NCBI GenBank assembly: GCA_017408985.1
Contig: JAFQTO010000024.1
Coordinates: 24,399-48,398 of the forward strand
DNA length: 24,000 bases
Source of the DNA: Clostridia bacterium
Lineage (GTDB): Bacteria > Bacillota > Clostridia > Oscillospirales > Butyricicoccaceae
Direction: 5' to 3'
Shown here one piece after another: positions 1 through 24,000 of the stretch. The position numbers were made by a program, and so were the translations under genes. The notes beneath the pieces were generated by a model. The model was not told the origin of the DNA and did not search any database. It saw only the letters and a list, made by a program, of their open reading frames with translations. Numbering within the stretch: the stretch's first letter is position 1; every line of letters begins with the position of its first letter.

Positions 1-41
1 GCGGCGAGCTTGTCAATCTGTGCGCCCAAAAGCTGAGATGA
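1..41 (+). pseudogene. Truncated duplicate of the blaI-family repressor gene; the window starts inside it
   Basis: nt 1-35 are identical to nt 476-510 inside the intact repressor CDS (codons for GELVNLCAQKL). Similarity decays over the next ~15 nt, and the shared frame reaches TGA at 39-41. Confidence 0.55.
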
Positions 42-53
42 AAGCCACCTGCG

Positions 54-320
54 CGGGCAATAGTCACGTATTTTACAATCGGCAGACACCACCGCACGGG
101 CAATAGTCACCGATCTCACAGAACATACTCAGCGTGGAGGAACTTGTGTCGAACACCCGACCGCAGCATTCGGCACAGAGGGACTTGCATTGATAGTCTG
201 ACCGCCGCATTCGGCACAGAGGGACTTGCTTTGAACGCCCGACCGCAGCATTCGGCACAGAAAAATTTCTGTCGAACATCTTACCGCATCATTTCTGTTG
301 AACATCTTACCGCAGTATTT
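54..320. repeat. Degenerate tandem/dispersed repeat array upstream of the repressor promoter
   Basis: A 30-bp unit gaccgcRgcattcggcacagagggacttgc lies at 159-188 and 200-229 (1 mismatch), with a truncated third copy at 241-261 (41-bp period). cgggcaatagtcac occurs at 54-67 and 97-110. gaacatcttaccgca occurs at 274-288 and 300-314 (26-bp period). A small palindrome cagaaa-aat-tttctg lies at ~258-272. Confidence 0.8.
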
Positions 321-335
321 TTTTGACAAAAAGTG

Positions 336-388
336 TTGACAAGCGCGCACTAATGTGTTAGAGTAAAGCTACTCTAATATATTAGAGA
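336..388 (+). promoter_or_regulatory. Sigma-A-type promoter with a palindromic operator for the BlaI-like repressor (probable autoregulation)
   Basis: TTGACA at 336-341, a 17-nt spacer, then TAGAGT at 359-364. A perfect inverted repeat TTAGAGTA-aagc-TACTCTAA at 358-377 overlaps the -10. A third half-site TTAGAGA at 382-388 abuts the RBS GAGGAG. Confidence 0.6.
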
Positions 389-402
389 GGAGCAGACGTG
401 AT

Positions 403-777
403 ATGGAAACACCAAAAGTTTTTGAGAGCGAATACCGTTTTTGCCTTATTCTGTGGGAGCACGAGCCCATAAAAAGCGGCGAGCTTGTCAATCTGTGCGC
501 CCAAAAGCTGGGCTGGAAGCCCACCACCACCTACACGGTCATTAAGCGGCTGGGTGAGAGAGGTGTGCTCAAAAACGAGAACACCGTAGTGACCTCGCTG
601 GTAAGCAAGAGCGAGGTGCAGACCTCACAGATCGACGAGATGGTCGAAAAAACCTTTGAGGGCTCTCTGCCTGCCTTCGTTGCGGCGTTTACCCGACACC
701 GCAGGATATCGGCACGGGAGATAGATGCCGTACAGCAGATGATCGACCGCTACAGAAGGGAGAACGGTGATGACTGA
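403..777 (+). CDS. BlaI/MecI/CopY-family winged-helix transcriptional repressor
   Basis: The 124-aa ORF has the size and N-terminal winged-HTH pattern of penicillinase-repressor-family proteins (ELVNLCAQKLGWKPTTTYTVIKRLGERGVL). Its end overlaps the start of an M56 sensor-protease gene, the classic blaI-blaR1 type arrangement. Confidence 0.85.
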   Translation: METPKVFESEYRFCLILWEHEPIKSGELVNLCAQKLGWKPTTTYTVIKRLGERGVLKNENTVVTSLVSKSEVQTSQIDEMVEKTFEGSLPAFVAAFTRHRRISAREIDAVQQMIDRYRRENGDD

Positions 778-2491
778 CATATTCCTCAAGGTCGTCAATA
801 TGAGCATATCGGCAGGATGGATGGTGCTTGCGGTGGTCATTTTGCGGCTGCTGCTCAAAAAAGCGCCCAAGTTTCTTTCCGTTCTGCTGTGGGCTGTGGT
901 GGCAGTCAGGCTTGTATGCCCGTTTTCTTTGGAGAGCGGCGTGAGTCTTGTTCCAAGCTCCGAGACGGTGGCTCCGGGAATTATGTATGATGATCTTCCG
1001 GCTATTGATTCGGGTATCGATGCGGTCGACAATATCGTTAATCCCATCGTAAGCGGCTCTTTTGCACCAAATCCGGGTGACAGCGCCAACCCGCTTCAGA
1101 TACTCATTCCGCTGCTGTCTGCAGTCTGGGTGGCGGGGACGGTTTTGATGCTGGTCTACACGGCAGTCAGCTGCCTGCGGGTAAAACGCAGTACAGGCAC
1201 AGCCGTTCTTTTACGCGACAATATCTACCGCAGCGATAATCTGTCCTCACCGTTTGTGTTCGGTATCATCAGACCCCGTATATATCTGCCCGTTAACATA
1301 GACGGCGGGGATATGGAACACGTTATTGCCCACGAGAAAGCCCACATCCGCCGCAAAGACCATCTATGGAAACCGCTGGGATTTCTGATATTGGCCGTGC
1401 ATTGGTTCAATCCGCTGATATGGTTGGCATACGCCCTGCTTTGCCGTGATATCGAGCTTGCCTGCGACGAAAAGGTGGTAAAAGAGTTGAACAGCCGACA
1501 AAAAGCCGACTATTCTCAGGCACTTTTGACCTGCAGCGTAAACAGACGCGGTATCGCCGCCTGCCCTTTGGCTTTTGGCGAGATCGGCGTAAAAGGAAGG
1601 GTAAAACAGGTGCTGAGCTACAAAAAGCCGACCTTTTGGCTGATTGCGGCAGCGGTTATCGTATGCGTGATCTTTGCGGTGTGCTTCCTTACCGACCCCA
1701 AGAGCGACACCGTGCCGCCCGATGCCCCCGTGATGATCGTTGTCAGCAACGAACAGAGCATAGAGGTCAAAGCAGGAGAGGCATATCCGGACAGGGTAAG
1801 GAAATTAAACGTCAAAATAGGCGAGTCAAAGGGCGTCGCTCTGCCCAAAATAGATATCGTGCCGGCATACTTCAGCAATCTCGATCCGCTGTCTGCGCTG
1901 ATAAGCTTCAATATAGAGAGCGGCGACCCAACCCGTACAACAACCCCCGATGAGATGTATGTGGTATGCTGGCCAAACGGATACAGACCCTCAAATGAAG
2001 ATGGTCAGGATGAGTCCGTACCGGTCAAAGTGGTCAATGGGAATATGTATATTACGCTGTTTGATTCAAGCTGTGTGTATGAGGTAGTTGCCACATGGAA
2101 TGGCAGCGATGGCAGAAACGACACTTTGCGGTATACATTCTATGCTTATAAAAACAGTATGAACTTCAGCTTTTCCGCTGCCGCCGTTATTGAGATAATC
2201 GCGCTGGGCAAAGGCGGCTTCTGCCAGATCACCGATGACGACGTAATAGCCAAAATAGTTGACAAGATCAACTATGCAAAGTTTTATCCCGGCAAAATCG
2301 GTGAGTTTGAGGACAACGCCTATGAGATGAAGTTCTATGACCGTCACGCCCAACTGATAGACAAGATAATTATGATGTCCGATCGGGAGATACTCTACGG
2401 CGAGGACACCGTCAACTATATTACCGCTCCCAAATACTCTCTCGGCTACGACTATATAGACCGCCTCTACAAGCAGGCCAATCCGCAGTAA
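770..2491 (+). CDS. BlaR1/MecR1-like M56-family membrane metalloprotease/signal transducer with an unrelated extracytoplasmic C-terminal domain
   Basis: There are N-terminal TM helices, the zinc motif HEKAH in VIAHEKAHIRRKDHLWKP, and a later TM segment FWLIAAAVIVCVIFAVCFL followed by ~260 aa. Start: ATG at 770 sits 6 nt after GGAGA; GTG at 767 is also possible. The gene overlaps the repressor stop (775-777). Confidence 0.85.
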   Translation: MTDIFLKVVNMSISAGWMVLAVVILRLLLKKAPKFLSVLLWAVVAVRLVCPFSLESGVSLVPSSETVAPGIMYDDLPAIDSGIDAVDNIVNPIVSGSFAPNPGDSANPLQILIPLLSAVWVAGTVLMLVYTAVSCLRVKRSTGTAVLLRDNIYRSDNLSSPFVFGIIRPRIYLPVNIDGGDMEHVIAHEKAHIRRKDHLWKPLGFLILAVHWFNPLIWLAYALLCRDIELACDEKVVKELNSRQKADYSQALLTCSVNRRGIAACPLAFGEIGVKGRVKQVLSYKKPTFWLIAAAVIVCVIFAVCFLTDPKSDTVPPDAPVMIVVSNEQSIEVKAGEAYPDRVRKLNVKIGESKGVALPKIDIVPAYFSNLDPLSALISFNIESGDPTRTTTPDEMYVVCWPNGYRPSNEDGQDESVPVKVVNGNMYITLFDSSCVYEVVATWNGSDGRNDTLRYTFYAYKNSMNFSFSAAAVIEIIALGKGGFCQITDDDVIAKIVDKINYAKFYPGKIGEFEDNAYEMKFYDRHAQLIDKIIMMSDREILYGEDTVNYITAPKYSLGYDYIDRLYKQANPQ

Positions 2492-2496
2492 AAAAT

Positions 2497-2531
2497 AACA
2501 GCACCGCAGGCCATTTGCCTGCGGTGCTGTT
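2497..2531. terminator. 15-bp perfect hairpin between convergent genes
   Basis: aacagcaccgcaggc (2497-2511), loop cattt, gcctgcggtgctgtt (2517-2531). On the minus strand it is followed by auuuuuu, so it fits a terminator for the peptidase gene. It sits 6 nt after the + strand gene stop. Confidence 0.7.
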
Positions 2532-2644
2532 GATCTGTCGGGGATTTTAAGCTGCCAAAACATAAAATCGAGTAGTTGGGTGCTGAAGTCTTTGGGGATT
2601 ACCCATTTTGCACCGCAAAACGGTGACAAAAGAGCGACGTTCTT

Positions 2645-4327
2645 TTACAGGCCGAGTTCTTCAAATATAGGTGCCAGAATCTCTTTTACAGAGCCATCCT
2701 GCAGGGTATTGTGAAGGTTGTGGCGTTCAATAACCTCTGAGTAGCCTGCGGAACCGCCTACCTGACAGAGCTTGTAGTAGTTTTCCCATGCCGCTTTGCG
2801 GTCTGTGCGCATCTGTGCATAGAACTCGAACGCAGCGAGCTGCGCCATGGCATAATCTATGAAGTAGAAGGGATAGAGGAAAATATGCTGGTTTTGCATC
2901 CAGTAACCGCCCTGCTCCATAAACTCGTTTCCGTCATATGTTCTCCACGGCATATATGTGCGCTCGATCTCACGCCATACAGCTTTCCGCGCCTCAGGAG
3001 TCATATCAGGATTTTGGTATACTCTGTGCTGGAACTCGTCTATGCTGACACGGTACGGAATCCGCATGAGCGCATTGACGATGTTATTTTCTCTGTATTC
3101 GTCTGCTCTGTCGCCAAAGAAGCTTTCCAGCCACGGGAATGTCCAGAATTCCATGCTCATGGAATGTATCTCAGCGATCTCGTTTACAGGGCTGCAACGT
3201 TGCAGTGTTTTCCGGACCTTTGATGCCGTGTAGTAGGCGAATGCGTGACCCGCCTCATGTGTGAGAGCGCTCACGTCTGCATCTGTACCGTTGAAGTTGG
3301 CAAAAATGAAGGGCGCACGGTATGCCTGCAGGAATCTGCAGTAGCCGCCGGTTCGTTTGCCCGGTTTTGTTACCAGATCAAACAGGTCATAGTCTACCAT
3401 AAAGTCGAAGAACTCGCCCGTTTCCGGAGACAGTTCACGGTACATTTCCTGTGCCTTCGCCACCATGTAGTCGCGGTCACCGATGGGTGTCGGATTGCCG
3501 TTGGGGCTGAAAACAGACTCGTCGTAGAAACAGAACTTCTCAACTCCAAGTCTTTCCCGCTGTCTCTCGGCCAACTTTGCACAAGCTGGAACGATCACTT
3601 CGCGTACCTGCTTACGGAATACTTCAAGCTGCTCGGGTGTATAATCATATTTACGGCGTGTTAAGTAACCCATAGGTGTGTAACCGTCAAAGCCAAGCTT
3701 TTTCGCCATACAGTCGCGGGTTTTCACCACCTCTGAGTAGATTTCATCGATCTTCGGAGCAATGGACTCATAGAGAGCCGCCCATGCCTCAAATGCGCCT
3801 TTGCGAATCTCACGATCGGAGCTCTTCATATATTTTAAGAGCTTGGGGGTGGAGCACTTTTCGCCGTTAAACTCGATGGAAGCCGACGCGACGGTTTTGG
3901 AGTAGAGGCTTGCAAGGGTTGCCTCTTTTGCCAGATCATCCACAACCGCTTCACCGGATAAAAGCAGCTTTGCTTCGATATCCTTAATCAAAAATGATCC
4001 GAACTCTTCTTCAAATTCCTTTTTGAAAGGAGAGTTCAAAATCACGGTTCTCAGTTCTTTTGTAGCGATACTGTAGCGCGGCATCTGCGTATTGAAGAAT
4101 GCATTTTCTGCGGTATAGAACTCGTCAAGCATATCAACCGTGTGACGCATATAAACCAGCTGCTGCAATGTTACCAGCTCGGTATCGGTCTGCTCATAAT
4201 CCATGTATGCACTTCTGAACTCTTCATAGGTTTTTGCGGTTTTCAGACTTTGGATGGCAGCCTTAACGCTGTCCAGCACTTTGTCCATATCCGGACGAAC
4301 GTACGGAATATCTACGAATTTTACCAT
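2645..4327 (-). CDS. M3-family oligoendopeptidase (PepF-like)
   Basis: The long ORF carries the HEAGHAF zinc motif and M3B-like length. The start is placed at the internal ATG (4327, MVKFVDIPY...), preceded by AAGGGGA. The ORF-track start at 4366 lacks an RBS. Confidence 0.85.
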   Translation of the reverse strand: MVKFVDIPYVRPDMDKVLDSVKAAIQSLKTAKTYEEFRSAYMDYEQTDTELVTLQQLVYMRHTVDMLDEFYTAENAFFNTQMPRYSIATKELRTVILNSPFKKEFEEEFGSFLIKDIEAKLLLSGEAVVDDLAKEATLASLYSKTVASASIEFNGEKCSTPKLLKYMKSSDREIRKGAFEAWAALYESIAPKIDEIYSEVVKTRDCMAKKLGFDGYTPMGYLTRRKYDYTPEQLEVFRKQVREVIVPACAKLAERQRERLGVEKFCFYDESVFSPNGNPTPIGDRDYMVAKAQEMYRELSPETGEFFDFMVDYDLFDLVTKPGKRTGGYCRFLQAYRAPFIFANFNGTDADVSALTHEAGHAFAYYTASKVRKTLQRCSPVNEIAEIHSMSMEFWTFPWLESFFGDRADEYRENNIVNALMRIPYRVSIDEFQHRVYQNPDMTPEARKAVWREIERTYMPWRTYDGNEFMEQGGYWMQNQHIFLYPFYFIDYAMAQLAAFEFYAQMRTDRKAAWENYYKLCQVGGSAGYSEVIERHNLHNTLQDGSVKEILAPIFEELGL

Positions 4328-4397
4328 AGTATGATTTTCCCCTTTTCGAGTTGCTGTGTGTAACAAAAATAGCTACTAAATAAAATATAAACGAAAA

Positions 4398-4437
4398 AGC
4401 TCCGACTTTCAAGCATTTCTGATTGAACATCGGAGCT
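4398..4437 (-). terminator. Intrinsic terminator downstream of the Fe-S gene pair
   Basis: Outer stem agctccga (4398-4405) / tcggagct (4430-4437) with inner pairing ttcaa/ttgaa. On the minus strand it is followed by uuuucguuua. Confidence 0.55.
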
Positions 4438-4575
4438 CTTTTGGTAGAAATAGGGGGATATTTTCGCACCTCTCAGCGTACTGCGCTTCGCAGCAGATGC
4501 AGCAGGGATTTATGGCATTTTAGCGCGTTTGACGGCTTCTGAGGGGCGTGATCACGACGTTTTTGCCGATCGGTC

Positions 4576-5697
4576 TTATTCGCCCTGAGGCTTTTTGTAC
4601 TCGTTCTTTCTGATGCCGGGGAAGTGCTCGTCCAGATACTCCTCGCGGTAGGGGTTGACGCCGTCGGGTTCTTTTGCGGGGTGGAGAGGCAGCGCCCAGC
4701 GCTCGCGCTTAAAGTAAGGATTCTCAAAATGCGCCTCGCACCTGCCGCTCTTTTCCATCACGTCCATGCAGGAGCGGATACAGCCGCGTGCGCCGCAGAT
4801 GGCAAAATATCCGGTGTGGTCGATGATGTAGTTATAGTAGTCCATAACGGCGTGAGAGCCGGGTTTGCGGCCCCACTTTGCGCCTGCCAGCGAGTAGGAG
4901 AAAATGTATGCCTCCTCCTCGGTCATCTGGCTGGAGCGGACGTCGAATGCCATATTGGGGAACTCTTTTTTCAGGAAGGGCGAGCACTCGTTGTTCATGC
5001 CGTGGTGGGACAGGGTGCATCTGCCCATCTGCACGTCGCCGAAGTATACCTGCTTCTCGCCGAAATCTATGTACAGACGTGCGTTTTCGTCCTTGGGATC
5101 GGGGATAGCGCCGCCGGGACAGCCGCGGGCGCAGGCGCCGCAGTGCAGGCACAGAGTACCGGTATCAAGGATGGGATCGGTCTCAAGCTCGGCATCGGTG
5201 AATATCAGTCCCAGACGGACGCGGGGGCCGTATTTTTTGGTCAAAAAAACCTTTGACCAGCCGATCTCGCCCAGACCGCAGCCTGCGGCGATCATTCGGA
5301 TGCTGCAGACCACGTCGGGGGGCAGCTTGCCCTCTGCCACAGGTTTTTTGGTAGTGCCGTTGCCCTCGGGCACGGCGGGGTAGTGTGCCACGGCCTCGTA
5401 GCCGTGATCCTCAATGAAGCAGGCAAGCTGATAGGTCTTGATGGGACGGAAGAATGCGTTGAGCTTGTTGTAGGAGTAGAATGTATAGTTGTGCCAGTGT
5501 GTGCCTTCTTCTATACCGCGGTTGGCGCCGCGTGGAAAGGGCATTGCAATGGCGATGACCGACTTGGCCTTGGGGAAGTAGGAGATAGGGCTCATCAGCG
5601 CGGGGGCATTCTTGAATCGCTCAATGTTGCCTATGGCGATGCAGTCGATACCCAGCTCACGTGCCCTGTCCTTTATCATTTGGGCAGTCAGAGCCAT
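4576..5697 (-). CDS. QueG/RdhA-superfamily-like iron-sulfur protein (paralog 2 of a tandem pair)
   Basis: The N-terminus resembles epoxyqueuosine reductase / reductive dehalogenase cores (RELGIDCIAIGNIERF; PKAKSVIAIAMPFP; GLGEIGWSKVFLTKKYGPRVRLGLIFTDAELETD). Ferredoxin motif CLHCGACARGCPGG plus a distal CGARGCIRSC. Start ATG at 5697 lies 1 nt after the upstream gene stop. Confidence 0.6.
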   Translation of the reverse strand: MALTAQMIKDRARELGIDCIAIGNIERFKNAPALMSPISYFPKAKSVIAIAMPFPRGANRGIEEGTHWHNYTFYSYNKLNAFFRPIKTYQLACFIEDHGYEAVAHYPAVPEGNGTTKKPVAEGKLPPDVVCSIRMIAAGCGLGEIGWSKVFLTKKYGPRVRLGLIFTDAELETDPILDTGTLCLHCGACARGCPGGAIPDPKDENARLYIDFGEKQVYFGDVQMGRCTLSHHGMNNECSPFLKKEFPNMAFDVRSSQMTEEEAYIFSYSLAGAKWGRKPGSHAVMDYYNYIIDHTGYFAICGARGCIRSCMDVMEKSGRCEAHFENPYFKRERWALPLHPAKEPDGVNPYREEYLDEHFPGIRKNEYKKPQGE

Positions 5698-5698
5698 A

Positions 5699-6616
5699 TC
5701 AGTGACCTCTCTTTCCGGTCTTGGAGAAGCAGCCGCCAAGCACGTTGGCCTGCTCGTCCGAGCGGTCGACCTTCTGATCTCTGCCGCCGATGCTCCATAC
5801 TTCGCTTGTGCGGAAGGGATTATTAAACCGATTGGTCAGCGCCTTTCGCTCTTCCAGCGAGCACATGCAGGTGCGGTTGCACAGTGCGGCGACTCTGTCG
5901 GGCTTGCCGCTCTCAATGAATCTGTTGACAACGGCGCCGTTCTGGCAGATGCGGCACTTGTTGTAATCGATCTTGGCGATCTCAAAGCTCCTGCCGCAGA
6001 TGGTCACGGTCTCTGTCTCGGTGTCGCTGATGGCGCCCATGGGGCATGCGTCCATGCAGGCGGTGCAGCCGGTGCAGACGTCCATGTCAAGCAGGGGAGT
6101 GGGCTCAAGCTCGGCATCGGTCAGCAGCATGTGGAAGCGCTGACGGGAACCAAACTCGCGGGAGAAGGGGATGCCGTTGCGGGAAATAACACACAGACCG
6201 CAGGCAACGGCGGCGTAGTCAAAATCGGGATATACGTTGGGAGCGGGTCTGCCCTCGGCAACAGAAACACCCTGAGGCGCCTGATCGCTGGGGTTGGGGA
6301 ATACGGGCACGGCCTCATAGCCGAAGCCCTCAATAAAGTTGGACAGATTGTAGGCGGACAGAGAGATGAACTCGTCCTCCAGCCAGTTCTTGCCGAACAG
6401 CTGATAGTCGCCGAAGTTGGTGCCTTCTTCGACACCGCGCAGAGAGCCGCGGCAGATGCGCTTGCCGATGAGGATGACCGTCTTTGCCTCGGGGAAGATG
6501 GAAAAAGGATTGATGCGTGCATCCACTCCCTCAAAACGGGAACGGTCGGCAAAGCCGATCAGATCAACGCCGTCGGCTTTGGCAAAGTTTATGATCTTTT
6601 GTTTCAGTTCGTTCAT
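5699..6616 (-). CDS. QueG/RdhA-superfamily-like iron-sulfur protein (paralog 1 of a tandem pair)
   Basis: Same architecture as its neighbour (FAKADGVDLIGFADRSRF; PEAKTVILIGKRI; CTGCTACMDACPMGAI; CRICQNG; CNRTCMC). The start is placed at ATG 6616 (MNELKQKI...), preceded by AGAGGGG. Confidence 0.6.
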   Translation of the reverse strand: MNELKQKIINFAKADGVDLIGFADRSRFEGVDARINPFSIFPEAKTVILIGKRICRGSLRGVEEGTNFGDYQLFGKNWLEDEFISLSAYNLSNFIEGFGYEAVPVFPNPSDQAPQGVSVAEGRPAPNVYPDFDYAAVACGLCVISRNGIPFSREFGSRQRFHMLLTDAELEPTPLLDMDVCTGCTACMDACPMGAISDTETETVTICGRSFEIAKIDYNKCRICQNGAVVNRFIESGKPDRVAALCNRTCMCSLEERKALTNRFNNPFRTSEVWSIGGRDQKVDRSDEQANVLGGCFSKTGKRGH

Positions 6617-6793
6617 TGTGTATACCCCTCTGTTTTCAGGATTATGTTTGTTTGTGTCGGTGTATTGCGCCACACCAATTATATTATAGAACTCTCACCC
6701 CGCCCGCACACACTCACAAAACAACGCAAAAGGTGGACTTTTCGGTGTTGAAAAGCCTGAAAAAGTGTGGTATATTTGACAAGAGGTGGAAAA

Positions 6794-7543
6794 ATGCTTT
6801 ATGAATGCAAAAACCCCGCACAGTTCATCGTCGGCGTGGAGCGGGTTGTGTGGGAGGGCGGAAGCTTTGAGGTCGAGCCGAGAGAATACTCCTCGCTGGC
6901 TTTTAGAATGGGCGGCACGTCGGCGGTAACGGTGGGCGAAAAAACCTACTGCGCAGGAAGCGGCGACATTCTGTACCTGCCTCAAGGACTGCCCTACCGA
7001 GCCGAATATACAGATACCGATATGCTGGCCATACATTTTGTCACCGCGTCCGATGACATCGAGCCCGAAATATACACCCCCCGCAACGCCGAGCAGATAT
7101 ACAAAGCCTTCATCGCCGCACACACCCTGTGGCAGAACAAAGCGCTGGGTCACGAGGCGCACGTGCTGTCTCAGCTCTATTATATCCTGGGCGAGCTGTG
7201 CGCCAACGAGCTGAAAAACCGTATGCCCGAGCATTTTATAAACGCACTGTCGTATATCAATACAAACTATCGGGATCAGGATCTGTCGGTGGAAAAGATC
7301 TGCAAAAACGCCGCCATAAGTCAGACCGATCTGCGTATGCTGTTCCGCAAATATTGCCAAAAAACACCGGTGCAGTATATCACCCGCCTGCGTCTGGAAT
7401 ACGCCCGCAATCTCATATCCTGCGGCGAGGCGGTGGAGACAGCCGCCGAAAAAAGCGGCTACAGCGACCCAAAATACTTTGCCCGCGTGGTCAAAAAACA
7501 CTATAACTGCACCCCTCGCGACCTGAAAACCTACGGCAAATAA
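6794..7543 (+). CDS. AraC-family transcriptional regulator (cupin-like N-domain plus double HTH)
   Basis: The C-terminus has AraC signatures TPVQYITRLRLEYARNLI and GYSDPKYFARVVKKHYNCTPRD. Start ATG at 6794 follows AGAGGTGG. It is divergent from the Fe-S gene pair. Confidence 0.9.
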   Translation: MLYECKNPAQFIVGVERVVWEGGSFEVEPREYSSLAFRMGGTSAVTVGEKTYCAGSGDILYLPQGLPYRAEYTDTDMLAIHFVTASDDIEPEIYTPRNAEQIYKAFIAAHTLWQNKALGHEAHVLSQLYYILGELCANELKNRMPEHFINALSYINTNYRDQDLSVEKICKNAAISQTDLRMLFRKYCQKTPVQYITRLRLEYARNLISCGEAVETAAEKSGYSDPKYFARVVKKHYNCTPRDLKTYGK

Positions 7544-7612
7544 TCTCATATGAGCTGCCCGCAAGGCTCCCCGTCCTGCCTCCCTTGCCTAAATAGGGCG
7601 CGACGCGTTAAG

Positions 7613-7636
7613 AAAATATGCCGGTGGCATATTTTT
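7613..7636. terminator. A/T-flanked 10-bp hairpin downstream of the AraC gene
   Basis: aaaatatgcc-ggt-ggcatatttt, followed by one more T. Confidence 0.45.
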
Positions 7637-7645
7637 AGCCAAAGC

Positions 7646-7737
7646 GGGGAGCAATCTGTGATTGCGACCGGCGGACCAACCGCAGATTGGTGGAGGGATA
7701 CAAGGGGAGCTGTCATTTTGCAAAAATGACTGAGGGG
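7646..7737 (-). repeat. Two adjacent copies of an intergenic motif-hairpin-motif element
   Basis: Read on the minus strand: CCCCTCAGTCATTTT-tgc-AAAATGACAGCTCCCC (7702-7737) and CCCTCCACCAATCTG-24 nt-CAGATTGCTCCCC (7646-7697). The flanks match a copy at 15063-15102. Confidence 0.6.
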
Positions 7738-7750
7738 ATATAGAGGAATA

Positions 7751-7759
7751 TGGTATAAT
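7751..7759 (+). promoter_or_regulatory. Candidate extended -10 promoter (TGgTATAAT) with no downstream CDS
   Basis: TGGTATAAT at 7751-7759; there is no convincing -35. About 90 nt downstream lies a strong hairpin with a plus-strand U-tract (7848-7895). Confidence 0.35.
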
Positions 7760-7847
7760 AAGATAAAAGCCGCTTAAACCCGCATGAACACTGGGGCTTT
7801 TGCTGATTTTTCCGGGACGCAGTTTACACAAAAGACAATCTTTACAT

Positions 7848-7882
7848 AGCAAAAGCGGGGTGAATCTCACCTCGCTTTTGCT
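7848..7882. terminator. 16-bp hairpin at the left edge of the AT-rich island
   Basis: agcaaaagcggggtga-atc-tcacctcgcttttgct (one G:U/mismatch), followed on the plus strand by tttaatgttatttt. It lies 8 nt beyond the stop of the minus-strand S-subunit gene. Confidence 0.65.
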
Positions 7883-7889
7883 TTTAATG

Positions 7890-9386
7890 TTATTTTGCGT
7901 ATATTATTTCCTCATCCATAATCTTTAAAGCTTCTTGTTCAAGAAGATACGCTTCATAGCGTTTTTCGTTTGCCAGTTTTGCTAAATTGTTGATTTGCGC
8001 TTGAACTTGCTTATTCTTAAGCAACGGTATTTGAACCTGCTGAATATGCCAAGGTTCTATTGCATCAACAACTCCGCCGTAAGTAAAACGTTGAATTAGA
8101 GCTTTTCCATATTCAGAATTAAGAAAAATGTAAACATACCCGCAAATGGTATCATTGGATAATATTTGCATCATATTGTCGCTAATAGCCCAATTGAGAA
8201 AGTGCTTTGGGGGCATTATTACTTCGCCCAATGAACCACGAGCGGGTGTGAGAATAGAGTTTTCTTTAATACCAAGAGATCCTTCAAGCTGTTTTGAATG
8301 AGCTTTTCTAGACAAATATTTTTCACTTGAAGGGTCTAATTGTTTCATCTCTTTTCCACCTAAAAATTTAACGCCATAATCACTTTCTACATATACCCTT
8401 TTAAATCTACCAGGTAAAACAACATCGGAACTAATGCGACTGTCTCCAATGGTTGTAATTTCTGCTGCATGCTCTTTTAAATGTTCAATGATCGCATCAA
8501 CAATCGGCAAATGATAGGAAGCGTCAGCACGATAATTTAAATCGCTGAGTTTAACATTGAATGCATTTACAGAACTGGAATTTTCGATGTTTTTTTGCTC
8601 AAACTCGTTAATAGCAGGTAGTTTTAGTTCGGATATGAGCAATGCTGTCGCTTGGTCTATAAGATCATTCGATTCATCTCGCATTTTGTAAGAGTCGACA
8701 ATTAGGTTATGAATTCCAATTTTTATCTCTTTTGGTGCATTCGGAATAGGAACAGTAGCGAGGTGCTCCGATTCTATATGTGTTATAACGGCACCATAGC
8801 TGTTGGTAAGCAAGATTTTATTGCCTATTCTGCTTTTTAAGTATGTGTAAATGTATCCTTGATCAACCGAATTTCTGCACTCAATTCTTAAAAGATCATG
8901 ACTAAAAACCTTGTTATCTAAAGTGTCAGTTACATATGAAACTTTTCCTATGGTACCCGAACAAGTCATTAGGATTTGACCTTTCGAAACACGCAAGGCA
9001 TCTATATTTGTTTGAGTCAAGTGAGATATATAGCCATCTGGTATCGGTTTAATATCAACTATTGTAGAGGGTTGATATATAGGCAAGTCGGAATGTTCAA
9101 CCCATACTCGTTTAAATCTTGCACAAGTATAGGATGATGTTAACCCGTTCTCGCCACCAATCATAGTCAATGGGAATTTTGAGTTATTGATTATCTGCCG
9201 AGCCTGTTTTGCCTCTACATCAAAAACGCTTGCTTCAAGACGTTTGCCACGAGATATAACATCAGACAAAGACACGGAACACCATTTTATTGGAGATTCG
9301 TTAGCTTTGATATTAGAGGCATCTTGATCGTTATGCATATTCCTTAAGTTGTTGTTTACCACGACAAACCCTCCTGCTTTTTCCAT
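7890..9386 (-). CDS. HsdS-like DNA specificity subunit (two target-recognition domains)
   Basis: The protein repeats twice the layout of a variable TRD followed by a conserved helical spacer (…DQATALLISELKLP… and …INNLAKLANEKRYEAYLLEQEALKIM…). The start is uncertain: ATG 9386 has no RBS, whereas GTG 9362 follows AGGAGGG by 6 nt and overlaps the upstream stop. Confidence 0.85.
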   Translation of the reverse strand: MEKAGGFVVVNNNLRNMHNDQDASNIKANESPIKWCSVSLSDVISRGKRLEASVFDVEAKQARQIINNSKFPLTMIGGENGLTSSYTCARFKRVWVEHSDLPIYQPSTIVDIKPIPDGYISHLTQTNIDALRVSKGQILMTCSGTIGKVSYVTDTLDNKVFSHDLLRIECRNSVDQGYIYTYLKSRIGNKILLTNSYGAVITHIESEHLATVPIPNAPKEIKIGIHNLIVDSYKMRDESNDLIDQATALLISELKLPAINEFEQKNIENSSSVNAFNVKLSDLNYRADASYHLPIVDAIIEHLKEHAAEITTIGDSRISSDVVLPGRFKRVYVESDYGVKFLGGKEMKQLDPSSEKYLSRKAHSKQLEGSLGIKENSILTPARGSLGEVIMPPKHFLNWAISDNMMQILSNDTICGYVYIFLNSEYGKALIQRFTYGGVVDAIEPWHIQQVQIPLLKNKQVQAQINNLAKLANEKRYEAYLLEQEALKIMDEEIIYAK

Positions 9387-11377
9387 TCTGTAAAGATTGC
9401 AGGAATATCAGGCGTTTGATCATCTTCCACCTTCTTTTTCTGTTGGTGAGATATAGACTTATCTCCCTCTCCTGTTTCTCCAATTACAAGAACACTGTTG
9501 GTATCAGGTACAAGAATCTCATTGCCTTCTTTGTCACGTTTAAAGGTTGGGGTTCCACGTCTATCATGTCCAACCTTTTCAACCATAGCCATAAAGATAT
9601 TATAATCTGCCATTGTGCCCGCTTTTTCCTCAGTATCTTTCTGTTGCTGAGTTTTCTTTTGTAAGAAAAGAACCGAAGTTTGTGTGCCATTTCGAGGTTG
9701 GAAAGTATCGACGTGCAAATCAACACTACCGATAATTCGATGATTTTTTATCAACCATTCACGAATATATCCTAAACCGGGCGAACCAAGAATTGAATCA
9801 GGAAGAACTATACCCAATCTGCCGCCTTCAACAAGTAATTGTGTGCAACGCTCGATAAATAAGATTTCGGGAGGCACAGAGGATTGCAAACGTTCAGTCA
9901 TTGTCCAAACGCCTGTCTTTTTATTGTTTTCCCAAATGTGAGCAAGTTCAAATTGTTCTAAAATATTTTTATCTTTCACAGGGATTTTACTACCAAAAGG
10001 TGGGTTTGTAACAATAACATCAAAATATGCAATGGTATTATGATTTCTCAACTCACTTTTTTCAATACCGAGTGCCTCTGCTAATTTAGTGCGAAACTCA
10101 TCCGTCCATTCGTGAGGAGGTAAAAGCGAATTGGTTTGAAGAATATTACCACTACCATCATTGTTCATAACCATATTCATTTTGGTCGCTTTAACAAGGT
10201 CGGGATTGATATCGAATCCAAAATAATAGTGTGAAGCCATATCCGAAATACGATCGTTAAATGCGCGCATAGAGTCACTATCCCAATTCTTTCGATCACA
10301 GCCAATTTGTGCTGAAAATTCTCTTTCGAGATCTGCAATTACGTGTGTCATGGCAGTAACTAAGAAGCCACCTGTACCGCAAGAGCTATCCAATACTCTT
10401 TCGTCCATCTTGGGATTTATCATCTCAACAACCATCTTCATAACGTTACGAGGCGTAAAGAATTCACCTCTATCGCCACGGAGGTTGGCGCCAACAATTT
10501 CTTCGTATGCCTTCCCTTTAATGTCGATGTTAGTGTTAAGAAGGCTGTATTTCTGAAGTTCACTTACTATGTATGCCAAGCTTCTAGGTGCAAGTTTGAT
10601 TTCGTCATTGGAATCAAAAATTTTTCCGTGTTTTTTCTTTACTCTTTCAAAAATCTTCGATATACGCTTTTTAACGGTAAGCTGACCATCGGGATTTGAA
10701 CGTTCTTCTGATGTAGTGTAAAAATCAAGAGGATTAGGGATATTACGTTCATCTTCAATTTTGCAGAAAATAACCTTTAACAGTTCAAAAAACGCAGGCT
10801 GTTTTTGCAAACCATCATTTACGTGAATATGATTATGACAGGTCTTAAAAACGAACAATAAATTATCATCGTAAGCATTTTTTAATGATGTTCTTTTGGG
10901 GCGGTTAATATCATCCAAACTACCGTCAGCAGAGGGAATATCATTGTAATCCATAAAATCAATTTGTCCCTTATCATTGACAAATTTACGGAATACTTCT
11001 TTCTGCTTGCCGTTTGTCCACATACCCCACTCACAGTTAGGACAAGCAGACATATAAGATTTTAGTTGTTCAACACCATCTTTAGCATTACGTGCTTCAA
11101 CTGCCTCTTTCTTACACTCGATAATCAATTTGACGTTTTCTTGGGTTTGTTCGATGCAGTCTTTGTCAAAGATAACAATATCTGCACGCGGCTTACGTGA
11201 GCCGAGTTGCAGCGTATATTCGATCTTAATCTGTTTAGGCAGATACTTATGCTCGTTTACAAGTCTTTTTTCAATAGTTTGTCTTACATACTCTTCGGGT
11301 GTATCGTTACGGAATTTTCCATCGACATAGTCGCAGATTTTACCATCCGGTATAACAATCACTTTAGTTTCAGCCAT
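9356..11377 (-). CDS. Fused restriction endonuclease / N6-adenine DNA methyltransferase (BcgI-A-like RM subunit)
   Basis: The N-terminus has a PD-(D/E)xK-like motif as in HSDR_N domains (RADIVIF…VKLIIECKKE). SAM-binding motif I is LDSSCGTGGFL and catalytic motif IV is TNPPFGS. No helicase/translocase domain or separate hsdR is nearby. RBS AAGGAG precedes ATG 11377. Confidence 0.85.
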   Translation of the reverse strand: MAETKVIVIPDGKICDYVDGKFRNDTPEEYVRQTIEKRLVNEHKYLPKQIKIEYTLQLGSRKPRADIVIFDKDCIEQTQENVKLIIECKKEAVEARNAKDGVEQLKSYMSACPNCEWGMWTNGKQKEVFRKFVNDKGQIDFMDYNDIPSADGSLDDINRPKRTSLKNAYDDNLLFVFKTCHNHIHVNDGLQKQPAFFELLKVIFCKIEDERNIPNPLDFYTTSEERSNPDGQLTVKKRISKIFERVKKKHGKIFDSNDEIKLAPRSLAYIVSELQKYSLLNTNIDIKGKAYEEIVGANLRGDRGEFFTPRNVMKMVVEMINPKMDERVLDSSCGTGGFLVTAMTHVIADLEREFSAQIGCDRKNWDSDSMRAFNDRISDMASHYYFGFDINPDLVKATKMNMVMNNDGSGNILQTNSLLPPHEWTDEFRTKLAEALGIEKSELRNHNTIAYFDVIVTNPPFGSKIPVKDKNILEQFELAHIWENNKKTGVWTMTERLQSSVPPEILFIERCTQLLVEGGRLGIVLPDSILGSPGLGYIREWLIKNHRIIGSVDLHVDTFQPRNGTQTSVLFLQKKTQQQKDTEEKAGTMADYNIFMAMVEKVGHDRRGTPTFKRDKEGNEILVPDTNSVLVIGETGEGDKSISHQQKKKVEDDQTPDIPAIFTEWKKQEGLSW

Positions 11378-11561
11378 TTATATCTACTCCTTTTTTATGC
11401 TTTTTTAAATAATCATCAGCCGCCTTATTAAATAAATCGGCCATGCTGTGCATGTTATCATCATAAGCGATAGCAGATTTTAGGGCTTTTAATTTTTCAG
11501 GATTCATTCTAAATTGAATTTGTTGTTTTCGATCTGATTTATCCACTTTTTTAGAAGACAT
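11370..11561 (-). CDS. Small ribbon-helix-helix-like protein; candidate controller of the RM module
   Basis: 63 aa counted from the ATG at 11561, preceded by TAGGAGGTG. The segment KQQIQFRMNPEKLKALKSAIA fits a beta-strand plus helix RHH N-terminus. Its stop overlaps the RM gene start by 8 nt (ATAAATGGCTGA). Confidence 0.55.
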   Translation of the reverse strand: MSSKKVDKSDRKQQIQFRMNPEKLKALKSAIAYDDNMHSMADLFNKAADDYLKKHKKGVDING

Positions 11562-11577
11562 CAAAAAAGCACCTCCT

Positions 11578-11631
11578 AATGATATCATTCAATCTTGATA
11601 TAATGATATCATTTGTGACAGGAGTTGTCAA
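11578..11631 (-). promoter_or_regulatory. Promoter of the RM module with two identical 12-bp palindromic operator candidates
   Basis: On the minus strand: TTGACA (11626-11631), a 17-nt spacer, then TATCAT (11603-11608). The palindrome AATGATATCATT lies at 11602-11613, overlapping the -10, and again at 11578-11589, abutting the RBS. Centres are 24 bp apart. Confidence 0.7.
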
Positions 11632-11726
11632 GAATTTTTGTCGCACAACATAACAAGCAGGGAAAATGTACATCACATTTTCCACATTTTTAGGACATCC
11701 TAAAGCCTTATGATAAAAAGAAAAAA

Positions 11727-11750
11727 GCAGAAACGATTTTTCGTTTCTGC
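11727..11750. terminator. Bidirectional intrinsic terminator
   Basis: Perfect 10-bp stem gcagaaacga-tttt-tcgtttctgc flanked by A6 and T5. It lies downstream of the MATE gene on the minus strand. Confidence 0.85.
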
Positions 11751-11813
11751 TTTTTAATTACTGCCCTTTAGAGTACAACGCCTATGGTCTGCTCCCTTAT
11801 TTTTTTCACAGGA

Positions 11814-13193
11814 TCACTCGTGAGATTGTGTCTTTTCTGCCAGGTCGATCTTCTTTCGAATGGCGCGTAGAATAGGGATCGCCAAAAGGATGGAAAGCAC
11901 ATCCGCCAGGGCCTGAACGGTGGCAATGCCGTAAGCGCCCAAAAGCCAGGCCATGGGATACAAAATGGGAATAAAGCAGGTGCCCTGCCGGGCAGTGGAC
12001 AGCGCCAATGCGCCCTTGGCATCGCCCAGGCCGGCACAAAGCATATTGACGATGGCGACCCAGCCGTGGATCGGCATAGCCAGGCTTTGGGAGACCATGC
12101 AGATCACGCCGATGCGGCGCATCTCGGCATCTGTACCGGCAAACAGAACGATCATCCAGTCCGCCATCAGAATCAGAATCACTGCCATGACAACGCCACC
12201 CCACAGCGCCACCTTTGCGGAAAAGCGGTAGCTCTCCCGGACACGGTCATAGCGCTTCGCGCCCCAGTTAAAGCCAGCCACCGGCTGGAAGCCCTGGGAA
12301 AAGCCCAAAATACTGCCGAAGGGGAACATGGCAATCTTGGTGCAAACGCCCACCGCCGCCAACACGGAATCGGAGATGTCGCCTGCCAGGGTGTTGAGCA
12401 TGATGGCAGACACCACCGCCAGTCCGGAGCGGAACATGGAGGAAGAACCCACGGAGACCACCTTGGTGATAATATCCCTGGAAGGGTGGAAATTCCGAAT
12501 GGAAAGGTGCAGCAAGCTGTGCCGGGTGATATAGGGGAATATAAGGATGGCAAAGCTGACCCACTTGGAGATGGCGGTTGCCAAGGATGCGCCGGCCACA
12601 CCCATATCCAAGCCAAAAATAAAGATAGGATCGAGAATGCAGTTCAGAACACCGCCGAAGCCCATGCCGATCATGCTCAAGGTGGCGCTTCCTTCGGAGC
12701 GCAGACACTGATTCATAACGAAATTGGCAGCCATAAAGGGAGCGGCATAGAGCACATAGGTGGCATAATCCACAGAGTACTGCTCACAGGTGGGCGTCGC
12801 GCCCAACAGCCGCACCATGGGAAGCATAAAAATCGTGCCGAAGATCATCAGCAGAGCGCCAATGCCCATGGCGGAGAAAAAGGAGGTGGACAGGACCTGG
12901 CTGGCCTTTTTATCCTGGCCGTCGCCCAAAAGCCGGGCGATATAGCTGTTGGCGCCCACTGCCAGCATTGAGCCGCACATCATGATCAGCTGATCCAGGG
13001 ATGCGTTGACACTGACCGCCGCTGTGGCGTTGGTGCCCAGGGAGCTGACAAAATAGGTGTCCGCCAGGGAATATATGGAGTTGATCAGAAAAGCCACGAT
13101 GGTCGGGATCGCCATTCTGGGAATGATCTTCGATACCGGCTCGTTGAGCATCATATTCCTTCGTTGCTCCTGATTTTGTACACGGTCTCGCAT
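11814..13193 (-). CDS. MATE-family efflux transporter
   Basis: A ~450-aa polytopic membrane protein with a MATE-type N-terminus (IPRMAIPTIVAFLINSIYSLADTYFVSSLG) and internal duplication of six-helix halves. The start could alternatively be ATG 13154 or 13151. Confidence 0.85.
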   Translation of the reverse strand: MRDRVQNQEQRRNMMLNEPVSKIIPRMAIPTIVAFLINSIYSLADTYFVSSLGTNATAAVSVNASLDQLIMMCGSMLAVGANSYIARLLGDGQDKKASQVLSTSFFSAMGIGALLMIFGTIFMLPMVRLLGATPTCEQYSVDYATYVLYAAPFMAANFVMNQCLRSEGSATLSMIGMGFGGVLNCILDPIFIFGLDMGVAGASLATAISKWVSFAILIFPYITRHSLLHLSIRNFHPSRDIITKVVSVGSSSMFRSGLAVVSAIMLNTLAGDISDSVLAAVGVCTKIAMFPFGSILGFSQGFQPVAGFNWGAKRYDRVRESYRFSAKVALWGGVVMAVILILMADWMIVLFAGTDAEMRRIGVICMVSQSLAMPIHGWVAIVNMLCAGLGDAKGALALSTARQGTCFIPILYPMAWLLGAYGIATVQALADVLSILLAIPILRAIRKKIDLAEKTQSHE

Positions 13194-13225
13194 GTTGAAG
13201 TGCCCTTTCTATCTGTATTGGGTAC

Positions 13226-13254
13226 ATTATAACACCCTCCGGGGCAAAATACAA
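13226..13254 (-). promoter_or_regulatory. Promoter for the MATE gene
   Basis: On the minus strand: TTGTAT (13249-13254), a 17-nt spacer, then TATAAT (13226-13231). Confidence 0.6.
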
Positions 13255-13265
13255 CCTGTTAATAC

Positions 13266-13294
13266 TTGTACCTTCCCGCCCTGTGTGATATGAT
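13266..13294 (+). promoter_or_regulatory. Promoter for the cyclase-family gene
   Basis: TTGTAC (13266-13271), a 17-nt spacer, then TATGAT (13289-13294). RBS AAGGAGA at 13311-13317. Confidence 0.55.
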
Positions 13295-13322
13295 ATAAAA
13301 AGTATCTGTAAGGAGATATGCT

Positions 13323-13961
13323 ATGAAACTGATTGATCTGACCCACACCATTTACCCGGATATGCCCGTCTATCCCGGAACAGAACAACCCAAGCTCTCC
13401 CCCGCCTCGGACTACGAAAAAGACGGCTTTAAGGAGACCTATCTGCAAATGTTCTCCCACACCGGCACCCACATTGACGCCCCTTCTCACATTTTCCCCG
13501 GACGGACCTCTCTGGATCAGTTTCCTGCAGAGCAGTTTGCGGGTATGGCGCTGGTGGTGGACTGCCGGGATCTGAAGCCGGGTCAGCGGATCACCATGGC
13601 AAAGATTCCAACAGACCTGGCGCAACAGGCGGACTTTCTGCTGTTTGATCTGGGCTGGGACAAATATTGGGGCACAGCTACGTACTTTGGGGACTATCCC
13701 TACCTGGACGATGCCGTCATGGATTACATCCTCTCCGGGGATTTCAAGGGCATCGGCTTTGACGGGATCAGTCTGGATCCCATTTCCGATTGCCGCCTCA
13801 CCCTACATAAAAGGCTTTTTGCTGAAAAAGATATCATCAACATTGAAAATCTGAAGGGCCTGCATCTGTGCGGAAAGGACCTTTTCCATTTCGGCTGTTT
13901 CCCCCTGAAGTTCCGGGACGCCGACGGCGCTCCTGCCCGGGCAGTCGCTTGGTGGGACTGA
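13323..13961 (+). CDS. Cyclase-family protein (arylformamidase / kynurenine formamidase-like)
   Basis: Signature HTGTHIDAPSH (HxGTHxDxPxH) and a typical ~210-aa length. Confidence 0.8.
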   Translation: MKLIDLTHTIYPDMPVYPGTEQPKLSPASDYEKDGFKETYLQMFSHTGTHIDAPSHIFPGRTSLDQFPAEQFAGMALVVDCRDLKPGQRITMAKIPTDLAQQADFLLFDLGWDKYWGTATYFGDYPYLDDAVMDYILSGDFKGIGFDGISLDPISDCRLTLHKRLFAEKDIINIENLKGLHLCGKDLFHFGCFPLKFRDADGAPARAVAWWD

Positions 13962-14037
13962 CAGGGTCAGCAACTTTGGAAAAAAGCCATTGCCTTAAGC
14001 AGAAGCAAACCGAACAGATAATTTCCCCAAAAAGGCG

Positions 14038-14065
14038 TTGAATTTTACGGAAAATTGGCTATAAT
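14038..14065 (+). promoter_or_regulatory. Promoter for the amidohydrolase gene
   Basis: TTGAAT (14038-14043), a 16-nt spacer, then TATAAT (14060-14065). Confidence 0.55.
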
Positions 14066-14095
14066 AAAAGCAATTTCCAAGGCGAGGCGATTTCA

Positions 14096-14881
14096 ATGAA
14101 GATCATAGATATCCACACCCACATATATCCCGATGACATTGCCCAAAAGGCAACGGACAGCGTGCGGAATTTTTATCAGATCGGCGACTTTTCCATGAAC
14201 GGCACTGCGGATATGCTGCTCAAGCGCGGCGCCCAGGCCGGCATCAGCCAATTTGTGATCCTGCCGGTGGCAATCCGTCCGGACCGGGTGCAGCACATTA
14301 ACGATTTTATCTGGGAGCAGGCGCAGCTCCACGACTGCTTCATTCCCTTCGGTACGGTCCATGCCGCCATGGACGGTCTGACTGACGAGGTGGAGCGACT
14401 GCTTTCTCGGGGTGTCAAGGGCATCAAGATACACCCGGATTCCCAGCGGTTTGGCATCGATGACCCCCGGCTGTTCCCCATGTACGAAGCCATCCGGGGC
14501 AGAGTGCCGGTGCTGTTGCACATGGGCGACCACCGCTACAACTACTCCCACCCCGTAAAGCTACGGAAGATGCTGGATATGTTCCCCGGGTTGAATGCCA
14601 TCGCCGCCCATTTCGGCGGTTACAGCATGTATGAGACCGCCTGCGAATTGCTCCGGGATACAGACTGCGTCATGGATATTTCCAGCTCCATGATGTTTAT
14701 GGATCCGGGGGTGCCGGAAAAATATATCAACCTTTACGGCGCTGAGCGTATGGCTTTCGGCTCGGACTATCCCATGTGGGATCCCCTGAAGGAGGTCGGG
14801 CAGTTCCTGGATCTGGATCTGACCGATGCCCAAAAAGAGCAGATCGCCTGGAAAACCGCCACCCGCATTCTAAAGTTATAA
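14096..14881 (+). CDS. Amidohydrolase-family (TIM-barrel metal-dependent hydrolase) protein
   Basis: N-terminal IIDIHTHIYP metal-binding motif and C-terminal FGSDYPMWDP; ~260 aa. Confidence 0.8.
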   Translation: MKIIDIHTHIYPDDIAQKATDSVRNFYQIGDFSMNGTADMLLKRGAQAGISQFVILPVAIRPDRVQHINDFIWEQAQLHDCFIPFGTVHAAMDGLTDEVERLLSRGVKGIKIHPDSQRFGIDDPRLFPMYEAIRGRVPVLLHMGDHRYNYSHPVKLRKMLDMFPGLNAIAAHFGGYSMYETACELLRDTDCVMDISSSMMFMDPGVPEKYINLYGAERMAFGSDYPMWDPLKEVGQFLDLDLTDAQKEQIAWKTATRILKL

Positions 14882-14913
14882 AAAAGACCGTGTCTTGCGA
14901 CACGGTCTTTTTT
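14880..14913. terminator. Bidirectional terminator, copy 1 of an identical 34-bp sequence
   Basis: aaaaaa-gaccgtgtc-ttgc-gacacggtc-tttttt, immediately after the amidohydrolase stop. Confidence 0.85.
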
Positions 14914-15062
14914 CAGTCTGTCTAAAAATTCATTTTGACAGACTGGCAGAGGGCAAAGGAGCCGTCAAGACAAACAACGCGACCCCGAAGTGTATGTGGA
15001 TACTCGAGAGGGGAGCGTTGTGCAGTAAGTCAAAACGCCTTGCGGAGCAAGCCTTTCTTCAA

Positions 15063-15102
15063 TCCCTCAGTCTTTTTGCTGCGCAAAAATTCAGCTCCCT
15101 TT
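15063..15102 (+). repeat. Third copy of the intergenic motif-hairpin-motif element
   Basis: TCCCTCAGTC-TTTTTGC-tgc-GCAAAAA-tt-CAGCTCCCTTT. The flanks CCCTCAGTC and CAGCTCCC match the reverse strand of 7702-7737, but the internal hairpin has a different sequence. Confidence 0.6.
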
Positions 15103-15177
15103 ACACAAGGAAGCCGGTGTTTCCCCTATCTTAAAGTAATTGCGTTTTGACGGTTGGCGGGTTCTTTGACGCTCTGA

Positions 15178-15211
15178 AAAAAAGACCGTGTCTTGCGACA
15201 CGGTCTTTTTT
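15178..15211. terminator. Bidirectional terminator, copy 2 of the identical 34-bp sequence
   Basis: The same 34 nt as 14880-14913, located 4 nt beyond the ilvE stop on the minus strand. Confidence 0.85.
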
Positions 15212-15215
15212 ATGA

Positions 15216-16289
15216 TTACTTACCCACTTTGACACGCCAACCCTTGGTATCGGGCAGACGGCCGGTCTGAATGCCGGTGATGGTATCGTAGAGCTTCAGA
15301 CTCAAAGGACCGGTCTCGCCGTTGCCAATGGTCATGACCTCATTCTGATAGCGCAACTTGCCCACCGGCGAGATAACGGCGGCAGTGCCGGTACCGAACA
15401 CCTCTTCCAAAGTGCCATCCTTCTGGGCCTGCAACAGCTCCTCAGCGGAGATCTTCCGCTCCTGGACCTCATAGCCCCAATCCTTGCACAGCTCGATGGT
15501 GGAGTTGCGGGTGATGCCGGGCAGGATAGAGCCGCTGAGCGCAGGTGTGACCACCTTGCCGGCGATCTTGAAGAAGATGTTCATAGCGCCCACCTCTTCA
15601 ATGTACTTGCGCTCCACGCCGTCCAGCCACAGGACCTGAGAATAGCCTGCGTCGTGGGCCTTCTGCTGGGCGATCAGGCTGGCGGCGTAGTTGCCGCCGG
15701 TCTTGGCAAAGCCGATGCCGCCACGGACTGCCCGGACATACTCATCCTCGATCCAGATGCCTACAGGCGCCAATCCGCTTTCGTAGTAAGCGCCGCTGGG
15801 GGAGAGGATCACCATAAACAGGTAGGTCTTTGAGGGCGCAACACCCAGGAACTCATCGGTGGCGATGATGAAGGGACGGATGTACAAAGATGTGCCGGGC
15901 TCGGTGGGAATCCAATCCCGATCTACATCCACCACTGCGCTGACAGCCTGCACAAAGTCCTCAACAGGCAGTTGGGGAATCACCAGACGGTCGTTGGTGT
16001 TGTTGGTCCGCTTTGCGTTCATATCGGGGCGGAACAGGAAGATATCGCCGTTGTCGCCCTTATAGGCCTTCAAGCCCTCGAACATCTCCTGGCCGTAGTG
16101 GTAGACCATGGCGGCAGGAGAAAGGCTGATGTTCTGGAAGGGCACGATCCGGGGATCATGCCAACCCTGGCCCTCTGTATAGTTCATTACGAACATGTGA
16201 TCTGTGAAGATCTTACCGAAGCCCAGCTTCTGGCCGGGGGCCGGCTTTTGCTTGGGGCTTGTGGTTTTGGTAATTTTAATATTCAGCAT
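15216..16289 (-). CDS. ilvE: Branched-chain amino acid aminotransferase
   Basis: 357 aa with class-IV aminotransferase/BCAT signatures (FGKIFTDHMF, MFEGLKAYK, AKTGGNYAASL). RBS AAGGGAGG. Confidence 0.92.
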   Translation of the reverse strand: MLNIKITKTTSPKQKPAPGQKLGFGKIFTDHMFVMNYTEGQGWHDPRIVPFQNISLSPAAMVYHYGQEMFEGLKAYKGDNGDIFLFRPDMNAKRTNNTNDRLVIPQLPVEDFVQAVSAVVDVDRDWIPTEPGTSLYIRPFIIATDEFLGVAPSKTYLFMVILSPSGAYYESGLAPVGIWIEDEYVRAVRGGIGFAKTGGNYAASLIAQQKAHDAGYSQVLWLDGVERKYIEEVGAMNIFFKIAGKVVTPALSGSILPGITRNSTIELCKDWGYEVQERKISAEELLQAQKDGTLEEVFGTGTAAVISPVGKLRYQNEVMTIGNGETGPLSLKLYDTITGIQTGRLPDTKGWRVKVGK

Positions 16290-16301
16290 AATATGCCTCC
16301 C

Positions 16302-16835
16302 TTAGAAATCGTAGCCGGTCTGCAGAGCCTGGCAGTTGATGTCGATGAGATTTGCCTTCTTGGCAGGGATAAAGGACTCCAGAGTCTGCCGGTTGCCTGC
16401 AAAAGGAACAGCACTACATTCCTTCATCAGCTTGCCTACCAACACCATGTTGGCCAATGTGGCAAATCCGGCATCCTTTGCCAGCTGGGTGGCCGGCAGG
16501 TAGAACGCCTCTACATCGGTACGCTCCACCTTCGCATCGATCAGCGTGGAATCCACGATGATCTTGCCACCGGGAACCACGGTATCCACATACTTCTGCA
16601 GAGAAGGCAGGTTCATGGCGATGAGCACATCCGGGGCAGTGACGATGGGACTGCCTACAGGGTCCTCCGACAGGATCACACTGCAGTTGGCTGTGCCGCC
16701 ACGCATCTCCGGTCCGTAGGAGGGCAACCAGGAGACCTGCAGATTCTCTGTCAGACCTTTGTATGCCAAAAACTTACCGGCAAACAGGACGCCCTGTCCA
16801 CCGAAGCCGGCGATGAGGATCTGTGTTGTTTTCAT
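16302..16835 (-). CDS. 2-oxoacid:ferredoxin oxidoreductase, gamma subunit
   Basis: N-terminal ILIAGFGGQGVLFAGK motif, ~177 aa. ATG 16835 overlaps the beta-subunit stop (TGATG); GTG 16838 is an alternative start. Confidence 0.88.
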   Translation of the reverse strand: MKTTQILIAGFGGQGVLFAGKFLAYKGLTENLQVSWLPSYGPEMRGGTANCSVILSEDPVGSPIVTAPDVLIAMNLPSLQKYVDTVVPGGKIIVDSTLIDAKVERTDVEAFYLPATQLAKDAGFATLANMVLVGKLMKECSAVPFAGNRQTLESFIPAKKANLIDINCQALQTGYDF

Positions 16836-17590
16836 CACTTTCCCTCCTTTGCCGCAGTGCGGTCCTTATAGACACCGATGGGATAGTAAGGAAGCATATC
16901 GCTTTCCACCCACTCCAGTGCCTTCTGGGGTGTCATGCCCCAGTTTGTGGGACAGGCGGAGACGACCTCTACCAGGGAGAAGCCCTTGCCGTCGATCTGG
17001 TTCTGGAAGGCCTTTTTGATGGCCTTCTTGGCCGCATTTACATTTTTCACATTGTTCACTGCTACCCGGGCGATGAACTCAGGACCCTCCAGAGTGGAGA
17101 GCATCTCACTGACCTTGATGGGCCAGCCGCAGTGGTTCACATCTCTGCCGTAGGGAGAGGTCTGGGTGACCTGCCCAGGCAGGGAGGTGGGCGCCATCTG
17201 ACCGCCGGTCATGCCGTAAATGGCATTGTTGACGAAGATCACAGTGATATTTTCGTTTCTTGCGGCGCTGTGGACCGTTTCTGCCATGCCGATGGAGGCC
17301 AGGTCGCCGTCACCCTGGTAGGTGAAGACCACGTTCTCCGGGCGGCAACGCTTAATGCCGGTGGCCACTGCCGGCGCTCTGCCGTGGGCGGCCTCGATCA
17401 TATCGCAGGCAAAATAGTCATATGCCATAACAGCGCAACCGACAGGCGCAACACCGATGGCTTTGCCCTTGATGCCCAGCTCGTCGATGACCTCAGCCAC
17501 CAGACGGTGGATAATACCGTGGGGACAGCCGGGGCAATAATGGAAAGGCGCATCTGTCAGTGCCTTGGGTTTTTTGAATACAACAGCCAT
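16835..17590 (-). CDS. 2-oxoacid:ferredoxin oxidoreductase, beta (TPP-binding) subunit
   Basis: [13 protein letters not shown] cluster/TPP region and [12 protein letters not shown] motif; 251 aa. Confidence 0.9.
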
Positions 17591-17592
17591 GA

Positions 17593-18651
17593 TTACTCTC
17601 CTTTCTGCGCCTTGCGGATGGCCGCCAGCACCTCATCGGGGCTGGGGATCATGCCGCCGCAGCGATTGCACAGGCTGACAGGCTTTTTACAGCCGGTAGC
17701 AAGCCGGATATCCTCGATCATTTGACCCATGTTCAGCTCAACGCTGATGAAGCTCTTTACCTTTTCCGCCGCGGCGGCAAGGGGCTTTGTGGGGAAGGGC
17801 CACAGGGTAATGGGACGGATCAGACCCACCTTGATACCCTCTGCCCGGGCGGCTACCACCGCGTTCTTTGCCACACGGGAGGCAATACCGAAGGCCACCA
17901 CACAGTACTCGGCGTCCTCCATCATGTACTCTTCCCACATGGCTTCCTTCTCTTCCACTGTTTTATACCGCTCATAGCGCTCGAAGTTCTTGACCTCCAG
18001 CTCATCGGGCTTTAAGTACAGAGAGTTGACGATGTTGTGCTTTCTCTCGCCGTTGGTGCCGGTGAGGGCCCAGGGCTTTTCGTAGGTCTCGATCTGCGCA
18101 TCCTCGAAGGAGATCGGCTCCATCATCTGACCGATGGTGCCGTCTGCCAGGATCATAGCGGTCATCAAATACTTATCGGCCAGATTGAAGCCCTTAATGG
18201 TCAGACTGGCCATTTCCTGCACAGAGGCCGGGGCCAGAACGATCATCCGGTAGTCACCGTGACCGCCACCCTTGGTGGCCTGGAAATAATCAGACTGAGA
18301 AGGCTGGATGCCACCCAGGCCGGGGCCGCCACGCTGGACGTTTACCACCAGGGCAGGCACATCGGAGCCGGCAATATAGCTCAAGCCCTCTGCCTTCAGG
18401 GAAATTCCGGGGCTGCTGGAGGAGGTCATGACCCGCATGCCTGCGGCGGCGGCGCCATAGACCATATTGATGGAAGCGACCTCACTTTCCGCCTGGAGGA
18501 ACACGCCGCCGATCTTGGGCATCTTCTTGGCCATATATGCGGCGATCTCCGTCTGGGGCGTGATGGGGTAGCCAAAATAGTGACGACAGCCGGCACGGAT
18601 GGCGGCTTCGGCAATGGCTTCATTGCCCTTCATTAATACTCTTTCTGCCAT
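17593..18651 (-). CDS. 2-oxoacid:ferredoxin oxidoreductase, alpha subunit (VorB-like size class)
   Basis: N-terminus [30 protein letters not shown] is typical of POR/KOR/VOR alpha subunits; 352 aa. Substrate class cannot be read from the sequence alone. Confidence 0.9.
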
Positions 18652-18663
18652 GTTTGCGCCTCC

Positions 18664-18870
18664 TTACTTTTCTACTGTGATGATACAGTCGGGGCACATG
18701 GTGGCGCAGAATGCGCAACCGATGCACTTATCCGGCTCTGCCATCACCGCAGGTGAATAGCCTTTTTTGTTGATCTTATCCGAGGCAATGGTCAGACAGC
18801 CCTTGGGGCAGGCATTGACGCACAGGCCACAGCCCTTGCAAAGATCGGTTTCGAATGTAAGTTTTGCCAT
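18664..18870 (-). CDS. 2-oxoacid:ferredoxin oxidoreductase, delta subunit (2x[4Fe-4S] ferredoxin)
   Basis: 68 aa with CKGCGLCVNACP and CIGCAFCATMCP. Confidence 0.9.
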   Translation of the reverse strand: MAKLTFETDLCKGCGLCVNACPKGCLTIASDKINKKGYSPAVMAEPDKCIGCAFCATMCPDCIITVEK

Positions 18871-18897
18871 TGGGAGTTCCTCCTCTTTACGGTTGGT

Positions 18898-19602
18898 TTA
18901 TCCCCACAGAGGCCGAGCCTTCGGCTTCTGAGACGGTAAATCAAAGTATTTTTCCTGCAGTTGCAGGGGGAAAACATTGTTAAGGGTATCCGCCAGGGTC
19001 GCCGCCACCGCTTTTTCAGCAGTGTGCAACCAAACCGGCAGTCCGGAAAGCGCGCTGAGCGCTTCTATGTAGGAAAGGGATTCCAGCACCGTTTCGGCGG
19101 TGGTCTCCGACGCCAGGTTGGTATTGTTGACGATGCAGGTGAAGCAAAGCCCACAGGCCTGCTCGATCTCACCCATCACCTCCAGGGCCTCCGCCGGTGT
19201 CCGGGTCAGAGGGCGGCTGGCATTGGCAACGAATACCATGCGGTAGTTATTCTCTTCCTTGATAAAAGGGACATATCTGCCCAGGGCATAGGCGCCCCGG
19301 TCATCTCCGCCGATATCCATGACGGCGAAGCTGTTTTTATCCTGGACCAGCCGGTAGGCCTCCGCCGGAAGGGCCGGCAGGTCTACGTTGGAATTGGTAA
19401 ATTGAGATGTGATCAGATCAATACCGGCCTCCTTCAGCGCCTTGGCGCTGTCAGCGGTACGGAAATAGGGATTGACGATGTCCAGGTCAGCGATACAGAC
19501 CTTTTTCCCCTCCGACGCCAAATGCAGGGCGTAATTGACTGCGATATTGGTCTTGCCGCTACCGTAATGGCCGGCAAACAGGGTCAGACGTTTATGTTCC
19601 AT
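18898..19602 (-). CDS. P-loop NTPase of unknown role (SIMIBI-like)
   Basis: Walker A motif FAGHYGSGKTN followed by VCIADLDIVNPYF and a hydrophobic-strand-Asp motif AVMDIGGDD. Start ATG 19602 lies 1 nt after the upstream stop. Confidence 0.6.
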   Translation of the reverse strand: MEHKRLTLFAGHYGSGKTNIAVNYALHLASEGKKVCIADLDIVNPYFRTADSAKALKEAGIDLITSQFTNSNVDLPALPAEAYRLVQDKNSFAVMDIGGDDRGAYALGRYVPFIKEENNYRMVFVANASRPLTRTPAEALEVMGEIEQACGLCFTCIVNNTNLASETTAETVLESLSYIEALSALSGLPVWLHTAEKAVAATLADTLNNVFPLQLQEKYFDLPSQKPKARPLWG

Positions 19603-19603
19603 A

Positions 19604-20554
19604 TTACTCCTTGCCGGGGATCGCCCAGGGGTTATCCAGCGTATATTTCACCGTGTCGATGATAGCTTGCTTCATTTCCGCCGTCACTGCCATATCGCCC
19701 AGGTTTTGGGTGGAGGAATGGCGCAGATGGGACGGTACGGAATCCAGGTTGATCTGGGTCACAGCATTGCCGGTGAACTGGGCGTACCAGGCATAGCCGA
19801 TCATCAAACAGCCGTAGTCATTCAAATGGGTGTGATCCCGATACAACTGAACCTCGGGGATATTCAGCTCTTTAAGGGCATACATCAGCGGCGTGCCGGA
19901 GGTCACGTGACCTGCAAACATGGGGTCATCCAGGACCGTATCGATGGCAGTTTGGTTGGTCTGGGTCAGCTGTGCCAGCTGATCCACCTGGGATGCCTCC
20001 ACAGGGTTGTCGTACAGCACGGGATCGGTGGAATTGAACCATGTGGAATGCCACCAGTAGGTATGGGGCGTCTGTACACAGCCATCCACATATTCCGTAA
20101 TATATTTCCGGGCATTCTCATTCATGTTGTTTTCTGTGTCGCCGTTGCCGGCCTGCAGGACCACCACATCCCAGGCCTGGTCCATAAGACCCACATCCAT
20201 GATCACGCCCTTGGTGATCTTCCATCTGCCGTCGGTGTTGCAGTAGTAGTCATAGGCGGCTTCGTTGTTTTTCATAAAATCCACATGCATGGACATGCTG
20301 CAGCCGCTATGGTACATGATGCCAAGGACCACCTTCTTATCGGGCATTTGATCCGTGAAGGCAGTATGGAGCATTTGAAAGGCATTGACAGAACGGCTGG
20401 AGCCCAGGATCATGATCTTCAGTACCTCTGCCTCCTCCGGACTTTCCGTTGCCTGGGTGGTGGCAGTGGTCTGCGACGGCGCTTCATTGCCACAGCCGAC
20501 AAAAATGCCGACCAGCAGGCACAGACACAGGATGTAGAGCATATATCTTTTCAT
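19604..20554 (-). CDS. Lipoprotein, DUF4886/SGNH-hydrolase-like
   Basis: Signal peptide with lipobox (LLVGIFVGC|GNE), a low-complexity linker, then IMILGSSRS…WDVVVLQAG…YRDHTHLNDYGCLMIGYAWY. This resembles SGNH-fold DUF4886 proteins; the family assignment is from memory only. Confidence 0.55.
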   Translation of the reverse strand: MKRYMLYILCLCLLVGIFVGCGNEAPSQTTATTQATESPEEAEVLKIMILGSSRSVNAFQMLHTAFTDQMPDKKVVLGIMYHSGCSMSMHVDFMKNNEAAYDYYCNTDGRWKITKGVIMDVGLMDQAWDVVVLQAGNGDTENNMNENARKYITEYVDGCVQTPHTYWWHSTWFNSTDPVLYDNPVEASQVDQLAQLTQTNQTAIDTVLDDPMFAGHVTSGTPLMYALKELNIPEVQLYRDHTHLNDYGCLMIGYAWYAQFTGNAVTQINLDSVPSHLRHSSTQNLGDMAVTAEMKQAIIDTVKYTLDNPWAIPGKE

Positions 20555-20565
20555 ATGTATTCTCC

Positions 20566-22857
20566 TTACAGCTTTTTGCGAATAATCTTGCCGCTGGTTG
20601 TCTTGGGCAGACTCTCTCTGAATTCCACGATCCGGGGATACTTATAGGGCGCAGTCCGGGACTTGACATAGTCCTGGATCTGTTTTTTCAGCTCGTCGGT
20701 GCCCTTAAAGTCCTTTACCAGCACGATGGAAGCCTTGACCACCTGGCCACGGATCTCATCGGGGGCGGCGGAGACACCGCACTCCAGCACGTAGGGAAGC
20801 TCCATGATCACGTTTTCGATCTCGAACGGTCCGATCCGGTAACCGGAGGACTTGATCACGTCGTCGGCACGGCCCACATACCAGTAGAAGCCGTCCTCAT
20901 CCTTCCAGGCCAGGTCGCCGGTATGGTAGAAGCCGTCACACCAGGTCTCGGCAGTCACATCGGGACTTCCCTCGTAAGCAAAGCTGAGGCCGCAGGGCAG
21001 GCCCTTGGAGATGTCGATACAGATCTCGCCGGTCTCGCCACGGTCCACGATCTTGCCTTCGGAATTCAACAGCTGAACGTTATACAGCGGTACCGGCTTG
21101 CCCATAGAGCCAAGCTTGTGACTGCTGCCAAGGAGATTGCCGATGATCAAGGTGCTCTCGGACTGACCGAAGCCCTCCATGATATCCAAACCGGTGGCGT
21201 TCTGGAACTGGCGGTAGACCTCCGGGTTCAGCGCCTCGCCGGCAGTGGAGGCATGCTCGATGGTGCTCAGATCAAAACGGCTCAGGTCCTGCTTGGCCAG
21301 CATCCGGTACATGGTGGGCGGCGCGCAGAAGGTGGTGATGCCGTACTGCTTGAACATGGGCAGGATCTTCTCCGCGTCGAAGCGGTCGAAATCGTAGACA
21401 AACAGGCCTGCCTCACAGAGCCACTGGCCGTAGAGCTTGCCCCACATGGACTTTGCCCAGCCGGTATCGGAGATGGTCAGGTGCAGACCGTCGGGGCGGA
21501 CACAGTGCCAGTATTTTGCTGTGATAAAATGACCCAGGGGATACTTATAATTGTGAGCCGCCAGCTTGGGATAGCCGGAAGTGCCGGAGGTGAAGAACAT
21601 CAGCATGGGGTCAGAGCCACAGGGCGCATCGGCTGTTCTTGCAAAGTGACTGCTGTACATGGAATATTCTTCGTCAAAATCATGCCAGCCTTCCCGACTG
21701 CCTCCCACCAGGATCTTGTGGGCAAGTCCGGGATACTGGGCGGCGGCCTCATCCACCGCAGTGGCGGTGTCACCGTCAGCGGTACACAGGATCGCCCGGA
21801 CATCTGCCGCCTGGAACCGGTAGGCAAAGTCCTTGACAAGGAGCTGGTTGGTAGCAGGGATCGCCACAGCGCCCAGCTTGTGCAGGCCCAAAATCGCAAA
21901 CCAGAACTGGTAATGGCGCTTGAGCACCAGCATCACCCGGTCGCCACGCTTGATGCCCATGGCCTTAAAGTAGTTTGCCGCCCGGGCAGACTCCTTTTTC
22001 ATATCCTGGAAGGTGAAGGTGCGTTCCGTGCCGTCCAGACTCACATGAAGCATGGCGCGGCGGTCCGGCTTCTTTCTGCCCAGGGCATCGATGATGTCGA
22101 AGGCGAAATTGAACTTATCTTCGTTTTTGAAGTCAATGGCAGTGATCCTGCCCTGCGCATCTTCTGTGGGAATGATAAAGTTGTGGTAAATGCGTTGCTC
22201 CGGATCCACACCGGGCAGTTTTGCAGAGGGTGTTGCCACTGCCGCCGCCTGCTCACCCTCACGGGCGGCAGAGTTTCTCAGTACGATGGCATAGAAAGCG
22301 CAATCCTCCCCTTCCGCGGCAACCATGCCGTGGGGCGTGGCAGAATCATAATAGATACAGTCGCCGGGGTGCAGGATCTCCGTATGACCGCCGATCTGGA
22401 TCTTCATATGACCCCGGATCACGATGTCGCACTCCTGGCCCTCATGGGTGGTCAGCTCCATATCCTCAAACTCGGCGCCCTCCCGGTAGGCAAGTTCCAT
22501 GTAAAGAGGCAGAGCGATACGATTGCGGAAATCAGCCGCCAGGTTATATCCCACCATATGGTGCGCTTCCTCAATGCGCTGTCCCTCACCCTTACGGGTC
22601 AGGGCATAGGAGCGCAGTTTGGGGCTGTGGCCTTCCAGAAGGTCGCTGAAGTCAACGCCGAAGATCAGCGCGCAATGGTACAAAAAGGCAATGCTCATAT
22701 TGCGGGAACCGTTTTCGTACTGGGTATACTCCTGCACAGAAACACTGGTGCGCTGAGCCATCTCCTCCACGGTGAAGCCGCTGATCTGCCGCAGCTCCCG
22801 GATACGCCCTGCAACCTCCCGTATCTTGTAGTCCATGCCTGTCATTGTCTGTTCCAT
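20566..22857 (-). CDS. Fusion protein: XRE-type HTH + cupin (PuuR-like regulator module) + AMP-forming acyl-CoA synthetase
   Basis: One uninterrupted 763-aa ORF. aa ~10-70 form an HTH (IRELRQISGFTVEEMAQRTSVSVQEYTQYENGSRN). aa ~120-195 form a cupin (HEGQECDIVIRGHMKIQIGGHTEILHPGDCIYYDSATPHG). aa ~215-763 form an adenylate-forming ligase (FFTSGTSGYPK, YHTGDLAW, GRADDVIKSSGYRIGPFEIE, PKTTSGKIIRKKL). RBS AAGAGG precedes ATG 22857. Confidence 0.85.
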   Translation of the reverse strand: MEQTMTGMDYKIREVAGRIRELRQISGFTVEEMAQRTSVSVQEYTQYENGSRNMSIAFLYHCALIFGVDFSDLLEGHSPKLRSYALTRKGEGQRIEEAHHMVGYNLAADFRNRIALPLYMELAYREGAEFEDMELTTHEGQECDIVIRGHMKIQIGGHTEILHPGDCIYYDSATPHGMVAAEGEDCAFYAIVLRNSAAREGEQAAAVATPSAKLPGVDPEQRIYHNFIIPTEDAQGRITAIDFKNEDKFNFAFDIIDALGRKKPDRRAMLHVSLDGTERTFTFQDMKKESARAANYFKAMGIKRGDRVMLVLKRHYQFWFAILGLHKLGAVAIPATNQLLVKDFAYRFQAADVRAILCTADGDTATAVDEAAAQYPGLAHKILVGGSREGWHDFDEEYSMYSSHFARTADAPCGSDPMLMFFTSGTSGYPKLAAHNYKYPLGHFITAKYWHCVRPDGLHLTISDTGWAKSMWGKLYGQWLCEAGLFVYDFDRFDAEKILPMFKQYGITTFCAPPTMYRMLAKQDLSRFDLSTIEHASTAGEALNPEVYRQFQNATGLDIMEGFGQSESTLIIGNLLGSSHKLGSMGKPVPLYNVQLLNSEGKIVDRGETGEICIDISKGLPCGLSFAYEGSPDVTAETWCDGFYHTGDLAWKDEDGFYWYVGRADDVIKSSGYRIGPFEIENVIMELPYVLECGVSAAPDEIRGQVVKASIVLVKDFKGTDELKKQIQDYVKSRTAPYKYPRIVEFRESLPKTTSGKIIRKKL

Positions 22858-22859
22858 AA

Positions 22860-23158
22860 TTACCTCTTAAATCAAAACAAAAAGCTCGTCTCAAAGGATA
22901 GTTTCCTTGAGACGAGCTGTTAAAAAGCAACCCGCGGTACCACTCAAATTGCAGTTGCCTTACGGCTCACTGCCACTCATCGAGCGCAGACACGCTCTAA
23001 GCATTGACGCAGCTGACACGTGGAGGTTCTACCGGCAAATTGCTTTCTTCCTCCCGGCTCCGGAGGGACACTCACACTGCTTCTGCCATGGCTTGCACCA
23101 ACCGCCAATTCTCTGAGGCAGGGTCTGCAGGGGAGATTCTCCATCACAGCCTTTATGA
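22860..23158 (-). promoter_or_regulatory. T-box riboswitch leader (tRNA-sensing antitermination)
   Basis: Read on the minus strand. Stem I spans 23151-23056, with K-turn GGC-UGU-GA-UGGAG … CUCCG-GA-GCC, AG bulge AGAGA and distal loop GGUUGGUGCAA. The T-box sequence AAUUUGAGUGGUACCGCGG lies at 22950-22932. The antiterminator (UUUGAG/CUCAAG and GCGGG/CUCGU around the bulge UGGUACC) is mutually exclusive with the terminator 5-prime arm. Confidence 0.85.
22871..22918 (-). terminator. Leader (attenuator) terminator of the T-box
   Basis: On the minus strand: AGCUCGUCUCAAGGA-loop-UCCUUUGAGACGAGCU followed by UUUUUGUUUUGAUUU. It ends ~10 nt before the RBS of the fusion gene. Confidence 0.85.
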
Positions 23159-23164
23159 TAGGAA

Positions 23165-23193
23165 ATCATATCATTTTTATATGAAGTTGTCAA
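23165..23193 (-). promoter_or_regulatory. Sigma-A promoter of the T-box operon
   Basis: On the minus strand: TTGACA (23188-23193), a 17-nt spacer, then TATGAT (23165-23170). The palindrome TATGAT-N5-ATCATA (23154-23170) overlaps the -10 and the predicted transcription start. Confidence 0.75.
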
Positions 23194-23247
23194 TAGTCTT
23201 TCCGCAGGCAAGCTCCGGTTTCGCCAGCAGAGCCCGCAAAATCGGTT

Positions 23248-24000
23248 TTACAGCTTATTGCGCATGATCTTGCCACTGATGGTCTTGGGCAGTTCCGTGC
23301 GGAACTCCACGATCCGGGGGTACTTATAAGGCGCAGTGTGCTGTTTGACGTAATTCTGGATCTCCTTTTTCAGCTCGTCGGTGCCCTCTGTGCCGGGAAC
23401 CAGCACGATACAGGCCTTGACCACCTGGCCACGGACTTCGTCCGGAGCGGCGCAGACACCGCACTCCAGCACGTAGGGCAGTTCCATAATGGTGGATTCG
23501 ATCTCGAAGGGTCCGATCCGGTAGCCCGAGGACTTGATCACATCGTCGGCACGGCCTACATACCAGTAGTAGCCATCCTCATCCCGCCATGCCACATCGC
23601 CGGTATGATACATACCGTCATGCCATGCCGCATCGGTGGCTTCCTTGTTCAGATAGTAGCCCAGGAACACACCGCAGGTAGGATTGGGATCGGTACGGAT
23701 AACGATCTCGCCGTTAATACCGTCTTCCACCGGGTTGCCCTCGGCATCCACGATATCGATGCCGTAGCCGGGGACAGGCTTACCCATGGCGCCGGGCTTG
23801 ATCTCGGTGCCAAAGAGATTCGCAATGCCAAGGGTCATCTCAGTCTGACCGAAGCCCTCATGAATCCGCAGGCCGGTCGCCTTTTCAAACTGATAGAACA
23901 CCTCAGGGTTCAGCGCCTCACCTGCCGTAGTAGCATGGTGGATCGTAGAAAGATCATACTTGCTCAAATCTTGCTTGATCAGCATCCGGTACATGGTAGG
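23248..24000 (-). CDS. AMP-forming acyl-CoA synthetase, C-terminal part (5-prime end lies beyond the window)
   Basis: The C-terminal ~250 aa are highly similar to the ligase part of the fusion protein (YHTGDVAW, GRADDVIKSSGYRIGPFEIE, IMELPYVLECGV, TAPYKYPRIVEF, LPKTISGKIMRNKL). The ORF is still open at the window edge. Confidence 0.85.
   Translation of the reverse strand, partial: PTMYRMLIKQDLSKYDLSTIHHATTAGEALNPEVFYQFEKATGLRIHEGFGQTEMTLGIANLFGTEIKPGAMGKPVPGYGIDIVDAEGNPVEDGINGEIVIRTDPNPTCGVFLGYYLNKEATDAAWHDGMYHTGDVAWRDEDGYYWYVGRADDVIKSSGYRIGPFEIESTIMELPYVLECGVCAAPDEVRGQVVKACIVLVPGTEGTDELKKEIQNYVKQHTAPYKYPRIVEFRTELPKTISGKIMRNKL

Follow-up and report, generated by a model that had tools for sequence, protein, structure and literature searches.

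The reductive carboxylation of isobutyrate, isovalerate and 2-methylbutyrate by rumen bacteria, e.g., Megasphaera (Peptostreptococcus) elsdenii and Prevotella ruminicola, was reportedly described by Allison and co-workers in the 1960s-70s, and an anabolic 2-oxoisovalerate:ferredoxin oxidoreductase (VOR, VorABC) of Methanothermobacter is said to have been characterized by Tersteegen et al. in 1997. Homologous por/vor genes of other gut anaerobes have been reported as catabolic. In Bacillus subtilis and other Firmicutes, the ilv-leu operon is under a Leu-specific T-box, and T-boxes are induced by uncharged tRNA. Ligases of the ANL type activate acids at the expense of ATP, which is converted to AMP and PPi. 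Among them, MbcS of S. aureus accepts 2-methylbutyrate and isobutyrate, not isovalerate (PMC10026030), and Macs of M. acetivorans has a preference for 2-methylbutyrate (PMC10455477). Carboxylation of isovalerate to leucine has also been mentioned (PMC7356843). A dedicated tRNA-regulated cluster for branched-acid carboxylation was not found in our literature searches.

Here we analysed a 24,000-nucleotide stretch of DNA from a Clostridia bacterium (hereafter the window), which probably carries a T-box-controlled salvage operon leading from branched short-chain acids to branched-chain amino acids. The original prediction, namely a tRNA-induced route from acid through acyl-CoA and 2-oxoacid to amino acid, gained support from a Val specifier, a branched-acid-type ligase, a VorB-type alpha subunit and the swapping of aminating genes among relatives, while several of its parts were corrected. 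As predicted, eight minus-strand open reading frames span positions 15216-22857, and all eight gene assignments agreed with Pfam and NCBIfam. The features are listed below.

15177..15205 (-), intrinsic terminator of the operon: GACCGUGUC-GCAA-GACACGGUC followed by U7 (-22.5 kcal/mol, z = -8.0)
15216..16289 (-), IlvE, branched-chain amino-acid aminotransferase, class IV (NF009897, 496.7 bits, cut-off 307; TIGR01123, 409, cut-off 250)
16302..16838 (-), oxidoreductase (OFOR) gamma subunit (Pfam POR, 115 bits)
16835..17590 (-), OFOR beta subunit, TPP-binding (TPP_enzyme_C)
17593..18651 (-), OFOR alpha subunit, VorB type (POR_N and PFOR_II; NCBIfam NF005507 VorB, 548.8 bits, cut-off 399)
18664..18870 (-), OFOR delta subunit, 2x[4Fe-4S] ferredoxin-like (Pfam Fer4 families)
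18898..19602 (-), SIMIBI-class P-loop NTPase (motifs GHYGSGKT and DIGGD; weak ParA/CbiA and ApbC/ArsA matches confined to the P-loop region)
19604..20554 (-), DUF4886 lipoprotein gene (Pfam, 84.5 bits; lipobox in the N-terminus MKRYMLYILCLCLLVGIFVGC)
20566..22857 (-), ACS2, 763-aa fusion (Pfam: XRE-type HTH, HTH_3, residues 18-76; Cupin_2, 135-191; AMP-forming acyl-CoA synthetase, 247-763)
22873..22918 (-), T-box terminator hairpin and U tract (hairpin 22918-22883, -23.3 kcal/mol, z = -7.0)
22905..23156 (-), T-box leader comprising Stem I, Stem II/III and an antiterminator (cmscan RF00230, 76.8 bits against an Rfam gathering score of 93, E = 7.6e-17)
23067..23069 (-), specifier codon GUC (Val), in the register of the cmscan alignment; followed by C, then by the CUCC stem
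23165..23193 (-), sigma-70-type promoter of the Val T-box leader (TTGACA-17-TGnTATGAT, extended TG, 11/12 matches)
23248..24000 (-), 3' part of ACS1 (paralogous HTH-cupin-acyl-CoA synthetase), truncated at the edge of the window, with the AMP-binding C-terminal motif at its end

The chemistry proposed for these genes (branched acyl-CoA, CO2 and reduced ferredoxin to 2-oxoacid, followed by amination) is shared with VOR and with rumen carboxylation, the order delta-alpha-beta-gamma is one that we take to match vorCBA, and Megasphaera-type contigs have the same block of P-loop NTPase and four subunit genes as the window. Unlike in those systems, the oxidoreductase shares its cluster here with ligases dedicated to acid activation and with an aminating enzyme, under amino-acid-specific T-boxes, with the P-loop NTPase as a fifth gene.

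The eight genes had been proposed to be bracketed by a T-box leader and a terminator; both elements were found, and the leader has its own promoter, which homologous leaders carry as well. Intergenic gaps from the synthetase to ilvE are 11, 1, 27, 12, 2, -4 and 12 nt, the 3' terminator consists of a hairpin (15205-15184) and a T run, and the single internal terminator-like site, in the gamma gene (16804-16777), is a weak one with a poor U tract (z = -2.2). We infer that the eight genes are co-transcribed. Within the leader, the T-box sequence AAUUUGAGUGGUACCGCGGG lies at 22950-22931 with its UGGU bulge at 22942-22939, which fits discriminator A73. The antiterminator overlaps, through its 3' arm, with the 5' arm of the terminator hairpin, and compensatory changes were observed in 25 of 56 predicted leader pairs across 38 homologous leaders. 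The predicted specifier is a valine codon, and approximately 40 of 43 homologous leaders likewise read Val (GUC in 31 parsed and 3 by eye, GUA in 6). Its register is fixed by synonymous switches among the Val leaders and by AUC and CUG/CUC at the same place in paralogous leaders. The base 3' of the window specifier is C where a purine is usual, which counts against the reading, as does the leader score below the Rfam gathering score; the closest relative, L081, has an identical GUC+C.

We compared the window with 82 related Oscillospiraceae (Faecousia-type) loci. This neighbourhood survey supported the salvage idea and led us to revise the P-loop NTPase, DUF4886 and unit-size parts of the original prediction. 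The block of eight genes is real, but the comparison places it within a larger module that has three T-boxes and includes ACS1 and, in relatives, a divergent operon under a Leu T-box. ACS1, the second synthetase paralogue 5' of the T-box, had been overlooked; it shares 83-95% identity with the upstream synthetase of relatives in most loci (73-78% in a divergent subgroup), which at full length is a 755-762-aa HTH-cupin-synthetase fusion. An Ile T-box (class A) lies 5' of ACS1 in relatives, with the specifier AUC in 46 of 47 cases, and the divergent Leu T-box (CUG or CUC in 41 of 43) precedes a LeuA-like gene and a third synthetase. Approximately one third of relatives lack the Val T-box and have the whole block under the Ile T-box. 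In genomes with both T-boxes, starvation for Ile or Leu alone should leave the Val T-box before the single oxidoreductase shut, a point that counts against the salvage reading. As in the ilv-leu operon, uncharged branched-chain tRNA would act through transcription antitermination to induce supply genes for the corresponding amino acid. The window genes, however, are proposed to act in salvage from fermentation acids rather than in the acetolactate/isopropylmalate pathway, and three specifiers (Ile, Val and Leu) are spread over one gene neighbourhood.

ACS2 had been described as an AMP-forming acyl-CoA synthetase, which holds for its catalytic part but missed the N-terminal HTH_3 and Cupin_2 module. 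Among NCBIfam models MbcS scores highest, with 416 bits, far below the equivalog cut-off of 850, and an alignment of the catalytic part to Macs (PDB 3ETC) shows 51% identity over 514 residues. ACS2 shares the AMP-forming ANL fold with MbcS and Macs, and the substrates documented for these two enzymes, 2-methylbutyrate and isobutyrate, are those that routes to Ile and Val would call for. It differs from both in the XRE-HTH and cupin module of approximately 245 residues and in occurring as a tandem pair of paralogues with different T-boxes. We propose that ACS2 is a CoA ligase for isobutyrate, i.e., for a branched short-chain acid. The range of MbcS, isobutyrate and 2-methylbutyrate but not isovalerate, matches the layout of the module, in which the two MbcS-like paralogues are under the Ile and Val T-boxes and the synthetase under the Leu T-box belongs to a different family. 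The proposed product, in contrast to that of MbcS, would feed amino-acid rather than lipid synthesis.

The slot 3' of gamma bears on this difference. Of 64 loci, 23 have IlvE there and 29 a Leu/Val-type ELFV amino-acid dehydrogenase, and 7 more have a divergent IlvE-like gene within 1.7 kb; this interchange points to an amino acid as the end product. The ligases might instead supply branched acyl-CoA primers for branched-chain fatty acids when branched-chain amino acids are scarce, as MbcS does in S. aureus, with the oxidoreductase and IlvE only equilibrating pools. MbcS, the top NCBIfam match, has a documented role in making primers from exogenous 2-methylbutyrate and isobutyrate (PMC10026030), and T-box control would be compatible, as the same scarcity also starves primer synthesis. 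Nevertheless, primer supply needs the ligase alone, whereas the oxidoreductase is invariably linked to it and 59 of 64 loci also have a linked aminating enzyme, whose non-orthologous replacement argues for selection on amino-acid formation. Furthermore, three amino-acid-specific T-boxes are paired with three ligases. We therefore regard primer supply as the sole purpose of the operon as unlikely, and the two roles are not mutually exclusive.

The oxidoreductase had been placed in a VorB-like class, and its alpha subunit indeed passes the NCBIfam cut-off of VorB alone, with the KorA (255 versus 579), PorA and archaeal VOR alpha models below theirs. No specific NCBIfam model was passed by beta, gamma or delta, whose top scores, all below cut-off, were to 2-oxoglutarate-type models. 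Among solved structures, the nearest to alpha are subunits of 2-oxoglutarate- or general 2-oxoacid-type enzymes (1yd7, 8ys5 and 6n2n). As OFORs, IlvE and ELFV dehydrogenases catalyse reversible reactions, the cluster could in principle run in the catabolic direction, with IlvE deaminating Val, Ile and Leu, the OFOR oxidatively decarboxylating the products, and branched acids being excreted (Stickland-type or fermentative degradation). Related four-subunit por/vor genes of Clostridium sporogenes and Parabacteroides are reportedly needed for branched short-chain acid production, and the closest solved alpha subunits come from enzymes studied in the oxidative direction. However, the T-box opens the operon at uncharged tRNA-Val, i.e., at valine scarcity, and the first gene encodes an AMP-forming ligase that produces acyl-CoA at the cost of ATP, whereas catabolism would need the reverse; phosphotransacylase/kinase, CoA transferase and ADP-forming synthetase are all absent from the cluster. 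Since induction by uncharged tRNA and the AMP-forming ligase both point to synthesis rather than energy-yielding catabolism, we consider a catabolic operon quite improbable. That the OFOR acts on another 2-oxoacid (2-oxoglutarate, pyruvate or 2-oxobutyrate) within a general 2-oxoacid/amino-acid node, as the sub-cut-off scores of beta, gamma and delta and the KOR-like best PDB matches might suggest, is very improbable, given that alpha passes VorB and fails KorA and PorA, and that the block is under Val and Ile T-boxes and linked to branched-acid-type ligases and IlvE, with IlvD in a distant contig.

Two genes had been regarded as not fitting the pathway. For the P-loop NTPase this no longer holds: it adjoins delta, at 71-86% identity, in every related locus with sequence reaching that far, and homologues at 37% identity precede delta-alpha-beta-gamma in Megasphaera-type and other distant contigs, where the blocks adjoin an aminotransferase, IlvD or IlvE-like gene. 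It is thus a conserved accessory of this OFOR type, and the family comprises at least 673 clusters (50% identity, E <= 1e-30). The protein scores below the Pfam ParA/CbiA gathering thresholds, and Foldseek searches with its AF2 model (pLDDT 79.5) returned generic SIMIBI folds only and no close structural relative, with ATPase-type HypB and SRP GTPases at TM ~0.5. With Mrp/NBP35/ApbC, ATPase-type HypB, CooC and NifH it shares the Walker A P-loop, the DxxG-like DIGGD, a similar size and the SIMIBI fold. Those NTPases assemble or energise metalloenzymes, and the window gene adjoins that of an Fe-S enzyme; one guess is that the NTPase has a role in OFOR assembly or activation. In contrast to them, its family is distinct, with no CxxC and a single invariant cysteine.

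The DUF4886 gene does lie outside the pathway, as had been thought. No tblastn match was found in any of the 82 related loci, where the gap between ACS2 and the P-loop NTPase is 2-247 nt, and homologues (62-65% identity) are located in an rSAM/SPASM-EamA-DUF4886-AIM24 context. Comparison with L081 mapped the insertion boundaries, and the gene is an unrelated insertion outside the conserved module. The suggestion that its product captures acids outside the cell is unsupported for an insertion unseen in the related loci surveyed.

According to the salvage reading, uncharged tRNA-Val would pair with the leader at the specifier (GUC) and at the bulge (UGGU) and stabilise the antiterminator, and transcription starting from the promoter at 23193 would then continue as far as the terminator (15205-15177). 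ACS2, as an MbcS/Macs-like AMP-forming ligase, would form acyl-CoA from free isobutyrate, probably also from related branched C4/C5 acids, and the VorB-type OFOR would reductively carboxylate this acyl-CoA with reduced ferredoxin and CO2 to 2-oxoisovalerate, 2-oxo-3-methylvalerate or 2-oxoisocaproate. IlvE would transaminate the 2-oxoacid to the amino acid, and ACS1 under the Ile T-box of relatives may provide a route from 2-methylbutyrate to Ile. All substrates and the direction of flux are those that we infer from sequence. If this reading holds, the operon would provide a gene-level and regulatory basis for an activity of the rumen and gut known since the 1960s.

The original prediction placed eight minus-strand genes at 15216-22857, and all eight open reading frames were recovered there with intergenic gaps of -4 to 27 nt, their assignments upheld by Pfam and NCBIfam. 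The operon comprises the following features:

15216-16289, minus strand: ilvE (Pfam and NCBIfam)
16302-16838, minus strand: gamma subunit of a four-subunit 2-oxoacid:ferredoxin oxidoreductase (OFOR; Pfam POR)
16835-17590, minus strand: OFOR beta subunit (Pfam, TPP-binding)
17593-18651, minus strand: OFOR alpha subunit (Pfam POR_N/PFOR_II; NCBIfam VorB)
18664-18870, minus strand: OFOR delta subunit (Pfam, 2x[4Fe-4S])
18898-19602, minus strand: P-loop NTPase (weak ParA/CbiA matches)
19604-20554, minus strand: DUF4886 protein (SGNH-like; Pfam PF16227)
20566-22857, minus strand: ACS2, an acyl-CoA ligase of 763 aa (Pfam and NCBIfam)
15205-15184 followed by U7, minus strand: operon-end intrinsic terminator, a clean hairpin downstream of ilvE
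22905-23156, minus strand: T-box leader (RF00230, 76.8 bits, E = 7.6e-17)
23193-23165, minus strand: leader promoter, a near-consensus sequence match with an extended -10
22918-22883, minus strand: strong T-box terminator hairpin

The predicted bracketing by a T-box leader and a terminator was therefore borne out. A search for internal terminators that might split the cluster returned a single weak candidate within gamma (16804-16777, minus strand; z = -2.2) with a poor U tract; it lies over the codons of a GGQG motif and was judged to be probably a product of chance or coding constraint. We infer that the eight genes are co-transcribed.

Elsewhere in the window, a restriction-modification module occupies 7890-11377 on the minus strand, where a 673-aa fusion of HSDR_N_2, N6_Mtase and an Eco57I-type methylase overlaps a 498-aa Methylase_S specificity protein. 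On the plus strand, a 124-aa reading frame (403-777) lies ahead of the gene for a BlaR1-type M56 peptidase sensor (767-2491), whose BlaI-like repressor it may encode. Three reading frames of 289-387 aa at 4576-5739 (minus), 5612-6751 (plus) or 5699-6673 (minus), and 6695-7564 (minus) had no Pfam match.

Related loci were collected through the P-loop protein, whose close relatives in Oscillospiraceae number in the thousands and are all annotated as hypothetical protein. Searching a single genome for each species yielded 80 loci with P-loop proteins 71-83% identical to the window's, mostly from Faecousia and other Oscillospiraceae MAGs of animal and human gut, and two closer contigs (86%) were added by exact look-up; the window proteins were then mapped by tblastn onto all 82 loci (numbered with the prefix L). 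Wherever the sequence reaches, the order ACS1, ACS2, P-loop, delta, alpha, beta, gamma is kept. ACS1 corresponds to the gene cut by the window edge. The part inside the window, with its end at 23248 a short way upstream of the T-box promoter, encodes the C-terminal portion of a second, ACS2-like ligase; in most relatives ACS1 is 83-95% identical to this partial gene (73-78% in a divergent subgroup).

DUF4886 had no tblastn match in any of the 82 loci, in which ACS2 and the P-loop gene are 2-247 nt apart. Alignment of the window with its closest relative, L081, runs to the ACS2 stop, breaks off over DUF4886 and resumes at the P-loop start. The window protein clearly belongs to PF16227 (84.5 bits, cut-off 26.7), a domain carried by all 120 listed DUF4886 homologues, and homologues 62-65% identical occur in a different context, radical-SAM/SPASM-EamA-DUF4886-AIM24. 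Taken together, its absence from related loci, the bracketing alignment and the location of its homologues identify the gene, on comparative grounds, as an insertion seen in no surveyed related locus. Its GC3 (0.71) shows no compositional anomaly relative to its neighbours (0.62-0.76), and composition thus neither supports nor dates the insertion. Its status as a passenger was accordingly confirmed, while the suggestion that it captures acids outside the cell gained no support.

The gene following gamma was tallied in the 64 loci that include gamma. An ilvE gene whose product is 85-92% identical to the window's occupies this position in 23 of them, and 29 (about 45%; e.g., L081:13313-14344) carry instead a gene for a 343-aa ELFV-family amino-acid dehydrogenase. 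A divergent IlvE-like gene lies 0.8-1.7 kb away in seven loci, and five have neither. The dehydrogenase falls in the Leu/Val/Phe/Trp branch; at 360 bits it matches the NCBIfam Trp dehydrogenase model best, below cut-off but far above its scores for Glu dehydrogenase models. The window's class IV IlvE passed both NF009897 (496.7, cut-off 307) and TIGR01123 (409.4, cut-off 250). Because one slot is filled by either of two unrelated enzymes, each converting between a 2-oxoacid and the corresponding amino acid, the module would appear to concern this step and not the acyl-CoA alone, which we regard as the strongest genomic argument of this analysis.

The four adjacent OFOR genes were compared with 2-oxoisovalerate:ferredoxin oxidoreductase (VOR, EC 1.2.7.7) and encode a complete domain set in Pfam: POR_N/PFOR_II in alpha, a TPP-binding domain in beta, POR in gamma and 2x[4Fe-4S] in delta. 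Alpha passed the VorB model NF005507 (548.8 bits, cut-off 399) and failed those for KorA (NF007206; 255, cut-off 579), PorA (96, cut-off 550), archaeal VOR alpha (NF006232; 72, cut-off 646) and IOR. The VorB-like assignment therefore holds for alpha but does not extend to beta, gamma and delta, for which no specific NCBIfam model was passed, the best beta match being of 2-oxoglutarate type (124 vs 364). At L008:16746-20487, about 2.4 kb downstream of ilvE, a distant second ligase gene (25% identity) precedes genes for OFOR-like alpha and gamma subunits (22-31%), a set that may represent an aromatic (indolepyruvate-type) counterpart.

The AMP-forming synthetase of the original prediction is present, with AMP-binding and AMP-binding_C domains, but the whole protein proved to be a fusion: an XRE-type HTH (residues 18-76) and a Cupin_2 domain (135-191) precede the AMP-forming ligase (247-763; Pfam). 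The HTH-cupin module (ACS2 residues 1-245), also present in ACS1 of all relatives, has one solved relative, the HTH_3/cupin regulator 1y9q (E = 1e-3), and the fusion may be a DNA-binding, ligand- or substrate-sensing, self-regulating 'trigger enzyme'. S. aureus MbcS was the best-scoring NCBIfam model for ACS1 as well as ACS2, well below cut-off in each case; ACS2 scored 415.9 against the MbcS equivalog cut-off of 850 and is therefore a relative, not an orthologue. Its catalytic part is 51% identical over 514 residues (615.8 bits) to Macs of Methanosarcina acetivorans (PDB 3ETC), an enzyme that prefers 2-methylbutyrate (PMC10455477). MbcS itself accepts 2-methylbutyrate and isobutyrate but acts only poorly on isovalerate (PMC10026030). 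Beyond ACS1, outside the window, about 43 loci including L081 and L082 share a divergent operon with its own T-box, in which the ligase belongs to a different, PRK12583-like family, is fused to an AP_endonuc_2 TIM barrel and lies beside a LeuA-like enzyme; in L062 these are the T-box at 4414-4647, the LeuA-like gene at 2969-4378 and the 836-aa fusion at 462-2972, all on the minus strand. The LeuA-like protein has HMGL-like and LeuA_dimer domains and scored below all LeuA equivalog cut-offs.

The window's T-box is invisible at the Rfam default threshold, as its 76.8 bits fall below the RF00230 gathering threshold of 93, and its full-length match was recovered through an E-value search; the cmscan alignment spans model positions 1-219. 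In L062 the orthologous leader scored 82.0 bits and its paralogues 100.9 and 115.5. We regard the sub-threshold score as a reflection of specifier-loop divergence, not as absence of a T-box. Stem I contains the K-turn (GA motif), specifier loop, AG bulge (AGAGA) and distal loop GGUUGGUG, which are kept across 38 homologous leaders. The T-box sequence AAUUUGAGUGGUACCGCGGG, with its UGGN bulge, occupies 22950-22931; antiterminator and terminator are mutually exclusive, since the 3' arm of the former shares nucleotides with the 5' arm of the latter. Compensatory changes altering both sides were found in 25 of 56 predicted pairs across 38 sequences of this leader class, and Stem II pairs alternate between AU and GC in 15-17 of the 38 leaders.

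Related loci carry up to three T-boxes. Their specifier register (the codon, one base, then a 4-bp stem closing the specifier loop) was taken from the covariance-model alignment and checked by a K-turn/stem-anchored parse, by eye and by alignment, with the following result:

Specifier codons in the three T-box classes
Class A, upstream of ACS1: AUC (Ile) in 46 of 47 leaders
Class B (the window's), between ACS1 and ACS2: GUC in 31 parsed leaders plus 3 read by eye, of 43
Class B, same position: GUA in 6 of 43
Class C, divergent, upstream of the LeuA-like gene and the TIM-barrel-ACS fusion: CUG in 39 of 43
Class C, same position: CUC in 2 of 43

The window's specifier is GUC (23069-23067), as in L081. 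Two of the three leftover class B leaders read AUC, both in loci that have one ACS gene, of ACS1 type; the last has a 2-nt insertion. In the Val T-box at L045:7288-7588, a 2-nt insertion directly after the specifier (GUCUAUCUCC) displaces the codon relative to the closing stem. Since synonymous switches (GUC/GUA and CUG/CUC) occur at a fixed position, the register can be considered fixed. Alternative readings as UGU (Cys), UCC or AGU (Ser), or GUG were rejected, as homologues alternate only between GUC and GUA at a single position. The Cys and Ser readings are further excluded by the UGGU bulge, found in all leaders, which fits discriminator A73 as in tRNA-Val, tRNA-Ile and tRNA-Leu; tRNA-Cys has U73 and tRNA-Ser G73. 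Of the 61 loci with sequence across the ACS1-ACS2 junction, 40 have the Val T-box; the remaining 21 have -3 to 270 nt between the two genes, which places the whole block under the Ile T-box.

Each specifier is predicted to name the amino acid served: Ile for ACS1, Val for ACS2 and the OFOR, and Leu for the third ligase with the LeuA-like enzyme. MbcS/Macs-like paralogues under Ile and Val T-boxes would fit routes from 2-methylbutyrate to Ile and from isobutyrate to Val, and the third ligase is predicted to prefer isovalerate. In the proposed mechanism, uncharged tRNA-Val would stabilise the antiterminator, ACS2 would activate isobutyrate while converting ATP to AMP, the VorB-type enzyme would reductively carboxylate the acyl-CoA with reduced ferredoxin, and IlvE (in other species the amino-acid dehydrogenase) would aminate the product. 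ACS1 with its Ile T-box and the divergent Leu-T-box operon would extend the same logic to Ile and Leu. Substrates and flux direction are deduced from gene content and regulation, the anabolic direction from induction by amino-acid shortage together with an AMP-forming ligase; the anabolic reading of tRNA control put forward originally agrees with a Val specifier in 40 of 43 class B leaders (GUC or GUA). The ligases could also supply primers for membrane branched-chain fatty acids, as with MbcS, and such a role may coexist with amino-acid salvage, but it leaves the constant linkage to an aminating enzyme unexplained. A catabolic operon for branched-chain amino-acid degradation seems very improbable, as it would need neither shortage induction nor an AMP-forming ligase. 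For the salvage reading a design problem remains: where both T-boxes are present, shortage of Ile or Leu alone should leave the Val T-box before the block's only OFOR closed.

The P-loop NTPase had been considered an unexplained passenger. It is a SIMIBI-class protein with the motifs GHYGSGKT (Walker A) and DIGGD, and its family comprises at least 673 clusters (50% identity) at E <= 1e-30, mostly of 215-235 aa, and 1859 clusters at E <= 1e-10. Matches to ArsA, ApbC, MinD and ParA are weak and confined to the P-loop region. An AF2 model (pLDDT 79.5) retrieved only generic SIMIBI matches in Foldseek (SRP GTPases and ATPase-type HypB, TM about 0.5). Assignment as a ParA/MinD ATPase was not supported: the Walker A motif is not the deviant KGGxGK and both Pfam matches are below gathering score (ParA 24.5, cut-off 27.1; CbiA 20.8, cut-off 25.4). 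An Mrp/NBP35/ApbC-type Fe-S carrier and a NifH-like electron-transfer ATPase were rejected, as the family has no CxxC and a single invariant cysteine, Cys150.

The association with the OFOR block extends beyond the close relatives. Following one distant branch of the family turned up four more contexts, each different from the others, in which the gene immediately 5' of a delta-alpha-beta-gamma block of this type encodes a homologue of the NTPase. In the first, on Megasphaera-type contigs, identity to the window's proteins is 37% for the P-loop protein and 56% for alpha, and no T-box was found upstream of the block; Megasphaera elsdenii was among the first organisms shown to make valine from isobutyrate. 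One distant lineage has an IS110-family transposase between the P-loop gene and the OFOR genes (L091:2428-3672, L092:1356-2600 and L093:1154-2398), with delta not called in L092 and L093. Another distant contig has IlvD after the block, and another an IlvE-like gene nearby. Because homologues precede the same block in such distant contexts, the NTPase is, by gene order, a conserved fifth gene and companion of this OFOR class, and no longer a passenger. That it is a working partner of the OFOR and not a housekeeping neighbour, providing NTP-dependent assembly, activation or gating so that the enzyme can work in the direction of reductive carboxylation, as a 2-oxoacid synthase, is a speculative and rather unlikely proposal. 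If true, it would imply a five-component 'synthase-type' OFOR spread across Firmicutes and, together with the three T-boxes and the HTH-cupin-ligases, that Faecousia-type gut bacteria depend on cross-fed branched acids for branched-chain amino acids.

Physiological work has shown for some sixty years that rumen and gut anaerobes turn branched fermentation acids into Val, Ile and Leu by reductive carboxylation, which explains the need of cellulolytic rumen bacteria for branched-chain volatile fatty acids. Neither this chemistry nor the enzyme families nor T-box control as a mechanism is new in itself. No description of a T-box-linked VOR/ACS cluster was found in the searchable literature, which takes in few subscription journals and regulon databases, and the three-T-box module, the HTH-cupin-ligase fusions, the exchange of IlvE for a dehydrogenase and the NTPase companion appear to be undescribed there. 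The locus and its roughly 80 relatives may offer a dedicated, regulated gene cluster for this route, in which the T-box specifiers give direct substrate predictions for three ligases, and they draw attention to a P-loop NTPase family, so far uncharacterised, whose association with this OFOR class is conserved. Furthermore, the combination of T-box, HTH-cupin ligase, P-loop protein, VorB-type OFOR and IlvE or amino-acid dehydrogenase provides a marker set for metagenomes, which would be relevant to cross-feeding of branched acids in gut and rumen and to the reading of faecal branched short-chain acid levels.

Follow-up and report, generated by a model that had tools for sequence, protein, structure and literature searches.

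A predicted XRE-cupin regulator fused to an acyl-CoA ligase behind a valine T-box leader in gut Clostridia

One of the questions raised by this locus is why a protein that begins like a transcription factor should end as an enzyme, and what the regulator-like part does once the two are joined. The window, by which is meant the whole 24,000-nucleotide stretch of DNA that was analysed, carries on its minus strand at 20566..22857 a single open reading frame of 763 amino acids with its ATG start at 22857. The encoded protein runs from an XRE-type helix-turn-helix (HTH) domain through a cupin and an Ala/Glu-rich linker into an intact acyl-CoA ligase of the MACS/MbcS-like type. All of the Pfam matches lie above their cut-offs, with HTH_19, HTH_3 and HTH_31 at residues 15-76 (37.7, 33.3 and 31.4 bits against cut-offs of 30.2, 23 and 27, respectively), Cupin_2 at residues 135-191 (44.6 bits, cut-off 27.2), AMP-binding at residues 261-614 and AMP-binding_C at residues 679-757. 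On the minus strand the HTH domain occupies 22630..22806 (residues 18-76; HTH_19 E 1.9e-9, HTH_3 E 5e-8), the cupin barrel with its lead-in strands 22273..22629 (residues ~77-195; Cupin_2 E 1.2e-11), the linker 22198..22272 (residues ~196-220) and the ligase 20566..22197 (residues 221-763 plus the stop). The ANL core motifs A3 (TSGTSGYPK, 423), A5 (561), A7 (644), A8 (662) and A10 (PKTTSGKI, 751), including the catalytic Lys, are intact in this protein, and all 72 orthologues have them too. The first-pass annotation of this DNA had described a PuuR-like HTH-cupin architecture joined in frame, through an Ala/Glu-rich linker, to a full-length ligase, and the domain matches, the intact motifs and the position of the linker all agree with that description. 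An enzyme and a predicted DNA-binding domain are therefore held in a single polypeptide, as in a trigger enzyme, and the module is not the free-standing two-domain protein of ~180-200 amino acids but part of one of 763.

A reading frame of this kind could be an artefact of a frameshift or a misjoin, or an internal start could alone be used such that a plain ligase is made, and the first-pass annotation had called both for this to be excluded and for a domain-architecture search to see how far the fusion extends. Either possibility is now exceedingly improbable. The frame is uninterrupted in 72/72 orthologues from separate MAG assemblies and is kept in all 58 members of a paralogous family, again from independent assemblies. 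More than 120 independent protein clusters at 90% identity, of 760-764 amino acids, share all four domains, and the fusion, which is widespread in metagenomes, is present in at least 128 species-level genomes; a third fused family (family 3) adds 120-plus clusters, giving more than 240 overall with the same architecture. From residue 185 to residue 264 the orthologues have no conserved Met that could serve as an internal start, and a ribosome-binding site read from the sequence, AAGAGG at 22863..22868 (minus strand), lies 5 nt before the first ATG. The N-terminal codons are also strongly purified, with dN/dS at 0.12-0.14 in the HTH (0.14 for residues 18-76), 0.05 in the inter-domain segment, 0.09 in the cupin and 0.06-0.09 in the ligase, against 0.30 in the linker, values that are rough given that dS is saturated (~1.3-1.6). 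The linker is the least conserved segment in identity as well, with a mean of 51%. From these codon comparisons the N-terminal module is estimated to be under purifying selection comparable to that on the ligase, with the linker relaxed. An assembly artefact is ruled out by the independent clusters, the unbroken orthologues and the selection on the N-terminal module; a product made from an internal start only is ruled out by the selection on the N-terminal codons together with the lack of a conserved internal Met.

The fusion is genuine and evolutionarily stable, and its origin can be read from relatives in which the two parts are separate genes. All five of the closest standalone HTH-cupin proteins, which are 185-203 amino acids long and 40-43% identical to the window protein over residues 8-193, have a homologous ligase gene immediately downstream of their own, across a gap of 3-118 nt, and the partner ligases are 42-55% identical to residues 221-763. 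The five cassettes sit in five unrelated neighbourhoods, and unfused cassettes occur across Bacillota (Firmicutes) and Coriobacteriales. XRE-cupin regulators are characteristically encoded beside the metabolic gene that they control, which is seen here through all five relatives, adjacency in the window protein having become fusion. The standalone regulators stop at about residue 193 and the standalone ligases start at about residues 221-227. By this Rosetta-stone evidence the fused gene is a welded regulator-plus-target cassette, in which a widespread two-gene arrangement of regulator upstream of ligase lost the intervening stop, and the Ala/Glu linker is the relic of the old stop codon and intergenic spacer. 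After fusion the gene was duplicated in gut Oscillospiraceae and Acutalibacteraceae. Neighbour-joining trees, which carry no support values, suggest a single origin of the fusion.

One product of duplication lies at the edge of the window itself. The 250 C-terminal amino acids of an upstream paralogue are encoded at 23248..24000 (minus strand), where the gene is cut by the window, so that it had been left open in the first-pass annotation whether the N-terminal module was present. The fragment is orthologous, at 91% identity, to a family (P1) of 58 complete members of 745-761 amino acids, whose alignment with the window protein starts at about residue 8, and the single member scanned, from L001, has Pfam matches to HTH_19 and Cupin_2. 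By length and alignment the cut paralogue is thus predicted to belong to an always-fused family whose complete members carry the HTH-cupin-ligase arrangement. The differences fixed between the paralogues are densest in residues 79-125, at 36 per 100 amino acids where the two ligase domains have 7 and 1, and this clustering in the sensor module fits paralogue-specific sensing.

What switches the gene on can, at one level, be predicted from its leader. The promoter, TTGACA-17-TGnTATGAT at 23193-23165, has 11 of 12 matches, with a -35 box TTGACA (23188..23193, minus strand) that is near-invariant in 44 anchored orthologous promoters and an extended -10 TGaTATGAT (23165..23173, minus strand) of high information content among orthologous promoters. 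It is followed by a T-box leader at 22905..23156 (minus strand) that matches the whole of RF00230 (model positions 1-219 of 219; 76.8 bits, E 7.6e-17) in a permissive Rfam scan, the gathering score of 93 being higher than that of the leader; a default Rfam scan at gathering thresholds gave no match, and orthologous leaders score 73-87 bits. The leader has a conserved T-box/antiterminator sequence, AAUUUGAGUGGUACCGCGGG, at 22931..22950 and an intrinsic terminator at 22873..22918 (both minus strand), the hairpin of which, with a 14-bp stem and U-run, was placed at 22883-22918 and has a 5' arm that overlaps the 3' arm of the antiterminator, such that the two structures are mutually exclusive, as is characteristic of T-boxes. 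The specifier codon, placed from the Rfam alignment at 23067..23069 (minus strand), is GUC (Val), which is kept in 41/47 orthologues and replaced by the synonymous GUA in 2-3. Where a canonical specifier loop forms an S-turn (AGUA/GAA) and has a purine after the codon, this one has GAG on its 3' side and no AGUA on its 5' side, and its codon is followed by C, with G or A at that place in most orthologues. The leader directly precedes the fused ORF, in line with the earlier assignment of this ORF as the first gene after the T-box. Other specifiers accompany the related genes, with AUC (Ile) in the leader of the paralogue family and for family 3, and CUG (Leu) in a divergent T-box that drives leuA in relatives.

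A second, protein-level switch had been proposed to act at a 6-N5-6 palindrome, TATGAT-ttcct-ATCATA. The palindrome is exactly where it had been placed, at 23154..23170 (minus strand), but its standing as an operator is much reduced, since no more than 3 of 47 orthologous promoters have it in perfect form, and it is restricted in lineage and overlaps both the -10 and the 5' end of the T-box. The -10 hexamer makes up the first arm of the palindrome, and the second arm overlaps the T-box 5' sequence AUAAAGGC, the last 3 nt of this arm being the conserved T-box 5' end; most lineages are without the palindrome. With up to one mismatch it is found in 18/47 promoters, against 4.2 expected from shuffles. 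It may be regarded as a weak candidate operator, for which the -10 box and the 5' end of the T-box account in large part. No cross-lineage operator motif was found in the alignment of the 47 orthologous (T2) promoters or in the test of palindromes against shuffles, none common to lineages emerged from the alignment of the T1 and T3 intergenic regions or from inverted repeats upstream of the unfused cassettes, and scans of the promoters for information content and symmetry, with the 4 anchored T3 sequences left out of account, gave no conserved symmetric element.

The genes that follow the ligase indicate what the operon may be for. It has long been known that anaerobes of the rumen and gut obtain valine, isoleucine and leucine through reductive carboxylation of branched-chain volatile fatty acids. 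Separated from the ligase by 11 nt, the next operon gene encodes a DUF4886 putative lipoprotein (19604..20554), which is not found at this place in relatives, and is followed by a P-loop NTPase with a weak ParA/Mrp-like match (18898..19602), which is conserved after the ligase in related loci. There then come a 68-amino-acid 2x[4Fe-4S] ferredoxin that forms a delta-type subunit of 2-oxoisovalerate:ferredoxin oxidoreductase (VOR; 18664..18870), a VorB-type 2-oxoacid:ferredoxin oxidoreductase alpha subunit (17593..18651; NF005507 VorB, 548.8 bits, cut-off 399), the beta (TPP) subunit (16835..17590), the gamma subunit (16302..16838) and the branched-chain amino acid aminotransferase IlvE (15216..16289; NF009897, 496.7 bits, cut-off 307), all on the minus strand. 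The presence of a four-subunit VOR together with IlvE implies a route from isobutyrate to valine, and the branched-chain substrate implied in the first-pass annotation fits both these downstream genes and the Val specifier. In such a scheme uncharged tRNA-Val would allow read-through of the leader into the operon, isobutyrate would be converted by the ligase into isobutyryl-CoA, from which VOR would form 2-oxoisovalerate by reductive carboxylation, and IlvE would aminate the latter to give valine; the upstream paralogue, behind its Ile T-box, would have the same role for 2-methylbutyrate. By its gene content the locus thus appears to be an isobutyrate-to-valine operon switched on by valine starvation. 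The best NCBIfam model for the ligase is MbcS (NF047394), the score of 415.9 bits falling below the equivalog cut-off of 850 such that the substrate is inferred rather than assigned, and the closest solved structure is 3ETC (616.7 bits). Short branched-chain acids are the predicted substrates, given the Val and Ile specifiers and the neighbouring VOR and IlvE genes. The adjacency of the standalone relatives to ligases, the fused orthologues of the cut paralogue, the Val, Ile and Leu T-boxes and the VOR and IlvE content of the operon are all new with respect to the first-pass annotation.

This leaves the role of the HTH-cupin module. The structure prediction that had been suggested gave a confident model of the N-terminal part (pLDDT 91.9), with a five-helix bundle (helices within residues 7-75) and a cupin barrel, whereas an AlphaFold model of the whole protein, for which an alignment of 26 sequences was used, is too poor for inter-domain contacts to be read from it (pLDDT 51.8, pTM 0.37). 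Over its whole fold the N-terminal model is closest to the HTH_3-cupin regulator 1Y9Q (TM 0.65/0.72). The lowest Foldseek E-values belong to HppE, Psf4, HEPD and MPnS, which we take to be enzymes with an HTH-like-plus-cupin fold that do not bind DNA, but the superposition on these is poor (TM 0.39-0.50, rmsd 8-16 Å). In sequence the module matches the regulator families PuuR, BzdR and RstR, with the PuuR NCBIfam model at 27.8 bits against a cut-off of 211. The HTH has a net negative charge, with a mean of -2.0 in the window family and -3.4 in the paralogue family, and its recognition helix has a conserved Glu42-Glu43 where base-contacting residues usually sit. This acidic motif is common to the standalone relatives, and so is not a matter of decay after fusion. 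The acidic HTH and the occurrence of HTH-like-plus-cupin folds in enzymes call for caution over the predicted DNA binding. In the cupin, H138, E142 and H176 are invariant columns within the subfamily.

The explanation that we favour, though with only slightly more belief than doubt, is that of a genuine fusion between a "local" XRE-cupin regulator and its neighbouring ligase, in a Val-T-box operon for the conversion of isobutyrate to valine, with the module acting in regulation. XRE-cupin transcription factors are dimeric local repressors of adjacent metabolic genes, as described in the available text of PMC7901475, and no acyl-CoA ligase appears among the regulon members given there. The N-terminal module would act in like manner, repressing as a dimer and sensing with its cupin a small molecule, which is probably the acid that the ligase uses or the acyl-AMP or acyl-CoA that it forms, and adding a substrate- or product-responsive layer onto the tRNA-sensing layer. 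The protein is most likely a fused local XRE-cupin regulator and enzyme, for which DNA binding is predicted, and, through the tether to the enzyme, is possibly a trigger enzyme.

There are grounds, however, for a different assignment of the module. It may be a ligand-sensing or oligomerisation domain that does not bind DNA and through which the ligase is controlled allosterically, for example by feedback from valine, a 2-oxoacid or an acyl-CoA; within the unfused cassettes it would then be a separate regulatory subunit, and transcription would be left entirely to the T-box. We hold this to be on the unlikely side, yet a contender of some weight, as it would account for the acidic HTH with its conserved Glu pair, for the lack of a conserved operator at any of the three promoter classes, for the rank of the HTH-like-plus-cupin enzymes by Foldseek E-value and for the extreme constraint on residues 79-125, where the paralogues nevertheless differ. 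The gaps of 3-12 nt found in unfused cassettes are also compatible with translational coupling of interacting subunits. What counts against it is that the three HTH models all exceed their Pfam cut-offs, that the top global structural match is of the regulator type, that the HTH is under purifying selection, that the acidic helix is shared with standalone relatives, and that the experimentally studied XRE-cupin proteins are all DNA-binding repressors in the available text of PMC7901475.

A further reading makes the cupin a second catalytic domain, a metal-dependent but oxygen-independent isomerase, decarboxylase or hydrolase working on the substrate or product of the ligase, with the HTH retained as a structural element as in HppE. 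The invariant H138, E142 and H176 do form a 2-His-1-carboxylate-type triad, and it is enzymes of the HppE family that have the lowest Foldseek E-values. The poor superposition on such enzymes, the regulator families found in sequence matches and the fact that every step of the inferred isobutyrate-to-valine route already has a gene assigned to it make this highly unlikely, and oxygenase chemistry is disfavoured in the host gut Clostridia lineages, which are presumably strict anaerobes. Bolder than the favoured reading of a fused local regulator is the idea of a new BirA-like family of trigger enzymes, which we consider doubtful. BirA (biotin protein ligase and repressor of the bio operon), PutA and NadR are trigger enzymes in which a DNA-binding domain and an enzyme share one polypeptide, and in BirA the acyl-adenylate that is made by the enzyme is also the co-repressor. 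By analogy, formation of the branched acyl-adenylate or acyl-CoA on the ligase domain might be relayed by way of the cupin to the XRE HTH, which would then bind DNA or let go of it. The Val copy would report the availability of isobutyrate and the Ile copy that of 2-methylbutyrate, each forming with its matching T-box a two-input AND gate (amino acid scarce, fatty-acid precursor present), and the unfused cassettes would represent the two-protein ancestor of the switch.

If the module does bind DNA, then abundant gut and rumen Clostridia hold a large family of enzyme-regulator fusions for which no study was found, and the natural unfused counterpart would allow a clean study of what leads regulators to fuse with their targets and of how catalysis gates transcription. 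Regardless of DNA binding, the locus would provide a genetic basis for the making of amino acids from branched-chain volatile fatty acids, with each T-box specifier serving as a built-in label for the acid that its ligase paralogue is predicted to activate, and would add acyl-CoA ligases and 2-oxoacid:ferredoxin oxidoreductases to the T-box regulon, which is of relevance to isoacid supplementation in ruminant nutrition and to gut cross-feeding. A literature search, largely outside the subscription journals, returned no study of HTH, cupin and AMP-binding fusions, no description of a T-box with VOR or with an acyl-CoA synthetase, and nothing relevant on trigger enzymes with an acyl-CoA synthetase or on BirA and trigger enzymes.

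Set beside known systems, the leader resembles the T-box leaders of amino-acid biosynthesis operons in its Stem I specifier, T-box sequence and antiterminator/terminator pair, and in having a specifier that matches the amino acid the operon would produce. It differs from canonical T-boxes in scoring below the Rfam gathering threshold and in a specifier loop without AGUA and with C after the codon in the window, and the genes behind it are an acyl-CoA ligase and VOR in place of ilv or aminoacyl-tRNA synthetase genes. The module is like the XRE-cupin transcription factors (PuuR, PauR, PsdR, ErfA and 1Y9Q) in that an XRE HTH at the N terminus leads into a cupin, within ~190 residues, the matches to the PuuR model and 1Y9Q being weak in sequence, but unlike them it is covalently fused to the neighbouring enzyme and has an acidic recognition helix. 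The ligase shares its intact ANL core motifs with the MACS family (PDB 3ETC; human ACSM2A) and with MbcS. The preferred substrates of S. aureus MbcS, which supplies branched-chain fatty-acid synthesis and responds to CodY, are isobutyrate and 2-methylbutyrate (PMC13584741). The Val and Ile T-boxes point to the same two acids here, although MbcS has neither N-terminal module nor T-box, and the product of the window ligase would feed reductive carboxylation to amino acids rather than fatty-acid synthesis. Another ANL-family ligase, FadD1 of P. aeruginosa, has been reported to act as a transcription factor whose binding to promoters is modulated by fatty-acid ligands and is ascribed to a leucine-zipper-like motif within the ligase (PMC12754631). 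FadD1 is without HTH or cupin, its regulatory part is not homologous to the HTH-cupin module, and its regulation is global, not local. With BirA, the likeness lies in an N-terminal DNA-binding domain, predicted as such in the window protein, followed by an enzyme that forms an acyl-adenylate. The folds are unrelated, BirA combining a winged HTH with a class II aminoacyl-tRNA synthetase-like ligase and the window protein an XRE HTH and a cupin with a ligase of the ANL superfamily, and the window protein has in the cupin an additional sensor domain between the HTH and the enzyme.

The reading frame at 20566-22857 on the minus strand is a single 763-aa ORF, as the first-pass annotation had claimed, and it opens with an ATG codon that has an AAGAGG ribosome-binding site 5 nt on its 5' side. 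The architecture proposed for it was borne out by a Pfam scan, in which four domains all exceed the curated cut-offs: an XRE-type HTH (HTH_19, HTH_3, HTH_31; residues 15-76), Cupin_2 (residues 135-191), AMP-binding (residues 261-614) and AMP-binding_C (residues 679-757). The ligase part contains a complete set of ANL core motifs, namely A3 TSGTSGYPK, A5 EGFGQSE, A7 YHTGD, A8 GRADDVIKSSGYRI and A10 PKTTSGKI. Its top NCBIfam model is MbcS, a branched-chain acyl-CoA synthetase, at 415.9 bits, which does not reach the equivalog cut-off of 850, and the nearest solved structure is 3ETC (616.7 bits), followed by human ACSM2A. 3ETC comes from Methanosarcina and is a medium-chain acyl-CoA synthetase with a reported preference for 2-methylbutyrate. 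The preferred substrates of S. aureus MbcS are isobutyrate and 2-methylbutyrate (PMC13584741).

A protein search recovered proteins of 760-764 aa with this four-domain Pfam architecture in more than 120 distinct clusters at 90% identity, drawn from NCBI, ENA, JGI and Logan assemblies and annotated only generically, for instance as 'AMP-binding protein' or 'cupin domain-containing protein'. In a scan of species-representative genomes the N-terminal module and the junction are encoded in 128 genomes, and the 80 loci retrieved from that scan all come from MAGs of Oscillospiraceae and Acutalibacteraceae from the gut or rumen, among them Faecousia and Ca. Avilachnospira. Among orthologues of the window gene the linker is the least conserved segment, at a mean pairwise identity of 0.51, compared with 0.74 in the HTH, 0.89 across residues 79-125, 0.83 in the cupin and 0.83 and 0.91 in the two ligase domains. 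The corresponding dN/dS values (Nei-Gojobori), which are rough since dS is saturated, are 0.30 for the linker against 0.14 (HTH), 0.05 (residues 79-125), 0.09 (cupin) and 0.09 and 0.06 (ligase domains). They place the N-terminal module under purifying selection comparable to that on the ligase, with the linker behaving as a flexible tether. The artefact envisaged by the first-pass annotation, a stop or frameshift between the two parts, occurs in none of the 72 orthologues, all of which have an uninterrupted ORF. A frameshift or misjoin is thus rejected on the independent clusters, the intact frames and the purifying selection. Likewise rejected is a product made from an internal start only, given the selection on the N-terminal module and the lack of any conserved internal Met at residues 185-264 among the orthologues.

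The origin of the fusion can be traced through relatives of residues 1-215, of which an exhaustive HMMER search returned 3,484. The strongest matches are other full-length fusions (P0126, 768 aa; P0140, 766 aa; P0149, 758 aa) or their fragments, and from about 42% identity down they are ordinary HTH-cupin proteins of 185-203 aa. All five standalone genes examined have an AMP-binding ligase gene (548-613 aa) immediately downstream on the same strand, across gaps of 3, 12, 40, 118 and 11 nt, in neighbourhoods that are otherwise unrelated and of which one belongs to a Coriobacteriales MAG. The standalone regulators align with residues 8-193 of the window protein (40-43% identity) and the partner ligases from residues 221-247 to 761-763 (42-55%). 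These alignments, taken with the adjacency, make the fusion a classic Rosetta-stone event: it is a regulator gene run into a ligase gene with loss of the stop and spacer, the latter now a linker of about 25 residues rich in Ala and Glu. A third fused family, around P0140, is 57% identical to the window protein and again spans over 120 clusters, one of which contains 1,874 sequences. In neighbour-joining trees without support values the fused ligases group together, apart from those of unfused pairs, and the regulator tree shows the same split save in one case, which suggests that the fusion arose in one or a few events. P0149 represents a divergent fused family in which the ligase P-loop is degenerate, FLQSYSYGMAKPV replacing FFTSGTSGYPK, with HTH and cupin kept; it may be a pseudo-enzyme now acting solely as a regulator or sensor.

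Upstream of the window gene lies a paralogue cut by the window edge (23248-24000, minus strand), and whether it too carries the N-terminal module had been left as a question. In related loci the gene 5' of the orthologue encodes 745-761 aa that can be aligned to the window protein starting near residue 8, and one member of this family has HTH_19, Cupin_2, AMP-binding and AMP-binding_C by Pfam. The window fragment averages 91% identity with this fused family but 70% with that of the window gene, which by orthology makes it almost certain that the truncated gene has the module too. Because both families align through the N-terminal module, the fusion came before the duplication. Fixed differences between the Val-linked (window gene) and Ile-linked (paralogue) families reach 36 per 100 aa in residues 79-125; elsewhere the density drops to 12 (remaining cupin), 9 (HTH), 7 (ligase N-domain) and 1 (ligase C-domain). 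Residues 79-125 are also the most constrained segment inside each family, and to be divergent between paralogues yet constrained within families is the mark of a sensor that was retuned once the gene had duplicated, which counts in favour of a regulatory module.

The valine and isoleucine assignments come from T-box leaders. An Rfam scan of the window at default thresholds listed nothing; a permissive scan confirmed the T-box claimed before the window gene as a full-length match at 22905-23156(-) (76.8 bits, E 7.6e-17), its score below the gathering score of 93 being the sole caveat to an observation otherwise borne out in each of its elements. The leader contains the canonical T-box sequence AAUUUGAGUGGUACCGCGGG and a 14-bp terminator followed by a U-run (22883-22918). 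The specifier loop (23062-23080(-)) is atypical, with no AGUA on the 5' side, GAG for GAA on the 3' side and, after the specifier codon, a C where a purine is usual; together these features probably explain the sub-threshold score. The codon was placed by Stem I layout, the order of which in glyQS and tyrS leaders is codon, one base, base-closing helix and K-turn. Of 47 orthologues, 41 have GUC and a few others the synonymous GUA, a codon-like substitution pattern that identifies the amino acid as valine. The paralogue leader has AUC (Ile) in 51/53, a third, divergent T-box upstream of leuA has CUG (Leu) in 46/53, and the third fused family likewise stands behind an AUC (Ile) T-box. In the related locus L001 three T-boxes fall inside 3.3 kb (2675-2912(-), 3085-3315(+) and 5712-5958(+)), as also in L002, L004, L006 and L012; the set comprises Leu (CUG) divergent to leuA, Ile (AUC) before paralogue 1 and Val (GUC) before paralogue 2. 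Where the two paralogues are just 15-100 nt apart (e.g. L008, L051, L056) there seems to be no Val leader. Adjoining the third fused family in L093, a Phe (UUC) T-box (6753-7004(-)) precedes genes at 3766-6633(-) for a PaaK-like AMP-binding ligase, an ACT-domain protein and DAHP synthase, which may represent the same logic for phenylalanine from phenylacetate.

Downstream of the window ligase, on the same strand, are genes for a DUF4886 putative lipoprotein (19604-20554(-), lipobox FVGC), a P-loop NTPase with weak ParA/Mrp-like matches (18898-19602(-)), a 68-aa 2x[4Fe-4S] ferredoxin, the VorB (548.8 bits against a cut-off of 399), TPP beta and gamma subunits of 2-oxoisovalerate:ferredoxin oxidoreductase (VOR) and, last in the operon, the aminotransferase IlvE (15216-16289(-), 496.7 bits against 307). 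The DUF4886 gene is an insertion between ligase and P-loop gene that is not at that position in L001-L012. In five of the six related loci with ORFs listed, a gene for a P-loop NTPase of 223-234 aa separates the fused ligase from the VOR genes (L001:8296-8982); the protein might serve Fe-S or VOR maturation. In related loci (e.g. L001:11593-12624) a Glu/Leu/Phe/Val-type dehydrogenase replaces IlvE, the two being alternative final amination steps. Assigned gene by gene, the ligase would convert isobutyrate to isobutyryl-CoA, VOR in the reductive direction would yield 2-oxoisovalerate, IlvE would form valine, and LeuA would take 2-oxoisovalerate onward to leucine. Formation of valine by reductive carboxylation of a branched acid in rumen microbes is known from classical work. 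Such conversion of branched acids to amino acids is established in these organisms, PMC7356843 citing it for isovalerate and leucine.

What, then, does the N-terminal module do? It is most likely a DNA-binding, ligand-sensing regulator; a domain without DNA binding, in an allosteric or oligomerisation role, is a serious rival. A model built on a 49-sequence alignment of standalone relatives (pLDDT 91.9, pTM 0.81) has a five-helix HTH domain and a cupin barrel, and its top global match, at TM 0.65/0.72, is the Vibrio cholerae HTH_3-cupin regulator 1Y9Q, also the sole PDB match by sequence. The lowest Foldseek E-values, however, belong to HppE, Psf4, HEPD and MPnS, enzymes that have an HTH-like-plus-cupin fold without DNA binding, as the rival would have it, although they superpose poorly (TM 0.39-0.50). 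The rival is also favoured by an HTH domain of net negative charge, with Glu42-Glu43 conserved where the recognition helix begins; since the standalone relatives have this feature too, it is not decay after fusion. The cupin ligand positions H138, E142 and H176 are invariant across the subfamily, so a binding site is retained. The XRE-cupin factors studied in Pseudomonas act as dimeric repressors on palindromic sites and control genes adjoining their own (PMC7901475). The constant association of the regulator gene with a ligase gene conforms to this pattern, which argues for the regulator.

The promoter is less helpful to that reading. Upstream of the leader stands a near-consensus TTGACA-17-TGnTATGAT (11/12 matches), and the palindrome TATGAT-ttcct-ATCATA, advanced as a candidate operator, is present at exactly 23154-23170; it is perfect in just 3 of 47 orthologous promoters. 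With at most one mismatch it occurs in 18/47, against 4.2 expected from shuffles, but the excess is owed to a small number of related lineages. The first arm of the palindrome coincides with the -10 hexamer, and its final three bases are part of the conserved T-box 5' end AUAAAGGC. Information-content and symmetry scans of the orthologous promoters found no conserved element beyond the -35, the extended -10 and the TCC start region, and the paralogue's promoter and the unfused cassettes yielded no common motif either. Outside the window, a near-perfect 14-bp palindrome TTGCAAATTTGCA(C) lies between divergent Leu and Ile T-box promoters in L008, L010, L030 and L048; it is degenerate in L001 and L020, is limited to a subset of loci with a longer intergenic region, and could be a regulator site.

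Elsewhere in the window, a low-GC island (7890-11800; GC 0.36-0.39 against 0.48-0.58 in the flanks), probably horizontally acquired, encodes type I restriction-modification (a 673-aa N6_Mtase/HSDR_N fusion and a 498-aa specificity subunit). At 403-2491(+) a 124-aa BlaI/MecI-type repressor is paired with a 574-aa M56 peptidase sensor of the BlaR1 type; the pair is unrelated to the fusion.

The literature searched, with incomplete coverage, contained no description of the HTH-cupin-ligase fusion, of the unfused cassette or of T-box control of acyl-CoA ligase and VOR operons; the fusion sequences themselves are already in public databases under generic names. The fusion is real, widespread and uncharacterised, and yields clear testable predictions. 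The window protein would resemble an XRE-cupin local regulator joined to its target, and differs from that family in not being a free-standing protein. Conceptually it is like BirA, in which a DNA-binding domain, predicted here, is joined to an adenylate-forming enzyme, although the fold is unrelated. A ligase has been reported in a transcription-factor role in P. aeruginosa FadD1 (PMC12754631), which, unlike the window protein, has no HTH.

Follow-up and report, generated by a model that had tools for sequence, protein, structure and literature searches.

Organization of the locus

The window, a stretch of DNA of 24,000 nucleotides that was analysed as a whole, carries on its minus strand a full-length T-box leader with a promoter in front of it and a switch between terminator and antiterminator, all contained within 22873–23193. 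The switch governs eight tightly packed genes running from 22857 to 15216, with gaps of no more than 27 nt; all coordinates given below refer to the minus strand. The first gene, ligB (20566–22857), encodes a 763-aa fusion of XRE-HTH, cupin and AMP-forming acyl-CoA synthetase modules which, from its domain and profile matches, is predicted to be an isobutyrate-CoA ligase. The protein carries AMP-binding and AMP-binding_C domains, and its best NCBIfam match is MbcS (NF047394); the score of 415.9 bits is under the equivalog cut-off of 850, and the protein was therefore not filed as MbcS. Its ligase domain matches MacsMa (3ETC) with 617 bits (E = 2.9e-184), leaving ACSM2A and the acetyl-CoA synthetases far behind. 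Of these two enzymes, MbcS acts selectively on 2-methylbutyrate and isobutyrate (PMC10026030), and MacsMa prefers 2-methylbutyrate as substrate (PMC10455477). Judged by these sequence matches, LigB is a homologue of MbcS that probably works like it.

A gene for a 316-aa DUF4886 protein (19604–20554, domain match) follows ligB. This gene is a lineage-specific insertion, missing from 80 related loci and found in the same-lineage contigs L081–L083. Next comes a 234-aa ParA/Mrp-like P-loop ATPase (18898–19602, profile matches), a conserved partner of the VOR genes, which encode together all four subunits of a 2-oxoacid:ferredoxin oxidoreductase (VOR). The delta subunit (18664–18870, 68 aa) is a 2x[4Fe-4S] ferredoxin with two CxxCxxCxxxCP motifs and a Fer4 match; the alpha subunit, VorB (17593–18651), exceeds the cut-off of NF005507 (548.8 versus 399 bits); the TPP-binding beta subunit (16835–17590) and the gamma subunit (16302–16838) were assigned from profile matches. 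The last gene (15216–16289) encodes IlvE, a class IV branched-chain amino acid aminotransferase that scores above the cut-offs of both NF009897 (496.7 versus 307 bits) and TIGR01123 (409.4 versus 250 bits); IlvE directly follows the VOR genes in only about one quarter of the related loci. A hairpin search located a terminator-like hairpin (15092–15116) about 100 nt past the ilvE stop codon, which is likely to mark the end of the operon, and the gene beyond it converges from the opposite strand. These genes agree with the operon content originally predicted, a regulator-ligase fusion followed by a VOR-like oxidoreductase and IlvE. A search for homologous proteins returned close relatives with generic names and no cultured or characterised member.

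A full-length T-box leader precedes ligB

The leader is preceded by a sigma-70-type promoter (23165–23193) composed of TTGACA (23193–23188), a 17-nt spacer and a TG-extended TATGAT (23170–23165); it matches the consensus at 11 of 12 positions, and both hexamers are kept in every aligned relative. The leader RNA itself (22905–23156) aligns end to end with positions 1–219 of the T-box model RF00230. The RF00230 match that had been expected is statistically very strong for the leader region (76.8 bits, E = 5.4e-17; E = 2.6e-15 against the whole window) but falls short of the curated Rfam gathering score of 93. Consequently, a default Rfam scan of the window, in which the gathering score is applied, came back empty because that score is high and not because the element is absent. 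The Val T-box leaders of three relatives, at 84–86 bits, also lie under the gathering score, while sister T-boxes of the same cluster reach 98–125 bits. Since the Val T-box family scores systematically at 77–86 bits, threshold-based annotation misses it. Minimum free energy folds, computed for the entire leader and for Stem I by itself, were uninformative (z = +0.4 for Stem I) and did not reproduce the T-box architecture, so that comparative analysis was needed.

A set of 43 distinct leaders from related Faecousia/Oscillospiraceae loci was used for this comparison. Faecousia is a very abundant yet uncultured clade. The RF00230 alignment and covariation define a Stem I of 96 nt (23056–23151) with a K-turn at its base (UGUGAU on the 5' side, GGA on the 3' side), a specifier loop, the AG bulge AGAGA (23114–23110) and the distal loop GGUUGGUGCAA (23103–23093); compensatory changes occur in 10 of the 16 pairs of its helices 1–4. 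Stem II (23022–23054) contains an S-turn-type GAAGAAAG...GUAGAA motif, and all four pairs of its helix 5 are compensatory, three of them in 15–20 sequences and the fourth in three. It is followed by the Stem IIA hairpin (helix 6) with an F-box-like CGUCAA (23004–23020) and by Stem III (22951–22973), where six of the eight pairs of helix 7 show compensatory changes. Altogether, helices 5–7, lying between Stem I and the discriminator, have 11 of 16 pairs with such changes.

The T-box sequence AAUUUGAGUGGUACCGCGG (22932–22950) includes a UGGU (22942–22939) that is invariant in all 43 leaders. The antiterminator (22906–22948, −12.4 kcal/mol) folds into helix A1, a bulge of exactly seven nucleotides, UGGUACC, and helix A2 with a basal G-U pair; its helices 8–9 are mostly invariant, and that G-U pair recurs in 42 of the 43 leaders. 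The competing structure is an intrinsic terminator (22873–22918) with a 14-bp stem (22918–22883) and a U tract, identified by its stability (−23.3 kcal/mol, z = −7.6) and by covariation. Terminator 5' arm and antiterminator 3' strand share 22916–22907, with CUCGUCUCA as the common strand, and the two folds are mutually exclusive, the terminator being the more stable. The competition between terminator and antiterminator foreseen in the original prediction was thus recovered, U tract included, and after it come, as read from the sequence, the RBS AAGAGGUA (AAGAGG, 22861–22868) and the ATG at 22857.

Conservation of the leader in relatives

Over the 43 leaders, which diverge to 57–86% nucleotide identity, 96.2% of the base-pair cells of the named structure (antiterminator included) are paired, compared with 34–46% in slid-partner controls. 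Compensatory changes are found in 23 of its 46 pairs, and none of 500 shuffles attained the observed values. RNAalifold independently recovers Stems I, II, IIA and III together with the terminator, with compensatory changes in 27 of 54 pairs. The original claim of a complete T-box is borne out by the RF00230 alignment, the RNAalifold recovery and this covariation, with every listed element in its place on the minus strand.

These data also bear on whether the element could be a decaying, non-functional T-box, leaving the operon either constitutive or driven only from the upstream Ile T-box. The score under the gathering threshold would fit such decay, as would the finding that about one third of the related loci have no Val T-box; in these the intergenic space is absent or there is a promoter followed by a short UTR, and certain genomes thus manage without the element. 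However, all helices are kept by compensatory changes despite the divergence of the 43 leaders, the specifier, UGGU bulge, basal G-U pair of A2 and terminator are conserved, and the promoter is near-consensus; moreover, an unrelieved terminator of −23.3 kcal/mol directly 5' of the RBS would keep the operon off. We regard decay as very improbable. As far as sequence comparison can establish it, the leader is a genuine, full-length and valine-specific T-box riboswitch.

The specifier codon

The covariance alignment places GUC (Val, 23067–23069) in the codon columns, followed by C23066 and the CUCC helix (23065–23062), rather than any codon outside the branched-chain set. This corresponds to the "+0" frame of TBDB, in which the codon is followed by one nucleotide and then the helix (PMC7778990). 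Across the 43 leaders the position reads GUC in 40 and GUA in two, in line with the valine-type call of the original prediction; the remaining leader reads AUC and belongs to a locus with a single ligase. The specifier of the sister Ile T-box is AUC in 54 of 54 cases, and the first codon base is therefore class-specific, A there and G here. Two candidates had been put forward originally, and GUC stands while GUG falls, since the base 5' of GUC varies among the leaders (U, G, A or C) and GUG is not conserved. From the conservation pattern of the 43 leaders, GUG, UGU and UCC were all rejected as specifiers. An earlier concern, that the codon is followed by C and not by a purine, concerns a trait of the lineage rather than a defect: across the three T-box families that make up the cluster in this lineage, any of G, C, A and U can stand here.

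The specifier loop reads GAGUGUCC, and both UGU and UCC overlap GUC within it. It could be argued that the T-box is functional in another frame, reading UCC (Ser, +1) or UGU (Cys, −1), and that the operon answers serine or cysteine: TBDB permits the −1 and +1 frames where the specifier is ambiguous (PMC7778990), the base following GUC is not the usual purine, and in the +1 frame relatives read UCC, UCG or UCA, all of them Ser codons. Against this stands, besides the placement of GUC in the codon columns, the variability of the base before it, with which UGU is not conserved. In the +1 frame the two GUA-G leaders would present the stop codon UAG, and the strict division of the first base, G here and A in the sister family, would serve no purpose with UCN as the codon. 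The specifier of the Leu T-box varies only among the synonymous CUG, CUC and CUU in the same frame, and the +0 frame is therefore validated in this lineage.

The discriminator points the same way. UGGU pairs with A73, as found in Val, Ile and Leu tRNAs, whereas Cys tRNAs normally have U73 and Ser tRNAs G73. The A73 implied by the UGGU in the original prediction fits its presence in every leader, and the tRNA-Val of a related MAG (L071) ends in A73-CCA. No tRNA gene was detected in the window, and tRNA-Val(GAC) was not found in the window and 60 loci, which cover only pieces of about 20 kb of the related MAGs; those pieces yielded one tRNA-Val(UAC). The downstream genes are, in addition, branched-chain specific, and a response to serine or cysteine is highly improbable.

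Proposed function of the operon

We consider it likely that the leader is a tRNA-Val-specific transcriptional T-box gating an operon for the conversion of isobutyrate to valine, a reading in which we infer the read-through, the substrate of the ligase and the direction of the VOR reaction. Transcription would start at about 23157 from the leader's own promoter, and the GUC specifier of Stem I would read the anticodon of tRNA-Val. The free 3' ACCA of an uncharged tRNA-Val would pair with UGGU in the 7-nt bulge and stabilize the weaker antiterminator, allowing RNA polymerase to continue into the eight genes (22857 to 15216); with tRNA-Val charged, the stronger terminator would form and transcription would halt before the RBS. 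LigB is predicted to convert isobutyrate to isobutyryl-CoA, the four-subunit VOR would use reduced ferredoxin for the reductive carboxylation of isobutyryl-CoA to 2-oxoisovalerate, and IlvE would transaminate 2-oxoisovalerate to valine. An AMP-forming ligase drives acyl-CoA formation. Because induction would come from uncharged tRNA-Val, the pathway is expected to run from isobutyrate to valine, in the direction of synthesis and not of breakdown. With these genes, an uncultured gut bacterium is most likely able to derive valine from isobutyrate, an acid produced by fermentation.

The regulator could be valine-specific and the operon nevertheless serve mainly another end, either the conversion of external isobutyrate into branched acyl-CoA primers of membrane fatty acids, which would spare valine as in the role of MbcS, or the oxidative fermentation of valine. 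VOR is reversible and best known in the oxidative direction, and IlvE is missing from the operon in many relatives; in S. aureus, MbcS, the nearest named ligase family, feeds the synthesis of branched-chain fatty acids (PMC10026030). Yet the ligase alone would suffice for primer supply, and VOR is co-transcribed at every locus, with IlvE at this one. For fermentation, the breakdown of valine while tRNA-Val is uncharged would be counter-productive, and an AMP-forming ligase is not used in energy-conserving acid production. Furthermore, the Ile, Leu and Phe T-boxes found on other ligases, along with a leuA under a Leu T-box, point to amino acid supply, and we judge both of these other roles unlikely.

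With valine synthesis from isobutyrate as the preferred reading, the specifier provides an independent functional label, that of an operon existing to raise valine, and thereby implies that VOR acts as a carboxylase and that LigB takes isobutyrate. The Ile, Leu and Phe T-boxes extend this logic to three more ligases as testable substrate predictions. If correct, specifier codons would directly predict the substrates of ligases annotated only as "AMP-binding protein". In the 1960s Allison and Bryant reportedly described a requirement for branched-chain VFA, whose missing gene-level and regulatory basis the present reading, if true, would supply.

An Ile/Val/Leu T-box cluster

The Val T-box is the second, internal member of a cluster of Ile, Val and Leu T-boxes. 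Within the window, the 3' part of ligA (23248–24000, domain match) encodes a paralogous HTH-cupin-acyl-CoA ligase. An Ile (AUC) T-box precedes ligA in relatives, and the 3' half of this T-box is present upstream of ligA in the same-lineage contig L083; under its control, ligA would presumably act on 2-methylbutyrate. Synthesis of Ile from the ligA product would likewise call for VOR, whose genes are placed here after the Val-specific terminator. A divergent Leu T-box in the cluster precedes a leuA-like gene and a third ligase, and a Phe (UUC) T-box is found on another ligase in at least one genome; the regular expression AGTGGTAC... misses the divergent Leu and the Phe T-boxes, both of which were detected by Rfam on whole loci. 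The T1 and T2 T-boxes are 65–69% identical to each other and 57–62% identical to other T-boxes, and this difference hints weakly at an origin of the pair by duplication with an A-to-G switch in the specifier. We lean slightly towards a general scheme for uncultured Oscillospiraceae of gut and rumen in which the T-boxes of a set (Ile-AUC, Val-GUC, Leu-CUG and, in at least one genome, Phe-UUC) would each gate their own ligase, with a ferredoxin-dependent VOR shared between the Ile and Val units, as a regulon under the control of tRNA charging that produces amino acids through the reductive carboxylation of fermentation acids.

Comparison with known systems

The RNA switch mechanism itself is ordinary and textbook; the leader adds one more example to an established RNA class, its regulon is unusual, and its value lies in the operon that it governs. 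RF00230 T-boxes with a Stem II and a IIA/B pseudoknot, such as the tyrS and valS/ileS leaders of B. subtilis, share with it the order of elements (K-turn, specifier loop, AG bulge, distal loop, Stem II S-turn, IIA/B, Stem III and 7-nt UGGN bulge), the IIA/B pseudoknot being putative here. B. subtilis-type T-boxes also use the same competing intrinsic terminator with the same logic, by which uncharged tRNA turns the genes on. Unlike typical RF00230 members, this leader has a score below gathering and no fixed purine after the codon, and its specifier is GUC, where TBDB lists GUA most often for Val (61%, PMC7778990).

The enzymes have equally recognizable counterparts. LigB is in its ligase domain a strong homologue of MacsMa (3ETC) and MbcS, both of which prefer 2-methylbutyrate; unlike them, it is extended at the N terminus by an HTH-cupin module of about 235 aa and is encoded together with VOR and IlvE behind a T-box, its own substrate being predicted. 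The VOR has the same alpha/beta/gamma/delta composition as other VOR systems, and its direction here is read from the regulatory logic only. Rumen anaerobes carboxylate isobutyrate, 2-methylbutyrate, isovalerate and phenylacetate to Val, Ile, Leu and Phe, respectively (Allison and co-workers, as cited in PMC7356843). The steps predicted here exactly match the rumen carboxylation of isobutyrate (Allison and Peel 1971, as cited in the same paper), for which the classical work, to the extent that it is cited there, left genes and regulation undefined.

The target is neither an aminoacyl-tRNA synthetase nor a canonical ilv/leu gene or transporter. While ilvE is a known T-box target (RegPrecise tables, PMC3766115), neither VOR nor an acyl-CoA ligase appears as one in those tables or in the text of the Wels 2008 survey; T-box control of an operon of the ligase-VOR-IlvE type was not found in the literature searched, and a prior description is possible. 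The closest parallels are the ilvBHC-leuABCD and ilvE T-box operons of Bacillus and Lactobacillus (PMC3766115), in which an Ile, Leu or Val specifier likewise gates branched-chain supply. Those operons follow the acetolactate route, whereas the operon described here would follow a reverse "salvage" route, from acid to acyl-CoA to 2-oxoacid.

Structure of the valine T-box leader

The leader RNA upstream of ligB, which encodes an HTH-cupin-acyl-CoA ligase fusion, is matched by the Rfam T-box model RF00230 at 23156-22905 (-) over the whole model (positions 1-219) with 76.8 bits under permissive filters (E = 5.4e-17 when the region alone is scanned and 2.6e-15 when the entire window is). Under default settings Rfam reports no match in the window, because the T-box gathering score is 93 bits in the release used (Rfam 15); no other Rfam family was found at E 0.01 anywhere in the window. 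The promoter, Stem I, K-turn, AG bulge, distal loop and T-box sequence of the original prediction were all recovered within 23193-22860 (-). A consensus scan identified the promoter, TTGACA-17-TATGAT with a TG extension (23193-23165, -), and one strong terminator, followed by UUUUUGUUUUG (22918-22883, -). The covariance alignment, read together with the sequence, places on the same strand a 96-nt Stem I (23151-23056), with K-turn UGUGAU/GGA flanking the GGAG/CUCC helix, AG bulge AGAGA (23114-23110) and distal loop GGUUGGUGCAA (23103-23093); Stem II, with the S-turn-type motif GAAGAAAG...GUAGAA (23054-23022); the Stem IIA hairpin, followed by CGUCAA (23020-23008); Stem III (22973-22951); and the T-box sequence AAUUUGAGUGGUACCGCGG (22950-22932). 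A ribosome-binding site and the ligB ATG (22857) lie 3' of the terminator U tract.

Folding of the two alternative structures bore out the predicted sharing of a strand. Folded alone, 22950-22905 forms an antiterminator (−12.4 kcal/mol) with the exact canonical 7-nt bulge UGGUACC, and the strand on its 3' side, CUCGUCUCA, doubles as the 5' arm of a 14-bp terminator (−23.3 kcal/mol, z −7.6, with none of 200 shuffles equally stable). Since the terminator is the more stable of two structures with a common strand, termination is the default and the antiterminator needs to be stabilized. Uncharged tRNA-Val would provide this by pairing with the specifier GUC and with UGGU, allowing transcription to continue.

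Comparative evidence for a selected T-box

LigB has over 560 relatives in the set of GTDB species representatives. Comparison drew on the 80 best loci, all from Faecousia or other Oscillospiraceae MAGs of human and ruminant guts, and 43 distinct leaders homologous to the Val T-box were aligned. From this alignment, RNAalifold arrives independently at Stems I, II, IIA and III and the terminator, with compensatory changes in 27 of 54 pairs. In a second count on the named structure, antiterminator included, 96.2% of cells are paired versus 34-46% after the partners are displaced by 1-3 columns, both sides change in half of the pairs (23/46, 175 cells), and none of 500 shuffles matches any observed measure. 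Covariation is uninformative on the antiterminator core because the A1/A2 helices are invariant there; the G-U pair at the base of A2, which the structural literature highlights as belonging to the aminoacyl sieve (PMC7583486), is present in 42 of the 43 leaders. The conserved pairing and compensatory changes indicate that the element is almost certainly a genuine, selected T-box.

Val T-boxes score 77-86 bits, under the gathering score of 93, in the window (22905-23156) and in related loci L007 (9703-9956), L033 (9713-9958), L063 (9706-9955) and L083 (2519-2770). In three relatives the Val T-box reaches 84-86 bits, and the Ile and Leu T-boxes of the same loci exceed the gathering score. The family is thus systematically sub-threshold and is missed as a whole by threshold-based annotation.

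Specifier and tRNA

The codon columns of the covariance model contain GUC (23069-23067, -), followed by C23066 and the CUCC helix, a placement corresponding to the TBDB ‘+0’ frame (PMC7778990). The specifier is GUC in 40 of the 43 leaders, GUA in two and AUC in one, the last a leader resembling the Ile T-box from a single-ligase locus. This agrees with the original choice of GUC; its alternative GUG is incompatible with the conservation pattern of the 43 leaders, which also rules out the UGU (Cys) and UCC (Ser) frames. The base 5' of the codon varies, as does the 3' base (22 GUC leaders have G, 13 have C, four A and one U; both GUA leaders have G). Two neighboring T-boxes served as controls: the sister Ile T-box reads AUC in all 54 leaders, with A, C or G as the next base, and the divergent Leu T-box has mostly CUG and a few CUC or CUU, all Leu codons, with any of the four bases next. 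These controls validate the codon frame and show that the rule of a purine after the codon is relaxed in this lineage, so that the C in the window, once taken as a possible sign of an atypical loop, is no defect. UGGU is invariant across the 43 leaders, and the A73 discriminator that it was thought to imply is found in tRNA-Val(UAC) of a related MAG, which ends in ...GUUCCC-A-CCA and matches the U of UGGU. No tRNA-Val(GAC) was seen in the small genome pieces of related MAGs searched. The T-box is very probably specific for valine.

The regulated operon

Eight genes separated by no more than 27 nt follow the Val T-box, and a terminator-like hairpin lies ~100 nt past the last, ilvE. The predicted order of ligase, VOR-like oxidoreductase and IlvE was confirmed by domain searches. 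LigB (20566-22857, -) is an XRE-HTH, cupin and AMP-binding fusion whose ligase domain is closest to PDB 3ETC (617 bits), the Methanosarcina acetivorans enzyme MacsMa, which prefers 2-methylbutyrate (PMC10455477). Its top NCBIfam model is S. aureus MbcS (416 bits, under the curated cut-off of 850), an enzyme selective for 2-methylbutyrate and isobutyrate (PMC10026030). The HTH-cupin module is complete at the N-terminus of both ligase paralogues (ligB, 22153-22857, -; ligA of L007, 7310-9649), and its sole PDB sequence match is the HTH-cupin regulator 1Y9Q (E = 9e-4). The module may bind DNA, which would put another layer of control on top of the T-box, or it may sense a metabolite. A DUF4886 gene (19604-20554, -) between ligB and the ParA-like gene is confined to the window's own lineage (L081-L083) and absent from all 80 related loci; it looks like a recent insertion. 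All related loci have the 234-aa ParA/Mrp-like P-loop ATPase (18898-19602, -; Walker A GHYGSGKT; 61-83% identity) directly upstream of VorD; it could serve VOR as an Fe-S cluster or maturation factor. The four-subunit 2-oxoacid:ferredoxin oxidoreductase comprises a 68-aa delta subunit with 2x[4Fe-4S], VorB (548.8 bits; cut-off 399), a TPP-binding beta subunit and gamma; IlvE scores 496.7 bits (cut-off 307).

Elsewhere in the window, a putative cyclase (PF04199) and an amidohydrolase (PF04909) (13323-14881, +) converge on the operon end; the pair is also present in same-lineage contigs L081 and L082. A restriction-modification pair (7890-11377, -) encodes 673 aa with HSDR_N, N6_Mtase and Eco57I domains, then 498 aa with a Methylase_S specificity domain. 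At 403-2491 (+), a 124-aa ORF that may encode a BlaI-like repressor lies ahead of, and overlaps, the gene for a 574-aa BlaR1-type M56 peptidase/sensor.

T-box organization in related loci

Nearly all related loci carry an Ile T-box ahead of ligA, a full-length paralogue 60% identical to ligB, followed by ligB, the ParA-like gene, VorDBAG and sometimes IlvE. On the opposite strand, a Leu T-box (111-119 bits; L007 6720-6954, -; equivalent site in ~55 loci) precedes a leuA-like gene (470 aa) and an 825-aa xylose-isomerase-like TIM-barrel/acyl-CoA ligase fusion. This T-box, divergent from the Ile T-box upstream of ligA, is off-window. The window cuts ligA (23248-24000, -; 86-95% identical to ligA of the related loci), and a contig with an identical LigB protein carries the 3' half of an Ile-type T-box upstream of ligA.

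The Val T-box is found in roughly two-thirds of loci. Of the forms that do without it, one has abutting ligA and ligB with no intergenic space, suggesting a single Ile-controlled operon, and the other keeps an internal promoter whose short UTR holds a small conserved hairpin, UUUUCCGG...CCGGA, ~100 nt upstream of ligB (L008, L009, L010, L011, L029, L032 and others). The regulatory layout at the ligA-ligB junction is evolutionarily plastic. The Val T-box is 65-69% identical to the Ile T-box versus 57-62% to the Leu and Phe T-boxes. These values fit, though weakly, a history in which a T-box-ligase unit was duplicated and its specifier changed by one base from AUC to GUC. In one locus, a few kb past the VOR-IlvE genes, a 545-aa AMP-binding ligase has a Phe T-box in front of it (UUC, 125 bits; L063 18738-18973, +), which suggests that the pairing of T-box and acyl-CoA ligase also reaches aromatic acids.

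Predicted pathway and relation to known systems

We propose that LigB would convert isobutyrate to isobutyryl-CoA, VOR would carboxylate this reductively to 2-oxoisovalerate, and IlvE would yield valine. The carboxylating direction is favored because induction at valine shortage suits synthesis but would be self-defeating for catabolism, and because an AMP-forming ligase commits the acid to acyl-CoA. An anabolic function, from isobutyrate to valine, is on balance likely. The Val T-box, which brings a promoter and a terminator of its own, also stops transcripts that enter from the Ile unit, so starvation for Ile alone would not induce the VOR needed by the ligA product.

The Val T-box adds a new, sub-threshold member to an RNA family that is very well known; its predicted mode of action is canonical and will not surprise riboswitch specialists. 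The specifiers of these T-boxes point to the substrates of ligases that are otherwise anonymous, which opens an old physiological question to direct testing and is useful to gut and rumen microbiologists. The predicted route agrees with the classical physiology of rumen anaerobes, which form Val from isobutyrate, Ile from 2-methylbutyrate, Leu from isovalerate and Phe from phenylacetate (Allison and co-workers, as cited in PMC7356843). No T-box ahead of an acyl-CoA ligase or VOR was found in the accessible literature (the Wels 2008 survey, RegPrecise regulon tables, the TBDB paper and full-text searching). Known targets of branched-chain T-boxes are synthetases, ilv/leu genes, ilvE and transporters, whereas here the target is a ligase-VOR operon.
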